The notes beneath the pieces were generated by a model. That model did no database searches. It saw only the letters and a list, made by a program, of their open reading frames with translations, and had not been told where the DNA came from. Below, piece by piece: positions 1 through 64,000 of a stretch of DNA of 64,000 bases. Source of the stretch: Flavobacteriales bacterium (lineage in GTDB: Bacteria; Bacteroidota; Bacteroidia; Flavobacteriales_F; PHOS-HE28); the NCBI GenBank assembly GCA_046329115.1, contig JAXLVG010000002.1, positions 3,714 through 67,713 on the forward strand, written 5' to 3'. The position numbers and the translations under genes were made by a program. How positions within the stretch are numbered: the stretch's first letter is position 1; each line of letters opens with the position of its first letter.

Positions 1-492
1 ATACCCCTGTTGGTGCGCAGGGGAGGCACGGTATCCCTCGCCGATGGAACATACCCGTTCCAGCTCGCATTGCCCGCTGGCTCGTATCACGTGGTGGTGC
101 GCCATCGCAATCACCTCCCCGTGTCAGCCGCCACACCCGTCACGTTGTCCACCAATGGGCAAACGGTCGCGATGGATCTGACCTCGGCGGCAGCGCAGGC
201 CTATGGCTCGGAGGCACAAGTGCTGGTCGGTTCGCTGTACTGCATGTGGGCGGGAGATGTGAACGGTGACGGTTCCATCAAGTACACCGGCAGCGGGAAC
301 GACCGCGACCCGATCCTGGTAAGCGTGGGAAGCGCCACCCCGAACAACCTGGTGAACAATGTGTACAGCACGCGCGACGTGAACATGAACGGCCAGGTGA
401 ACTACACCGGCAGCGGGAACGACCGAGACCCCATCCTGGTGAACGTGGGCAGCACCACACCGAACAACGTCCGCAACGCACATCTGCCCTGA
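1..492 (+). CDS. 3' fragment (5' truncated at window edge) of a secreted protein carrying the novel RHRNHL/twin dockerin-like C-terminal module
   Basis: The frame is open from nt 1. The protein holds VVRHRNHLPV followed by two DVNGDG...NDRDPILV...TPNN repeats and ends ...NAHLP. It aligns with the C-termini of the proteins at 13504-16311, 20547-23417, 36715-38922 and 56798-59212. Confidence 0.7.
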   Translation: MPLLVRRGGTVSLADGTYPFQLALPAGSYHVVVRHRNHLPVSAATPVTLSTNGQTVAMDLTSAAAQAYGSEAQVLVGSLYCMWAGDVNGDGSIKYTGSGNDRDPILVSVGSATPNNLVNNVYSTRDVNMNGQVNYTGSGNDRDPILVNVGSTTPNNVRNAHLP

Positions 493-573
493 GCGAAGTC
501 CATTCGCGGCAGGCGACCAGGGAGGCCGGACCGAATTCAGGCCACCCTTTTCAATGACCAGGCGCTGGCCGGC

Positions 574-608
574 GCGTTGACGATGACGAGCGTGCCGATC
601 GGGAAGGC
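574..608. promoter_or_regulatory. Recurrent downstream motif GCGTTGAC(G/A)ATGACGAGCGTGC(C/G)GA(T/C)CGGGAAGGC (copy 1)
   Basis: The same roughly 35 nt string is seen at 23456-23490 (3 mismatches) and in shortened form at 25375-25398. Each copy lies 55-100 nt downstream of the stop of a plus-strand secreted-protein gene. Confidence 0.3.
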
Positions 609-644
609 CTGAGCTGCGGTGCGCCCGTCACGATCGTGTGCAGG

Positions 645-2750
645 CTACGCCCGTTCCACGAAGAACATCTCCATCGCCCCCTTGCCCTTGGCCTGCACCT
701 TGCCGCGGGGGGTGAAGGTGAATGCTGGCGTTGTCACTTGTTGGTTGTCGGTTGTACGGCTGCCGTCACCCGGACCGCCAGCAGACAACTGCGGACCTGC
801 AACCAACCGGTACGTCGCTTCACTGATGTTCACCTTGCCCACCTCACCGGACGATTCCATGCGGCTCGCCGTGTTCACCGTGTCGCCCCAGATGTCGTAC
901 TGGAACTTCTTCACCCCCACGATGCCCGCCACCACCGGGCCGCTGTGCACGCCGATGCGCACTTCGAAGTAGGGCTTGCCCGCCGCGATCTTCCGCTGCT
1001 TGCCCTCCTCGATGAAGTCGCGCATCTCCAGGGCGGCCTTGATGGTGTCCACCGCGTGGGTGGCGTTCGCCACCGGCAGACCACCGGCGGCCATGTAGGC
1101 ATCGCCGATGGTCTTGATCTTCTCGATCCCGTACTTCTCCGTGATCCTGTCGAAGGCGCTGAAGCACTCGTTCAGGTCGCGCACCAGCTCGCGCGGCGTC
1201 AGGTTCTCGCTGAGCGAGGTGAAGCCCTTGAAGTCCGTGAAGAGCACGGTGACCTGATCGATCTGTACGGCCTGCGCCTCCCCCTTTTGCTTCAGCTCCT
1301 CGGCCACCTCCTCCGGCAGGATGTTCAACAACAGGGCCTCGCTGCGTGCCTTCTCCCGGCTGATGCGATTGCGCTGGGTGAAGAACACGATGGCAAAGAG
1401 CGCCACCAGGGCGAAGCCGCCCACGAAGCCGTTGCGGATCACCTTCTGCTTCTGGATCTCCTTGTTCTTCACCGCGGCTTCGGCGGCGAAGGAGAGGCTG
1501 TCGCTCAAGGCGCGTCGGTCGTTCGCGTGCTGGTACTCGGACCGCAGGAGCGCGCGTTGCTCATCCGCGGTCTTCGTACTGTCGCGCAAGGCCAGCAGAT
1601 CCGCGGCCATGCGGTGTGCCATGCGGAGATCCCCCGTCTCTGCATAGCGTGCCTGAAGGAAGAGCAGGAGCTTGTCCATGTTCTCGGGGTCCGGAACACT
1701 GCGCGCCCAAGCCAGCGCCTGCTCGGCCATGGTGATGGCCTTGCGGATGTCATTGCGATGGTACCACCATTCGGCCATCGCATGGCCGGCCGCAGCCTGC
1801 TGCTGCACGTCCTGATGTGCAACGGCCGAGCGCATGGCCTGCTCGAACAGGACCATCGCCGTATCGGTGCGTCCGGCCTCCTGGTGGGCCACACCGAGGT
1901 TCACGAGCAATTGGCCGTACTCCCGCGTTCCTTCCTGGCCGTGTAGCAGTGTCACGGCCTGCTGCCAGAGCTCCACGGCCGCAGGCTTCCTTCCTTCCTC
2001 GTGCAGCAGGGCACCCAGGTTCATGAGCGCCGTCGCACGCCAGGACCGTTCGCCGTTGCGCTCCAATCGACCGATCGCCTCACGGTACAAGGCTTCGGCC
2101 TTCGTGTTGTCGCCAAGCCGCTTGTACATCAGGGCCAGGTTCGACATCACCTGGGCGGACATCACTTCCTGGCCCAGGGTGTCCAGTGCGCGCACAGTGC
2201 GGTCATACCACGTGATGGCCACCATGTACCGACCAAGCGACTCGTTGATCAATGCGATGTTGTTCATGATGGCGGTGGCCAGGTCGTTCCGGCCGGCCTG
2301 CTGGGCCAGCTTCAGCGCCTCCTCAAGGTCGAACAAGCCCTCGTCCGCGCGGCCCATGGACAGGCGGACACTGCCCCGATTGCCCATGGCCGATGCGGCC
2401 AACGCCGGGTCACCGGCGCTCGTGGAAAGGACCAGCACCCGGTCGTAGATCGCCAGTGCACTGTCCGAATGACCCAGTTCCTTGTGCGCGTTGCCCACCA
2501 GGTTGATCGCCGAGCGGTGCGCACGTTCCATCCCTGATCGGCGGGTGAAGCGCTCCAGCGCACGGGCGTAGTGCAGGGAGCTGTCGGGAAGCACGTACAG
2601 GTACGCCTGGCAGAGATCGAACCCGGCACTGTACCGTGCACTGTCCGGCAGCACGGGGTCCGCCCATGCGCTGCGCAGGCTGTCGATGTTCTGCGCGTTC
2701 GCCGCCCAAGGGACCAGCAACGAGAGCGACCACGTCCAGCGCATCCTCAT
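645..2750 (-). CDS. Membrane-anchored class III adenylate/guanylate cyclase with a periplasmic TPR sensor region
   Basis: Signal peptide MRMRWTWSLSLLVPWAANAQ, TPR-like repeats, then a TM helix (GFVGGFALVALFAIVFF). The C-terminal CHD domain has LFTDFKGFTSL...IKTIGDAYMAAGG...YDIWGDTVNTASRMES. The ATGA overlap with the upstream gene implies translational coupling. Confidence 0.85.
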   Translation of the reverse strand: MRMRWTWSLSLLVPWAANAQNIDSLRSAWADPVLPDSARYSAGFDLCQAYLYVLPDSSLHYARALERFTRRSGMERAHRSAINLVGNAHKELGHSDSALAIYDRVLVLSTSAGDPALAASAMGNRGSVRLSMGRADEGLFDLEEALKLAQQAGRNDLATAIMNNIALINESLGRYMVAITWYDRTVRALDTLGQEVMSAQVMSNLALMYKRLGDNTKAEALYREAIGRLERNGERSWRATALMNLGALLHEEGRKPAAVELWQQAVTLLHGQEGTREYGQLLVNLGVAHQEAGRTDTAMVLFEQAMRSAVAHQDVQQQAAAGHAMAEWWYHRNDIRKAITMAEQALAWARSVPDPENMDKLLLFLQARYAETGDLRMAHRMAADLLALRDSTKTADEQRALLRSEYQHANDRRALSDSLSFAAEAAVKNKEIQKQKVIRNGFVGGFALVALFAIVFFTQRNRISREKARSEALLLNILPEEVAEELKQKGEAQAVQIDQVTVLFTDFKGFTSLSENLTPRELVRDLNECFSAFDRITEKYGIEKIKTIGDAYMAAGGLPVANATHAVDTIKAALEMRDFIEEGKQRKIAAGKPYFEVRIGVHSGPVVAGIVGVKKFQYDIWGDTVNTASRMESSGEVGKVNISEATYRLVAGPQLSAGGPGDGSRTTDNQQVTTPAFTFTPRGKVQAKGKGAMEMFFVERA

Positions 2751-4516
2751 CGGCGGTCCAGAGCGTCCAACCGTTCGCGCAACCGTTCGATCAGTTCGCG
2801 TTGCTCTTCGATCAAGGCCTGCTGCTCCTGCACGGCCTTCACCAACGGCACAACGAACTCGGCGTACCGCAGGCCGAGCATGCGGTCGCTGTCGGTCACC
2901 TTGTCCACCCCACTGAAATCATAGCCGACCGCCCTCGCCGCCGAGTCCACTTCCTGGGCGATGAAACCGGTGTAGCGGATGGCCTCCTTCTCCCGCCGCG
3001 CCTGTAGGATCTCCTCCGGTCGCTCGCGCGGGATGGGATGTCCGAGGGAGTCCTCGGTGGTGTCCTCCCCAAGGTCCTTCACGATGCGGGCGACATCCAC
3101 ATGGTAGGTGACCGGTCGAAGTTTCAGGATGAAATCAAGACCGCGCACATCCTCGCGCACATCGCGCTTGTAGCGCGCATCGCTGGGCAGCGTGGTCCAG
3201 CCGGCATACCCGCCGATGCTCGTGACAGCGTTGTTGCCCAGCCGCACGCGGTTGCTCCCGTCGAGCACGGTGCCGTAGCCGAGCGCGGTCGCATTGGTGT
3301 AGCCCGCTGCGTTCTGAACGATGGCCGCCCCCACCAAGGTGCTGTTGGTCGCCCCTGCCAGACCTGCCTGGAACCCGATGGCCGTGTTGTAGTTCTGGTT
3401 CGTGATGCCGATGCCGGCCTGGTAGCCGACGGCGGTGTTGTAGTCTCCCGTTACCGTTGCATTGACACCGATGGCCTGGAAGCCGACAGCCGTGTTGTTC
3501 ACCCCTACGGTGTTGTTCCATAGCGCGAATGCCCCGACAGCGGTGTTGTCGACCCCTGTTGAATTGTCCTCGAGCGCTTCAGCACCAACAGCGACGTTGT
3601 AGATGCCCGATGTGTTGGCATAGAGTGCGGTCTGACCCACGGCGGTGTTCCCGTTGGCCACGTTCGTGTATAGCGCACTGCTGCCAACGGCCGTGTTCCC
3701 GGTGCCCAGCACATTCACCCGCAGCGCGTCACTTCCCACGGCCGTGTTGTCCGCACCAACTCCATTGAAGAGCATGGCTTCGGAACCGACGGCCGTGTTG
3801 TCGCTTCCCACGGTGACGTTCATGGCACGGAAGCCCACGGCGGTGTTGTTGCTGGTGCTGAGGTTCAGGTTCAAGGCCTGGCTGCCTACGGCGGTGTTCT
3901 GGCCGCCCGTGGTGTTGGTGGCCAGCGCCTGGCTGCCCAGGGCGGTGTTGTTGTTCGCCGTGGTATTGGCCGTGAGCGCGTTCTTGCCAACGGCCGTGTT
4001 GTTGGTGCCCGTGTTCACCAGCAGGGCGCGGTGGCCCCAGGACGTGGTGGTACCGGACGGTGTGAGGAAACCGCTGCGCTCATTGTCCACCCGCACCTCC
4101 AACTGGTTGTTGTCCGTGGTGCCCAGGAAGTTGGTGCCGAGCGTCATGCCCGCATTGCCAGTGGTGCTCCAGCCACCACCCGCATTGATCAAGCTGGTCC
4201 ACGCTGTACCATTGAAGTACCAGAAGCCGTCCGTGGTGGTGTCATAGACCAGCAGACCGGTCGCGGGTGCTGCAATGGCGGTCCTCTCGGCCGAGGTGAC
4301 CCGGGGGATGAGCACACCGCGCTTCGTGCCGGTGATCGCGCTGCCATCGATATCCAGCAACGCGCTGGGGTGTGGCGCGGAACCATCCACGTTGATGCCG
4401 ATGTTCTGGGCACGGGCGGTCGCCATCCAGGCGCACACGCACAGCGCGGTGATCGCGACCTCGCGGCTCATCCCCCAAAGCACCGCGGAACAGCGGCGCC
4501 GGGCAATAACCCGCAC
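2747..4516 (-). CDS. Tail-fibre domain protein with a C-terminal peptidase S74 intramolecular chaperone domain and NTAVG-type repeats
   Basis: The C-terminus reads [14 protein letters not shown]...[12 protein letters not shown]...[19 protein letters not shown] plus a coiled coil. The N-terminus reads IGINVDGSAPHPSALLDIDGS...LLVYDTTTDGFWYFNGTAWTSL. A probable ATG start near 4470 (MSREV, signal peptide) is an alternative to the GTG at 4516. Confidence 0.8.
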   Translation of the reverse strand: MRVIARRRCSAVLWGMSREVAITALCVCAWMATARAQNIGINVDGSAPHPSALLDIDGSAITGTKRGVLIPRVTSAERTAIAAPATGLLVYDTTTDGFWYFNGTAWTSLINAGGGWSTTGNAGMTLGTNFLGTTDNNQLEVRVDNERSGFLTPSGTTTSWGHRALLVNTGTNNTAVGKNALTANTTANNNTALGSQALATNTTGGQNTAVGSQALNLNLSTSNNTAVGFRAMNVTVGSDNTAVGSEAMLFNGVGADNTAVGSDALRVNVLGTGNTAVGSSALYTNVANGNTAVGQTALYANTSGIYNVAVGAEALEDNSTGVDNTAVGAFALWNNTVGVNNTAVGFQAIGVNATVTGDYNTAVGYQAGIGITNQNYNTAIGFQAGLAGATNSTLVGAAIVQNAAGYTNATALGYGTVLDGSNRVRLGNNAVTSIGGYAGWTTLPSDARYKRDVREDVRGLDFILKLRPVTYHVDVARIVKDLGEDTTEDSLGHPIPRERPEEILQARREKEAIRYTGFIAQEVDSAARAVGYDFSGVDKVTDSDRMLGLRYAEFVVPLVKAVQEQQALIEEQRELIERLRERLDALDRR

Positions 4517-4525
4517 GTGTTAACG
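4502..4525 (-). promoter_or_regulatory. GGCAATAACCCG...CGTGTTAACG operator-like motif upstream of the tail-fibre gene
   Basis: ggcaataacccgcacgtgttaacg is nearly identical to 8605-8628. It shares the half-site CAATAACCCG with the 7-2-7 palindromes at 10332-10347 and 13434-13449 and with the inverted arms at 20477-20518. Confidence 0.4.
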
Positions 4526-6418
4526 CCCTTCCAGCTGCGCGATACGCTTCTCCAGCCGTTCGATGATGGCCTGCTGCTCCTGCACAGCCTTCACCAACGG
4601 CACAACGAACTCGGCGTAGCGCAAGCCGTACAGGCCGTCGGCGCTCGCCGGTCGGTCAACGCCACTGAAGTCATAGCCCAGTGATCGGCTGGCGGCCTCC
4701 ACTTCCTGTGCGATGAAACCGGTGTAGCGGATGCGCGACTGCTCATCGCGCGCTTGGACATCGAGCGGGTCGGTCTTGTGGATCTCCGCGCCGGTGCTGT
4801 CGTAGCGCACGTCCTCCTTCAACTGCGCGGCCAAGCCGTGGGCATCCACGTTGTAGGTGACGGGTCGCAGTTTCAGGATCAGGTCCAAGCCATGCACATC
4901 CTCGCGCACAGCGGTCTTGAAACGGCCATCGCTGTATGTGGTGAAGTTGACTTGCCCCTTGATGCTGGTGATACTGGTGTTGCCCACATGGATGCGGTTG
5001 CTGGCGTCGGGGTGCGCATTGTACCCCAAGGCCATGGCATTGGTGAAATTGCCTGCGGGATAGGCCAGATAGCCCAGGCTGGTGCAGTTGGTGGTGGACA
5101 CGTTGTTACCGGCGTCGTTCCCCACGGCAGTATTGCCGCTTTGTGAAGTGATCGTGCCCAAGGCATATCTGCCCATAGCCGTGTTGAAGGATCCAGAGGT
5201 GAGGTCTTCCATGGCACGGTGGCCGACGCCGGTGTTGAACTCCCCACTATATACCGACTCAAGCGTATATGCACCGACGGCAACGTTCGCCGACGAATTG
5301 TTTCCTGCGAGGTTGGCGTTCCCGCGCAATGCTTGATATCCTATTGCCACGTTGTAGTTTCCGGAGTCACTTTGGTAAAGCGTCTCGAATCCGAGCGCGA
5401 CATTACCGGTCCCCTTGCTTGAGTTCCACATTGCTCTGGCGCCAACCGCCGTGTTCGCCGTAGCATTGCTATTATCCAAGGCATTCGCCCCACAGGCCGT
5501 GTTGTCATTCCCAGCACGGTTGGAACTGAGCGCGTGGTGTCCTACCGCGGTGTTGAACTCTCCCGTGGTATTGAGTGCAAGGGCGAGACTTCCAACTGCG
5601 ACGGAGAATGATTGTCCTGCGCAGTCTCTCAACGCGGCAAAGCCGAACGCGGTACTCACATTGTCCAGCCCTGATGCAAGCGCATCGGTGCCCAATCCAG
5701 TGGACCATTCTGAAACGATCCCAGCGTGTTGATTGTTGACTTTGAAGCGCAACGGCATGTCATCCGTTGTTCCGATGAAGTGCGTTGCCGTATCCGTGCC
5801 CGCATTCCCTTGCAACCCCCACGCATTCAATGCACCATCCGCACCAGCAGGCCCTTGAGGTCCCGCTGCCCCTTGCGGACCTGTGGCACCCATGGGTCCT
5901 GGTGGTCCTTGCGCACCGGTGGCTCCGGTCGCCCCTGTTGCACCAGCTGGACCGGTCGCCCCTTGTGGCCCGGTAGCACCCACGGGACCTTGCGGGCCTG
6001 CGGGACCGGCCGGTCCTTGTGGGCCGGGCGTGTTGCTCGTTTCAGCATGCAGCGCATATGGCACACTGAGCAGTTGGGTCGTGCTGATGGTGACGCCGTT
6101 CACACGGGTGCGTGCGAACCAAGGACCATCGCTCCAGTCGACGGCGGCCCACGAACCGTTCACGGGCGTGCCCTGCCCGAAGGCGAGGTTCACCAAGCCG
6201 AAGTTGTTCGTGGTGGCGGTATGCTCTTCGCTATAGACCACCGGTCCGTTGATCGCGCCCTGCAGCAGCGACAGTTCGATGGCGGCAGGGACGTTCGCTT
6301 GCACCACACCACTGCCATCGCGCACGATGGCCTGGTAGCTGAAGCTCTGCGGCGCTTGGGCGCAAAGGACCGTACAGGTCACCAGCGCGCACATCAAGAA
6401 GGCGGTTCGCTTGCTCAT
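4520..6418 (-). CDS. Collagen-like (Gly-X-Y) tail-fibre domain protein with a peptidase S74 chaperone C-terminus
   Basis: Signal peptide, then a 60+ residue [64 protein letters not shown] tract. NTA(V/I)G repeats follow, and the C-terminus reads [13 protein letters not shown]...[12 protein letters not shown]...[20 protein letters not shown]. Confidence 0.85.
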
Positions 6419-6873
6419 TGGGACACGATGAACGGGATGGTCTGTAGTTCAGTGTTGCTCCCATCGAAGACCCGTAACCGATACGCTCCACTGGCCAGAT
6501 GATCGACGGCCCAAGCATTCGTCGAAGCGTTGATCGGCCATGTGTCGACGTGTTGACCGAGTGCGTTCAGCACGACCGCATGATGGGCCTCGGAAGAGGT
6601 GGTGCTGAGCTGCAGCAGGCCGCGCGTGGGATTGGGATAGAGCTGCCAGTCCGCGATGGATGTGATCGGCACGACGGCCGTGCTGAAGTCGGACGGGGGT
6701 TGATGGAAACCTTGTGTGGCGACCACGTTGGCGGCTGTGCCCGTTGCGACCACGGGCTCACCGATGGTCCATGCGACGCGCAGGCCACCGGACACCCCCT
6801 CGCCACCTGCTGCAGCGGTGACCTGCTGGGCGTGCGACCGGACCGGTAGCAGAAGTGCGATGACAAGGGTCAT
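6415..6873 (-). CDS. Small secreted protein with a T9SS type-A C-terminal sorting domain
   Basis: Signal peptide [17 protein letters not shown]. The C-terminus reads [15 protein letters not shown]...LNALGQHV...ASGAYRLRV...TIPFIVSQ, typical of the Por secretion CTD. The stop overlaps the start of 4520-6418 (ATGA). Confidence 0.7.
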
Positions 6874-6917
6874 GGTCACCCTGCTCACGACCTCCACCAC
6901 ACGAATGCAAGGCATGC

Positions 6918-8560
6918 TCAATGCTTGATGACGGTGGCGGAATGAACGCCCTGTGAGCGCACCAGCACGGTGTATGCTCCGGGCGCCAGCGCGAACAGAT
7001 CAAGGTGCACCAGTTGTTGGCCCGCGCAGGGTCCGCTCAGCAACCGGTCCAACACGCAGCGTCCGGAACTCTCGATCACCTGCAAGCGCACCGCGCCGCT
7101 GGAGCATGGGAAGGTCAGCTGGACATCACCCGTGGTGAACGAGGGCCAAAGCGAGAATGGCGCCCTGGCGGGCACAGGTTCGGCTTGGCCGGTGTTCACC
7201 GGACCCGCATACTTCACCATGGCGATGTGGAACAGGCCGTCGACCTCCGCACGGCCGATGCCCAGGACAGAACCATCGCTGCAGATGACCAGGTGATTGC
7301 AGGTCTCGTCCCCGCCGGCCTCATCATAGTCCGGGGCCTGGAACCCCTCGTTGTAAGAGAGGTCTGAACCCAGGTCTTCCAGTTGCTCCACGTGCCAGTC
7401 CTCCGCACCGGCCGCCGGGGGAACGTTCCCACCGACGAAGATCCTCCCATCATCCGTTACAGCGAGGGCGTTGTACGCATCCTCCCCGATCTCTGTATCC
7501 TGACCTAACGCGTCCAACACGCCCCCCTCCAGATCGAACAACCAGGCTCTCCGTTCCTGGGTACCCCCGCCGATACGACGCACACCGGCCACGACCATGC
7601 GGTCCTCTCCCAGCATTGAAATGGCACGCCCAGAGAGCTCATCGTCCTCATCGGGCAGCTACGACGCACACCGACCATGCGGTCCTCTCCCAGCATTGAA
7701 ATGGCACGCCCAGAGAGCGCATCGTCCTCATCGGGCAGCAGGGTCACGCCATTGCTATTGCCAAAGGTGGATGAGTAGCCGCCACCGGGATCCACATAGC
7801 CTAATAGCAGCGAGGAGTAACCCGAGAAGGCGAACGCGTCACCGCAGAAATAAATGTTCCCGTTGCTCGCGAGGGTGGCCGCGAGCAGTCTGCCTGCTGT
7901 CGCCTCGCTGAGCGTGAACAGGATCGATCCGTCGCCACCGAAGGAGGGGTCGAGGCCACCGTTCTCCAGATAACGCTCGATCACCACCTGGGTCTCCTCC
8001 TCCGTGGGGCCGGTATAGCCGCACAACACCAGCTTTCCGTCAGGCTGCACCAGTACTTCGCGGCACTCCTCGTGCACCGCCGTGCTGTTGATGTCGCGTT
8101 GGATCAGGCCCGTACCGTTGAAGGTCGCATCCAGCGATCCATCCGCCAGGAAGCGGGCGATGAACATGTTGCGCTCGGTGCCGAACTGGTCGTCATGCAT
8201 ATAGCCCCCCACCACGTAACGGCCCTGCGCATCGATCACCATGGAGCGGGCGAACTCCTCCGTCGGTGAAAGATCGTGCACCACCACCCCATTGTTGCCG
8301 AAGGTCATGTCCGGAGCTCCATCCGCCAGGAAGCGCAGGAGCACGGTACGCGAGCCGTCCACGTCCACTGAGCGGCCCACCACAACGATGCGTCCATCCG
8401 CTTGTTCGGCCCCTGTGACCGCTTGATCGGTGCCCGCGTTCCCTAAGGTGGGCACGAGCAATTTGCCATTGTCGCCGAAGGTGGCGTCCCATGCGCCAGT
8501 CTGGGCATGGATCGGCAACACCGCAAGTACCAGGATGTGGATGCAGAACGAACGAGGCAT
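6918..8560 (-). pseudogene. Delta-60 repeat beta-propeller protein with a T9SS CTD, frameshifted by an internal tandem duplication
   Basis: ORFs 7505-8599 (signal peptide plus delta-60 repeats FGDNGK...) and 6918-7616 (T9SS CTD) overlap. Both contain MLGEDRMV at the duplicated segment. The fused sequence matches the intact paralog 8728-10278 (ARSIALQPDGNMVVAGVKRPTGGSQ vs GRAISMLGEDRMVVAGVRRIGGGTQ). Confidence 0.65.
7575..7740. repeat. Tandem direct duplication (86 bp + 80 bp) inside a coding region
   Basis: acgacgcacacc(ggccac)gaccatgcggtcctctcccagcattgaaatggcacgcccagagagc(t/g)catcgtcctcatcgggcagc occurs twice back to back. The second copy lacks 6 bp. The net insertion is 80 bp, which is not a multiple of 3. 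Confidence 0.85.
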
Positions 8561-8604
8561 GGTGCGAGGTTCTGGCTTGCGAAGCACGCTTCGGGACAAG
8601 CGCA

Positions 8605-8628
8605 GGACAATAACCCGAGCGTGTTAAC
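8605..8628 (-). promoter_or_regulatory. CAATAACCCG...CGTGTTAACG operator-like motif upstream of the delta-60 pseudogene
   Basis: gacaataacccgagcgtgttaacg matches 4502-4525 at 22 of 24 positions. Confidence 0.4.
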
Positions 8629-8727
8629 GTGCCGGCATGCGGAGGAACTGGAAGGCCGCCCGGTATGGGGCGGCCTTCCAGGGCTTCATTCATCGGCAGG
8701 GGCGCATGCATGCCACCATCCGTCAGA

Positions 8728-10278
8728 TCATTGCTTCACCACCTTCACCGTTGAGTAGTGTCCAGCGTTTCCGACCCGAAGGCTGTACGTACCGATCGCG
8801 AGATCGTCAAGGGTGATGTCCAACCGACCTCCTTGGCCGAGCGGTTGCGACCAGCGACGGACCGTTCGACCAGCCGGATCGCTCAGAAGAAGATCCACCA
8901 CCGTGCTCGCCCCGTTCGAAAGCGTCAGGGTCGTCCGTTCGGATACCGGATTCGGAGCAACGCTCAATGTACCGTACGTTGATCGCTCCTCGATCGCGGA
9001 AGAGATATCATTCCGGTATTTGATGAGAACGATGTGGTTGAGCCCGGCGACCTCGGCATACCCGATGCCCAGTACGGAACTATCATTGGTGAAGGCCAGG
9101 TCGAAACAGGTCTCCTCGCCGCCATCCTCGTCATAGTCCGTCGTGACGAATGTTCCATCACCGTTGAGCTCCGCATCCCAGCGTTGGACGTTCCAATTCC
9201 GCGAGTCGGGTCCGTCGGCCACGTTGCCGCCGCCAAGGATGGCACCATTGTTCTGGACCAACAGACAGTTCCAGGCATCCGCGCCTTCCGCACTGTTCTG
9301 GAATGCATCCGTCAACTCCAGGCCGTTGGGATCGAACTGGTGGATGATCCGCCCCTGGCTTCCGCCCGTCGGTCGCTTCACCCCGGCGACGACCATGTTG
9401 CCGTCAGGCTGCAGCGCTATGCTGCGGGCAATGAGGTCAGCACCCTCCTCCGATATCCATGAATGGCCACTGGCGTTCCCAAAATCGGTGGGAATGTTGC
9501 CGGCGGCATCGAGATGCCCGAGGAGCAGGGACAAATCGCTCTCGCCCGTACGTGTGGCCAGACCGCAGAAATAGATGTCGCCCGCATCGCCGAGCACAGC
9601 ACTACGCAGCTCCTCACCCGAAGCGTCGCCGATGGAAACAAGCACCGAGCCGTCCCCTCCGAACGTGGGATCCAGGTCGCCATTGTCCAAGTATCGCTCC
9701 AGCACGACCTCGGTAAGTCCGGTGGCCGCGCCGCTGAAACCACACAGAACGATCCGGCCATCGGGCTGCACCAGCACTTCGTAGGCCTCCTCCGCGTCCG
9801 GGGTGCTGTGGATGTCGCGCACCAGGATGCCGGTACCATTGAAGGAAGGGTCCAGCGAACCGTCCGCAAGGAAGCGCGCCACGAACATATCACTGTTGTT
9901 CTCGGCCGCATCGGAGAATAAATGGCCGCCTACGACCAGCCGGCCTTGCCCATCGAGCTCCGCCGAACGGATGAACTCGCTGCCGGCGGCCAGATCGTGC
10001 TGTACCACACCATCGGTACCGTAGGCGAGGTCGGACGACCCATCGGGGTTGAGCCGCAGCAGCACGGTGTTGTAATGGTCGCCGTCACTGCTGCGCCCGG
10101 CCACAAGTATCCGGTCATCCGGCAGCACCACGGCGGTCACGGTCTGATCGTCGTTGCCCCCGCCCAAGGACGGTACCAGGACCTTTCCATTGTCGCCGAA
10201 CGAAGTATCCCAGCTGCCGGGCTGTGCGAGGGCGCCGAGCCCAAGGAAAGCCATCGTCGAAAGTGCAATGCTTCTCAT
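8728..10278 (-). CDS. Delta-60 repeat beta-propeller protein with a T9SS type-A C-terminal sorting domain
   Basis: Signal peptide MRSIALSTMAFLGLGALAQ. Repeats of the form SFGDNGKVLVP...DGSLDPSFNGTG... follow. The C-terminus reads LSVAPNPVSERTTLTLS...GTYSLRV...STVKVVKQ. Confidence 0.8.
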   Translation of the reverse strand: MRSIALSTMAFLGLGALAQPGSWDTSFGDNGKVLVPSLGGGNDDQTVTAVVLPDDRILVAGRSSDGDHYNTVLLRLNPDGSSDLAYGTDGVVQHDLAAGSEFIRSAELDGQGRLVVGGHLFSDAAENNSDMFVARFLADGSLDPSFNGTGILVRDIHSTPDAEEAYEVLVQPDGRIVLCGFSGAATGLTEVVLERYLDNGDLDPTFGGDGSVLVSIGDASGEELRSAVLGDAGDIYFCGLATRTGESDLSLLLGHLDAAGNIPTDFGNASGHSWISEEGADLIARSIALQPDGNMVVAGVKRPTGGSQGRIIHQFDPNGLELTDAFQNSAEGADAWNCLLVQNNGAILGGGNVADGPDSRNWNVQRWDAELNGDGTFVTTDYDEDGGEETCFDLAFTNDSSVLGIGYAEVAGLNHIVLIKYRNDISSAIEERSTYGTLSVAPNPVSERTTLTLSNGASTVVDLLLSDPAGRTVRRWSQPLGQGGRLDITLDDLAIGTYSLRVGNAGHYSTVKVVKQ

Positions 10279-10283
10279 GGTCT

Positions 10284-10311
10284 GTCGTGTTTTACCCCGG
10301 CAAAACACGAC
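10284..10311 (-). other. Perfect 10 bp stem / 8 nt loop hairpin 6 nt upstream of the ATG of 8728-10278
   Basis: gtcgtgtttt-accccggc-aaaacacgac. The loop motif ccccggc resembles the stems of the terminators at 27086-27120 and 30928-30965. Confidence 0.5.
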
Positions 10312-10326
10312 CAGCAATGAAGGTGC

Positions 10327-10347
10327 GGCAATAACCCGTGCGGGTTA
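10327..10347 (-). promoter_or_regulatory. 7-2-7 inverted repeat TAACCCG-TG-CGGGTTA (NarL/LuxR-type operator candidate)
   Basis: ggcaataacccgtgcgggtta is a perfect heptamer inverted repeat with a 2 bp spacer. It lies between the response-regulator stop and the next gene start. Confidence 0.45.
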
Positions 10348-10350
10348 GGC

Positions 10351-10989
10351 TCACGTCCCGGGATACACCTTCCGGATCGCCTCCATGCGGCCGCTCACCT
10401 GCAGCTTGCTGTAGATGCGGCGCACGTGCACGCGGACCGTCTCGGTGCTCAGATTTAGCTTGTCGGCGATCTCCTTGTACTGCAGACCAGCGGCCAGCCC
10501 ATCGAGCACCTGCTTCTCCCGTTCGCTCAGCTTGTCGTCGTTGATGCGCTGCTGGGTCTCCTTCTGGAAACTGTTCACCACCAACCTGGCGATGGCGCTG
10601 TTCATGGGTGAGCCACCCCGGTGGATGTCGCGGACGGCCTCGAGCAGCTCCTCGGCCGGGGTGCTCTTCAGCAGGTAGCCGGTGGCCCCTGAGCACAAGG
10701 CCTCGAAGATGTACGCCGGGTTCTCGAAGATGGTGAGCATCAGGTACTGCACCTCCGGCTTCAGGCGCTTCGCCTCCCGTACGGTGTCGATGCCGTTCCG
10801 CCCCTCCATGTTGATGTCCATCAGCACCACGTGCAGCTCCAGCTCGGGCAGCTTGTCCAGGTACGCATCACCGCTCTCGAAGACGCGCACCACCTGCATG
10901 TCCCCGGCCCGTTCGATGCGCCGGCGGATGAGCGCACGCAGCTCATCGTCGTCCTCCACGATGGCGATGCGGATGGGGGATGCGGCCAT
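10351..10989 (-). CDS. NarL/LuxR-family response regulator (REC + HTH)
   Basis: MAASPIRIAIVEDDDELRALI...VVLMDINMEG...GATGYLLKS..., then LSEREKQVLDGLAAGLQYKEIADKLNLSTETVRVHVRRIYSKL. The long ORF upstream of MAASP is an opposite-strand GC artefact. Confidence 0.85.
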   Translation of the reverse strand: MAASPIRIAIVEDDDELRALIRRRIERAGDMQVVRVFESGDAYLDKLPELELHVVLMDINMEGRNGIDTVREAKRLKPEVQYLMLTIFENPAYIFEALCSGATGYLLKSTPAEELLEAVRDIHRGGSPMNSAIARLVVNSFQKETQQRINDDKLSEREKQVLDGLAAGLQYKEIADKLNLSTETVRVHVRRIYSKLQVSGRMEAIRKVYPGT

Positions 10990-11018
10990 GCGACCGCAAA
11001 ATACGCGGTCCCCCGGCT

Positions 11019-13370
11019 TCAGGGGAGCTCCATCCGCAGGTGGATGCGCGTGCCCCGGCCATCGCCGCTTTCCACCGTGAGGCGGGCCCCGCAGCGTTCC
11101 GCACGGTGCCGCATGTTCTCCAGGCCGTGCCCCTCCACCTTGTCCGCCCCGATGCCCGAACCGTTGTCCTTCACGTCGAACGCGAGCGTGGTCGGGCTCG
11201 TGTGGAAGCGCACCTCGATCCGCGCGGCCCGGGCATACTTGATCGCGTTGTTCAGCGCTTCGCGGAAGATCAGGTAGATGTCGCGCTTCACCGCCGGGTC
11301 CAGCGTGCGATCCGCGCCTTCGTGCGCGCAGTCGATGCTGTGCTCCACCTTGCCCCACTTGAGCATGCGCTCGGCATGGGCGCGCACGCGCTCGGTGAGC
11401 CCCGCCAGCGAATCGTGGTGCGGATCGATGGACCAGACGATGTCGCCCAGGGAGCGGTTGGCCTCCCCGGCGATGCGCTCGATGTCGTCGGCCAGGGCGG
11501 GCACGGCCCGCACGTCGCTCTGCGCGAGCTCCCTGGCCTCGGTGCTCAGCAGCACGAGCTTGGTGAGGTCGCTGCCGAGCTGGTCGTGCACATCGCGCGC
11601 GATGCGCGTGCGTACTTCGGAGGCCTCGCGCGCCCGCTCGCTCTCCAACAGCCGGGCCTGCGCCTCCAGGATGGCCGCGTTCTTCTCCGCGAGCGCACGA
11701 CGGCTGCGGCGTGCGTTGCGCAGGAGCAGGAAGAGGAGCGCCCCCACCACGGCCACCACGCCGAAGCCCGCGGCCAGAAACAGGTTACGCCGGCGGTGGG
11801 CCGCGAGCTCGCTTTCCTGCGCGGCGTTCGTGGCGGACAGCTCCTCCAGTTCGGCATCCTTGCGTTCCGAGGCGAAGCGGACGTTCAAGGCGTTCAGGTC
11901 CTTGATGCGCTCCAGGTCCAGCAGGCTGTCCTTGGCGGTGAGGTAGAGCCGAAGGGAGGCCAGGGCCTCCGTCGTGTTGCCGTTCGCCTGATGCACTTCG
12001 TGCTGCGCGAACAGGGCATCGCGCCAGGTCTCCAGCCAGCCTTCGCGGGTAGCGAGGGCGATGAGGGTGTCCAGGTCGCCAAGGGCGGCACGGCGATCGG
12101 CCGCATCGCCATGCGCCAGGATCCGCGCGTGCTCCACCCGCAGCCACGCCCGATCGATGCGCAGCCCGGGATGTTGGGCGAGCGCGAGGCCCTCCCCGAT
12201 GTAGGCCCGGGCCTGACCGAAGCGCCCCAGCCGACGGCACACCTTGCCCAGGTCCAGCAGGATGGCCGCCTCCTCAACGCGCTCGCCCTGCACCATGGTG
12301 ACCGCCTGCGGGCCGCGCATCAGCTCCAGCGCCCGCTGCAGGGACCGCAATGCGGTATCCAGCCTGCCCAGCTCCAGGAGGCAGGCACCATAGGTGCCCA
12401 GCAGCGTCGCCTTGACGTGCGCCTGTTCGACCCCCTCCAGAAGGTCGAGCGCCTCCTTCAAATGCGCCAGCGCCGAGGCGCGATCCCCGAAGTCGATGTG
12501 GAGCTCCGCGAGCTCCCGGCCGGTCTCCACGATCATGGCGTTCGACCGCAGCATCTTGGACAGCGCGTGTGCGCGAAGGGCGTCCCGCAGGGCCAGGTCC
12601 TGATCGGCCAGTTCGTTCGCGGCGAAGGCGCGCATGCGGCAGGCCGCGCGCTCGTGCAGGAGCGCGCCGGTGCGCTGGATGAGCGCTTCCGCAACGGCGC
12701 AATGGTGCAGGGTGCGCATGAACGCCTCGGTGGTGATGGCCTCCATGGCACTGTCCAGCTGCAGCTGGATGAGCAGGAAGGTGTCGCGCGAGGCGGTGAT
12801 GACCTCCGCGATGCGATCGCTGGCGCGTTGCACCGTTTCCGGGTCGGCCGATCCACCATACTTGGTAACGCCCAGTGCCCAGTAGAGGCCCGTGGCCGAA
12901 CGGTGGCGTTCGAACGCTTCGAGCGCCTTGGCGTAGTGCACAAGCGCCACGCTGTCCTCGCCTGCATCCTCGCAACGGTCGATGTACAGGCACCAATGCG
13001 CGTAACCCAGGTCCTCCTGCGGTCCATGCTGGGTGAGCAGCCGCAGGGCCCGTTCCAGTTCCGCCGCCTCACCGCCATAATATCCGCTCGTCTGCCTGGC
13101 CGCCACCCGGCGCGTGATCGCACTGCCCAGCAACGAAGGGTCGTTGAGGCGCTCGGCCAGCGCGATCGCCTCCTGCGCCGCCTCCATCGCGCTCACCGGG
13201 TCCGTATCGCGCTGGTACCATGCCAGGCGTTCCAGCTTGCGCGCCCGGTCGGCATCGCTCAAACGCGCATTCGCCAGTTCGCGCTGGAGCCTGCCGATGT
13301 TGACGGCCTGCGCCAACGCCCCGTGCCAGGGCGCAAGCAGCAGCAGGAGGACAAGGGCACGGCCGGTCAT
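11019..13370 (-). CDS. Sensor histidine kinase with periplasmic TPR repeats, HisKA_3 and HATPase_c (HK-A)
   Basis: Signal/TM1 MTGRALVLLLLLAPWHGALAQ, TPR-like region, TM2 LFLAAGFGVVAVVGALLFLLL, then RIARDVHDQLGSDLTKL and ...ALNNAIKYA...VKDNGSGIG...GHGLENMRHRAE. It lies directly upstream of the RR. Confidence 0.85.
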   Translation of the reverse strand: MTGRALVLLLLLAPWHGALAQAVNIGRLQRELANARLSDADRARKLERLAWYQRDTDPVSAMEAAQEAIALAERLNDPSLLGSAITRRVAARQTSGYYGGEAAELERALRLLTQHGPQEDLGYAHWCLYIDRCEDAGEDSVALVHYAKALEAFERHRSATGLYWALGVTKYGGSADPETVQRASDRIAEVITASRDTFLLIQLQLDSAMEAITTEAFMRTLHHCAVAEALIQRTGALLHERAACRMRAFAANELADQDLALRDALRAHALSKMLRSNAMIVETGRELAELHIDFGDRASALAHLKEALDLLEGVEQAHVKATLLGTYGACLLELGRLDTALRSLQRALELMRGPQAVTMVQGERVEEAAILLDLGKVCRRLGRFGQARAYIGEGLALAQHPGLRIDRAWLRVEHARILAHGDAADRRAALGDLDTLIALATREGWLETWRDALFAQHEVHQANGNTTEALASLRLYLTAKDSLLDLERIKDLNALNVRFASERKDAELEELSATNAAQESELAAHRRRNLFLAAGFGVVAVVGALLFLLLRNARRSRRALAEKNAAILEAQARLLESERAREASEVRTRIARDVHDQLGSDLTKLVLLSTEARELAQSDVRAVPALADDIERIAGEANRSLGDIVWSIDPHHDSLAGLTERVRAHAERMLKWGKVEHSIDCAHEGADRTLDPAVKRDIYLIFREALNNAIKYARAARIEVRFHTSPTTLAFDVKDNGSGIGADKVEGHGLENMRHRAERCGARLTVESGDGRGTRIHLRMELP

Positions 13371-13401
13371 GCTGCGAAGGTGCGTGGTGCGCGTGGCACC
13401 G

Positions 13402-13453
13402 GCAATCACCCATGCGGGTGAAGCGACCGGATCAACCCGAACGGGTTATGGCG
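13402..13453. promoter_or_regulatory. Divergent-promoter operator pair (GGCAATCACCC...CAACCCG-AA-CGGGTTATGGC)
   Basis: aacccgaacgggtt is a perfect 7-2-7-type palindrome. The arm sequences match those at 20477-20518. The site lies between HK-A and the divergent novel-CTD gene. Confidence 0.4.
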
Positions 13454-13503
13454 CACCACCGTCCCGACAGGAAGCTTTGCCGTTGATCAATGCTCCACAG
13501 CCG

Positions 13504-16311
13504 ATGAACCGGACATGCACCCTTCTGCTCTGCATCGCGACCGCGCAGCTCGCATCCGCACAGCAATACCCGCTCGACAGTCTTTGCTGGGGACTTACCG
13601 GCAGCGGCATCGCGATCCTGGAGGACACCGTGCACGACCGGATCTTCGTGGGGGGTGACTTCGTACAGGTGCGCGACCCGCGGGAGCTTGAGAACTGCGT
13701 GGAGTTCAACGCGACCAGCGGGCTCGTGGTGCGGCAGTCGCCGAACCCGGACGGGGCGGTGCGGTGCGCGCTGCCCGATGGCGCCGGGGGCTGGTACATC
13801 GGCGGTGACTTCAGCGTGGTCGGCGGCCTGCCACGCGCCCGCCTCGCCCACGTCCTGCCGGACGGCTCTGTGGCGGCATGGGCCCCGGTGGTGGTGGGTT
13901 CGGTGCGCACCATGCTCATCAAAGGCGACACCCTGTACTTCGGTGGCGGCCTCACCACCGTGAACGGTGCGGCACGGACCAACCTGGCGGCCGTGCGCCG
14001 CTCCACCGGCACCAATGTGGCATGGACCCAGGCCACGGCGAACGACACGGTGCGGTGCATGGCCCTGAACAGCGGCCGGCTCTACGTGGGTGGCGACTTC
14101 ACGCAGGTGAACGGATCGGCGCGATCGCGCATCGCTTCCTTCACCGTAAGCAACCACGCGCTCACCACCTGGGCACCCACCGTGGACGACAAGGTGCGCT
14201 GTGCCATCGCAACCGCATCTGCCGTGTACATCTGCGGCGACCTCACCACGGTGAACGGCATCGCGCGCGGTGGCGCCGCATCGTTGAACCCGACGGGCAA
14301 CTTCGTGCTGAACTGGAACCCGAACACGAACGGAACGGTGAACTGCATGGCCCTCTCCGGGTCGTCCATCCTGCTCGGGGGCACGTTCACGCAGGTGAAC
14401 GGTTCCACGCGCAACCGCATCGCCATTGTTTCGGCCGGCACCATAGCGTCGCTGTCAACGTGGACCAAGGACCTCGACGGTGCTGTGGAAGGCATCGCCG
14501 TGCTGAACGATGTGGTCTATGCGACCGGCGCGTTCGAGCGTGTGGATGCCGTATTCCGCCACCGCTTGGTGGCGTTGGGGCTGCCGGGCACCGCCGCGCC
14601 GGCCATCGGCGATTGGCGCGCGAGCGTTCACGGCGAGGCCGCATGGTGCATCGCGGCGCAGGGGTCGGGCATTTTCGTCGGCGGTGCGTTCTCCCGTTGC
14701 GGACTGTCGCGCCGGAGCATCGCCGCTTATGATCAAACCACCGGACTTCCCTTGCCCTGGGACCCGGGGGTGAACGGCGAGGTGCGCTCGCTGGCCCAGG
14801 GCGCTGACGGTACTGTGTACGCCGCCGGGTCGTTCACTTCAGTGGGGGGCGTTGCGCGTGCGAACATGGTGGCCCTCGACCCCCTCACCGGTGCGGTGCT
14901 TTCGTGGAGCGGCGGCGCCACCCTGGGCGATGTGAACGCCATCGTTGTGAGCGGCGATACCCTGGTGGCCTGTGGCACCTTCGCCTTCCTGGGCGGAACG
15001 CCCCGCCTGGGCCTCGGAGCGTTGTCGCGCACCACCGCGGCGGTGCTTCCATGGAACCTGCCGGTGGCGCCCGGCGACGAGCCGAAGAAGCTGTTGCTCC
15101 GCCGGGATACGCTGTACGTGTGCGGCCACATCACCGCCGTTGGCAGTACGGGGCGCAACGCAGTGGCGGCCATCCGCCTCTCCACCGGTACCGTGCTCCC
15201 GTTCGCCGCCGATTGTGCAGCAGGAAGTTCGGCGCAGCAGATGGCCTTGGACGGTGACCGGCTCTGGGTGGGCCGCGTTGATGGCATCTGGGGAGGTGAG
15301 AACATACTCTCGTGGGACCTTCTTGTGCTGAACGCGTACACCGGCGCCATTCTGCCTCGCCAACCCATGGAAGGGAACGCCCTGGCCGTGCGTGGCAACA
15401 AGGTCTTCAGCGGCCAGGCCTACCTCGCCGCCCGGGATGCCGCAACAGGCTGGCTCACCGGGAGCAGCCTCGGGCAGAGCTGCGGGGGTGCGTTGCTGTT
15501 CTCGGAAAGCGGCGACCTGCTTTGTGCAGGCGTGGCGGATAATATCCCCTCCAACAAGGGTTTCTTCCGTGTGCGCATCGATCCGAGCATCTCCATCCGC
15601 GTCATGCTCGATGGACCCTTCAGCACCGGCACCATGACCCCCACCCTGAACGATCTCGGCCTGTTGCCGACCACCGAGCCTTACACGTCCCTGGGCTACA
15701 TGCATACGGGCGGTGGTGGCGGCGAGGTCGCTGGTTCCGCGCTCAACTTCCCGTCGAGCGGCATCATCGACTGGATCGTCGTCGAATACCGGGATGCGGT
15801 GGACCCGTCCATCGTGGTCGCTTCCGCGAGCCGATTGCTCTACTCCAACGGCCGCGTGGAACGGGCGGGGGGTATCAGCATCCCGACCTTCGCCGCCGAT
15901 CCCAACGGCCAGTACCACGTGGCCGTGCGCCACCGCAACCACCTGGGCGTGATGACCGCACAACCGGTGGACTTCTCCACCAGCCCCTTCATCGACTTCA
16001 CGGCGCAGAGCACGGCGGTATTCGGCACTGATACCCGGAAGAACAACAGCGGTACCCTGTGCCTGTGGGCCGGTGATGTGAACTTCGACGGAACGATCAA
16101 GTACACCGGAAGCAACAACGACCGCGACCCCATCCTGGTGAGCATCGGGGGCACCACGCCGAACAGTGTCTTGAGCGGCATGTACAGCGCGGCCGATGTG
16201 AACATGGATGGTCTGGTGAAGTACACCGGCAATAAGAACGATCGCGATCAGGTGCTGCTGAGCATCGGCGGCACCACGCCGAACAGCACGCGCACCGACC
16301 AGCTGCCGTGA
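13504..16311 (+). CDS. Secreted delta-60/beta-propeller repeat protein with the novel RHRNHL/twin dockerin-like C-terminal module (ends ...TDQLP)
   Basis: Signal peptide MNRTCTLLLCIATAQLASAQ. It has many GGDFTQVNG...R.RLA roughly 60 aa repeats. The C-terminal roughly 247 aa (about 15568-16311) is the conserved module. The ORF portion 13114-13503 overlaps HK-A on the other strand and is rejected. Confidence 0.8.
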   Translation: MNRTCTLLLCIATAQLASAQQYPLDSLCWGLTGSGIAILEDTVHDRIFVGGDFVQVRDPRELENCVEFNATSGLVVRQSPNPDGAVRCALPDGAGGWYIGGDFSVVGGLPRARLAHVLPDGSVAAWAPVVVGSVRTMLIKGDTLYFGGGLTTVNGAARTNLAAVRRSTGTNVAWTQATANDTVRCMALNSGRLYVGGDFTQVNGSARSRIASFTVSNHALTTWAPTVDDKVRCAIATASAVYICGDLTTVNGIARGGAASLNPTGNFVLNWNPNTNGTVNCMALSGSSILLGGTFTQVNGSTRNRIAIVSAGTIASLSTWTKDLDGAVEGIAVLNDVVYATGAFERVDAVFRHRLVALGLPGTAAPAIGDWRASVHGEAAWCIAAQGSGIFVGGAFSRCGLSRRSIAAYDQTTGLPLPWDPGVNGEVRSLAQGADGTVYAAGSFTSVGGVARANMVALDPLTGAVLSWSGGATLGDVNAIVVSGDTLVACGTFAFLGGTPRLGLGALSRTTAAVLPWNLPVAPGDEPKKLLLRRDTLYVCGHITAVGSTGRNAVAAIRLSTGTVLPFAADCAAGSSAQQMALDGDRLWVGRVDGIWGGENILSWDLLVLNAYTGAILPRQPMEGNALAVRGNKVFSGQAYLAARDAATGWLTGSSLGQSCGGALLFSESGDLLCAGVADNIPSNKGFFRVRIDPSISIRVMLDGPFSTGTMTPTLNDLGLLPTTEPYTSLGYMHTGGGGGEVAGSALNFPSSGIIDWIVVEYRDAVDPSIVVASASRLLYSNGRVERAGGISIPTFAADPNGQYHVAVRHRNHLGVMTAQPVDFSTSPFIDFTAQSTAVFGTDTRKNNSGTLCLWAGDVNFDGTIKYTGSNNDRDPILVSIGGTTPNSVLSGMYSAADVNMDGLVKYTGNKNDRDQVLLSIGGTTPNSTRTDQLP

Positions 16312-16390
16312 GCGTGGTGCGTCGGTGGTCAACACCCATGTCCGCATGCGGCCGTGCGCATGGCAAGAAGTCCTCGCGGTGATCGCGGGC

Positions 16391-18457
16391 TCAGGCCCGT
16401 TCCACGAAGAACATCTCCATGGCCCCCTTGCCCTTCGCCTGCACCTTGCCGCGGGGGATGAAGGTGAAGCGTTGTCCGTTGTCGGTTGCCGGTTGTCCGT
16501 TGCTGCTGTCCGCCGCGCGCAGGATCGTGTGACCATCAACTGACAACCGACCACCGACAACCAACCGGTACGTCGCTTCACTGATGTTCACCTTGCCCAC
16601 CTCACCGGACGATTCCATGCGGCTCGCCGTGTTCACCGTATCGCCCCAGATATCGTACTGGAACTTCTTCACCCCTACGATGCCCGCGACCACGGGACCT
16701 GTGTGCACGCCGATGCGGATCTCGAAGTAGGGCTTGCCGGCCGCGATCTTCCGCTGCTTGCCCTCCTCGATGAAGTCCCGCATCTCCAAGGCGGCCTTGA
16801 TGGTGTCCACCGCGTGCGTGGCGTTCGCCACCGGCAGGCCACCGGCGGCCATGTAGGCATCGCCGATGGTCTTGATCTTCTCGATCCCGTACTTCTCCGT
16901 GATCCTGTCGAAGGCGCTGAAGCACTCGTTCAGGTCGCGCACCAGCTCGCGCGGCGTCAAGTTCTCGCTGAGCGAGGTGAAGCCCTTGAAGTCGGTGAAG
17001 AGCACGGTGACGTGATCGAGCTGTATGGCCTGCGCCTCGCCCTTCTCCTTCAGTTCATCCGCGACCTCCTCCGGCAGGATGTTCAACAACAGGGCCTCGC
17101 TGCGCGCCTTTTCCCTGCTGATGCGGTTGCGCTGGGTGAAGAAAACCCCGGCCAGAAGGAGCATGAGCCCGAAGCCACCTATGGATGCGTTGCGTTGAAG
17201 CTGCTTCCGACGCAGTGCTTCGGCAGCGATGGCGTCCTTCTTCTCCTGTTCGGCGGCGAGCAGGGCTTCCTTCTTCTCGTATTCATATTGGAAGCGTTGT
17301 TTGAGCAGGTTCCTCCGGTTGCCTTCGTTGACGAAACTGTCACGGGCGGCGATATATGATTCGTGCATGAACAACGCCTCCGCGCTGCGGCCAGCCTGCT
17401 TCAAAGCCCGGTACCGCACCTCACGCGCATCACGCAGGACCTCCAGCCCCCCGAACGCGTTGGCATGCCGCAATGCTCGTTCCGATGAACGTAGTGCCTC
17501 GCTCACCATCCCCTGCTGTAGCCATGAACGCGTGAGTTCCACGGTGGCCGAGGCCGCCAACATCTCGTCCTGATGCTCCAGCGCCAGCTTCAGGCTGCTG
17601 TCCAATAAGGAAACGGCCGCTTCATGTCTGCCTGCCATCATCTCCAACTTGCCCAAGCTGCCCAACGCCGTGGTGATGCTGGTGACATCGTTCATGCGTC
17701 TGGCGATCGCGAGGCTCTTCTCATAGCCATCCCGGGCCTCTTCAAGCCGGCCCTGCCGCTCCTTGGTCATGCCGATGCAGATCCACGCCTCCAGTGCGCA
17801 TTGTTCGTCGCCGATGGCTTCCGCAACGGCAATGCGCCGTTGGAAGTAGTCCAAGGCGATCGCATCCTCACCTTGTTCGTAGAAGGCCACGCCGATATTC
17901 CCAAGTGCCCTGGCAATGACGCTGCTATCGGACATGGCCTCACCGAGCTTCAATGCTCTTGTCAAGTAGTCGATGGAAAGCGCATCGTCCCCTTTGTAGC
18001 TGGCTACGTTCCCCAAGTTGTTCAGGATACCCGCCATCCGCCCGGTGTCCCCGAGCTGTTGCCAAATGGCGTAGCTGCGCCCGTAACAGGCTTCAGCGCT
18101 GTCCCAATGGCCCAGTTCGCGATGGCTGATGCCTTTGAGGTTCCAGGCGCTGGCTTCCTCCCTACGAAGTCCGATGTTCCGGAGCTGTGGGATGAGCTGC
18201 TCCACAGCTTGTGCCAGGCTGTCCGGTGCAGCGCCATACCGCCGTTCGAACAAGTAACTGAGCAGCGCTTTGGTCCGCACGCTATCCGGACGCGTCACAT
18301 CCTGATGCACGGCCAAGAGGCTATCAAGGTCCACCGGGTGCTGTGCCTTGCCACTGGACCCCACCACGGAGGACAGGACAAGCGCAGCTGCAAGCGAGCC
18401 GATGCGGGTACGGAGAACGGTCACGAACATGAGGTGCTCTTCCAGATCATCACGCAA
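16391..18457 (-). CDS. Membrane-anchored class III adenylate cyclase with a periplasmic TPR sensor (paralog of 645-2750)
   Basis: Same architecture as 645-2750. The cyclase domain DNA 16391 to about 17045 is more than 90% identical to 645 to about 1300. The start overlaps the HK-B stop by 8 nt (or lies 20 nt after it if MFVTVL is the start). Confidence 0.85.
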   Translation of the reverse strand: [688 protein letters not shown]

Positions 18458-20471
18458 CGAGCTCCACCTCCAGCCGCACCAATGTACCGCCCTCCGGTTC
18501 GCTGGCGATCACCAGCCTTCCGCCCAGGCGCTCGGCGCGCTCCTTCAAGTTGCGCAACCCGCGGCCCTTGCGCAGGGCGCTGGTGGTGTTGAAACCCTTG
18601 CCATCGTCCTTCACCTCCAGCCGGACGCTGCGCTCCCGTGCCACGAAGGTGACGTGGATGCAATGCGCCTCGGCGTACTTCACCGCGTTGTTCACCGCTT
18701 CGCGCAGGATCAGGTAGAGGTCGCGCTTGGTGGCGGGGTCCACCGGCCGGTCGCGGCCTTCCACAAGGCAATCGATGGTGTACGTGGCACCGCTGGTGCA
18801 CAGCATGTGTTCGCAGAACTGGCGCGACCGGTCCATGAGGCCGGTGAGCGTGTCGTGCGCGGGCTCCACGGCCCACACGATATCGCTGAGCGAGCGGCCC
18901 GCCTCCGAGGCGATGCGGTCGATGTCCGCGACCAGTTGCGGAACGGCGTCGGGGTCGTCCTGCAGGCTTGCGCTCACCTCGCTGCCCAGCATGCTCAGCT
19001 TGGTGAGGTCGCTGCCCAGCTGGTCGTGCACATCGCGCGCGATGCGCGTGCGCACCTGCTCGGCCGCGCGCTGCTGCTCGCTCCGCACCAGCCGGTCCTG
19101 CGCCGCCAGGATGGCGGCATTGGCCTTGCGCACCACGCGCGAACGGCTCCACAGCGCCAGCGCCACGGCGATGGAGAGGACGCAGGCCACGATGATGACG
19201 TTGCGCCGTGTGCGTTCGTCGGCCAGCTGGTGCGCATGCTCCATCGCCGTGGTGCGCGCCGCCGCCGCATGCTCCAGGCTGTCGCGCAATTCCTGCTCGC
19301 GGAAGCGCGCCCACAGCACGGCCTCGCGCCCGTTCATGCGCTCCACACTGTCCTTCAGCGCGGACCAGCGCTCGTGCGCATCCAGTGCCTCCGCCGCGCG
19401 CCCCTGCGCCTTCAGCGCGGTACGCAGGCCGGCCAGCGCATAGAGCATCGAACCTTCATCGCCCAGTTCGCGCGCCACGCCCACATTGCCGAGACCGTCG
19501 GCCAGTGCGAGCCCTCGCCGGTACCAGTGCTCCGCTTCCCGGTGGTCGCCCGATAGCGCGAGGCCATCGCCGATCAGGTTGATGCAACCGCAATGCGCGG
19601 TGAGGTCGCCCATGCGCTCGGCGAGCGCGGCGCATGACCGTGCCGTGCGCAGCCCGTCCGCACCCCTCCCTTGTTCGTAGTACAGCCGGGCGAGCGGCGC
19701 GAGCGCGGGCAGGCTGTCCCACGCATTGCCGGACCGGCCGGCCACCTTCAGGCCGCGCAGCAGCAATGCCTCGGCATCGGCGCTGCGGCCCTGCGTGCGC
19801 CGGATGCGCGCGCGCGCGCTGAGCACCAGCACTGAATCACCGGGGGTGCCGCCGCCCGCGCTGTCCAGTTGCGCCCATGCCGCTTCGTGCGCACGGCCAT
19901 CGGTGAGCAGGCCGGCCAGGTGGATGTGCGCCTGGGCCTCCAGCGACCGGTCGCCCAGCTGCCGCGCGATGGCCAGCGACCGGCGGAAGGAGCGCTCCGC
20001 CTTGTCATGCGCATCGGCCAGGCCGTACACCAGGCCGATGGCATCCAGCCCTTCGGCCGCACCGCGCACATCGCCCACGGCCTCGAACGCGGCGATGGCC
20101 TCTTGGAAGGAGACCAGCGCGGCCGTGAGGTCGCGGGCGAACTTGTGGTGGTAGCCCGTGAGGTAGTGGTACGCGCCCCGGGCGCGCTGGGCGCGTGCAC
20201 GGACGTGCGCATCGCTGTGCCGCAGCAGCTCGCTGCTCAACGCATCCAGCCGCCGCAGGTAAGGGGCCGCCTTGGGCGAGGTGAACCAGGACTCGGCGGC
20301 CCAGGTGAGCAGGGTGAGCTGCGCGGTGTCCTTCCGCGTTGCATCGAGCAGCGGCAGGATGGAGTCCAGCCGCTCCGGCTCAGCCTGGGCCCGCGCGATC
20401 GCAGCGCACAGCACGGCGAGCAACAGAAAGGAAGCGCGGCGGAACACGCGGCAAAGGTGCCGGCCAAGCAA
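18450..20471 (-). CDS. Sensor histidine kinase with periplasmic TPR repeats, HisKA_3 and HATPase_c (HK-B)
   Basis: RIARDVHDQLGSDLTKL is identical to HK-A, then ILREAVNNAVKYA...VKDDGKGF...GRGLRNLKERAERLGG. It probably uses a TTG/alternative start at 20471. No cognate RR is adjacent. It is co-oriented and overlapping with the cyclase 16391-18457. Confidence 0.8.
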   Translation of the reverse strand: MLGRHLCRVFRRASFLLLAVLCAAIARAQAEPERLDSILPLLDATRKDTAQLTLLTWAAESWFTSPKAAPYLRRLDALSSELLRHSDAHVRARAQRARGAYHYLTGYHHKFARDLTAALVSFQEAIAAFEAVGDVRGAAEGLDAIGLVYGLADAHDKAERSFRRSLAIARQLGDRSLEAQAHIHLAGLLTDGRAHEAAWAQLDSAGGGTPGDSVLVLSARARIRRTQGRSADAEALLLRGLKVAGRSGNAWDSLPALAPLARLYYEQGRGADGLRTARSCAALAERMGDLTAHCGCINLIGDGLALSGDHREAEHWYRRGLALADGLGNVGVARELGDEGSMLYALAGLRTALKAQGRAAEALDAHERWSALKDSVERMNGREAVLWARFREQELRDSLEHAAAARTTAMEHAHQLADERTRRNVIIVACVLSIAVALALWSRSRVVRKANAAILAAQDRLVRSEQQRAAEQVRTRIARDVHDQLGSDLTKLSMLGSEVSASLQDDPDAVPQLVADIDRIASEAGRSLSDIVWAVEPAHDTLTGLMDRSRQFCEHMLCTSGATYTIDCLVEGRDRPVDPATKRDLYLILREAVNNAVKYAEAHCIHVTFVARERSVRLEVKDDGKGFNTTSALRKGRGLRNLKERAERLGGRLVIASEPEGGTLVRLEVELVA

Positions 20472-20476
20472 CGAGC

Positions 20477-20518
20477 GGCCAATAACCCGACGGGGTTAAT
20501 ACGCACGGGTTATTGGCC
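20477..20518. promoter_or_regulatory. 13 bp inverted-repeat operator GGCCAATAACCCG-N16-CGGGTTATTGGCC in a 75 bp divergent promoter region
   Basis: The arms are perfectly inverted. The site lies between HK-B (minus) and 20547-23417 (plus). Confidence 0.45.
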
Positions 20519-20546
20519 GCGGGCCCGCGATCGCGAACGTTTGTGC

Positions 20547-23417
20547 ATGCCGTTCGCCATGCGCTCCTCCACCACCGGCCTCGCCGCGCTCCTCCTCCTG
20601 CTCACCCACAGCCATGCCTGTGCACAGCACTTCGCAGTGGACACCACGTGGTGGTACACCGATGGTGAGGTGAAGGCCATCACGGAGGACACGGCGAACG
20701 CGCGCGTGGTGGTGGGCGGACACTTCACGCGCATGCTGCCGCCCCATCCCTCGGCGCACGGCGCCGTGGTGGGCACGCTGAACGATGTGCTGCGCACCGG
20801 TGATGCACGGCCGAACGACCGTGTGCGGTGCGCCGTGCCGGACGGCGGCGGCGGCTGGTACATCGGCGGCGCCTTCACCGCCGTGGACGGTGCCTTCCGC
20901 TACCGGCTTGCGCACCTGCTGGCGGACGGCAGCCTGGGCACGTGGGCACCGGTGGTGAACGGCGAGGTGAACGCCCTGGCGATGAAAGGCGACACCATGT
21001 ACGTGGGCGGCTCCTTCTCGCAGGTGAACGGGCAGACCCGCGTGAACCTCGCCGCCGTGCGGCTGAGCACCGGTGCGAACGTAGCCTGGGGCGGCACCGC
21101 GGATGCGCAGGTGCGCGTGCTCGCCGTCGATGGCGACGACCTCTTCGTGGGCGGCGACTTCACCCATGCCTCCAGCCAGCCGCGCGGGCGTCTGGCCGTG
21201 TACAACACCACCACGCATGCCCTCTCCACCGTGTGGGACCCGGACCTCAACGGGCCCGTGCATGCCCTGGCCTTCGCCACGTATGGCGTGGTGGTGGGCG
21301 GCGACTTCACCCAGGTGGGCACCACCGCGCGCAACCACCTGGCGAGCCTCGAGCGCGCGGACGGAGCGGTGAAGACCTTCAACCCGGGGCCGAACAACAC
21401 GGTGCGTTGCATCCAGGTCACCGGTTCCAACATCTACATCGGGGGCGACTTCACGCAGGTGGGAGCCAACCCGCGCACCTACCTCGCGCTGGTGCACAGC
21501 GGTGGAGGCACCAGCAGCGACTGGATCAATAACATGAACGCACCGGTCTATTCCCTGCACCTGGTAACGGCCGGCGCCCTCTACGTCGGCGGCCAGTTCT
21601 CGCGCGCGGGAGGGGCCTATCGCCACCGCGCGGCCGCCTTCCGCCTGCTGGGCAACGGTACCGCGCCCTGGCTGCTGCCCTGGGCGCCCGCCGGCAACGG
21701 CACGGTGCGCTGCATCGAGCAACAGGGCAACGACCTGTATATCGGCGGCGGCTTCGACACCCTCGGCGTCACCCGGCCGCACATCGCGCTGCTGGACGCG
21801 GCCATCGGCGCTCCCCAGGCCTGGAACGAGGGCACCAGCACCTGGGTGAACACCGTGGCAATCGGGACCACCCGCACCTACGTCGGCGGCGCCTTCGATT
21901 CGCTGTGCACCAGCGGGGCCCTGCGCCAGAAGATCTTCGCCTTCAACAGCGCCACCGGTGCGCTCTCCACCTGGAGCACGGAGCTGGACGACCAGGTGAC
22001 CAGCCTGGCGGTGCATGGCGGCAAGCTTTACGCCTGCGGGCTGTTCACACAGGCGGCCGGGCAGCCGCGGCTGCACTTCGCCGTGTTCGACAACCCGTCC
22101 GCCAACCTGACCTCCCTTAACCCCGATGCCAATGGCGCCCTCTCCCTGCTGCTCCACGGCGATACCTTGTTCCTGGGTGGCTCCCTCGACTTCACGGGCG
22201 ACCCGCCCCGGCCGCTGCTCAACGCGCTCATCCTGCCCGCCGGTACACCCCATCCGTTCGACCCCCAGGTGAACAACACGCACCTGTCGAACCACGTTTT
22301 GCACATGGCCGCGCGCGATGGGCGCATCTACTTCACCGGCCAGTTCGGCTGGGTGGGCGGCATTGACCGGGACAATGCCGCCGCCGTGCGCACAATGGAC
22401 GGGCAGCTGCTGCCCTGGTGGCCCGATGCCCCGGCGCAGAGGGCGCCCATCGCCTTCACCGGCCGCACCATCAGCATGGTGGTGAGCGGCCAGGCCGGCA
22501 CGCAGTGGGAGCTGCGCGCCTTCGATCCGGACGATGGTGCGCGCGTCTCCGACCACCTTGTGCTGGATGGCCGGGCGGACGAACTGCGCACCCTTGCGAA
22601 CGGGCACCTGCTCGTGGGCGGCTCCTTCACCCAGATCGGTGGGCGCCCCGTGCGGCACTTCGCGCGCGTGCACGTTACACCCACCCTGCGCGTGCGGGCC
22701 TTCCTGCAAGGTCCGTTCGATATGGGCACGTTGCTGATGGACAACAACCTCTCCCAGATACAGGCGATCCCCCTGCAGGAGCCCTACACCGCCCTGGGCT
22801 ACGTGCACACGGGCGGTGGCGGCGGCGAGGTGGCCACCACCGCCATCTACGGAGGCATCACCGCCAGCGGCATCGTGGATTGGGTGGTGGTGGAGCTGCG
22901 CGACCCCGTGGATCCCTCCATCGTCGTGGCCTCCCGTTCGGCCCTGCTCCGCCGCGATGGGCTGGTGGTGGACCACACCCAGGGCCCGCTCCTGCCCTTC
23001 GGGCCCGATCCGGACGGCACCTACTACATCGCCATCCGCCACCGCAACCACCTGGGTGCCATGACCGCCGCACCAATGGACATCGGAGGCAACGCACTGG
23101 CGGACTTCGCAGCCAGTGGTGCCGACACCTATGGCACCGACGCCGTACTGAGCGACCCATACTTCAGCCTGCTCCGGGCCGGCGATACCAACTTCGATGG
23201 CGAACTGAAGTACGTGGGCGCCGACAACGACCGCGACCCCATCCTGCTGCGCGTGGGCGGCACCACACCCAATGGCACGGTGATCGGCTACTTCAACGAG
23301 GATGTCACCCTCAACGGCATCTCGCAGTACGTGGGCTCCTTCAACGATCGCGACCTGATCCTGCAGAACGTGGGCGGCCTGGTGCCCACCGCCACGCGCA
23401 CGCAGCAGTTGCCATGA
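20547..23417 (+). CDS. Secreted delta-60/beta-propeller repeat protein with the novel RHRNHL/twin dockerin-like C-terminal module (ends ...TQQLP)
   Basis: Signal peptide MPFAMRSSTTGLAALLLLLTHSHACAQ. GGDFT.VG...R..LA repeats follow. The C-terminal roughly 245 aa (about 22679-23417) is the conserved module. Confidence 0.8.
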   Translation: MPFAMRSSTTGLAALLLLLTHSHACAQHFAVDTTWWYTDGEVKAITEDTANARVVVGGHFTRMLPPHPSAHGAVVGTLNDVLRTGDARPNDRVRCAVPDGGGGWYIGGAFTAVDGAFRYRLAHLLADGSLGTWAPVVNGEVNALAMKGDTMYVGGSFSQVNGQTRVNLAAVRLSTGANVAWGGTADAQVRVLAVDGDDLFVGGDFTHASSQPRGRLAVYNTTTHALSTVWDPDLNGPVHALAFATYGVVVGGDFTQVGTTARNHLASLERADGAVKTFNPGPNNTVRCIQVTGSNIYIGGDFTQVGANPRTYLALVHSGGGTSSDWINNMNAPVYSLHLVTAGALYVGGQFSRAGGAYRHRAAAFRLLGNGTAPWLLPWAPAGNGTVRCIEQQGNDLYIGGGFDTLGVTRPHIALLDAAIGAPQAWNEGTSTWVNTVAIGTTRTYVGGAFDSLCTSGALRQKIFAFNSATGALSTWSTELDDQVTSLAVHGGKLYACGLFTQAAGQPRLHFAVFDNPSANLTSLNPDANGALSLLLHGDTLFLGGSLDFTGDPPRPLLNALILPAGTPHPFDPQVNNTHLSNHVLHMAARDGRIYFTGQFGWVGGIDRDNAAAVRTMDGQLLPWWPDAPAQRAPIAFTGRTISMVVSGQAGTQWELRAFDPDDGARVSDHLVLDGRADELRTLANGHLLVGGSFTQIGGRPVRHFARVHVTPTLRVRAFLQGPFDMGTLLMDNNLSQIQAIPLQEPYTALGYVHTGGGGGEVATTAIYGGITASGIVDWVVVELRDPVDPSIVVASRSALLRRDGLVVDHTQGPLLPFGPDPDGTYYIAIRHRNHLGAMTAAPMDIGGNALADFAASGADTYGTDAVLSDPYFSLLRAGDTNFDGELKYVGADNDRDPILLRVGGTTPNGTVIGYFNEDVTLNGISQYVGSFNDRDLILQNVGGLVPTATRTQQLP

Positions 23418-23455
23418 GGACGCGTGACATGCCGATCACGCGGTACCGGAACGGT

Positions 23456-23490
23456 GCGTTGACAATGACGAGCGTGCGGACCGGGAAGGC
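23456..23490. promoter_or_regulatory. Recurrent downstream motif (copy 2) GCGTTGACAATGACGAGCGTGCGGACCGGGAAGGC
   Basis: 33 of 36 nt match 574-608. Confidence 0.3.
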
Positions 23491-23507
23491 GTAGCGGAAC
23501 CCTCCGC

Positions 23508-23700
23508 TCACTCCAGGACGGTGTCGCCCCGGATGTGATACCTGCACTTCTTCATCCCCAACATACCCGCCATCACCGAACCATTGTGCTCCCTACATTC
23601 GTGGGGCAGCGGCCGCGCTGCGCACTCACCTGCTTCAAACCCGGTCACCATTCCCATGCCCATGCGCGAACCGCTACGCTCGTTCCTCTGCGCCCTGCTG
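23508..23700 (-). pseudogene. Decayed remnant of a class III adenylate cyclase catalytic domain
   Basis: The minus-frame peptide ...ARPLPHECREHNGSVMAGMLGMKKCRYHIRGDTVLE* aligns with the cyclase segment [36 protein letters not shown]. It sits at the position expected for a third cassette cyclase, convergent with 20547-23417. Confidence 0.4.
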
Positions 23701-25320
23701 TGTTCCATCGCACCCTTGCTGAACGCACAGATCGAACAAGTGGCCTCCTTCACTGCGGGCTCCTTCGGGTACGTGCCGCGCGACCTTGTGGTGATGGGCA
23801 GCCACATCTACTTCCGCAACTGGACGGCCGAGAGCGGCATGGAGCTGTGGCGCACCGATGGCACCACCGCCGGCACCGTGCTGGTGAAGGACATCCGGCC
23901 CGGCGCGGGCAACGGGATGGAGGCCAACGAGGGCATGGCCGTGGTGGGCAACACGCTGTACTTCCCCGCCGATGACGGCACCACGGGCTGGGAACTGTGG
24001 AAGTCCGATGGCACGGAGGCCGGCACCATGCTGGTGATGGACATCCGACCCGGGCCTTTGGGTTCCAGCCCGGCCTACCTCACCGCCTTCGGTGACCGGC
24101 TGCTCTTCCGCGCCAACAATGCGACCAGTGAGGCGCTCTACAGCACCGACGGCACCCCCGGCGGCACGTACGCCCCGGTGGACTTCGTCACCCAGCAGAC
24201 CATCACCGTCTCGGGCCCCATCCGCCCCATGGGCGCCGTGGCCGTGTTCCCTGGTACCGCCCTCAGCGAGGCCGGCGGGGAGATCTGGACCACCGACGGC
24301 ACCCCCAGTGGCTGCTTCCTGCTCAGCGACATCTGCCCCGGCATCGGCTGGAGCAACGCCGCCGGCCGCAGCTGGATGGCCGACGACTTCCTCTACTTCC
24401 TGGCCGATGACTGCACCCATGGCATCGAACTGTGGCGCACCAACGGCACCGCACCCACCACCACCCTGGTGGCCGATGTGTACACCGGCACCAACTCCGC
24501 AAGCCCCTACCACCTCGTTCCCCTGGATGGCCAGGTGCTCTTCGCCGCACTGGATGACACCGGCAACGGCATCTACCGCAGCGACGGCACCGCGATTGGC
24601 ACCTACAAGCTCGCCACCATGGGCGTGCCACAGCTCTGGAACGGCGACCGCCAACCCGCGCGGCGCGTGGGCGACATCGCGCTCTTCGTGGGCTTGGATC
24701 CGGACCATGGCTATGAGCTTTGGCGAAGCGATGGCACCGAGGCCGGCACCTACATGGTGAAGGACCTCTGGCCCGGCACCAACGGTTCCATCGCCGGCGC
24801 GGGCTTCAACTTCTGGGTCTTCGGCGGGCAGCTCTACTTCGCGCCCGAAGTGCCCGTGTACAGCACCGAACTGTGGCGCAGCGACGGCACCGAGGCCGGC
24901 ACCGTGATGGTGCAGGACCGCGCGCCCGGCATCAACTACTTCGCGCCGGACCACCTGGTGCAGTTCGGCGACCACATCTACATGACCGGTTCGCTCACAG
25001 CCTCCGACCGCGGCATCTACCGCCTGGAGCTGGCCGGCACCGGCATGGCCGAGAGCGCCACCACCGCCACGCTTCGCGTGTACCCCAACCCCACCAACGG
25101 CAACGGCTGCACGCTGCAACTGCCCAACGGCATCGCCACACAGGGCCCGCTGCGTGTGGAACTGCTGGACGCCACCGGCCGCGTGGTGGTACAACGCACC
25201 CTGCAAGGCGCGCCCACCCTGCAGCTGGAACTGGAGCGGGCCTTGAACCCCGGCGTGTATGCCGTGCGCGTGCACCATGCGCAGGGCGGCCTGCTCACCG
25301 CACAACTGGTGGTGCAGTAA
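23656..25320 (+). CDS. ELWxxDGT-repeat protein with a T9SS type-A C-terminal sorting domain
   Basis: Signal peptide, then repeated ELWRTDGTTAGTVLVKDIRPG / ELWKSDGTEAGT / IELWRTNGTA / YELWRSDGTEAGT units. The C-terminus reads LRVYPNPTNGNGCTLQL...GVYAVRV...LVVQ. Confidence 0.8.
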   Translation: MPMREPLRSFLCALLCSIAPLLNAQIEQVASFTAGSFGYVPRDLVVMGSHIYFRNWTAESGMELWRTDGTTAGTVLVKDIRPGAGNGMEANEGMAVVGNTLYFPADDGTTGWELWKSDGTEAGTMLVMDIRPGPLGSSPAYLTAFGDRLLFRANNATSEALYSTDGTPGGTYAPVDFVTQQTITVSGPIRPMGAVAVFPGTALSEAGGEIWTTDGTPSGCFLLSDICPGIGWSNAAGRSWMADDFLYFLADDCTHGIELWRTNGTAPTTTLVADVYTGTNSASPYHLVPLDGQVLFAALDDTGNGIYRSDGTAIGTYKLATMGVPQLWNGDRQPARRVGDIALFVGLDPDHGYELWRSDGTEAGTYMVKDLWPGTNGSIAGAGFNFWVFGGQLYFAPEVPVYSTELWRSDGTEAGTVMVQDRAPGINYFAPDHLVQFGDHIYMTGSLTASDRGIYRLELAGTGMAESATTATLRVYPNPTNGNGCTLQLPNGIATQGPLRVELLDATGRVVVQRTLQGAPTLQLELERALNPGVYAVRVHHAQGGLLTAQLVVQ

Positions 25321-25374
25321 GCAACGCTGCGCGCTTCGGCAGCGGAGAACGCCGACCGGCACTGCAGGTGTGCT

Positions 25375-25398
25375 GATGCGCGTGCGGATCGGGAAGGC
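25375..25398. promoter_or_regulatory. Recurrent downstream motif (copy 3, shortened) GATGCGCGTGCGGATCGGGAAGGC
   Basis: It shares GTGCGGATCGGGAAGGC with copies 1 and 2. It lies about 55 nt after the stop of 23656-25320. Confidence 0.25.
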
Positions 25399-25439
25399 TT
25401 GACGCACGCTGCACGCCGCCGCACCCGTACCTTACCCGC

Positions 25440-25751
25440 ATGCCCGCCTACACCACCCTTTCTGAAGCCGTGGACGATCTGCAACGCCGCGGCTACACGG
25501 ACGACCTGTCCCTGGGCGGCCACTGCCTGGTGTGCGATGCCCGCGGCATCAGCCTGGACCCCGCCGCCTTCGAGATCGATGAGTTCCACCGCTTCGAGGG
25601 CATGTCCGATCCCGAGGACCAGAGCATCGTGTACGCCATCAGCTCCGTGGATGGGCGCATCAAGGGCATCCTGGTGAACGCCTACGGACCCGATGCCGCG
25701 CCCCTTACGCAGGAGATGGTGCGCAAGCTGGCCACGCACGCCAACGGGTGA
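25440..25751 (+). CDS. Small conserved cytoplasmic protein of unknown function (about 100 aa)
   Basis: Clean ATG ORF with no signal peptide: MPAYTTLSEAVDDLQRRGYTDDLSLGGHCLVCDARGISLDPAAFEIDEFHRFEGMSDPEDQSIVYAI... Confidence 0.5.
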   Translation: MPAYTTLSEAVDDLQRRGYTDDLSLGGHCLVCDARGISLDPAAFEIDEFHRFEGMSDPEDQSIVYAISSVDGRIKGILVNAYGPDAAPLTQEMVRKLATHANG

Positions 25752-25806
25752 GCGGGTTTGCCCGCCGAAGGCATGGCTACCTTGCACAGGTGATGATCAC
25801 ACTTCC

Positions 25807-26247
25807 ATGCACACGCCCGGCCGCATGATGGACCCTGCGGTGCCGCAAGCACCCCGCCTGTTCAAGGTGATCTGCGTGCTCACCATCCTGGGCAATATCG
25901 TCCTCATCCTCGTCAACCTGTTCAAGGCCGGCATGCTGTGGATGGGTGCGGAGAACGGCAGCGTGGGCCAGGCCGCCATCGGGCCCCTCAAGACCTTGCT
26001 CGGCGTGGTGGTCCTCACCTGCGTGGGGGCCGCCATCGGTGCCGCGTTGATGCTGTGGGGCCGCCGGCTGGGCTTCCGCATCTACGCGGTATCCAACATC
26101 GTGCACCTCTTCGCCACCGCGGCCGTCATGCTGCTGTGGCTCATGACGGTCTACCTATCGGTCATCGGCGTGCTGCTCTTCTTCTACGCCTTCATCCCGC
26201 TGGGCTTCCTGCTGTACTTCTGGCGGAACGCGGCGTGGTTGCGGTAA
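25807..26247 (+). CDS. Integral membrane protein (about 4 TM helices), unknown function
   Basis: Hydrophobic segments VICVLTILGNIVLILVNLF, LLGVVVLTCVGAAIGAALMLW, IVHLFATAAVMLLWLMTVYLSVIGVLLFFYAFIPLGFLLYFW. Confidence 0.5.
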   Translation: MHTPGRMMDPAVPQAPRLFKVICVLTILGNIVLILVNLFKAGMLWMGAENGSVGQAAIGPLKTLLGVVVLTCVGAAIGAALMLWGRRLGFRIYAVSNIVHLFATAAVMLLWLMTVYLSVIGVLLFFYAFIPLGFLLYFWRNAAWLR

Positions 26248-26328
26248 TGCGGGACAAGGCCGGCCGAAGGGATGGGCGCCCGGCACAGGCGAGCGGCGGG
26301 TGGCCGGCACCAACGGCCGCATCGGCGC

Positions 26329-26883
26329 TCACTGGAAGCTCATGATCAGGTGAACGGCTCCGGCCGGGATCGCCGGCTCCTTGATCGCTTCGATGATCCC
26401 GTGCTCCAGCGCGAAAGCCACATCCTTCCCCTCGCCCTGACTGAACAAGCCCTCCAGCGCCTCCTTCGTCAGCCTGGAGCGGGTGCTGATGGTCCCCATG
26501 ATGCGGTTCTCCATGCCTTCACAGCGGCTCAGCGTTTCCTTGAGGGCGTTCCGGTTCATGGGGCCGCGCACGTTCATGGCCACGCCGTGGAAATGGAACG
26601 AAGCATTGGGCGAGGCGAACCGCTGCGCGCCGCTCAGGAAGATCACGTTCGCGATGGAGTCGATGTTGCCGATGTTGTGCATGGTGACCTGCATGCCCCC
26701 CTGGAGCGCCTGGAGGAAGTTGTAGAGCACGAAGCCCGAGTCCACATCCCCGCCGTTGGAGGCGATCATGAAGTAGAGCTCATCCGGCTTGTGCTCGTTC
26801 ACCGCGTTGGTGCAGAAGGTGATGAACTTGTTCACCAGTGCCTTATCGATGCCACCAACGAAGGTGAGGTAAACGGTCTTCAT
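26329..26883 (-). CDS. ClpP/crotonase-fold (Clp protease-like) family protein
   Basis: VYLTFVGGIDKALVNKFITFC...ELYFMIASNGGDVDSGFVLYNFLQ... resembles the ClpP N-terminal region (I.L.G.I....A.....L...........I.INSPGG.V.AG.AIYD). It is cytoplasmic. Confidence 0.45.
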   Translation of the reverse strand: MKTVYLTFVGGIDKALVNKFITFCTNAVNEHKPDELYFMIASNGGDVDSGFVLYNFLQALQGGMQVTMHNIGNIDSIANVIFLSGAQRFASPNASFHFHGVAMNVRGPMNRNALKETLSRCEGMENRIMGTISTRSRLTKEALEGLFSQGEGKDVAFALEHGIIEAIKEPAIPAGAVHLIMSFQ

Positions 26884-27085
26884 GGTGGTGCGGGTTGGTG
26901 GTACGGGAAAAGGGCGCTACCGCAATTTACGCAGCCGCACCCGTAACACTGCCGTACCCTGCGTGATGCTCAGCGGAACATCGCGGTTCAAGCCGCGGTC
27001 TTTCACCTATGGCGTTGTGACCTCGCAGTACCGCGCCCCTTCCTCTCCCTCGGCCGCGCCGCCTAAGGCACACCCCCACGAACGG

Positions 27086-27120
27086 AAAAACCCCGGCACA
27101 TCGGCCGGGGTTCTTCGTTG
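27086..27120 (-). terminator. Rho-independent terminator of the HxlR gene
   Basis: Stem aaccccggc / gccggggtt with loop acatcg. The minus strand has a T-tract (gtttttcc) after the hairpin. Confidence 0.55.
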
Positions 27121-27135
27121 TTGGTCGCTCCGGTC

Positions 27136-27465
27136 TCACGCCTTGCCCTCCAGCGAGCGCAGCAGCGCGATGGTCTCCCCGCCCTTGGTGGTGAGGGCGT
27201 ACTCCACGTGCAGGGGTTTCAGGCGCAGCACCGCACGCTGCAGCAGGCCATCGTGCTCCAGCTCGCGCAGGGCGTTGGTGAGCGCCTGCCGGTTGCTGTC
27301 CGGCAGGGCGCGGTGCAGCGCGTTGAAGCGCAGGGGGCCTTCGGCGGCCAGGCGCAGGATCTGCGGCTTCCACTTGCCGGCGATGCTGCGCAGGGCCTGC
27401 TCGGCAGGGCATTCCGCCACGCCCGGGGTGGTCAACTCCGCTTGACCTCTTGCAGCCTTCTTCAT
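27136..27465 (-). CDS. HxlR-family winged-helix transcriptional regulator
   Basis: CPAEQALRSIAGKWKPQILRLAAEGPLRFNALHRALPDSNRQALTNALRELEHDGLL. The long upstream ORF extension is an opposite-strand artefact. Confidence 0.8.
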   Translation of the reverse strand: MKKAARGQAELTTPGVAECPAEQALRSIAGKWKPQILRLAAEGPLRFNALHRALPDSNRQALTNALRELEHDGLLQRAVLRLKPLHVEYALTTKGGETIALLRSLEGKA

Positions 27466-27498
27466 GCGCCGGGATCTTTGCCCCGCAAAGCTACCGGC

Positions 27499-28497
27499 AT
27501 GCGGCACGTCCCCATCACCACAGCCCTCCTGACCGCCTTCGGCCTGGCCGCCTGCGCACAACCCACCGCACCCCCAACCATGTCCAACGCCCTGCTCTGC
27601 GACACCCTTACCGGTGCCTGCTCCGTGCCCGACCATGGCCCCGGGCAGCACGCGGCCGCCACACCGCCGCCACCCGCCACGGCCATCAAGCCCATCACCC
27701 TGCTCTACTTCACCGACCCCATCTGCAGCAGCTGCTGGGGCACCGAACCGCAATTGCGCCGCCTGAAGGCCGCGTACGGCGATGCCATCGATATCCAGTA
27801 CCACATGGGCGGCCTGCTGCCCGGCTGGGATGTGTACAACAGCGGCGGCATCAGCAAGCCCGGCGATGTGGCGGGGCATTGGGACGAGGTGAGCCCGCAC
27901 TACCGCATGCCCATCATCGGCGATGTGTGGCTGGAGGATCCCCTGCCCAGCAGCTATCCGCCCAGCATCGCCTTCAAGGCCGCCGAACTGCAGGACCCGG
28001 CCAAGGCGCTCCTCTTCCTGCGCCGCATGCGCCAACAGGTGTTCATGGAGAAGAAGAACATCACCCGGTGGCCGGTGATCGCCGAAGCCGCCCTGTACGC
28101 CGGGTTGGACACGGCCAAGCTCCACACCGACTTCAACGGTGCGGCCAACGCGCTCTTCCAGGTGGACCTCACGCTGGCGCGATCGCTGGGCGTGCGCGGC
28201 TTCCCCACCTTCATCTTCAGCAACGCGGCCGGCGCACGACAGGTCGTGTACGGCGCACGGCCTTATGCACAGTTCGAGGCGGCCGTTAAGGCGATGGCTC
28301 CGGATGTGAAGGCCGCCGCCTTGCCGGGTGCCTTGAACGACCTGTTCAAGCTGCACGCATCGTGGTGCGCCGAAGAGGTGGCCGTGATGCTGGGCATCCC
28401 GCATGCCGAAGCCCTTGCACAACTGCAGCAGGCGGAGTCCGCCGGTACGCTGGTGGGCCTGCACACGCGGAACGGGAGCGTGTGGTGGAGGAAGTAG
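27499..28497 (+). CDS. DsbA/thioredoxin-fold oxidoreductase lipoprotein (CxxC = CSSC)
   Basis: Lipobox LTAFGLAAC. LLYFTDPICSSCWGTEPQLRRL...GFPTFIF. It is divergent from the HxlR gene with a 33 bp gap. Confidence 0.7.
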   Translation: MRHVPITTALLTAFGLAACAQPTAPPTMSNALLCDTLTGACSVPDHGPGQHAAATPPPPATAIKPITLLYFTDPICSSCWGTEPQLRRLKAAYGDAIDIQYHMGGLLPGWDVYNSGGISKPGDVAGHWDEVSPHYRMPIIGDVWLEDPLPSSYPPSIAFKAAELQDPAKALLFLRRMRQQVFMEKKNITRWPVIAEAALYAGLDTAKLHTDFNGAANALFQVDLTLARSLGVRGFPTFIFSNAAGARQVVYGARPYAQFEAAVKAMAPDVKAAALPGALNDLFKLHASWCAEEVAVMLGIPHAEALAQLQQAESAGTLVGLHTRNGSVWWRK

Positions 28498-28528
28498 ATG
28501 CGTGGGTGCAGGCCATTCGCAGAACCCC

Positions 28529-30838
28529 CTACTTGCCCACGCGCGGCGCCGCCCCCAGCTCGAACAGCAGCTCCCCACCCGCCATCAGCTCGCCGTGCGT
28601 GATGTACGTGCGGTCCAGCAACTGGCCGTTGAGCTTCACGCCGCGCACGTAGACGTTCTTCGGCCCCTGGCCGGTGGTGCGCACGGTGAAGGTGTTGCCG
28701 TTGTCCAGCGGCAGGCTTGCGCGCTCCACCACGGGCGCGCCCAGCTCATACCGGTCGCTGCCGGGGCACAGGGGGTAGAAGCCCAGCGCGCTGAAGATGT
28801 ACCACGCGCTCATCTGCCCGCAATCGTCGTTGCCGCTGAGGCCGTCGGGCTTCGGCTTGTACATCGCATCCATCACCTGCCGCGTGCGCACACCGCTCAT
28901 CCACGGGCGGTCCGTATAGTTGTAGAGGTAGGGCACGTGGTGGCTGGGCTCGTTGCCGTGCACGTAGTTGCCCAGGATGCCGTCGCGCGTGATGTCCTCG
29001 GTCCGCGCGAAGTACTTGTCATCGAGCCGCATGGTGAAGAGCGAATCCAGGTGCTCACCGAAGCGCTTCGGGCCACCCATCAGCGCTGCGAGCGCCACCG
29101 GCTCGTGCGGCACGTAGAGGCCGTAGTTCCACGCGTTGCCCTCGATGAAGCCTTTCTGGTGCGTGTCCAGCGGATCGAAGGCTTGCAGGAAGGAGCCGTC
29201 CGAAAGTCGCGGGCGCATGAAGCCGGATGCCGTGTCGAACACCTGCCGAAAGTTCCGGCTGCGCGCGTAGAACTCCTGCGCGATGTCGTCCCGGCCTGCG
29301 CGCTCCGCCAGGTGCGCGATGCACTGGTCATCGTAGGCATACTCCAGCGTCTTGGACACGCTGGACCCGCTGCGGTCCTCGGGAACAAAACCACGTTCCA
29401 TGTAGTCGCCCAGCCCCTCGAAGTAGGGCACCTGGGCCGTGGAGATACATGCCTCCAGCGCTTTGCTCTTGTCAAAGCCGGTGATGCCCTTGATCTCCGC
29501 ATCCGCGATCACGCTCACGGCGTGGTAGCCGATCATGCACCAGTTCTCGTTGGCGTGGTGGCTCCAGATGGGCAGCATGTGGTGCGCACTCTGGTCGTAG
29601 TGCGCCAGCATGGAGTTGATCAGGTCGCCGCTGCGTTCGCGCTGGATGATGTTGAAGAGCGGATGCAGCGCGCGGTAGGTGTCCCAGAGGGAGAACGTTG
29701 TGTAGTTCGTGAAGCCCTTCGCCCGGTGGATGTTCTGGTCCAGGCCGCGGTACTGGCCGTCCACATCCATGTACACGGTGGGCGAAAGGCAGGCGTGGTA
29801 CATGGCCGTGTAGAAGTTGGTGAGCACCTCCGGGCGCTTGCTCTCGATGCGGATGCGCGCCAGCTCCGTGCGCCAGGCCTCCTGCGTGGCCCGCACCACG
29901 CGGTCGAAGTCCCAATGCGGCACCTCGGCCTGCATGTTGGCCAGGGCGTCCTCGGTGCTCACGCTGCTCAGCGCCACCTTCACCAGCAACGTGGCGGCCG
30001 GCTTCAGGTCGAAGTCGAACCAGGCGCGCAGCTGCTTGCCGGCCATCTCTGGGAAGTCCCGCGTCTGGTCGAACTTCCGCCAAAAGCCCCGGTACTCGGT
30101 GGGGCGCGCATCCGGTTGCTGGCCGTAGTGCGTGATGCGCTCACTGAAGGCCATGGCGAAGTACACCGTGCGCGTGCGGCCCCAGCCGTTGGTCTGCCGG
30201 TAGCCCGTTACCAGCGTGTCGTTCTCGACGCGCACGAAGGTCCACACGTTCTTGTCCGCATGGTTGTAGATACCATGCACCAGGTCGAGGATCACATGCG
30301 CGCTGTCGCGCCGGGCGAACGCATAGCGGTGCATCCCCACCCGCGTGGTGGCGGTTAGCTCCGCCTTGATGCCGTGGTCCTCCAAAAGAACCGCGTACTT
30401 GCCGGGCACCGCCTGCTCGTTCCGGTGGTGGAACACGGAGCGGAACCCGCTCTTCGGGTCCGCTGCGGTGCCGGGGTTCAACTGCAGCGTGCCACTGGTC
30501 GGCATCAGCAGGATGTCACCCAGGTCCGAATGCCCCGTGCCGCTGAAGTGCGTGTGGCTGAAGCCCACGATGGTGCTGTCGTCATACTGATAGCCCGCGC
30601 AAGTACGGTACACGTCGGGGTTGTACTTCCCGCCCACGGCATACGGGAGGGTATCGGTGTCCGGGCTCAGCTGCACCATGCCGAAGGGCGCCGTGGCCCC
30701 GGGGTACACATGGCCCATGCGCTGCGTGCCGATCAAGGGGTCCACGTAGCGCAGCACATCATTGGCGACCTGTTGCGCAGTGGCCGGCAGCGCCATCCAA
30801 CACACCAGCACAGCAAGGCCTTGAGCTTTCCTTCCCAT
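28529..30838 (-). CDS. Glycoside hydrolase family 92 alpha-1,2-mannosidase-like protein
   Basis: Signal peptide. YVDPLIGTQRMGHVYPGATAPFGMVQLSPDT...GFSHTHFSGTG...HGNEPSHHVPYLY...GNDDCGQMSAWYIFSALGFYP. Confidence 0.85.
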   Translation of the reverse strand: MGRKAQGLAVLVCWMALPATAQQVANDVLRYVDPLIGTQRMGHVYPGATAPFGMVQLSPDTDTLPYAVGGKYNPDVYRTCAGYQYDDSTIVGFSHTHFSGTGHSDLGDILLMPTSGTLQLNPGTAADPKSGFRSVFHHRNEQAVPGKYAVLLEDHGIKAELTATTRVGMHRYAFARRDSAHVILDLVHGIYNHADKNVWTFVRVENDTLVTGYRQTNGWGRTRTVYFAMAFSERITHYGQQPDARPTEYRGFWRKFDQTRDFPEMAGKQLRAWFDFDLKPAATLLVKVALSSVSTEDALANMQAEVPHWDFDRVVRATQEAWRTELARIRIESKRPEVLTNFYTAMYHACLSPTVYMDVDGQYRGLDQNIHRAKGFTNYTTFSLWDTYRALHPLFNIIQRERSGDLINSMLAHYDQSAHHMLPIWSHHANENWCMIGYHAVSVIADAEIKGITGFDKSKALEACISTAQVPYFEGLGDYMERGFVPEDRSGSSVSKTLEYAYDDQCIAHLAERAGRDDIAQEFYARSRNFRQVFDTASGFMRPRLSDGSFLQAFDPLDTHQKGFIEGNAWNYGLYVPHEPVALAALMGGPKRFGEHLDSLFTMRLDDKYFARTEDITRDGILGNYVHGNEPSHHVPYLYNYTDRPWMSGVRTRQVMDAMYKPKPDGLSGNDDCGQMSAWYIFSALGFYPLCPGSDRYELGAPVVERASLPLDNGNTFTVRTTGQGPKNVYVRGVKLNGQLLDRTYITHGELMAGGELLFELGAAPRVGK

Positions 30839-30927
30839 GGTGCAAGGTTACCGCGTGCGCCTTCAGCGCGGCAGGTGAGGTCGCGCAGGACAAGAAGGGG
30901 CTTGCTCACAGCTACCGAGAGGCATAC

Positions 30928-30965
30928 GTCCATCAACGAAGAACCCCGGCCAAGGTGCCGGGGTT
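30928..30965 (-). terminator. Rho-independent terminator of asnS
   Basis: Stem aaccccggc / gccggggtt with loop caaggt. Its sequence is near-identical to the 27086-27120 terminator. Confidence 0.55.
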
Positions 30966-30998
30966 CTTTGTTGATGAGGGGCGCAGATCGACCGAACT

Positions 30999-32456
<1,458 letters not shown>

Positions 32457-32502
32457 GGCGTTCGGGCGGCAAAGATGGAACGCCGCCGCGTTCGGCCACC
32501 CG

Positions 32503-33138
32503 CTACGCCAGTCCCTTGCGGATCGCCAGCGCCACCGCCTCACTCGCGCTTTGCACACGCAGCTTGGCGTACACGTTGCTCACGTGCTTGTTCACCGTGG
32601 CATACGCGATGTTCAGGTCGCTGGCGATGTGCTTGTAGGTGTGCCCCAGCACCAGCAGGTTCAGGATCTGGCGCTCGCGCTCGCTCAGGTGGAACTCATC
32701 GGAGGAGGCCGGTGCGGGGCCGTGCTTCATCAGCTTCAGCACGCGGCGCGCGATGCTCGGCGTCATGGGCGCACCGCCCTCGAGCACCTCCCGGATGCCC
32801 TCGATCAGCCGCATGGGCTCCGTCTGCTTCAGGAAGTAGCCGTCCGCCCCGGCGCTGATGGCGGCGAAGATCCGGGCATCGTCCTCGATCACCGTGAGCA
32901 TGATGATGGGCAGCTGCGGAAAGCGCGCCCGCAGCAGGGCGGCCGCCTGCACGCCATCCACGCCCGGCATGTCGATGTCCATCAGCACCACCTGCGGCGT
33001 GCAGCCCTCCACATCGCGGATGGCGTTGCGGGCGCTGGGGAAGGCCCCCACGCACTCCAGGTCGGTCACTGAACCGATCACAGCCTCCAGCCCCTCGCGT
33101 TGCGCGCGGCTGTCGTCGAAAAGGGCGACGCGGATCAT
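32503..33138 (-). CDS. NarL/LuxR-family response regulator
   Basis: MIRVALFDDS...VVLMDIDMPGVDG..., then LSERERQILNLLVLGHTYKHIASDLNIAYATVNKHVSNVYAKL. Confidence 0.85.
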   Translation of the reverse strand: MIRVALFDDSRAQREGLEAVIGSVTDLECVGAFPSARNAIRDVEGCTPQVVLMDIDMPGVDGVQAAALLRARFPQLPIIMLTVIEDDARIFAAISAGADGYFLKQTEPMRLIEGIREVLEGGAPMTPSIARRVLKLMKHGPAPASSDEFHLSERERQILNLLVLGHTYKHIASDLNIAYATVNKHVSNVYAKLRVQSASEAVALAIRKGLA

Positions 33139-33186
33139 GGGGGCAAAGGTCCGCACGGGGTGGCGGCGCGGCAATACCTGAGTTCA

Positions 33187-36100
33187 CTACCTGCGCAGTT
33201 GGAACCGCAATGTGATGACCGTGCCGCCCACCGGCCCGTTCGTCACCTCCACGGCGCCCCCCACCTCCTGTGCCCGCCGCTGCATGTTCCCCAGGCCGTT
33301 GCCGCCCAGTGTGTCCTTCGGCAGATCGGCCGTGGCGAATCCCTGGCCATCGTCCTCCACGGTGAGCAGCAGCTCGCCGCGCTCCTCCCGCAGGGCCACA
33401 CGGATGCGTGTGCAGTGCGCGTGCCGCACGGCGTTGGCCACCGCCTCCTTGAACACCAGGTAGAGGCTCTTGCGCTCTTCCATGCCCAGGCGTTGCACCA
33501 GCAAGGGGGCCGGCGCATCGAAGGCCAGCGCGATGCCCGCGGCCTCGCACAGGGGCTGTGCGTAGGCGCGCATGCGGTGCAGCACGTCCTCCAGCGCATC
33601 GTTGCCGCTGTTCACGCTCCACACGATGTCGTTCATGCCCTCCAACGCGGCCTTGCTGTTCTCGGCGATGCGCTGCAGCATGGTATCGGCGCGCCCGGCG
33701 AGCACGTTGCTGTTGCGCACCGCCGTGGTGAAGAGCACGTTGCTGCTCAGGCGGCTGCCCACCTCGTCGTGCAGGTCGCGTGCGATGCGGTCGCGCACGC
33801 GGATCACCTCGCGCAGGCGCTGCATCCGGTAGCGGAAGAAGGCGTACACCGTGCCAGCGACCAACAGCACGCATGCGGCGATGAACCACCAGCGCAGGTA
33901 GAAGGGCCGCAGCACGACCACGTGCATGCGCAGCTCATCGTTGGTCCACCGGCCCTCGGCATCCATGGCGCGCAAGCGCAGCAGGTGTTCGCCATACGGC
34001 AGCGAAACGAAACGCAGGTGCGGATCGGCCTGCACGTTCCAATCGTTGTCGATGCCATCGATGCGGTAGGCATAGCGCACCTGCGACGGCGGATCGTAGC
34101 TGAGCAGCGCGAGGTCGAGCGTGAAATAGCGATCGTTCGGTCGCATGATCAGCATGTTGCCTGCGGTCACTTCATCCGTGAGGTCGGTGGCCCCGGCGTC
34201 ATCACCGTGTTGTAGCTGCACCCGTTTCAACACCAGCGGCGCCGGCCGTTCATCGGTGTTGCTCGTGAAGTCCTGCGGATCGAAGGCCGTGATGCCGTTC
34301 AGCCCACCGAAGTAGAGCCGGCCATCATCGCCTTGGGCGTGCGCGATGCGGTTGAACTCGTCCGAAGCGATGCCGTTCGCTGTGGTGATTACCGTGACCT
34401 GTCCGGTGCTCGGCCGGTAGCGCACCAGGCCACCGTTGCTCGGCAGCCAGAGCCAGCCGGCCTCATCCGGATACACCGCGTGGATGCTCGCGGAGGGAAG
34501 TCCTTCGCGCGGACCGATCTCGCGCAGTTCGCCCGTGCGGCGGTCCCAACGCAGCAGCCCGCGCGTGCCTGTGGCCAGCCAATGCAGGCCGGCGCTGTCC
34601 ACGTACACGTGGCGGATGTCGTCCGTGGGGAGCACGTGCGCGGCATCCTTCGCGCGGTCGGCACCGGTCCACCAGCGGTCCAGCACTTCGCCGTTCGCGT
34701 CAAGCTCAAAGAGCCCGGCATCGGTGCAGGCGAGGATCCGTCCGTTGTGCGCACGCGATAGATGAACGATGCGCGCGTCGTCGAACATGCTGTGTTGCGC
34801 ATGGATGATGCGATCGACACTGTCCGCCTGCGCCACACGGAACAGGCCGCGATCACTTCCGGCGAACACGCTGCCATCGGGTGCCGACACCAAGCTCCAC
34901 ACCAACCGCCCGGCGCTGTTCACCGTGCGGAGCACACGTCCGTCCGCATCCTCATGCACGATCGTGCGCGCCTGTGCGCGCCACACACCGCCGTGTCCAT
35001 CCGGCACCAACGCCAAGCGCACCACGCGCGCGGTGTCGCTGCGCAGCACGGCACCGGTGCGGGCGTCCAGCACGAAGTAGCCTTCCATGTCCGTGTTCAC
35101 GTACACGCGTTCGTGCTGCACCACCAGACCGCGTATACGTTTACCGAAGGCCTGTTTCAACTGCGGCTCATGCAACAGCCGCTGGAAGCGGTCCGGTTGC
35201 AGGGTGAGCTTGAAGAGCCCGAAATCCGTGGCCAGCCAGATGTGGCCGAGACGGTCGCGCAAAGCGTCGTTCACCATGAACGAGGCTTCCGGGTACCGCG
35301 CAGCGAGGTCAAAGAGCGTATCAGCCAGCAACGGATCGGTGCCGGGCGACCAGCTGCGCACGGCGGTGCCCAGCAACCAGGTACGCTCCGTGATCGGCAT
35401 GGCCAAACTGCCCCACTTCACGTCGGAAGGCAAAGCGGCATGCCGGCCCAAACTGGTCGCATGGCCTTCGCGGTCCACCAACAGCACCTGCACGCCGTCC
35501 GGTGTGCGTTGCAATACGTAGGTGCCCGGTGTACCGGGCGTGGAACGAAGATCCAGTCCGCGAAGCGGAGCGCCGGCCACCGCGCTGTAGCGGCCGAGCA
35601 CCTCGGCACGGTCTCCGTTCAACCGCAGGTGCACCAGATCGAACTCGTTGGTGGTGCGGCACCAGCACAAGAGCTGTCCATCGTCGTCCAGGCGCACGGG
35701 TTCCAGCAGGCAATGGCCATCGTTGCGCGTGGGCGTGGGTCCGCGGCGCGGTGCGGGATAGCCGGCCACCGTGAGGTCGATGGTGCGGAAGCCTTCCGCG
35801 CTGTTGCGGTACAGCACGAAGCCGCCCCACACGCCGAGCGCGATGGTGCCATTGGGCGATGCGGCCCAGGCGCGCAGCGGTTCGCTCAACGCGGGGGGCA
35901 GGGCGGCGCCGAAATGATCGCGCGCGGGCTGTGCCTGGCCGGTGCGCGGATCGAGCACATCGAGCGCGCCGTTGGTGTGGGGTACCCACAAGAGGCCGTC
36001 GCCATCGCGCATCACACCTTCCGGTGAATCAGTGCTGAGGCCGTTGGTGCGCGTGAGCAGATCGAAGGCGCGGCCATCGAAGCGCGCGAGGCCGAGCGGT

Positions 36101-36282
36101 GTGGCCGCCCACACGAAGCCGCGGTCGTCCTGCGCCAGGCCCAGCACGCGCCGGTCCGGCAGGCCGTTCTCCACGCCGTACCGTTCTGCGGAGAAAAGGA
36201 ACGCGGCGCTGTCGCGCTCCTGCGCGCGACCGGTCACGCCTGCGAGCCACGCACACAGCAGGAAGAGCGCTCGCCGCCGCAT
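33187..36282 (-). CDS. Two-component-regulator propeller / Y_Y_Y domain sensor histidine kinase (HisKA_3 + HATPase_c)
   Basis: Signal peptide MRRRALFLLCAWLAGVTGRAQ. Periplasmic propeller repeats (LWVPHTNGALDVLD, IWLATDFGLFKL, LWLPSNGGLVRYRP...). A Y_Y_Y-like region (YAYRIDGIDNDWN...), a TM helix, then RDLHDEVGSRLSS and HATPase motifs. It lies upstream of the RR 32503-33138. Confidence 0.85.
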   Translation of the reverse strand: MRRRALFLLCAWLAGVTGRAQERDSAAFLFSAERYGVENGLPDRRVLGLAQDDRGFVWAATPLGLARFDGRAFDLLTRTNGLSTDSPEGVMRDGDGLLWVPHTNGALDVLDPRTGQAQPARDHFGAALPPALSEPLRAWAASPNGTIALGVWGGFVLYRNSAEGFRTIDLTVAGYPAPRRGPTPTRNDGHCLLEPVRLDDDGQLLCWCRTTNEFDLVHLRLNGDRAEVLGRYSAVAGAPLRGLDLRSTPGTPGTYVLQRTPDGVQVLLVDREGHATSLGRHAALPSDVKWGSLAMPITERTWLLGTAVRSWSPGTDPLLADTLFDLAARYPEASFMVNDALRDRLGHIWLATDFGLFKLTLQPDRFQRLLHEPQLKQAFGKRIRGLVVQHERVYVNTDMEGYFVLDARTGAVLRSDTARVVRLALVPDGHGGVWRAQARTIVHEDADGRVLRTVNSAGRLVWSLVSAPDGSVFAGSDRGLFRVAQADSVDRIIHAQHSMFDDARIVHLSRAHNGRILACTDAGLFELDANGEVLDRWWTGADRAKDAAHVLPTDDIRHVYVDSAGLHWLATGTRGLLRWDRRTGELREIGPREGLPSASIHAVYPDEAGWLWLPSNGGLVRYRPSTGQVTVITTANGIASDEFNRIAHAQGDDGRLYFGGLNGITAFDPQDFTSNTDERPAPLVLKRVQLQHGDDAGATDLTDEVTAGNMLIMRPNDRYFTLDLALLSYDPPSQVRYAYRIDGIDNDWNVQADPHLRFVSLPYGEHLLRLRAMDAEGRWTNDELRMHVVVLRPFYLRWWFIAACVLLVAGTVYAFFRYRMQRLREVIRVRDRIARDLHDEVGSRLSSNVLFTTAVRNSNVLAGRADTMLQRIAENSKAALEGMNDIVWSVNSGNDALEDVLHRMRAYAQPLCEAAGIALAFDAPAPLLVQRLGMEERKSLYLVFKEAVANAVRHAHCTRIRVALREERGELLLTVEDDGQGFATADLPKDTLGGNGLGNMQRRAQEVGGAVEVTNGPVGGTVITLRFQLRR

Positions 36283-36339
36283 GCCGCAAGATATCCGCAC
36301 AACGTCCATACTTCCCGCACACAGGTGCTCACACAACGC

Positions 36340-36650
36340 CACACATTCACTCCGTGCCTCCGTGTGAACCCGCATTCGCATTTCTCCGTGCCTCCGTGTC
36401 TCCGTGTGAGCCCTCTCCTCCCTCCGTGGGTCCGTGTGACCTCGGCATTCCCTCCGTGTCCCCGTGCCTCCGTGTGAACCCGCATTCGCATTTCTCCGTG
36501 TCTCCGTGCCTCAGTCTGAGCCTGTATTCGCATTCTCCTTGCGTCCACATTCGCATTTCTCCGTGCCTCCGTGTGAACCCGCATTCGCATTTCTCCGTGT
36601 CTCCGTGCCTCCGTGTGAGCTCATGTCCACCGTGCCTCCTTCCCCCAGGT
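36340..36650. repeat. CTCCGTG-rich degenerate direct-repeat block in a divergent intergenic region
   Basis: Three copies of about 34-40 nt (ccgtgcctccgtgtgaacccgcattcgcatttctccgtg) at about 36350, 36462 and 36566. The intervening sequence is built from the same ctccgtg and attcgcatt submotifs. Confidence 0.8.
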
Positions 36651-36714
36651 AGTGGAATCACCCATTGACGCGCATTCGCCCGGCGTGGTGCTTTGTAGGA
36701 CCATCCTCCGCACC

Positions 36715-38922
36715 ATGCGCCTGCTCCACCACGCCCTTGCCCTGGCCGCCCTCACCGCCAGCCTCTCCGTGCACGCCCAACCGGCGTTCCGCTCGGCAAG
36801 CTCGGCGATGTTCAATGACACGATCTGCACAGTGAACAAGCCTGCCGGCGTGGTGACCGGGGATGTACTGATCGCGTGCGGGTTTGGGGAAGGGGCGTCG
36901 TTATCGGGTCCGACCTTCGTTGCACCCAACGGATGGACCCTGGCCGCTACGCAGTCCATGAACCTTTCAGCACGAATAGTGCTCTACAGCCGGGTCGTGA
37001 CCGCTACCGAACCAGCGTCCTATGTGTGGAGCGCGTCCCCCATCCAAGGGGGTGGTGTCGTCGGCATCATGGCCTTCAGTGGCATTGACACCATTGCTCC
37101 GATCGATGTGATCGCCGGGTCGAGCACGAGCACCAACATCACCCAGACGGCTCCTTCGGTCACCCCGAGCTTCAGTCCGGCCATGATCCTCACCTGGCAT
37201 GCGAACCTCAGCTGCAACACCTGGACATCACCCGCGGGCATGATCCAGGCGATCAGCAGATCCTCCACACAGCCTTTCAACGTGGCAGGTGTCTCGATCT
37301 GCGGCAGTTACCTGTTCCAAGCCACGGCCGCGGCCACAGGAACGCTCACTGCAACGCTCGGGTTGGACCTTGATCAGATCGGCCGCGCCTACACGCTGGC
37401 CCTGCGCTCGGCCAACACCACCCCCACGGCCACCAACCTCAACGCGCCCGAGGTCGTGTTCGAGGACACGCCCCAGGACCTCACGGACATCGTAGTGGGC
37501 GATGCCCAGGGATCGAACCTCACCGTTACGCTCATGCTCTCCAACCCGGTCGTCGGCAGCCTTAGCACCGCTACGGTGAACAGCACCACGTCCAGCTTTA
37601 CCAGCTCCACCGGCGTATGGACCGCCACCGGTCCTGCCGCCGACCTGAACACGCTCCTCGCCGGGCTCATCTTCAACCCCGCTCTGAACTACTACGGCTC
37701 GTTCACCCTGGGCGTGCAGGTGAGCGATGGCGCGCTGAGCGTCACCGGCACCAAGGCCTTCACCGTGGAACCGGAGAACGATGCCCCCACCCTGAGCGCG
37801 CCCACCTCTTTCGCTTGTGCCCTTGGCAAGCCCCTCATGATCAGTGTGGCCGGTCTCAACGGCATCACCGTGAACGATGCGGACGACACCAGCCTGGAGA
37901 TGGACCTGGACTTCACCCTCGGCTCGGCCTCCGTCACCCTGGCCACCACAGCAGGCCTCACCTTCACCCAGGGCGACGGCACGGCGGACAACCGCATGAC
38001 CTTCCAAGGCACCAAGGCCGCCATCAACGCAGCGCTCAACGGCATGGTGGTGCTGATGAACACCTACGGCAACGTGGCCAACGTCTTCACGGTCACCGAC
38101 CTGGGCGGTGGCCTGGGCATGCCGCAGGCCTCGGTCTCACAGTCCCTCGTCTTCCAGGTGCGCAACCTGCAGGTGAACGCCCGCGTGGTGCTGCAAGGCG
38201 CGTACGATGCCACCACCGGCCTGATGAACGACAACCTGCGCAGTGCGGGCCTGGTACCTCTGACACAGCCCTTCACCGCACTGGGCTACCAGCACCTCAA
38301 GGGCGGTGGCGCGGAGGTGACCACGCCCGCCGTGCTCGCCGTCACCGGCCCGAACGCCATCGTGGACTGGGTGCTGGTGGAGAAGCGCAACAGCACCGGC
38401 TCCACCGTGCTCTGCTCCACGGCCGCCCTGCTGCAGCGCGATGGCGATGTAGTGGAGGTGAACGGCACCTCGCCCGTGAAGCTCCATGACATCACCACCT
38501 CCGGTGCCATCGTGGTCCGCCACCGCAATCACCTGGGCGTGATGTCCGGCAACTTGAGCTTCAGCACCGGGCAGAACCCCACGCCCACGGCGGTGGACTT
38601 CACGCTGGCGGCCACCGCCACCTACGGCAGCAATGCGCGCACAAGCATCACCGGTGCGTTCCCGGTGCAAGCGCTGTGGGCCGGCGATGTGAACTTCAAC
38701 GGCACCACCCGGTACGTGGGCGCCGGCAACGATCGCGATCCGATCCTGCTGACCGTTGGCAGCACCGCGCCCAACAACGTGATCAACTCCACCTACAGCA
38801 CCCGCGATGTGAACCTTGACGGGCAGGTGAAGTACACCGGTGCGGACAACGATCGCGACCCTATCCTCCTCACCGTGGGCAGCACCACGCCCAACAATGT
38901 GCGCTTGGCGCAAGTGCCGTGA
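36715..38922 (+). CDS. Secreted cadherin-like/Ig-like repeat protein with the novel RHRNHL/twin dockerin-like C-terminal module (ends ...LAQVP)
   Basis: Signal peptide MRLLHHALALAALTASLSVHAQ. A central region has ...VEPENDAPTLSAP... and related repeats. The C-terminal roughly 250 aa (about 38169-38922) reads VLQGAYDATTGLMNDNLRSAGLVPLTQPFTALGY...IVVRHRNHLGVM...WAGDVNFNG...NDRDPILL...TAPNN...DVNLDG...NDRDPILL...TTPNN. Confidence 0.8.
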   Translation: MRLLHHALALAALTASLSVHAQPAFRSASSAMFNDTICTVNKPAGVVTGDVLIACGFGEGASLSGPTFVAPNGWTLAATQSMNLSARIVLYSRVVTATEPASYVWSASPIQGGGVVGIMAFSGIDTIAPIDVIAGSSTSTNITQTAPSVTPSFSPAMILTWHANLSCNTWTSPAGMIQAISRSSTQPFNVAGVSICGSYLFQATAAATGTLTATLGLDLDQIGRAYTLALRSANTTPTATNLNAPEVVFEDTPQDLTDIVVGDAQGSNLTVTLMLSNPVVGSLSTATVNSTTSSFTSSTGVWTATGPAADLNTLLAGLIFNPALNYYGSFTLGVQVSDGALSVTGTKAFTVEPENDAPTLSAPTSFACALGKPLMISVAGLNGITVNDADDTSLEMDLDFTLGSASVTLATTAGLTFTQGDGTADNRMTFQGTKAAINAALNGMVVLMNTYGNVANVFTVTDLGGGLGMPQASVSQSLVFQVRNLQVNARVVLQGAYDATTGLMNDNLRSAGLVPLTQPFTALGYQHLKGGGAEVTTPAVLAVTGPNAIVDWVLVEKRNSTGSTVLCSTAALLQRDGDVVEVNGTSPVKLHDITTSGAIVVRHRNHLGVMSGNLSFSTGQNPTPTAVDFTLAATATYGSNARTSITGAFPVQALWAGDVNFNGTTRYVGAGNDRDPILLTVGSTAPNNVINSTYSTRDVNLDGQVKYTGADNDRDPILLTVGSTTPNNVRLAQVP

Positions 38923-38995
38923 GCGGTCTGGACCAGAGGTAATGACCGAAGCCCTGCGTGAAGCGGGGCGGCTATCGCTCACCGGACCACCGCGC

Positions 38996-39781
38996 TCACT
39001 TACTCGTTCCAGGGCCTTGGGCGCGCTCCGCCCAGGCCTTCTCCAGTGCCATGCGGAAGGTCTCCTGAGGTTGGGCACCGCTCACGGCGAAGCGCCGGTC
39101 GAACACGAAGAAGGGCACGCCGCGAACGCCCAGCCTGGCCGCCTCCTGCTCGTCGGCCCGTACCTCTGCGGCCCAGCCATCACCGGCCAGCGCCTGTTCG
39201 ACCGTCTGCGCGTCCAGCCCGACCTCTTTGGCGAGCTGAAGTAGGAAGGCCCGATCCGCCAGGTGGCGGCCCTCGGTGAAGTAGGCGCGGAAAAGTCGCT
39301 CCTTCACCCGGTCACCCGCGCCCTCGCGCTTGGCGTACTGTAGCAGGCGGTGCGCATCGAAGGAGCTGCCCACGATGGTCTTCTCCATGTCGTACTGCAG
39401 GCCCAGGCCTGCCGCCCGGTCCACCACGCCCTGCACCCGGGAGCGGGCCTCGGCCTCGGAGATCCCGTAGCGCTCCATCAGCATGGCGATGGTGCTCTGC
39501 CCGGTGCTGGGTGGCGCATCCGGGTCCAGCTCGAAGCTGCGCCACACCACCTGCACGCTGTCCTTGTGGGGGAACTCCGCCAGCGCATGCTCCAGCTCGC
39601 GCTTGCCGATGTAACAGAAAGGGCACACCACGTCGCTCCACACCTCGATGGTGAGGGGCTGGCCGGTGCCGCCGGTGGGTCGTTCGTTCATGAGGGGTTG
39701 GAACTGGGCGCGGACGGGCATCAACGCCAGGGTCAGCCCCGCAACGGCGAGGGGGCGGCGCAGCCGTTCCGGGAGTTCCAT
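38996..39781 (-). CDS. DsbA/FrnE-family thiol-disulfide oxidoreductase (CPFC)
   Basis: Signal peptide. VWSDVVCPFCYIGKRELEHAL...GVRGVPFFVFDRRFAVSGAQP. Confidence 0.8.
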   Translation of the reverse strand: MELPERLRRPLAVAGLTLALMPVRAQFQPLMNERPTGGTGQPLTIEVWSDVVCPFCYIGKRELEHALAEFPHKDSVQVVWRSFELDPDAPPSTGQSTIAMLMERYGISEAEARSRVQGVVDRAAGLGLQYDMEKTIVGSSFDAHRLLQYAKREGAGDRVKERLFRAYFTEGRHLADRAFLLQLAKEVGLDAQTVEQALAGDGWAAEVRADEQEAARLGVRGVPFFVFDRRFAVSGAQPQETFRMALEKAWAERAQGPGTSK

Positions 39782-39844
39782 GCCGGCAAAGTTCGGTCGT
39801 CCATCCCGCGGATGAACCGCCCATCACATTGGAAACGTTCCCTA

Positions 39845-39876
39845 TTGCATTTCGTTTCCGTCGTTCCATACGTTTG
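39845..39876 (+). promoter_or_regulatory. Bacteroidota-type sigma-A promoter candidate (-33 TTG / -7 TAcgTTTG) for the tetR-efflux operon
   Basis: ttg at 39845-39847 and tacgtttg at 39869-39876 with a 21 nt spacer, about 37 nt upstream of the TetR ATG. Confidence 0.35.
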
Positions 39877-39912
39877 CGCCCCCCTAGAAATCGCCTTTCC
39901 GCCCGACCTGCA

Positions 39913-40533
39913 ATGGACATCCGCAAAAAGGAGATCCTGGAACAAGCTATGAAGCTCTTCATGCGCCTGGGCATCAAGAGCATGACCATGGACGACGTGG
40001 CCACGCACCTGCGCGTGAGCAAGAAGACGCTGTACGAACATTTCAAGGACAAGAACGACCTGGTGGAGCAGGTGGTGGCCGCCGTGTGCAAGCACCACAG
40101 CTCCAGCATCGATGCCATCTGCGCAAAGGGGCTCAACGCGATCGACGAGAACCACGAGATCACCAAGTTCATCGTAGCCCAGATCGGCGGGGTGCACCCC
40201 AGCGTGCAGTTCGATCTGCAGAAGTACCACCCCAAGGCCTGGGAGACACTGGAGCACTCCGAACAGAACGATGTGCACCGCTGCGTCACCTCCAACCTGC
40301 GGAAGGGCATCAAGGAGGGGCTCTACCGCGATGACCTGGACGTGGAGGTGATCACCCGCCTCTACCTCGCCCGCATGGACACCACGTGGGACGGCCGCGT
40401 GTTCCCGCCGGAGCAGTTCAACATCACCGACGTGCTCTGGAAGCACTTCGAATACCACATCCGCGGGATCGCCAGCCGCAAGGGCGTGGACTACCTCGAC
40501 AAGAAAGTGAAGAAGGAACGGGCCAACGCCTGA
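39913..40533 (+). CDS. TetR/AcrR-family transcriptional regulator
   Basis: MKLFMRLGIKSMTMDDVATHLRVSKKTLYEHFKDKNDLV (HTH). It is the first gene of the efflux operon. Confidence 0.85.
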   Translation: MDIRKKEILEQAMKLFMRLGIKSMTMDDVATHLRVSKKTLYEHFKDKNDLVEQVVAAVCKHHSSSIDAICAKGLNAIDENHEITKFIVAQIGGVHPSVQFDLQKYHPKAWETLEHSEQNDVHRCVTSNLRKGIKEGLYRDDLDVEVITRLYLARMDTTWDGRVFPPEQFNITDVLWKHFEYHIRGIASRKGVDYLDKKVKKERANA

Positions 40534-40545
40534 ACACCGACCGCC

Positions 40546-41874
40546 ATGAAGATCATCCTCACCGTACTGGGCCTCTCCACCGCGTTGCTCACGCACGCGC
40601 AGGGCCCCCTCAGCCTCAGCCTGCAACAGGCCATGGACCTGGCCGCGCAGCAGAGCTACGCCGTGCGCGCCAGCGCCCTGGAGGCGCAGAAGAGCATCGC
40701 CCGTTCCAAGGAGGTCACCGCCATCGGCTTCCCGCAGATCAACGGCGAGGCCCAGATGCAGAACTTCATCGATGTGCCCACGCAGCTGGTGCCGAACTTC
40801 TTCACGCCCGGTATCGGGCCGGAGTACATCGCGGCACAGTTCTCCCTGCCGTGGAACGCCAGCGGCGGCGTCACCCTCACCCAGCTCCTGTTCGACGGCA
40901 GCTACCTGGTGGGCCTGCAGGCCGCGCGTGAACTGAAGGTGCAGAGCGAGGAGGACCTGCTGAAGGCACAGGCCGATGCGCGCAACCAGGCCGCCAAGGC
41001 CTACTTCGGCGTGCTCGGCGCCGAGGAGGGCATGCGCCTGGTGGGCGAAGGCATCCCCCTGCTGGAGAAGAGCCTGCGCGAAGTGATCGCCATGAAGGAC
41101 GCGGGCTTCATGGAGCAGACGGACGCGGACCGCATCAACATCCAGCTGGAGCAGGCACGCGCACAACAACGCGACTTCCAACGGCAGGCCGACGTGGCGC
41201 GCATGCTGCTGGCCCTCACCCTGGGCACCCCGCAGGGCACGCCCATCACCCTTACCGACAAGCTGGAGACCATCCTCGCCGACGGCGGTGAGGCCGGCCT
41301 CGCCGAGCAGGCCTTCGACCCCGCCGGCCATGTGGAGCAGCGCCAGGCCGACGTGCTGGTGCGCCTGCAGGAACTGAACGTGCGCAACGACAAGGCCAAG
41401 GCCCTCCCCTCGCTCGGCGGCTTCATCTCGCACCAGCAGGTGTGGAACGGCCCCAGCTTCGATCCCGGCGGCGAATACCCCTTCTACCCCACCACCGTGT
41501 GGGGCCTGAAGCTCAGCGTGCCCATCCTCAGCTCGGGCCAGCGCTACCACAAGCTCAAGCAGGACCAGCTGGCCCTGGAGCAGGTGCAGATCAACCGCAC
41601 CGCCACCGAGCAGCGCCTGCGCATGCAGGCCGAACAGCAGCGCACCCAGGTGCGCGCCGCGTACGACAGCTACGGCACCTCCGAGCGCAACCTGCAACTG
41701 GCGAAAAGCATCTTCGACCGCACCAGCATCAAGTTCACCAACGGCTCCGCCTCCAGCTTCGAGCTCACGCAGGAACAGGGCAATCACCTGGTGGCCCAGC
41801 AGACCTACGTGCAGAACCTGGTGCAGCTGCTCATCGCCCGCGCCGACCTGCGCAAGGCCCTCGACCTCTACTGA
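40546..41874 (+). CDS. TolC-family outer-membrane efflux protein
   Basis: Signal peptide, two-fold repeat architecture, and a C-terminus typical of OMF proteins. It lies 12 nt after tetR. Confidence 0.8.
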   Translation: MKIILTVLGLSTALLTHAQGPLSLSLQQAMDLAAQQSYAVRASALEAQKSIARSKEVTAIGFPQINGEAQMQNFIDVPTQLVPNFFTPGIGPEYIAAQFSLPWNASGGVTLTQLLFDGSYLVGLQAARELKVQSEEDLLKAQADARNQAAKAYFGVLGAEEGMRLVGEGIPLLEKSLREVIAMKDAGFMEQTDADRINIQLEQARAQQRDFQRQADVARMLLALTLGTPQGTPITLTDKLETILADGGEAGLAEQAFDPAGHVEQRQADVLVRLQELNVRNDKAKALPSLGGFISHQQVWNGPSFDPGGEYPFYPTTVWGLKLSVPILSSGQRYHKLKQDQLALEQVQINRTATEQRLRMQAEQQRTQVRAAYDSYGTSERNLQLAKSIFDRTSIKFTNGSASSFELTQEQGNHLVAQQTYVQNLVQLLIARADLRKALDLY

Positions 41875-41907
41875 CCGATCCACACCCGCTTCAAGAACCC
41901 ATCCGTG

Positions 41908-43062
41908 ATGAAGAACACGATCGCATACATCCTCCTCGCCACGCTGCTCGCCGCCTGCGGCGCCCAGGAGCCCCAAGGAGAGCTCGGCCGCAAGCGTGCG
42001 GAACGTGACTCGCTGAAGGCCGCCTACGACGAGCTGGGCGTCCGCATCAAGGAGATCGAGGAATGGCTCGCAGCCAACGACAGCACGGCCCGGCGCAACC
42101 TGCCCATGGTGCGCGTGCAGCCCCTGCGCACCACCCGCTTCGACCACTACGTGGACGTGCACGGCAGCGTGAAGGCCGACCGCGCCGCAGCGCTCTACGC
42201 CATGGGCGGCGGCCGCGTGCGCACCATTCACGTGAGCATCGGCGACCGTGTGCAGCGCGGCGACCAGCTGATCACGCTGGACAACGACATCATCCGTGAG
42301 CAGATCGAGCAGGCGCGCACCGGCTACGAGCTGGCGCGCACCGCCTTCGAGAAGCAGGACCGCCTCTGGAAGCAGCAGATCGGCAGCGAGATGCAATGGC
42401 TGCAGGCCAAGGCCCAGATGGAGCAGGCCAAGGCCGGGCTGGACGCACTGCACGAGCAGCAGCGCCTGAGCAACGTCACCGCACCGTTCGACGGCACCGT
42501 GGACGACATCATGGTGCGCGTGGGCGACATGGCCGCACCGCAGGTCCCCGTGGCCCGCGTGGTGGACCTGTCCGGCGCCCAGCTGGAGGCCGACATGCCC
42601 GAGAACTACCTGGACCGCGTGCGCAAGGATGCGCCCGCACGAGTCCGCTTCCCCTCGCTCGACACCACTTTCGAGGCGCATGTGGAGCATGTGGGCACCT
42701 TCATCGACCCGGCCAACCGAACCTTCAAGCTGGTGGTGCACGTGCCCAAGGGCGGCGGCTATATCCGCCCCAACCTGCTCAGCGACATCAGTGTGCTGGA
42801 CCAGCGCATCGACAGCGCCATCGTGGTGCCGGCCGGCGCCATCCTGGAGGATGTGAACGGCACCAGCTACGTGTTCACCGTGGAAGCCACCAACGGCGAA
42901 GCCCACGCCACCAAGGTGCCCGTGCGCCGGGTGAGCGAGTACAAAGGCCAGGCCTGCATCGCGCCCCTGGCCGCCGGCACCTTGAACAGTGCCGCCTCCG
43001 TGGTGACCGACGGCGCACGCAACCTGAGCAACGGCCAGCTGGTGCGCATCAGCGACCTGTGA
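41908..43062 (+). CDS. Efflux RND transporter periplasmic adaptor subunit (HlyD/MFP family)
   Basis: Lipoprotein signal LLATLLAACGAQ, a coiled-coil region, and beta-barrel/MP domains (GTVDDIMVRVGDM..., ...VVPAGAILEDVNGTSYVF). Confidence 0.8.
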   Translation: MKNTIAYILLATLLAACGAQEPQGELGRKRAERDSLKAAYDELGVRIKEIEEWLAANDSTARRNLPMVRVQPLRTTRFDHYVDVHGSVKADRAAALYAMGGGRVRTIHVSIGDRVQRGDQLITLDNDIIREQIEQARTGYELARTAFEKQDRLWKQQIGSEMQWLQAKAQMEQAKAGLDALHEQQRLSNVTAPFDGTVDDIMVRVGDMAAPQVPVARVVDLSGAQLEADMPENYLDRVRKDAPARVRFPSLDTTFEAHVEHVGTFIDPANRTFKLVVHVPKGGGYIRPNLLSDISVLDQRIDSAIVVPAGAILEDVNGTSYVFTVEATNGEAHATKVPVRRVSEYKGQACIAPLAAGTLNSAASVVTDGARNLSNGQLVRISDL

Positions 43063-43084
43063 CCGCAACGGATCCGTTACGACC

Positions 43085-46000
43085 ATGAACGCACACGACA
43101 TCGAGAAGGACCTGCACGGGCCCGAACGCCAGTTCGCCATCACCAGCTGGGCGGTGAAGAACCGCACCACGGTGATCGTGCTCACCCTCCTGATCTGCCT
43201 CACCGGCATCTACTCCTACATGGTGATGCCGAAGGAGAGCTTCCCCGAGGTGGTGACGCCCGAGATCTACGTGGGCACCCCCTACAACAGCAGCTCGGTG
43301 GTGGACATCGAGAAGCTGATCACCAAGCCGCTGGAGAAGGAGATCAACACCATCAGCGGGGTGGACCAGATCAAGAGCACCAGCGTGCCGAACTACTCGG
43401 TGATCGACGTGAAGTTCAACTACAACGTCACCCCCACCGAGGCGCTGCGCAAGGTGAAGGACGCGGTGGACAAGGCCCGCGGCGATGCGGACTTCCCGCG
43501 CGACCTGCCGGCCGAGCCCAACGTGTTCGAGATGAACTTCAGCGAGCTGATGCCGGTGATGAACATCAACATCAGCGGCGACTATCCGCTGGAGCAGCTG
43601 CACCAGTACGCCAAGCACCTGGAGGACCGCATCGAGAGCCTGCCCGAGATCAACAAGGTGGAGATCCGCGGCGTGCCCGAGCGCGAGATGCGCGTAAGCG
43701 TGGACCTGGCACGGCTGGAGGCGCTGGAGCTCAGCTTCAACGACGTGGCCATGGCCCTGCAGAGCGAGAACCTCACCATGAGCGGCGGCGAACTGCTGGT
43801 GAACGGCCAGCGCCGCGCCGTGCGCGTGATCGGCGAGTTCAAGGACGTGGAGCAGGTGAAGGACATCGTGGTGAAGAACGAGTTCCAGCGCGAGGTGCGC
43901 CTGGGCGACATCGCCTCCGTGGAGTTCGCCTACAAGGAGGCCGAGAGCTTCGCCCGCGAGTACGGCAAGCCCGTGGTGATGCTGGACGTGATCAAGCGCG
44001 CCGGGGAGAACCTGCTCACCGCGAGCGACAACATCGAGCGCATCCTCGCCGAGGACAAGGGCCGCGTGCTGCCCGCCGACCTCACCATCACCAAGACCGG
44101 TGATCAGAGCGACCAGACACGCGCCAGCGTGGACGAGCTGATGAACCACATCGTGCTCGGGGTGATCCTGGTGGTGGGCGTGCTCATGCTCTTCCTGGGC
44201 CTGCGCAACGCCCTCTTCGTGGGCCTCGCGATCCCCATGAGCATGTTCATCTCCTTCACCGTGCTGAACGCCTTCGGCGTCACGCTGAACATCATGGTGC
44301 TCTTCTCCCTGATCCTCGCCCTCGGCCGACTGGTCGACGACGGAATCGTGATCGTGGAGAACATCTACCGCCACATGAGCAACGGCGAGCCCCCGCTGAA
44401 AGCCACCCGCCTTGCCGTGGGCGAAGTGACCCTGCCGATCAGCACCGCCACCATCGCCACGGTGATGGTCTTCGTGCCCCTGCTCTTCTGGCCCGGCCTC
44501 ATGGGCGAGTTCATGAAGTGGATGCCCATCACCTTCATGATCGCCCTGGGCTCCTCGCTCTTCGTGGCACTGGTGGTGAACCCGGCGCTCGCCTCCAAGT
44601 TCATGAAGGTGAACGAGGCACCGCCCACCATGCGCGGCACCTGGCGCACCGCCGGCATCCTGATGGCCGTGGGCTCGGGCCTCATCGCCCTCGGCCTGGG
44701 CACGCACCTCAACGCCATCTTCGGTCTGGGCACGCTCGCGTTCTTCCTCGGCATCCTCGCCCTGGTCTTCACCAAGTGGATCGTGCCCGCCACGGACTGG
44801 TTCCAGAACACCTGGCTGCCGCGCCTGGAGGACCGCTACGAGGCCTTCCTGCGCTACGCCCTCGCCAAGCACCACCCACGCACCTTCTTCCTGGGCACCA
44901 TCGGCCTGCTGGTCGCGGCCTTCGCCCTCATCGGCATCGCCCCGCCCAAGACCCTCTTCTTCCCCGCCAACCAGCCGCAGTACATCAACGCCTTCATCGA
45001 GGCGCCCATCGGCACGGACATCCTGAAGACGGACAGCGTGGCCCGCGCGATCGAGGCGCAGGTGATGCGCGTGATCAACGCACCGAAGTACATGGAGGTG
45101 CGCACCATCACCTTGCCGGACGGCACCACCCGCACGGACACGGTGAACAAGGTCGTGAACTCGGTGATCACCCAGGTGGGCCGCGGCACCAGCGACCCCG
45201 GCAGCGGTGAAATGGAGCTGAGCGCCACGCCCCACAAGGCCCGCGTGCAGGTGAGCTTCGTGAAGTACGCCGACCGCCACGGCATCAAGACCAACACGGT
45301 GCTCGAGGAGCTCCAGAAGGGCGTCACCGGCTACCCCGGCGTGCTCGTGTCCGTGGTGAAGAACGCCGACGGGCCGCCCGTGGGCAAACCCATCAACATC
45401 GAGATCACCGGCGACGACATCGAAGGCCTGCTGGCCGAGGCCGAGCGCGTGAAGACCTTCATCGAGGGCCGCAACGTGCCCGGTGTGGAGGCGCTGCGCA
45501 TCGACATCGACCGCGCCAAGCCGGAGATGCCCATCACCATCGACCGCGCGAAGGCCCGTCGCTTCAACGTGAGCACCTACGCCATCGCGGACGCCATCCG
45601 CACCGCGCTCTTCGGCAAGGAGGTGAGCACCTACCGCATCGACGGGGACGATGACGACTACGAGATCAACGTGCGCCTGAAGGACGAGTACCGCTACGAC
45701 CCCCAGCGTCTGATGGACATGAAGATCACCTTCCGCGACATGCTCACCGGCCAGATCCGCCAGGTGCCCATCAGCGCTGTGGCAACCGCCGAGCGCGGCA
45801 CCAGCTTCAGCGCCATCAAGCGCAAGGACCTCAAGCGCGTGGTGACAGTGAGCAGCAACGTGATCGCCGGCTACAACAACAACGAGGTGGTGCAGCACGT
45901 GAAGGACGAGATGGCCTCCGGCTTCGATGCCGACGACCGCTTCGCCATGCGCTTCACCGGCGAGCAGGAGGACCAGGCCAAGGACATGGGCTTCCTGATG

Positions 46001-46669
46001 GTGGCCTTCCTGGTGGCCATCTTCATCGTGTTCCTCATCATCGTGGCCCAGTTCAACAGCATCAGCTACCCGGCCGTGGTGCTCAGCACGGTGATCTTCT
46101 CCACCATCGGCGTGTTCCTCGGGCTCGTGGTGTTCCGCATGGAGTTCGTGGTGCTCATGACCATGCTCGGCATCATCTCGCTGATCGGCGTGGTGGTGAA
46201 CAACGCCATCGTGCTCATGGACTTCGCACGTCTGCTCTTCGCGCGCAGCCGCCGGTTGCTCGGCCTCGACGAGGAGGCCGTGCTGCCGATCAACGAGAGC
46301 CGCGAGGCCCTGGTGCTGGCCGGCAAGACGCGTCTGCGTCCCGTGCTGCTCACCGCCGTCACCGCCATCCTCGGCCTGCTGCCGCTCGCCATCGGCATCA
46401 ACTTCAACTTCTTCACGCTCTTCAGCGAGCTGGACCCGCACATCCACATGGGCGGTGACAACAGCATCTTCTGGAGCCCGCTGAGCTGGGCCGTGATCTT
46501 CGGCCTCACCTTCGCCACCTTCCTCACGCTGATCATGGTGCCGGTGATGCTGCTGATCATCGCCAAGATCAAGCACCGCCGCGCCTCCAAGCGCGGGCTC
46601 ATCCAACTGCCCAAGGTGGTCATCCCCCCGGTGGAGCCTCAGGGCGACATGGGGCCGGTGCTCCAGTGA
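43085..46669 (+). CDS. Efflux RND transporter permease subunit (AcrB/HAE1-like)
   Basis: 1194 aa with 12 predicted TM helices and two large periplasmic loops. It has the FSLILALGRLVDDGIVIVENI and MVLMDFARLL motifs. Confidence 0.9.
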   Translation: MNAHDIEKDLHGPERQFAITSWAVKNRTTVIVLTLLICLTGIYSYMVMPKESFPEVVTPEIYVGTPYNSSSVVDIEKLITKPLEKEINTISGVDQIKSTSVPNYSVIDVKFNYNVTPTEALRKVKDAVDKARGDADFPRDLPAEPNVFEMNFSELMPVMNINISGDYPLEQLHQYAKHLEDRIESLPEINKVEIRGVPEREMRVSVDLARLEALELSFNDVAMALQSENLTMSGGELLVNGQRRAVRVIGEFKDVEQVKDIVVKNEFQREVRLGDIASVEFAYKEAESFAREYGKPVVMLDVIKRAGENLLTASDNIERILAEDKGRVLPADLTITKTGDQSDQTRASVDELMNHIVLGVILVVGVLMLFLGLRNALFVGLAIPMSMFISFTVLNAFGVTLNIMVLFSLILALGRLVDDGIVIVENIYRHMSNGEPPLKATRLAVGEVTLPISTATIATVMVFVPLLFWPGLMGEFMKWMPITFMIALGSSLFVALVVNPALASKFMKVNEAPPTMRGTWRTAGILMAVGSGLIALGLGTHLNAIFGLGTLAFFLGILALVFTKWIVPATDWFQNTWLPRLEDRYEAFLRYALAKHHPRTFFLGTIGLLVAAFALIGIAPPKTLFFPANQPQYINAFIEAPIGTDILKTDSVARAIEAQVMRVINAPKYMEVRTITLPDGTTRTDTVNKVVNSVITQVGRGTSDPGSGEMELSATPHKARVQVSFVKYADRHGIKTNTVLEELQKGVTGYPGVLVSVVKNADGPPVGKPINIEITGDDIEGLLAEAERVKTFIEGRNVPGVEALRIDIDRAKPEMPITIDRAKARRFNVSTYAIADAIRTALFGKEVSTYRIDGDDDDYEINVRLKDEYRYDPQRLMDMKITFRDMLTGQIRQVPISAVATAERGTSFSAIKRKDLKRVVTVSSNVIAGYNNNEVVQHVKDEMASGFDADDRFAMRFTGEQEDQAKDMGFLMVAFLVAIFIVFLIIVAQFNSISYPAVVLSTVIFSTIGVFLGLVVFRMEFVVLMTMLGIISLIGVVVNNAIVLMDFARLLFARSRRLLGLDEEAVLPINESREALVLAGKTRLRPVLLTAVTAILGLLPLAIGINFNFFTLFSELDPHIHMGGDNSIFWSPLSWAVIFGLTFATFLTLIMVPVMLLIIAKIKHRRASKRGLIQLPKVVIPPVEPQGDMGPVLQ

Positions 46670-46690
46670 GCGCAGACATACCACGCGATG

Positions 46691-46716
46691 GAACGGCCCC
46701 GGTAGCGGGGCCGTTC
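46691..46716 (+). terminator. Terminator hairpin after the RND operon
   Basis: gaacggccccg-gtag-cggggccgttc, 22 nt after the stop. Confidence 0.45.
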
Positions 46717-46807
46717 CCGTTCCCGCCCGCCGCTATGAACAGCCGCATCGTGGAAGGTCGTTCCGGATCCACGGCCACCCCTCCCCCGCTTCCGGTATGT
46801 TCGCTCG

Positions 46808-49120
46808 ATGTCCCTGCGCTCCCTGCTCCTCGCGACCTGCCTCGGGGCTTGCCTGGCCGGTCATGAAGCCCAGGCACAGGCCACATCCGGCACCCTGCGC
46901 GGCACGGTGACCGATGATCGCAATGCACGACCCCTGCCAGCTGCGGAAGTGGAGCTCCTGGCACCGGACACCACCATCCGGGCGGCCACGGATGCGGATG
47001 GGCATTTCCGCATGGACGCCGTGCCCGTCGGCATCCATCGCCTGCGCGTTACGCTGAACGGATTCGCGCCCGCCGACATCCCGGAGGTGTGGGTGCGGGC
47101 CGGCAAGGAGGAGGTGGTGGACATCGCCTTGGAACCCGCCGTGATCGAGCTGCCGGCCGGTGAGGTGGTGCGCCAGCGCAAGGACCCGGGCGCGGTGACG
47201 CTCACCGTGGAACAGACCCTGCGCTACCCGGCCGCCTTCTTCGACCCGGCGCGCGTGGCCACGGTGTCCGCCGGCGTGGCCAACATCAACGACCAGGCGA
47301 ACCACTTCAGTGTGCGGGGCAACAACCCCAACGGCAACGCCTGGTTGCTGGAAGGTGCGGAGATGGTGAACCCGAACCACCTGTCCAACGCGGGAACACC
47401 CAGCGACCTGCCCATGCTCAGCGGTGGCGGCGTGAACATCCTGAGCGCCCAGATGCTCGGCACCTCACGCCTGCTGAAAGGCTCCTGGGCACCGGACCGC
47501 GGCAACGCGCTCGGTGGCATCATGGACATGGAGCTCCGGCGCGGCAACACCAGTACCCGCGAATGGACCGCGCAAGCCGGCCTCATCGGGCTTGACCTGT
47601 CCACGGAAGGTCCGTTGGGCAAGGGCGGCCGCTCCTCCTACCTGGTGAACTACCGCTACTCCACCCTCGGCCTGCTGGGCGCGATGGGCGTGGACCTGGG
47701 CGATGAGGTGATCACCTTCCAGGACCTTTCCTTCCATGTCACACTGCCACTGGCCGCACGCGGTGAACTGCGCTTCTTCGGACTGGGCGGGAACAGCAGC
47801 AATGTCTTCGAGGCGCAGCGCGATACCAGCGAATGGGAATTCGACAAGGATGGCTCAGACATCACCTACACGGCGCGCACCGGGGCGGCCGGCACCACCG
47901 CACGCCTGCCGGTGGGCAGGCAGGGATCGCTCATGGCCACCGTGCTCCTTTCCGCCACCGGCCAGGAACGTCAACGGATCCGCCTTGGCGACGACCTGAA
48001 GCCGCTTGACACCACCACGTACGACCTGCACGAACGGAAGCTCTCCACCGTGGTGCGGTACGATGGTGCGCTGACGGCACGGTCGCGCTGGAGCCTCGGT
48101 GCCTCGGCGATGGAACGGGAGGTCACCAACCTCTTCGATGAACGCATCACCGGCTGGCTCGTGCGCCCGCACGTTAACACACGCTGGTCCGTGGGCGACC
48201 ATTGGACCGTGGGCCTCGGGCTGGCGTATGCGCACTTCACCCTCACCAACAGCGCGGTGGCGGAGCCGCGTGCTTCCCTACACTGGAACATGCGCAACGG
48301 CCGCCGGCTGTCGGCAAGCGCTGGGCGGCGGTCACAGCTGCCCATGCACCAGCTCCTGCGGGTGCGCTTCACCGATGTGCGTCCATGGAACCAGCAATTG
48401 GGCCCGACGCTCTCCGATGAGGTGGTGCTCGCCTACGATCATCCGCTCAACGAACGCCTCACCTTCCACCTGGAGGTCTTTCACCAGCAACTTTCCGACC
48501 TGCCTGAGCGGGACCCCGCTTACACCTGGAGCCTTGAACAGGATAACCTGGTGAACCAGTGGGACGAGCCGGCGATCATCAAATACCTGAACACCGGGAG
48601 GGCCACCAACACCGGAGCGGAGGCATCGCTGGAGCGCACTTTCGCCCGGGGCTTCTTCTACCTGGTGAATGCGACGGTCTACGAAAGTCGCTGGGAACTG
48701 GGCGCCGTAGAGCAGGACACCCGCTGGAACGGCCGGTACATCGTCAACGCGGCCGGTGGCCGGGAGTTCGTGAAGCGCACGAACGACCGCGTCCGCACCT
48801 GGGGAATCACCAGCCGCCTGGTGCTGATGGGCGGTGCGCGCACCACACCGATCGATGTGCAGGCCTCGGAGGAGGTGCGCGGCACGGTGCCGGGCGGGCC
48901 CGCATGGTCGGCACAGTTCGATGACCTTCACCGGCTCGACCTGCGCGTGTACCTGAAGCGCGAGCGCAAGGGCCGCACCGGCCTGTGGGCGCTGGACCTG
49001 CAGAACGCCGTGAACGCGCAGAACGCCGCCTACCAGTACTACGATGTCCGCAAGGGCGAGGTGGTGACCAAGTACCAGCTCGGCCTCATCCCCAACCTCA
49101 GCTACCGCATCGAATTCTGA
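46808..49120 (+). CDS. TonB-dependent receptor-like outer-membrane protein with an N-terminal carboxypeptidase regulatory-like domain
   Basis: Signal peptide. GTLRGTVTDDRNARPLPAAEVELL...DADGHFRMDAVPVGIHRLRV. Plug and barrel regions follow, with a C-terminal ...NLSYRIEF. Confidence 0.7.
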   Translation: MSLRSLLLATCLGACLAGHEAQAQATSGTLRGTVTDDRNARPLPAAEVELLAPDTTIRAATDADGHFRMDAVPVGIHRLRVTLNGFAPADIPEVWVRAGKEEVVDIALEPAVIELPAGEVVRQRKDPGAVTLTVEQTLRYPAAFFDPARVATVSAGVANINDQANHFSVRGNNPNGNAWLLEGAEMVNPNHLSNAGTPSDLPMLSGGGVNILSAQMLGTSRLLKGSWAPDRGNALGGIMDMELRRGNTSTREWTAQAGLIGLDLSTEGPLGKGGRSSYLVNYRYSTLGLLGAMGVDLGDEVITFQDLSFHVTLPLAARGELRFFGLGGNSSNVFEAQRDTSEWEFDKDGSDITYTARTGAAGTTARLPVGRQGSLMATVLLSATGQERQRIRLGDDLKPLDTTTYDLHERKLSTVVRYDGALTARSRWSLGASAMEREVTNLFDERITGWLVRPHVNTRWSVGDHWTVGLGLAYAHFTLTNSAVAEPRASLHWNMRNGRRLSASAGRRSQLPMHQLLRVRFTDVRPWNQQLGPTLSDEVVLAYDHPLNERLTFHLEVFHQQLSDLPERDPAYTWSLEQDNLVNQWDEPAIIKYLNTGRATNTGAEASLERTFARGFFYLVNATVYESRWELGAVEQDTRWNGRYIVNAAGGREFVKRTNDRVRTWGITSRLVLMGGARTTPIDVQASEEVRGTVPGGPAWSAQFDDLHRLDLRVYLKRERKGRTGLWALDLQNAVNAQNAAYQYYDVRKGEVVTKYQLGLIPNLSYRIEF

Positions 49121-49124
49121 ACCC

Positions 49125-49493
49125 ATGCGCACCCTCCTGTACATCCTGCTCGCGCTCGTCTTCGCGCTCTTCGCCTACTGGAACCTGAACGACCCGGACG
49201 CGCCGGTCTGGGTGGCCGCCTATGGCGCCGTAGCGCTGCTCTTCGGGCTGGCGGCCGCCGGCCGAGGTGACCGCCGCATCACCGTGGCGCTGGGCGCCCT
49301 GCTCTTCGGGTGGATGCTGACCATGCTACCGGGCATGTTCGCCTGGGTGCGCGACGGCATGCCGTCCATCACCGAGGAGATGAAGGCCACCGCTCCGCAC
49401 ATCGAAGTGGTGCGCGAGTTCCTGGGGCTGATGATCGCGGTGGGTTGCCTGGGTGTACTGTTCCTCTTCCAGCGGTCCGCGCGCACCGACTGA
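49125..49493 (+). CDS. Small integral membrane protein (about 4 TM helices)
   Basis: MRTLLYILLALVFALFAYW..., VWVAAYGAVALLFGLAAAG, ALGALLFGWMLTMLPGMFAW, FLGLMIAVGCLGVLFLF. It lies 4 nt after the receptor gene. Confidence 0.5.
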   Translation: MRTLLYILLALVFALFAYWNLNDPDAPVWVAAYGAVALLFGLAAAGRGDRRITVALGALLFGWMLTMLPGMFAWVRDGMPSITEEMKATAPHIEVVREFLGLMIAVGCLGVLFLFQRSARTD

Positions 49494-49669
49494 TCATGAC
49501 GGTGCCGCAGGCCCGTTGCGGCAAATCCCGCACCGGCGTAGCGCCTTGGAACAGGGACTCCGGGTACGCTTAGCGCGCGCAGGTGACCTTGCAGCAGAAG
49601 AGGCTGGAAAAGAAGCAGGGCCCCCTCGTTCGAGGAGGCCCTGCCCAGGTCCTGATCAGGGTCTGATCA

Positions 49670-52600
49670 CTACTGCACCATCAGGCGCCCATGGACCATG
49701 CGGCCATTGAGCAGCAACTGATACGGATACACACCAGGGTCAAGTGCGCTCACCTCCTGCCATACACGCACTTCCTGGCCCTCGGTCACCATGCCATCGA
49801 ACAGCACGCGCATCGGGCGGCCCTGCACATCGAAGAGGCTCAGCACCGCGCGGCCTTCGGACACGGCCTTGAAGCTCAGGGTGGTGATGTCGCGGCTGGG
49901 GTTGGGCACCACGGAAACCTCCATGACTCTCTGCTGGTCGGCGTAACCGCAGCAATCGCCCATGAGCCAGATCGTCTGCTCCGCCGTCGCTGCATTGCCA
50001 CAGGCATCCATGGCCGTGTAGGTGCGGTGGATGTAACACTTGCCCTCCTTGGTGGTGATCCATTCATCCACCACGTCCACACCAAGCTCACCCTGGCAGT
50101 TATCCCAGGCCGTGCACTTGGCCGGCTCGGGGATCTCCTTGCACGTGGCCTTCACTTCGGCCTCCAGCTCGCACGTGAGCTCGGGGGCGGTGTTGTCGGT
50201 CACCGTGATGTGCTGGGTGGCGGTGCCCAGGTTGCCGCAGTCATCCATGGCCCAGTAGGTGCGCACGATGGTGTAGCTGCACTTGTCCTTGCCTTCCTCC
50301 ACCGCATCGGTGACGTGCACCACCAGATCGCTCTTGCAGGCATCCTCGGCCCACACGCCATCATCCTTCTGGGGCACTTCGCCACACTCCACCGTCACAT
50401 CGGCCGGCACGTTCAGGATCGTCGGGCCCTGGGTGTCCACCACGGTGATCACCTGCGTGAGCTGCTCCGTGTTGCCCTCGGTATCCGAGAAGGTCCAGAC
50501 GCGGGTGAGGATGCGCGGACAGGTACCGCTCCAGTTGTCCGTCCAGGTGAACAGGACCACCTCGGGGCACTTCTCATCCTTGCGCAGCACCGGATAGGTG
50601 AGCGCGCCGGGGCTCACATCGGCACCGCACTCCACGGTCAGTTCCGTGAAGATCGGATCGATGATGATCGGCGGGCATTCATCACCGCAATCCTCCTTGC
50701 CGATGATCACCGTGCCCGATGCCTCGCACTGGTTGGCGTCGAACACCGTGACCGTGTACTCGCCTTCGCAGAGACCCTCCACCGTGGCACCCACGGCGCC
50801 CGTGCTCCAAAGCACCGTGTAGGGCGCCTGACCACCGCTCAACTGAACGCTTGCGGAACCGCTGCAGGGCGCCTGGCAATTCACCGGGGTGCCCGTCAGT
50901 TGGATCTGCAGAGCGTCCGCGCAAGCGAGCACCGCCACGGCGGAACCGCTGCAACCGGCGGCATCGTTCACCACCACACTGTACGTACCGTTGGCCACAG
51001 CGCCCAGGTCGGCCGTGGTGGCGCCGTTGCTCCACAGATAACTGTAGTTGCCGCTGCCACCGGTCACCGCGCTAACGATACCGCCTTGGGCACCGCCGCA
51101 GGTGGGACATTGCGCGTCCAGTTCCACCGTCAAGGGCTGCGGAAGCTCCACCAGCACCTCATCCGTAGCGGAACAGCCATTGGCACCAGTGACCGTCAAC
51201 GTGTACAGGCCCGCCGCGTTCACCAACGGTGATTGCAGCGTGCTCGCGAAACCACCCGGACCGCTCCAGACAAAGCTCACATCCGCCTGATCGCTGGATC
51301 CGGTGAGCTGGGCCGTTCCGGTCGCACAATCGATCTGGCCGGCGGTGGCCACTGCCTGGGGAAGGTCATTGTCCGCCATCACAACAGCCTCGGCCGTTCC
51401 AATGCATGCTAACGGACCGTTCTCCGTTTGAATGCTCGCGCCAGTGACCGTGAGCACATAGGTGCCCACTGCATCAACGATCGGATTCTGCTGCGCACTG
51501 GTGTATCCGCCAGGGCCGATCCATGCGTAATTCACGTTCGGCGTGATACTGCTGCCGGCAAGTTGGACCTGCGGAATGAGACAGCTTAGTTCTCCGCCGG
51601 AAGCTTCGGCACTTGCCGTGCTGCTCTCCACGACCACTTGGGCGGTCGACGTTGCAGTGCAACCGTTCGAGCCGGTCACTGTCAGGATGTACGTACCTGC
51701 CACCGCCACGACTGGCGCGGCTTGCGTACTGGTGAATCCACCGGGACCCGTCCAACTCAAGCTTCCTGAACCAGTACCCTGCAGTTGGGCCGACAGGATG
51801 TTGCAGTTGATAGCTCCTCCTTGTGCGTTCGCTTGAGGAAGTTCAGCGTCGGCATCCACTTCCGCATCGGCCGTGCTGGTGCAACCGTTCGCGCCGGTCA
51901 CCGTCAGCACATACGTGCCTGCCTCGCTCACCGTCGGGTTCTGGGCGTTGCTCGTGAAGCCGTTCGGGCCCGTCCAGGAGAACGTGCCATTGCCCACGCC
52001 CTGCAGCTGAACGCTCAGCGTCGTGCAGGTCAGCGTGCCGCCGGTCGCTTGTGCACCGGGAACGTTGTCGTCCTGGCCCACTTCCGTGCTGGCCGTGCTC
52101 GTGCAACCGTTCGCACCCGTCACCGTCAGAATGTACGTGCCCGACACGGTCACCACCGGGTCCTCATCCGTACTGCTGAAACCGCCTGGACCGCTCCAGG
52201 AATAGGTCACATTCGCGCTCGGCGAACCGCCGTTCAGTTGCACGCCCGTCTCTGCGTTGTTGCAGTCGAGCACACCGCCTTCGGCCGTCGCGCCGGGAGG
52301 GGTGATGTCCTGTTCCACCTCCTCGGTGATCGAAGCCGTGCAGCCGTTCGTCACGTCCGATACGGTCAGTGTGTACATCCCGGGGATCAAGGCCGCCACC
52401 GTCGATGTGCCGGTCACACCAGAACCATCGGGCAGTTCCCATGAATAGCTCGGGATCAGGGCGTTCGACTGTGCGAACAACAATACTGATTGATCCTCAC
52501 AGGTGATCTCACCCGTCACCACGATGTCCACGCTGGGAACCACCGTGTTCTGAACCACCACCGCGTCATCCGTGCTCGTGCAACCGTTCGCGCCGGTCAC

Positions 52601-55600
52601 CGTCAGCACATACGTGCCTGCCTCGCTCACCGTCGGGTTCTGGTCGTTGCTCGTGAACCCGTTCGGACCCGTCCACGCGAAGGTGCCGTTGCCCACGCCC
52701 TGCAGCTGGACGCTCAGCGTCGTGCAGGTCAGCGTGCCACCGGCCGCTTGTGCACCCGGAACATTGTCGTCCTGGCCCACCTCCGTGCTGGCCGTGCTCG
52801 TGCAACCGTTCGCGCCGGTCACCGTCAGCACATACGTGCCCGCCTCGCTCACCGTCGGGTTCTGGTCGTTGCTCGTGAACCCGTTCGGACCCGTCCAGGA
52901 GAAGGTGCCGTTGCCCGCGCCCTGCAGTTGGACGCTCAGCGTCGTACAGGTCAGCGTGCCGCCAGACGCTTGCGCGCCGGGAACCGCGTTGTCCAGTTCA
53001 ACCTCGGCCTGGTCGGTGGCCGTGCATCCGGTCTGCGGGTCCGTAACGGTGAGGGCATAGAACCCGGGCGCGTTCACCGTCACGCTGGGGCTGCTGCCAC
53101 CGGAAACGATGCCGGGGCCGCTCCAACCGAACGAAACACCGTTGGTCTGTGAGGATCCATTCAGCACGACCTGTCCGTTGTTCGCGCACGTGATCACCGC
53201 ATCGTTCCCTGCGTTCGCATCCGGTACACCCGTACCTCCGATGTTCACAGGCAGAACCACCGAACACTGGTTGGCATCGGTCACCGTGACGGAGTATACC
53301 CCGGCGGGAACGTTCGCGATGGCCGACCCTACCGCACCTGTGCTCCATACGTAGCTGTAGCCGGGCGTGCCACCCGTACCGGAGACGCTTGCCGATCCAT
53401 TGTCCTGTCCGCAGGTGGCCGGCGTGGTGTTGACGTTACCGCTGACGGCGCTCGGCTGTCCCACTTGGAAGGTGTTCGATGCCTGACATCCGTTCGCATC
53501 CGTCACGGTGACACTGTAGCTGCCGGCAGCCAGACCGGTCGCGGTCTGCGTGGTCTGTCCATTGCTCCAGAGGTACGTGAAGCCCGGCGTGCCATCGGCA
53601 GTGGCCGTGATGCTTCCATCAGCTCCGCCATTGCACGAAGCGTCGTTCACGTCGCCGGTGACGCTCATGATGCGCACGGTGACCACCTGGTCCGCGGCGC
53701 CTGCGAGAATGCAGGCATCACCACCGATGATCCGGCGGATGAAGGTCTTCTGGGTCAGCGGACCGATATCCGTGCCCAGCAGGTTCTGACCGGTGGCACC
53801 TGCGATGTTCGCCCAGTTGACACTGTCCGTACTGATCTGCCATTGGAAGGTGGCCGCCGAACCGAAGGACGGATAAGCGGACGCCGCGTTGTTCCGAACG
53901 ATGGTGGGCAGCACATAGCTCGGCTGTGAGCCTTGGATGTCGCCCGGAATGCTGCCCGCACAGATCGCGGTGCCGGTATACGTAATGCTGTTGCCCAGCA
54001 GGTCCGGGGGATTGGCCCATACCACCAGGCCAGGCTCGTAGATGGCCGAGCTGCTGCTCAACTTGGTGGTGTTCAACGCACCCTGGGTCAGGGGAATGTT
54101 GTTGCTCTCCGCCGTCACGATCGTGTAGATGCGGCAGTTGCTGAACTTGATGCCACGCTCACCCACGGGATCGTAATCGTCCGTCGTGCCGCCGTAGTAG
54201 GTGCTGAACTCCAGCGCCGTCAGGTCGCTCTCCAGCTTGAAGAAGACCTTGTCGTTCTCACCCTGGTTGGTGGTCTGCAGCGGCACGTTCGGCGAAGCGC
54301 TCACCGGGAAGTTCGTGCTGTTCGTGTAGCCGAACACGTAGACATCGTTGTTCAGGTCCACGTTCAGGCCCATCATGTTCACTTCGTTGTTCGAACCGCC
54401 CACATAGGTGCCACCAAGCAGTGTCTGGTCGCTGACGGCCATGCGGCCCACATAGAAGTCGTTGCTCCCGTTGTGGCCCGTATCATAGGAGCCGCTCGTG
54501 ATGTTGGCGCTGTTCAGGCCTTCGGTCACACCACCGAAATAGAGCTCCGTGCGCGTCGTGTTGAACTCCATGCACAGGAGGTTCGCATCATTGTTCGTCC
54601 CGGAGGAGAAGTAGGAGCTCCAGGTGGTGGCGGCCGTGGTGCCATTGAGGCGTTGCAGGAAGCCGGCCGACGTACCGCCGCGGGTCGATTGGCGCGGGCT
54701 CACCGTTGGGAAGTTGGAACTGGAGGTGTTGCCACCCACGAACAGGTCGCCGTTCACCGGATCGTGCAGCATGATGCTGGCCCGGTCGGCCGCACCACCG
54801 CCGTAGTTGCGCATCCACACCAGCGACGACAGGTCCTGGTTGATGCGGAAAAGGAGCACATCGCTGCCGCCGTTGTTGGTGTTGCTGGCACCGCTGCCCG
54901 CGTTCAGCGTCGACAGGTTTGTGCTGGTGGTACTGCCACAGACGAACACGTCCCCATTCGGGGCGGTGCGCACATCGTAGTTGTCATCCGCACCGTTCCC
55001 ACCCACAATGGCCGCTTTGATGCTCTGACCGTCCTGGGTGATCTTCAGCACAAACACATCGATGTCCGCCTGCGCCTGTTGGTTGATGCTTGCGCCGGTG
55101 AAGGCACTGCCACCGAGCACGGGGAAGTTCGTGCTGGAGGTCTGGCCGGTGATGTACAGGTTCCCATCCGGACCCTGTTCCATCGCATACGGATTGTCAT
55201 CACCGTTACCGCCGATGTACGTCTGCCAGACGCGCGTGCCGGACCCTCCGATGTTGGCAGGTTCCAGGTACTTCCCCACGATGGTCTCCAGGGCTCCGTT
55301 CGCCGTGACGTCGAACGCGCCAACGGTGATGTTGTCCGTGGTGCCGACCACGCGGGCCACCATGTAGATGGCACCGTCGCTGGGATCCACCCAGATGGCA
55401 TGGCCGTGGTTGTCGTCCGAGCTGTTGGTGTTCACCCAGGTGGCCCAACGCATGGCGATCGGGTCGATCACCAGGGGTTGCGACCGGTCGTACGCCCCAA
55501 GGGTGAAGCCGAGGATGTTGCCGTTCCGAACGGTGTATTGTGCCTCCACGCGGCGCTCGCGACCACCGACGCGCTGGTAAACGACCGGCGCCGGGTAGGT

Positions 55601-56329
55601 CATGTCCCCGAGGCTGGTGGGCATCACCAGCTCGCCCTTGGCGCTCACGCGGAGGTCGTTGATCCCTTTGAACTCGATGGCGATGGCACCCGGGTCGCTG
55701 TTGGGCGCGCAGATCACATCGTACTCCAGCGAACCGTCGGCCGCCGGGTAGTAGCGTACATCGATGCCGCGGTACACCCCCGTGTACCACACTTCCTGGT
55801 AGCTGTGGACGTTCAGCGCCTCCCTGCCCCCCAGGAAATAGTTGTTCACCTCCGGATGCACATCGCGGCTTTCCACGCGCATGGTGGGCAACGCGTTCTG
55901 GAACTTCATCAGCCAGCCATGGCCGCGTTCATGCCAGATGAGCGGCCGCCACGGTTTCCCGTCGTGCTGCTCCTGCTCGATCCGCATGCCCTCCTCCTGC
56001 CGGGCCTTCACGGCCGCCGGGTCGTATGCCTTCATGAGCATGCCCTCCGGCGTGGCCAGCGCCTGGCCCAACGGGAAGTCCGCCTTGAAGCGGATCGAGG
56101 GGTTGAACTGGCCCTTGTTCTCGATGAACTCGATGCGTTCATCGTACTTGTGCAGCAGCTGGTCCAGGTCCCCCATCCCGCCATCATGTGGCTTCGCACT
56201 GTTGGCAGGGTGGTGCGCATGCTGGGCAAGGTCCGCCAACTGGGCGGACACCATGGCGCTACAGGCCATGGCCCCCGCCAGCAGCGCGCCCTTCAAGCGC
56301 CTGTGCGATGTGTTCGTGGTCCGTGTCAT
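49670..56329 (-). CDS. Giant T9SS-sorted adhesin (about 2200 aa) with SBBP beta-propeller repeats, tandem Ig/PKD-like domains, SprB repeats, HYR-like domains and a type-A CTD
   Basis: SBBP-like YIGGNGDDNPYAMEQGPDGNLYITGQTSSTNFP. SprB repeats (CNGGADGSITATADGTPGFTYLWSNGQTT...YSVTVTDANGC). At least three near-identical 84 aa units (GGTLTCTTLSVQLQGVGNGTF.WTGPNGFTSN.QNPTVSEAGTYVLTVTGANGCTST). HYR-like D.QGPTILNVPADVTVEC and DNTAPELTC segments. CTD VVPNPSRDITTLSF...GVYPYQLLLNGRMVHGRLMVQ. The start could be as far upstream as 56455. Confidence 0.8.
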   Translation of the reverse strand: MTRTTNTSHRRLKGALLAGAMACSAMVSAQLADLAQHAHHPANSAKPHDGGMGDLDQLLHKYDERIEFIENKGQFNPSIRFKADFPLGQALATPEGMLMKAYDPAAVKARQEEGMRIEQEQHDGKPWRPLIWHERGHGWLMKFQNALPTMRVESRDVHPEVNNYFLGGREALNVHSYQEVWYTGVYRGIDVRYYPAADGSLEYDVICAPNSDPGAIAIEFKGINDLRVSAKGELVMPTSLGDMTYPAPVVYQRVGGRERRVEAQYTVRNGNILGFTLGAYDRSQPLVIDPIAMRWATWVNTNSSDDNHGHAIWVDPSDGAIYMVARVVGTTDNITVGAFDVTANGALETIVGKYLEPANIGGSGTRVWQTYIGGNGDDNPYAMEQGPDGNLYITGQTSSTNFPVLGGSAFTGASINQQAQADIDVFVLKITQDGQSIKAAIVGGNGADDNYDVRTAPNGDVFVCGSTTSTNLSTLNAGSGASNTNNGGSDVLLFRINQDLSSLVWMRNYGGGAADRASIMLHDPVNGDLFVGGNTSSSNFPTVSPRQSTRGGTSAGFLQRLNGTTAATTWSSYFSSGTNNDANLLCMEFNTTRTELYFGGVTEGLNSANITSGSYDTGHNGSNDFYVGRMAVSDQTLLGGTYVGGSNNEVNMMGLNVDLNNDVYVFGYTNSTNFPVSASPNVPLQTTNQGENDKVFFKLESDLTALEFSTYYGGTTDDYDPVGERGIKFSNCRIYTIVTAESNNIPLTQGALNTTKLSSSSAIYEPGLVVWANPPDLLGNSITYTGTAICAGSIPGDIQGSQPSYVLPTIVRNNAASAYPSFGSAATFQWQISTDSVNWANIAGATGQNLLGTDIGPLTQKTFIRRIIGGDACILAGAADQVVTVRIMSVTGDVNDASCNGGADGSITATADGTPGFTYLWSNGQTTQTATGLAAGSYSVTVTDANGCQASNTFQVGQPSAVSGNVNTTPATCGQDNGSASVSGTGGTPGYSYVWSTGAVGSAIANVPAGVYSVTVTDANQCSVVLPVNIGGTGVPDANAGNDAVITCANNGQVVLNGSSQTNGVSFGWSGPGIVSGGSSPSVTVNAPGFYALTVTDPQTGCTATDQAEVELDNAVPGAQASGGTLTCTTLSVQLQGAGNGTFSWTGPNGFTSNDQNPTVSEAGTYVLTVTGANGCTSTASTEVGQDDNVPGAQAAGGTLTCTTLSVQLQGVGNGTFAWTGPNGFTSNDQNPTVSEAGTYVLTVTGANGCTSTDDAVVVQNTVVPSVDIVVTGEITCEDQSVLLFAQSNALIPSYSWELPDGSGVTGTSTVAALIPGMYTLTVSDVTNGCTASITEEVEQDITPPGATAEGGVLDCNNAETGVQLNGGSPSANVTYSWSGPGGFSSTDEDPVVTVSGTYILTVTGANGCTSTASTEVGQDDNVPGAQATGGTLTCTTLSVQLQGVGNGTFSWTGPNGFTSNAQNPTVSEAGTYVLTVTGANGCTSTADAEVDADAELPQANAQGGAINCNILSAQLQGTGSGSLSWTGPGGFTSTQAAPVVAVAGTYILTVTGSNGCTATSTAQVVVESSTASAEASGGELSCLIPQVQLAGSSITPNVNYAWIGPGGYTSAQQNPIVDAVGTYVLTVTGASIQTENGPLACIGTAEAVVMADNDLPQAVATAGQIDCATGTAQLTGSSDQADVSFVWSGPGGFASTLQSPLVNAAGLYTLTVTGANGCSATDEVLVELPQPLTVELDAQCPTCGGAQGGIVSAVTGGSGNYSYLWSNGATTADLGAVANGTYSVVVNDAAGCSGSAVAVLACADALQIQLTGTPVNCQAPCSGSASVQLSGGQAPYTVLWSTGAVGATVEGLCEGEYTVTVFDANQCEASGTVIIGKEDCGDECPPIIIDPIFTELTVECGADVSPGALTYPVLRKDEKCPEVVLFTWTDNWSGTCPRILTRVWTFSDTEGNTEQLTQVITVVDTQGPTILNVPADVTVECGEVPQKDDGVWAEDACKSDLVVHVTDAVEEGKDKCSYTIVRTYWAMDDCGNLGTATQHITVTDNTAPELTCELEAEVKATCKEIPEPAKCTAWDNCQGELGVDVVDEWITTKEGKCYIHRTYTAMDACGNAATAEQTIWLMGDCCGYADQQRVMEVSVVPNPSRDITTLSFKAVSEGRAVLSLFDVQGRPMRVLFDGMVTEGQEVRVWQEVSALDPGVYPYQLLLNGRMVHGRLMVQ
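51580..53060 (-). repeat. Intragenic near-identical tandem repeats (about 252 bp units) within the giant adhesin gene
   Basis: Six-frame ORFs 51843-52106 and 52566-52805 give near-identical peptides. Plus-frame 52572-53060 shows two consecutive copies. Confidence 0.7.
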
Positions 56330-56740
56330 CGGCGTATCGGGTGTTGGTGTTCTCATGAGAAAAGCAGCAGCAATGCACCCACCACGCACAAACCCCAGAG
56401 CTCGGGGTCGCACAGGTCGGTGTACAGTGAGCGGGGCAAGCGCGCGGAAAACCATCCTCCATCGCTCACCGCATGGGTGGCCGATGCCGGTGTGGAGCGG
56501 TCATCGCCGCTGATCGCGGTTGCGCGCCCAAGGCCCTCGGCGGGGCCTGTCCGTTCTCCGTGCATGATCGGGTTCCGTTGCTGTGTCCAAGCAGCTCACG
56601 GTCGATCAGGAAGAAGCGGCCCAAAAGAACACCGGCGGACCTCCGCTTGTCAAGTTTCGTCGTCCGGAATAAGCGCTCCATCGACACCCGAACCTGTTCG
56701 TCGATGAGCCATGCAAGGGACCGGCCCGGGTCGCGGGTGC

Positions 56741-56779
56741 CCAAAAAGGCGAACGGCGACCTGTTCGGGTCGCCGTTCG
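56741..56779 (-). terminator. Rho-independent terminator of 56798-59212
   Basis: A perfect 12 bp stem cgaacggcgacc / ggtcgccgttcg with loop tgttcg. The minus strand follows with CUUUUUGG. Confidence 0.6.
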
Positions 56780-56797
56780 AATGAAGCGCGAACAGGT

Positions 56798-59212
56798 CTA
56801 GGGGATCTGTTCGGAGCGGATGTTGTTCGGCGTGGTGCTGCCCACGTTCACCAGGATCGCGTCCCGGTCGTTACCGCTGCCCACGTAGATCACGGTGCCG
56901 TCCATGTTGGTGTCTTCCGTGTAGTACCCTGCGACCGTACTGTTCGGCGTGGTGCTGCCGACACGTACCAGGATGGGATCACGGTCGTTCCCGGCTCCCG
57001 TGTACCCGAGCTGCTTGTTGAAGGTGACATCACCGGTCCACATGGCCATCACGGACCCGACCATGGAGCGCGCCTCCGTGCCGTAAGTGGATGTGGCCGC
57101 ACTGGTGAGGTCGATGGTCGTAGTGGTTGAAGATAGTGCCAGCGCAGCCCCTGTCATCACACCCAGGTGATTGCGGTGTCGAACGGCAACGAAGTAAGCA
57201 GCCGACGGCGTCGTCAGGGACACAGGGCTCGTACCGTCCAGGGCAACAACGTCACCATCCCGCTGCAGCAGCGCGGCACAGCTGGCCAATACCGTTGAAG
57301 GGGAGCTGCTGTTCCGCAACTCCACGATCACCCAGTCCACAATGGCGTTGTTACCCGTGACGGATAGAACACCGGAACCAAGCGTCCCGCCCGCACCGGG
57401 CAGACCGGTGAACACATATCCAAGGCCAGTGTACGGCTCGGTCGCGGGCAGGATCCCTGCCGAACGCAACGCGTCCGACATCAACCCGGTGGCGATATCG
57501 TAAGGTCCGCTCAGGAAGACCTTCGGGGAGACCTTCACATCCGGTGTCGTCAAGGGAGGGAAGGAGAATTTGAACATCCGCGTGCTCCATCCGCCCGTCG
57601 GATTGTATTGCGCCGTTCCATAGAAAGAAAGCCCATCCGCGGGGTCAACGTTCAGTGAGCCATAGTCTCCGTACCGATTGCTGGTGTTGCTGGCCGCCCC
57701 GGCCACAATGGAGGTCTCCGCCATCGTCATCTGCCCCAGTGGATCGGTGCGGTAGCGGCCAGTGTAACGGACGCTGGGATACACGTTGCCGCCCGTGGTC
57801 CCGCTGATGTTGTACATGAGGCCGATATCCCCGTTCTGGTTGATGGCGATCCCGCTCATCCATCGGTCGTTCGCATCCGGCGACCAGGTGCCTTGCTGGT
57901 AGATCGACCAGGGGTTCGCACTGCCGCCGGTCCTGTGGAGCTCATACCAGCGCACGCCACCCCGGTCGGAGCCCACATCGGTCACGTGGCTGCAAACGAT
58001 GGCCTCATAGCCGAAGGCGGAACTGAGGTTCCGGTAGCACACCCGGTTCATCAGCACTTCGCGCAGCGGGTCCAGCGTGGTGGTGGTGCCGGGTTGGTTC
58101 ATGCAAGCGAAAGCGGTGTAGCCACACAGCCCCGTATCAAACGCCTCCGTGTTCATCGTGGTGGGTCCGGAGATGGTGCTGCTCGCGGGGGTGGCCGCGT
58201 TGTAGTTGATGGTCCACATCTCCAGGCGGTCAACGTCCGTGGTGATGGTGGTCCAGGCATCATCGGCCATGCGCATGAACATGGCCGGCGCGCCGGCGGG
58301 CGGTGCATCACCACCGTCAAAGTGCACCGGCGTGCAGGCCTGGAAGCCGATGGTGGCGTAGGCGGGAACGGTGAACCGCACGGCGGTCCCTGCCGTGCCG
58401 GCGAGCATGTTCGCACGAGGCAGGGCGTAGATGGCGGGTGAGTTCTCGTTCGAGGTCACCACATAGCAGTTGTTCCAAACCCCGTACTTGGGATAGTCCG
58501 GGAAGTTGGTGGCGGTGTAGCTGTACGCATACCACGCCCCCGTGGGATCGGCCGTCTGCGACACGGCCACATACAGGTTGTTGTTGCCCGATGCGAACTC
58601 GGTCATCAGCCAGCGGTCGGCAAGGGCATCGTACAGCACCACGGGGTCGCCAAGGCCGCTGTAACTGATGATGGAACTGAGGAAATTGTCCATGTACGTC
58701 TGGGCGGCCCCCACCGTGGCGAGGCTCTTGTTGCAGATGCGGAAGTAGGCACCGGAGCCACCGTTGATCATCTGGATCACATGGTTCGGACCGACAGCAA
58801 GGCATGGATCGGGCGGATTCACGCCCGTGTTGCCGATGCCGTTCACACTGATGTCGACCGCACGCTCGAACCCATGCAACGGAGCAGCCGTCTGCAGCGC
58901 GGGATCCTCACCGAGGGGACGCGCCGTGGGGTCCACATGCGCATGGAGCCGCGCCTCCTTGGTCCCTGGCGGATTCCGCTTGACGACCAGACCGTTCGCA
59001 TCACGCACTACCGCGTTCTCGAAGACCTGCGTGCTGTCCCAGTGAACGAAGGGCTGCACCGTTCCAAGGAATTCCACCGGCACCGTCCGGTCGATGTTGA
59101 TGAGCAACTGACCACCTGCATCCGGGTTGCTGATGTTCTGCGCCAGAAGCCCTAGGCCGACCAGGGATGCGAACGCGGTGGCCAACGGACGAATGCGTAC
59201 TGAAAGGGTCAT
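56798..59212 (-). CDS. Secreted protein (unknown, possibly hydrolase-like N-terminal region) with the novel RHRNHL/twin dockerin-like C-terminal module (ends ...SEQIP)
   Basis: Signal peptide MTLSVRIRPLATAFASLVGLGLLAQ. The C-terminal roughly 245 aa (56801 to about 57535) reads VFLSGPYDIATGLMSDALRSAGILPATEPYTGLGY...IVDWVIVELR...VAVRHRNHLGVM...WTGDVTFNKQLGYTGAGNDRDPILVRVGSTTPNS...DTNMDGTVIYVGSGNDRDAILVNVGSTTPNN. Confidence 0.8.
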   Translation of the reverse strand: MTLSVRIRPLATAFASLVGLGLLAQNISNPDAGGQLLINIDRTVPVEFLGTVQPFVHWDSTQVFENAVVRDANGLVVKRNPPGTKEARLHAHVDPTARPLGEDPALQTAAPLHGFERAVDISVNGIGNTGVNPPDPCLAVGPNHVIQMINGGSGAYFRICNKSLATVGAAQTYMDNFLSSIISYSGLGDPVVLYDALADRWLMTEFASGNNNLYVAVSQTADPTGAWYAYSYTATNFPDYPKYGVWNNCYVVTSNENSPAIYALPRANMLAGTAGTAVRFTVPAYATIGFQACTPVHFDGGDAPPAGAPAMFMRMADDAWTTITTDVDRLEMWTINYNAATPASSTISGPTTMNTEAFDTGLCGYTAFACMNQPGTTTTLDPLREVLMNRVCYRNLSSAFGYEAIVCSHVTDVGSDRGGVRWYELHRTGGSANPWSIYQQGTWSPDANDRWMSGIAINQNGDIGLMYNISGTTGGNVYPSVRYTGRYRTDPLGQMTMAETSIVAGAASNTSNRYGDYGSLNVDPADGLSFYGTAQYNPTGGWSTRMFKFSFPPLTTPDVKVSPKVFLSGPYDIATGLMSDALRSAGILPATEPYTGLGYVFTGLPGAGGTLGSGVLSVTGNNAIVDWVIVELRNSSSPSTVLASCAALLQRDGDVVALDGTSPVSLTTPSAAYFVAVRHRNHLGVMTGAALALSSTTTTIDLTSAATSTYGTEARSMVGSVMAMWTGDVTFNKQLGYTGAGNDRDPILVRVGSTTPNSTVAGYYTEDTNMDGTVIYVGSGNDRDAILVNVGSTTPNNIRSEQIP

Positions 59213-59331
59213 GATCGCCTTTGTAAAAGGTCGACCAAAGTAGAGCAAGCCGATCCCGAGCGCCAGCACATTGGTCATGTTCGCCGACCATCCGGACGAA
59301 CGGGGGATCCCGACCGATGAACGCCGCCGGA

Positions 59332-59943
59332 TCAGTGACCGGATCCGCCGCGCACCCCTGCACGCACCGGCGTGATCAAGTGGTTCGCCTTCGGTGGGAT
59401 GGGGCAGCTGTATTTGTCGTTGTAGGCGCAATACGGGTTGTAGGCCCGGTTGAAGTCCAGGTCCACCTCCGGGCCCAAGGGTGCCACCAGGTCCAGGTAA
59501 CGCCCCACCCCATAGGTCTCATCGCCGTTGGTGAGATCGGTGAACGGCACGAACAAGTGATCCTCATGACCGGGATGCGGAGGAACGCTCTCGTACACCT
59601 CAAGGGTGCGCCCGGTCCCGTTCAACGTGAAGCGCAGGAGACCGTGCACCTTGTAAGTCGGCGTGCGCGTGCGGGTGGTGGCCATGGCGAAGGGCTCCGC
59701 GTCCGACACGCGCGTGAACGTGGCACGCACACAGTATGCACTGTCGAACGGGAACACATCGAGACCATTGAAGTGCCTGCGCGCTTCTTCCGTCAATGGA
59801 GAGGTGGCGCTGTCCGCGAACTCGGTGTTCATCCCTTGCCAGTAGGCATCAAAGGCGGCGCGGCCAGACCCACCACACTGCGCAGCCGTGTGTTCGATCG
59901 CTGACACCGTCATTGCGGCAAGAAGGATATGACGTGTGATCAT
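59332..59943 (-). CDS. DUF1684 domain protein
   Basis: Signal peptide MITRHILLAAMTVSAIEHTAAQ. YLDLVAPLGPEVDLDFNRAYNPYCAYNDKYSCPIPPKANHL. Its start overlaps the upstream A2M stop by 4 nt. Confidence 0.75.
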   Translation of the reverse strand: MITRHILLAAMTVSAIEHTAAQCGGSGRAAFDAYWQGMNTEFADSATSPLTEEARRHFNGLDVFPFDSAYCVRATFTRVSDAEPFAMATTRTRTPTYKVHGLLRFTLNGTGRTLEVYESVPPHPGHEDHLFVPFTDLTNGDETYGVGRYLDLVAPLGPEVDLDFNRAYNPYCAYNDKYSCPIPPKANHLITPVRAGVRGGSGH

Positions 59944-62900
59944 GGCTGCTGGACCTTTACCCGTACACCCTCGCTGTGCGAGCTGAACTCCGGTGCGTAC
60001 ATGCACATGGCCGTGGTGATGCCGTTGCTGAAGTCGCCGGCGTGGGTGACGCGCAGAGCATACTCGAACACGTACGTGCCCGGCGCGATGCGATCGAAGA
60101 AGAAGTCCATGCTGGCATCCCGGATGCTCTGGTAATAGCCCAGGCCGCCCTGGTACCGGTAGCCGCTCAGCGCTTCCGTGGCCTCAAGTCCGGCCGCGCG
60201 CAGGTCCTTCAGGTGCACGAAATCCAGGTAGCGGTCGGTGCGGAGCTCGATGCGGATGGTGACCTGATCGCCCACCTTCAATTGCCGCGGACCGTTCAAT
60301 GCCACCAGGCGCGTGCCCTCATCCGTGCGCTCGGCCAGCATCACCTGCTTGCGGAGGCTGAAGGGGCTTTCATGCGCGGTGACCTTGTCCATGCGCTCCA
60401 AGTACTGCCAGTGCAGCGCGCCCCACTGAACGCCATCCCTCGCTGTGGTCACGCGCACGTCGCCCATGGCGGGTTTCACCTCGGATCCGCTCCAGTGCTG
60501 CTCGAAGCGGCCCGTGCCGGGCTCCATGTTCTTGGGATCCACCTTGGTTCCACCCACGGTGATCACCGGTGCGTCCTTCGCATCCAACCAATTATCCCCC
60601 GTAAGCAGCAGCGCGTAGCAGGCATCGGCCGTGGCCTTGGTGGTCTTCCAGTCGGTGGTCTGCTTCAGCTTCAACAGGTACTGGCGCAGGGCGTTCACCG
60701 CTTCAGGGTCCTTCGCCACCTCGTGGAAGGCCTCGATCATCAACGCGTGCGTCTCCGTGGGGAAGCTCCACCAGTCGTAGCCACCGTTGAAGTTCGGCCA
60801 GTACATGCCCAGCTCCTCGCTCACGGTGGCGCGCTCCTTCACGCTCCTCATCACCTGCGCGGCCTGCGGCATGCTGAACCGCTGGAAGATCAAGGCAAGC
60901 ATCGCCTGTTCCTGTAAACCGTGATCAAGCCACGTGGCGGCAAGGCGGTCGCGGTAGTAGTTGGCAGCGGTTGCCGTGGCGCCGTCGATGGGCCAGCGGG
61001 TGAAGAAGCTGCGCGCGTACAACCAGTGGATCACATCGGAACCGGGGCGGTAGGTCTTCTCCTCGCCGGCCTTCAGATGCTTGCGCAGGTCGCGGTAGCG
61101 GCGCTCCAGGTCCTGGTCCATCCAGCGCACGGCACGCTTCAGCATCGCGTTCGCCTCAGCATTCTCTCGAACATCCGCGGCGTTCAGCTTCTCCAGATGA
61201 CCCAGCCCGGCCACGATGTGCTCGGTGATCCACACGCTCTCGCGCATGCCGGTCCACCACGGCCACGCGCCGTTAGGGAGCTGCATGTCCTTCAACTTCT
61301 TCAAGGCCGTGGCCTCCTCGGTGGCCATGCGCTGAAGGTCGAAGAGCAGCGCGATGCGCTCCTTGCGTGCCCGTTCGTTCTGCACATCAAGCACCCACGG
61401 CGTTTCGGCGAGCACCATGCCCTTCAGCTCCGCGTTCCGCTCCAGGGCACTGGCAAAGGCATCGGGACCGCCGCCCTTCGCCGTGCTCTTCCATTGCTCG
61501 AACATTTGCTTGATCGCGGGGCGCTCCGCCACGATGTGCGCGGCGAGGCGGTTGGCGTAGTAGCGGCTGAAGGTCTGCTCGGCGCACTCGTAAGGGAACT
61601 CCATCAGGTAGGGCAGTGCCTGCACGGCGTACCAAGCCGGGTTCGGGGTGAACTCGAGCGTGAGGGACTTGTGCTGCAGGGTGCCGCTGGCGCTGGAGCG
61701 CTTCAGCTTCTCGAGGGCGAAGGACTTGGTGCCGGCCTTGCTCACGGCCAGCGGCAGGCTTTCCGTGACCAGCAACTTGTCGGTGAGCACGGGCAGCACG
61801 CGCTCCTCGCCATCGGCCGCAGTGCTGCCACCCACCGGACCGCCGCCGCCCTGTGCCACCATGCGCACGGCCACCGCGTCCACATTCTCGGGCACCACCA
61901 CGCTCCACTCGACCACACCGCTCTCGCCGGGCGCGGCCACGAAGACCTGCTGCGGCACCTTGAGCCCGAAGGCCTTGTCGAGCGGGGCGTTGGTGAAGGG
62001 GTCGAAGAGCGCGAGCGTGGCGCGGCCCTCGATGCGCTGCTCCAGGGCGTTGACCTTGGCCGTGAGCGTGATGCGGTCGCCGGCGCGCACGAAGCGCGGC
62101 AGGTTGGGCACCACCATCAGGGGCTTCTGCGCCACGGCGGTGCGCGTGAACTCCGCAGTGCGCATGTCGGTGGTGTGCGCCAGGCCCAGCAGCTTCCACC
62201 GCGTGAGCGCATCGGGCAGGGTGAAGCGGAGCACCACGCTGCCGTCGCGGTCGGTGAGCAGGTCGGGGAAGAAGAAAGCCGTCTCGTTGAAGTTGGTGCG
62301 GACGGGCTGCGCGACGGGCTCCGGTACGATGCTGGTGGTGGCACCGTTGGTGTTCGTTACGCTGAACGCGTAGGTTCCCTGCGTGTCCGCCTTGGCCAAT
62401 GCGCCGCTCACATTGCCCAGTTCCACACGATCCTCTGCGACCTCCTCGGCCGCGGCGAACTGCACAGTGCGGATCCCCCTCCCGGCAAGGTCCGCATCAC
62501 CGTTCCACCCATAGCTACGCAGCTGGCGCTCATCCCCCGCGCCCCACAGGTACTTCACGGTGGGATAGGCACGCGAGTAACCCCAGGGCAGATCATTGCC
62601 CCACCACAGCCGGTCGCCGCTGCGCTCACCGAAACCATCAGCACCTTGCCACGCACGCTCCGCGTAGTTGCTTCCCCAAAGCGACATGTTCCACTGGTGG
62701 GGCACGAAGGCATCCAGCGAAGCATCGTACATCGCGGTGAGCAGCTGCGCCGCCACCTGCTCGCCCTTGGGTCCGCTGATGCGCAGCCGCCATTCCTCCT
62801 GCGCGCCGGGCAACAACTTGTCGCGGAAGCTCATCCACTCCACGCGCAGCTCCTTGTTGGTCCACGGCACTTCGATCGTGATCTGCTCCTGGTGGACGCG

Positions 62901-64000
62901 GTCCCGCTCCACGCATAGGAGGTGCACGGTGAAGCCGCCACGATCATCCTCCATCACCGGAACCTCCACGCGCTGCTGGCCGGCCTTCAGCGTGAACCAG
63001 CGGCGCACGGCGATGTTCGCACCGCGTTCGACCTCCATCAGCACATGCGCTTCGGGCAGGGCGGTGCTCAGCAGGAACACAGCCTTCTCACCGGGCTCGG
63101 CACGCAGCTTCACACCCTCGGCGTGGAAGCCCTCGGTCACGAAGCCGGTGTTCTGGATCTCGGGGTCCAGCACGGTGAAGGTCTTGCGCACGGTGAGGGG
63201 CACGCCCTCCGCATCCTTGGTGCTCACCTCGATGCGGTAGCGACCCACGGGCCAGGACCGCACGTCCCCGAGCTTCAGCGCCTGGCCACCAGCCTTCCAC
63301 ATGGTGCGCTCCAACGCCGTGTTGGCCGCAGGCCAGGTGAGGTCGTCGTCCTCCTGAGCGTACACTTCACCGGGGAACTGCTGTGCATGCTCTTCCGCAG
63401 TGAGCACGAAGCGGTCCGGCCGCTCCCACAGGCGCGGGCGCAGGGGCAGCCTGGGCGTCTCGAGCCGCACGATGCGCACGTCCATGGGCAGGTCCACCGG
63501 CTGGCCGTTGAGGTTGCGCAGCAGCACGCCGATGCTGTCGGTGGTGCTGCGGTCGATGGCCGCGCCCAACGCGATGTCGATATCGATGCCGCGGTAACCC
63601 ACGCTGAGCGCGGTGCTGCCCGGCTGCGACTCGCCGTTGATGTCCGTGACGGTCGCCGACACGTTGAAGTCGAAGGTGGGATCCGCAGCGCGGGGCAGGC
63701 TGTTGTCGGCCTTGGCCTTGAAGGCGATGGTGAACTTGCCCTGGGCATCGGTGGTGGCTGTGCCGCTGGCCACCTCGGTGCTGGTGCCCCAGCCCGGGAA
63801 GCCGCGCCAGCCCCAGCCGCACCACCACGGCATGCGCGCGCTGCGCATCACCGTCCACTGCACCTGCGCGCCGTCGAGCGGTGCACCCGCATAGCTCTTC
63901 GCCACGCCGCTCACCGTGGCCTCGCCGCCGAGCTTGGGCGTTGCGGTCACCGGATCGAAGACCACCTCGAAGGTGGGCCGCTTGTACTCCTCCACGCTCA
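59940..64000 (-). CDS. Alpha-2-macroglobulin family protein (C-terminal about 1350 aa; N-terminus lies beyond the window end)
   Basis: Thioester motif EFPYECAEQTFSRYY, MG-domain repeats and a C-terminal receptor-binding-like domain. The ORF is open to the window edge. Confidence 0.8.
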   Translation of the reverse strand, partial: SVEEYKRPTFEVVFDPVTATPKLGGEATVSGVAKSYAGAPLDGAQVQWTVMRSARMPWWCGWGWRGFPGWGTSTEVASGTATTDAQGKFTIAFKAKADNSLPRAADPTFDFNVSATVTDINGESQPGSTALSVGYRGIDIDIALGAAIDRSTTDSIGVLLRNLNGQPVDLPMDVRIVRLETPRLPLRPRLWERPDRFVLTAEEHAQQFPGEVYAQEDDDLTWPAANTALERTMWKAGGQALKLGDVRSWPVGRYRIEVSTKDAEGVPLTVRKTFTVLDPEIQNTGFVTEGFHAEGVKLRAEPGEKAVFLLSTALPEAHVLMEVERGANIAVRRWFTLKAGQQRVEVPVMEDDRGGFTVHLLCVERDRVHQEQITIEVPWTNKELRVEWMSFRDKLLPGAQEEWRLRISGPKGEQVAAQLLTAMYDASLDAFVPHQWNMSLWGSNYAERAWQGADGFGERSGDRLWWGNDLPWGYSRAYPTVKYLWGAGDERQLRSYGWNGDADLAGRGIRTVQFAAAEEVAEDRVELGNVSGALAKADTQGTYAFSVTNTNGATTSIVPEPVAQPVRTNFNETAFFFPDLLTDRDGSVVLRFTLPDALTRWKLLGLAHTTDMRTAEFTRTAVAQKPLMVVPNLPRFVRAGDRITLTAKVNALEQRIEGRATLALFDPFTNAPLDKAFGLKVPQQVFVAAPGESGVVEWSVVVPENVDAVAVRMVAQGGGGPVGGSTAADGEERVLPVLTDKLLVTESLPLAVSKAGTKSFALEKLKRSSASGTLQHKSLTLEFTPNPAWYAVQALPYLMEFPYECAEQTFSRYYANRLAAHIVAERPAIKQMFEQWKSTAKGGGPDAFASALERNAELKGMVLAETPWVLDVQNERARKERIALLFDLQRMATEEATALKKLKDMQLPNGAWPWWTGMRESVWITEHIVAGLGHLEKLNAADVRENAEANAMLKRAVRWMDQDLERRYRDLRKHLKAGEEKTYRPGSDVIHWLYARSFFTRWPIDGATATAANYYRDRLAATWLDHGLQEQAMLALIFQRFSMPQAAQVMRSVKERATVSEELGMYWPNFNGGYDWWSFPTETHALMIEAFHEVAKDPEAVNALRQYLLKLKQTTDWKTTKATADACYALLLTGDNWLDAKDAPVITVGGTKVDPKNMEPGTGRFEQHWSGSEVKPAMGDVRVTTARDGVQWGALHWQYLERMDKVTAHESPFSLRKQVMLAERTDEGTRLVALNGPRQLKVGDQVTIRIELRTDRYLDFVHLKDLRAAGLEATEALSGYRYQGGLGYYQSIRDASMDFFFDRIAPGTYVFEYALRVTHAGDFSNGITTAMCMYAPEFSSHSEGVRVKVQQP

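Follow-up and report, generated by a model that had tools for sequence, protein, structure and literature searches.

A C-terminal module of Flavobacteriales surface-type proteins, predicted to pack a beta-sandwich on a divergent dockerin, as a candidate docking tag

A C-terminal module of 240-250 aa (approximately 245 aa) is shared by exactly five ORFs within a 64-kb window, the whole stretch of DNA analysed here, from a Flavobacteriales bacterium (contig JAXLVG010000002.1). Structure prediction indicates that the module would comprise a beta-sandwich of approximately 165 aa rigidly packed on a divergent dockerin of approximately 80-88 aa, and its tail is a divergent dockerin bearing a 6-residue insert in each Ca-loop. 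Rather than an entirely new kind of object, the module represents one variant of the established X-module plus dockerin (XDoc) arrangement. On balance, we favor the view that it acts as an XDoc-like C-terminal docking tag that tethers its cargo into cell-surface assemblies.

The original prediction that five proteins end in one module was borne out by translations, by alignment, and by a six-frame profile scan of the window, which recovered the same five copies (E 1e-80 to 1e-123) and no others. The proteins and their modules, whose starts differ by 0-7 codons from those first proposed, are listed below.

13504..16311, + strand: protein A, 935 aa, with signal peptide, delta-60 repeat propeller and module; stop codon 16309-16311 (MFN8350097.1, "hypothetical protein")
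15589-16308, + strand: module of protein A, sandwich 15589-16044 and twin-repeat tail 16045-16308
20547..23417, + strand: protein B, 956 aa, with signal peptide, delta-60 repeat/Rax2-like propeller and module (MFN8350100.1, "hypothetical protein")
22683-23414, + strand: module of protein B, tail 23151-23414
36715..38922, + strand: protein C, 735 aa, with signal peptide, weakly tandem-95/cadherin-like cargo and module (MFN8350111.1, "hypothetical protein")
38170-38919, + strand: module of protein C, tail 38656-38919
56798..59212, - strand: protein D, 804 aa, with signal peptide, cargo matching no family, and module (MFN8350121.1, "hypothetical protein")
56801-57535, - strand: module of protein D, sandwich 57065-57535 and tail 56801-57064
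1..492, + strand: 3' fragment of the fifth module gene, which is cut by the window edge
1-489, + strand: module fragment of the fifth gene, last 163 aa only, profile positions 88-245

Pairwise identity among the five copies is 46-51%, with 40 invariant columns in their alignment, and the similarity is far beyond chance; a chance resemblance or repeat artefact was rejected because this identity extends over 240 aa and homologues number in the thousands. The motifs originally quoted, L-x-G-P-[YF]-D, EPYTxLGY, IVDWVxVExR, LLxRDG and RHRNHLG, are all present, and the invariant polar or aromatic residues of the sandwich include D67, W68, E72, R74, R92, D93, D95, H120, R121, N122 and H123. The twin repeats were likewise found, each of approximately 40 aa and reading [DN]-V-[NT]-x-[DN]-G-x-x-x-Y-x-G-x-x-N-D-R-D-x-I-L...G-[GS]-T-x-P-[NT], with 16-25 identical residues between repeat 1 and repeat 2 in a 42-column alignment. 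A terminal Q-[LVI]-P, claimed for all five, holds with the exception of the fragment at 1..492, which ends in H-L-P.

The view that the module is undescribed stands: neither Pfam nor NCBIfam yields a matching model for it in the five window proteins (at E<=1) or in sets of 124 and 94 family members. No description of its motifs (HRNHL, NDRDPIL) was found in the literature searched, nor of the module in publications on dockerins together with T9SS and Bacteroidetes or on noncellulosomal dockerins in Flavobacteria.

When read by eye rather than with a predictor, the four complete N-termini appear to be signal peptides of Sec/SPase I type with Gln at position +1, as had been proposed, and the putative cleavage sites are ASA/QQ, ACA/QH, VHA/QP and LLA/QN (slash, cleavage). 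The gene start of protein C is called identically on independent metagenome contigs. The cargo had been described as unrelated across the five proteins, which does not apply to two of them, both containing delta-60 repeats (PF17164, E 3e-13 and 4e-22). The cadherin-like assignment of protein C proved weak, with Cadherin_5 at E 0.73 and the tandem-95 repeat at E 3e-5, below cut-off.

Beyond the window, the module family comprises 13,265 clusters at 50% identity, 3,517 of them with E<=1e-30, and among the matches listed nearly all close relatives belong to MAGs of uncultured Flavobacteriales. These MAGs derive from environmental metagenomes, and several of their names point to wastewater-treatment plants. 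The expected position at the extreme C-terminus was confirmed in 260/264 database proteins and in all 91 module ORFs of 80 genome loci, and a signal-peptide-like N-terminus occurs in 117 of the 135 representatives that start with Met. The family occurs with a wide range of cargo of the sort usual for Bacteroidota surface proteins, including delta-60, Kelch, GEVED, SprB repeats, SBBP, PKD, M23, S8, M64, GH18 and C-type lectin domains. Each MAG has several copies (five in this 64-kb window), and proteins of the main family bear the module once each. Distant relatives contain the sandwich-dockerin dyad internally and in tandem (five units in P0136, three in P0144); one P0136 unit used as a query retrieved two proteins only, in a search whose sensitivity was limited by its word prefilter.

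To characterize the fold, the module copy of protein D (56801-57535) was modelled with AF2, in which metals are not represented. The predicted sandwich, here termed the HRNHL domain, resembles transthyretin/CarboxypepD-regulatory folds and has a 60-aa N-terminal wrap. The tail is predicted to adopt the fold of solved dockerins, which are units of approximately 60-80 aa with two duplicated loop-helix (F-hand) segments, and the sandwich would lie directly N-terminal of it, both forming one rigid packed unit at the protein C-terminus, as in XDoc. The best structural match to the whole modelled unit is a protein-protein docking dyad. Each EF-hand-type loop carries the 6-residue insert within the pattern D-V-N-x-D-G-x-[IV]-[K-Y-T-G-x-x]-N-D-R-D-x-I-L.

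At the sequence level, this relationship is not detected by standard searches. The Pfam Dockerin_1 model (PF00404) matches 2 of 94 tails, both at E>=0.016 and neither reaching the gathering score, and the fragment at 1..492 gives E 0.11, below the family threshold. Searches of PDB sequences yielded no dockerin at E<=10 with the tail profile, a single match (3ul4_B, E 0.98) with the five-copy whole-module profile, and, with the sandwich profile, a best E of 0.45 to an unrelated adhesin domain; the sandwich thus has no detected sequence homology to cellulosomal X-modules in PDB sequences. The dockerin identity of the tail is carried by three relatives, P0136, P0266 and P0265, which have the same sandwich (KVFLEG...VDWV.VE.R...KHRNHL...YDFS) followed by a normal dockerin with 12-residue loops in place of the twin repeats. 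In P0136 the dockerin lies above the Pfam cut-off (Dockerin_1, E 6e-8); in P0266, PF00404 appears in the precomputed list, and in P0265 the dockerin was read from the sequence. With hhalign, the tail profile aligned to these dockerins with a probability of 94% (E 1.2e-7) and a 6-residue gap exactly at Y-T-G-x-x-N, in a comparison where the canonical-dockerin alignment has a flanking MWAGD motif in common with the tail. The similarity also extends beyond the dockerin, as originally supposed: a generic dockerin joined to unrelated upstream sequence was rejected because conservation is equally strong in the HRNHL sandwich and in the tail.

Among known systems, the closest parallel is XDoc, the X-module plus type II dockerin that anchors cellulosomal scaffoldins and is represented by structures of Clostridium thermocellum CipA (PDB 3kcp, 5g5d, 2b59) and A. 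cellulolyticus ScaA (4u3s, 4wi0). Both XDoc and, according to the model, the module consist of a beta-sandwich held rigidly against a two-repeat dockerin at the protein C-terminus. However, no sequence similarity is detectable between them; the module sandwich has approximately 165 aa with the 60-aa wrap, whereas the X-module is Ig-like with approximately 100 aa; and the dockerin repeats of the module are approximately 40 aa long, with the loop insert and short helices. The hosts also differ (Gram-negative, T9SS-bearing Flavobacteriales versus Firmicute), as does the cargo, chiefly propellers and adhesin-like proteins in place of CAZymes. With type I dockerins (PF00404, including the noncellulosomal Clostridium perfringens NagH, 2ozn), the tail shares the duplicated D-x-N-x-D-G loop and helix besides its profile-profile match to the dockerins of the homologous dyads, but it fails the Pfam model, its K-Y-T-G-x-x insert displaces canonical loop position 12, and it has the N-D-R-D signature and the conserved terminal R-x-x-Q-[LVI]-P. 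As for CarboxypepD_reg (PF13620), which matches the window fragment weakly (E 0.005, below cut-off), the module remains under the family threshold, has the extra 60-aa N-terminal segment, and possesses its own invariant motifs, DWV.VE.R, LQRDGD and RHRNHL.

Calcium binding by the module would involve its loops, in which D/N at positions 1, 3 and 5 and N-D-R-D at putative positions 9-12 are conserved. Such binding is uncertain because the loops, broken by the insert, are non-canonical and N commonly occupies EF-hand position 1 in repeat 1.

The same window also encodes proteins with T9SS type A CTDs. At least six had been counted; four lie above the TIGR04183 cut-off, and one weaker candidate was found:

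8728..10317, - strand: delta-60 repeat protein (TIGR02608 E 3e-48) with a type A CTD, TIGR04183 25.3 bits (cut-off 23)
23584..25320, + strand: ELWxxDGT-repeat protein with a type A CTD, TIGR04183 33.3 bits
49670..56455, - strand: 2261-aa adhesin-like protein (DUF7948, SprB repeats, SBBP, HYR) with a type A CTD, TIGR04183 41.3 bits
6415..6921, - strand: ORF ending in a type A CTD, TIGR04183 31.2 bits, possibly one piece of a split delta-60 gene over 6415-8599
6918-7616, - strand: weaker type A CTD candidate

Consistent with the original claim that the module is distinct from these domains, the type A models (TIGR04183/PF18962) gave no match at E<=1 in the five module proteins while matching the four other window proteins, and a T9SS CTD was found in none of the 124 family members scanned. 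Models of type B (TIGR04131/PF13585) and type C (NF033708) likewise gave no match at E<=1 in the five window proteins. Type A and type C models are demonstrably part of the NCBIfam library searched, the latter since NF033708 matches P0136 weakly; TIGR04131 and PF13585 were presumably included as well. The module as a type A, B or C CTD was therefore rejected.

A broader alternative, which we regard as fairly unlikely, is that the module is a new class of signal for outer-membrane sorting, such as a fourth type of T9SS CTD, which the secretion machinery would recognize and which would replace type A. Like T9SS CTDs, the module is strictly C-terminal (in about 98-100% of proteins) on diverse Sec-exported surface or secreted cargo of Bacteroidota, and its cargo classes (delta-60, SprB repeat, GEVED, SBBP, PKD) bear type A CTDs elsewhere; within this window, delta-60 cargo carries a type A CTD at 8728..10317 and the module in proteins A and B. 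No other outer-membrane route is evident for the module proteins, and the terminal R-x-x-Q-[LVI]-P is nearly invariant (250/264). There is precedent in type B CTDs, whose secretion needs more than 200 residues, and in the existence of a type C CTD unrelated in sequence (PMC10202324). Against this, the module is approximately 245 aa long compared with approximately 70-100 aa for CTDs, and its last 88 aa are predicted to adopt a dockerin fold, unlike the very C-terminal, 7-stranded Ig-like sandwiches of known type A CTDs (PMC10202324). Furthermore, the dyad is internal and tandem in P0136 and P0144, the C-terminus of P0136 is formed by a separate tail that weakly resembles type C (NF033708, E 0.0015, below cut-off), and module genes at 80 loci have no conserved PorP/SprF-type neighbor. 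The [QN]-V-P ending recurs inside the P0144 array and therefore looks structural rather than like a signal of a free C-terminus.

Two further explanations dispense with a protein partner or with targeting altogether. The module may be a lectin-like or envelope anchor, in which the sandwich binds a glycan (LPS, EPS, prey or host sugar) and the Ca-loops only stabilize it, a reading that we consider quite unlikely. The many invariant polar and aromatic sandwich residues are of the kind that binding sites often have, and the sandwich is weakly similar to CarboxypepD_reg/transthyretin-like folds, and such folds are found in CBM-like accessory domains; the same charged residues could equally form the sandwich-dockerin interface, and CBM, lectin and hemagglutinin families gave no match. 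A few short members are called "hemagglutinin protein" in NCBI records, a name discarded here because no NCBIfam model backs it. The modelled whole unit, moreover, is closest to a docking dyad. Very unlikely, in our estimate, is a lineage-specific structural, stalk or self-association domain that is C-terminal by happenstance. The internal tandem copies of P0136 and P0144 do resemble spacer or repeat domains, and no conserved partner gene was found within 3 kb on either side of the module at 80 loci, where the largest real gene cluster covers 7 loci. Nevertheless, the strict terminal position, the presence of just one module in each main-family protein, and the very high conservation of surface-type residues across all clusters argue for a role in targeting, and the dockerin fold is a docking fold wherever studied.

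Cohesins provide context for the docking-tag reading. In P0122 and its L085 orthologue, a signal peptide, three cohesins (Pfam E 2e-16) and Big_2 precede the module, an architecture like that of CipA, a scaffoldin ending in XDoc. In both contigs, the gene directly upstream encodes a beta-helix, Dockerin_1, Cohesin and a T9SS type A CTD (26.2 bits with TIGR04183 in L085, over the cut-off of 23). However, cohesins occur on only 2 of approximately 264 module proteins, and the cohesin-bearing relatives also have canonical dockerins, which could be the real cohesin ligands. With a small local cohesin HMM, no cohesin was detected in the window or in the 3-kb flanks of the 80 loci; a metagenome scan with a two-sequence cohesin alignment returned L085 and L086 only, and the cohesin-like N-terminus of P0006 used as a query gave no match, with sensitivity again limited by the word prefilter. 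The docking reading also has against it that the 80 loci show no conserved adjacent gene to suggest a partner.

In the proposed docking mechanism, module proteins would be exported by Sec, and the module would serve as a C-terminal handle that binds a cohesin-type or other receptor, probably in a Ca-dependent manner, thereby tethering diverse adhesin-like and enzyme cargo in surface assemblies. In this Flavobacteriales lineage, it may serve in place of the T9SS type A CTD/A-LPS anchor. Ca binding, the partner, surface location and the outer-membrane route are inferred; surface exposure is assumed, because the module proteins have no recognizable outer-membrane translocation signal. Related contigs do combine genuine cohesins with dockerins and T9SS CTDs, and a bolder, rather improbable extension is a Gram-negative cellulosome-like display network in uncultured Flavobacteriales, in which T9SS-anchored cohesin proteins (the L081/L085 gene pair) capture dozens of tagged cargo proteins per genome. 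Tagged proteins might then associate with a cohesin carrier while still in the periplasm and pass through the T9SS as hitch-hiking passengers, or the T9SS might read the tag directly as a fourth CTD class.

Many surface-type proteins of Flavobacteriales MAGs carry at their C-termini a member of this very large and wholly unannotated family. Recognizing it as a sandwich-dockerin dyad justifies a new domain model, which would improve the annotation of thousands of proteins, and assigns its "hypothetical proteins" a role that can be tested. Were a high-affinity cohesin partner to exist, the two would offer a new orthogonal docking pair for synthetic biology. Surface display in Bacteroidota is generally attributed to T9SS CTDs and lipoproteins, and the module raises the question of how proteins without a CTD cross the outer membrane. 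Taken together with the predicted structure, the module suggests cellulosome-style docking of surface proteins in Gram-negative Flavobacteriales, which would extend X-dockerin-type docking far beyond Firmicute cellulosomes.

Translation of four complete ORFs and one 5'-truncated ORF agreed with the prediction that five proteins of the window share a C-terminal module. When their C-termini were aligned (n = 5), the module measured 240-250 aa, with 46-51% pairwise identity and 40 invariant columns, among them R-H-R-N-H-L and two N-D-R-D motifs. Scanned against all six frames of the window, a profile built from these sequences recovered exactly the same five copies, with E values from 1e-80 to 1e-123. 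Module starts placed by alignment and profile lie within 0-7 codons of those originally proposed:

15589, +, module start of protein A (13504-16311)
22683, +, module start of protein B (20547-23417)
38170, +, module start of protein C (36715-38922)
57535, -, module start of protein D (56798-59212)

The predicted Q-[LVI]-P ending holds except in the fragment (1-492, +), whose last residues are H-L-P. Read by eye, the N-termini of the four complete module proteins look like SPase I signal peptides whose +1 residue is Gln, in agreement with the Bacteroidetes 'Q-rule'.

All four complete proteins are named 'hypothetical protein' at NCBI. Pfam-A and NCBIfam searches of the five window proteins (E<=1) returned no match to the module, consistent with the initial failure to assign its RHRNHL region to a known family, and across 124 family members no Pfam family covered the module. 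Sub-threshold traces were confined to the fragment (CarboxypepD_reg, E 0.005; Dockerin_1, E 0.11). The T9SS C-terminal domains (CTDs) named in a 2023 review are of three types only, A, B and C (PMC10202324). Since the libraries searched include the type C model and detect type A CTDs in neighboring window genes, yet remain silent on the module, it is neither a type A nor a type C CTD by sequence; type B likewise gave no match in the five proteins at E<=1. No description of the module was found in the literature on its motifs or on dockerin/T9SS combinations.

Pfam/NCBIfam scans confirmed delta-60 propeller cargo on two window module proteins, and the cargo of another complete protein has no family match. 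The cadherin-like cargo proposed for one protein is retained only as a weak tandem-95/cadherin-like match under family cut-offs. At least six type A CTDs had been claimed in the window; four reach curated thresholds and one more is a weak candidate. Within the window, some delta-60 cargo ends in the module and some in a type A CTD. The four type A CTDs end in Gln (...VVKQ, 8728-10317; ...LMVQ, 49670-56455; ...LVVQ, 23584-25320; ...IVSQ, 6415-6921), which may be a lineage-specific trait. Three ORFs in a row at 6415-8599 (-) may represent a single delta-60/T9SS gene that frameshifts have split, or else several small CTD genes:

7505-8599, -, delta-60 repeat ORF (family match)
6918-7616, -, ORF without family and with a weak CTD-like end (local HMM, E 5e-5)
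6415-6921, -, ORF with a T9SS type A CTD (family match)

The AlphaFold 2 model of copy D, built on a 124-sequence alignment (mean pLDDT 91.5, pTM 0.91), comprises a mostly extended N-terminal segment of ~60 aa, a beta-sandwich at residues 65-165 and two strand-helix-strand repeats. The top Foldseek ranks, albeit with weak E values (0.014-0.05), are chains from two organisms of XDoc, the X-module plus type II dockerin dyad of cellulosomal scaffoldins. In sequence searches against the PDB, the tail profile had no match and the sandwich profile no significant relative; the Pfam dockerin model fails on the tails, matching only 2 of 94 members (E>=0.016). Bridging proteins were found within the family. 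P0136 contains five tandem sandwich copies (VFLQGP...VVDWVKVE.RK...KHRNHLS...YDFS), and after each of them comes a canonical dockerin whose loops have 12 residues (Pfam Dockerin_1 E 6e-8, over cut-off); P0265 and P0266 end in a sandwich plus canonical dockerin. In hhalign, the tail profile aligned with the canonical dockerins of these dyads at 94% probability (E 1.2e-7), with a 6-residue gap opening precisely at Y-T-G-x-x-N. Based on this alignment and the bridging dyads, the window repeats can be read as dockerin loops with an insert: D1-x-N3-x-D5-G-x-[IV]8, a K-Y-T-G-x-x insert and then N-D-R-D (positions 9-12), an arrangement that may bind Ca. The dockerin-like docking idea is supported at the level of fold and homology. 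Multi-dockerin proteins such as P0136 (1313 aa, five dyads) and P0144 (1083 aa, three dyads after an S8 peptidase fragment) are unusual.

Searched exhaustively with HMMER, 1.84 billion cluster representatives yielded 13,265 clusters at E<=1e-3 and 3,517 at E<=1e-30, and at least 582 module stretches were confirmed among genomes taken one per GTDB species. The best 80 of these loci all lie in MAGs of uncultured Flavobacteriales or Bacteroidota, which carry the module several times each; no conserved neighbor gene was detected across them. The module is almost always C-terminal: it ends <=3 residues from the C-terminus in 260/264 retrieved proteins and in all 91 ORFs of the 80 loci, and Q-L-P, Q-V-P or Q-I-P is the final tripeptide in 250 of the 264. 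A signal-peptide-like N-terminus is present in 117 of 135 Met-start representatives. Cargo varies widely and includes delta-60 and Kelch propellers, GEVED, SprB repeats, SBBP, PKD and FG-GAP, as well as peptidases M23, S8 and M64, GH18, C-type lectin, P-domain and YHYH, a repertoire typical of Bacteroidota surface proteins. In the rare P0165 and P0185, a complete module precedes a Fib_succ_major domain, which could reflect either true fusion or read-through in gene calling.

Cohesins co-occur with the module in relatives. One representative, P0122, reads as a signal peptide, three cohesins, Big_2 and the module; its orthologue on contig L085 (62% identity; Pfam Cohesin E 2e-16) is also represented by a fragment, P0006. 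Directly upstream of both genes lies a gene encoding beta-helix, Dockerin_1, Cohesin and T9SS type A CTD (in L085, TIGR04183 26.2 bits vs cut-off 23):

L081:2-4686, related metagenome contig, beta-helix-Dockerin_1-Cohesin-CTD gene, then three-cohesin module gene
L085:18-5946, related metagenome contig, the same gene pair

Each resembles a scaffoldin/anchor pair of the cellulosome kind, here in T9SS-bearing Flavobacteriales. Close relatives therefore possess true components of a cohesin-dockerin system, part of which are T9SS-anchored. The scaffoldin-like P0122 ends in the module as Clostridium thermocellum CipA ends in XDoc. A cohesin search covering the window and the sequence flanking the 80 loci found none. 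A Cys-rich linker just upstream of the module in cohesin-bearing proteins (NTCG..GCMN.[YF]ACNY[ND]..A.CDDGTCAF; P0003, P0006, P0122 and L085:3385-5946) may form a small disulfide-bonded connector.

Other window features include the following:

645-2750, 16391-18457, 11019-13409, 18450-20471 and 10351-11358, -, genes for TPR + adenylate/guanylate cyclase, TPR-HisKA_3 kinase or LuxR regulator
2747-4516, -, tail-fibre-like protein with Peptidase_S74 (endosialidase intramolecular chaperone) domain
4520-6418, -, tail-fibre-like protein with the same domain
39733-43209, -, long ORF without family
43049-46684, -, long ORF without family
43085-46669, +, AcrB-type RND efflux gene

The cyclase genes are convergent with, and just downstream of, two window module genes, and are adjoined by the TPR-HisKA_3 histidine kinases and LuxR response regulator. 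On L081, cyclase genes (L081:6396-7785) likewise follow the module gene, and the adjacency forms no general pattern across the 80 loci. The tail-fibre-like genes are adjacent in a chromosomal context, one with collagen triple-helix repeats. Independent gene calls on metagenome contigs L082-L084 place a TetR_N gene at the counterpart of about window 39.9 kb (+), and the two long ORFs are probably antisense artefacts of high G+C (65% in the window).

Fold, position, abundance and cargo diversity are shown for the module, as is its homology to dyads that carry a dockerin. Its best-supported reading, which we favor by a little over even chances, is a docking handle of the XDoc type that would tie cargo exported by Sec to a receptor, cohesin-type or other, and receptor-bound cargo would build surface assemblies, offering this lineage an alternative to A-LPS anchoring via type A CTDs. 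A new secretion or sorting signal, suggested by the strictly C-terminal position and T9SS-type cargo, appears unlikely, given that the module has a dockerin fold, that tandem copies occur internally and that P0136 carries a CTD-like tail of its own (weakly type C-like, NF033708 E 0.0015, under cut-off). The three tandem copies of P0144 each close in ...[QN]-V-P, so the 'terminal' tripeptide belongs to the fold and is not a free-carboxyl signal. That the module is a glycan- or envelope-binding anchor is a still more doubtful proposal; both this and a sorting role are compatible with docking. A purely structural domain seems quite improbable.

The claim of a new class of sorting tag in the original prediction is somewhat weakened. 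The module is a variant of the X-module plus dockerin dyad, very abundant, unannotated and unexpected in this phylum, and its proteins would have to pass the outer membrane to reach the surface.
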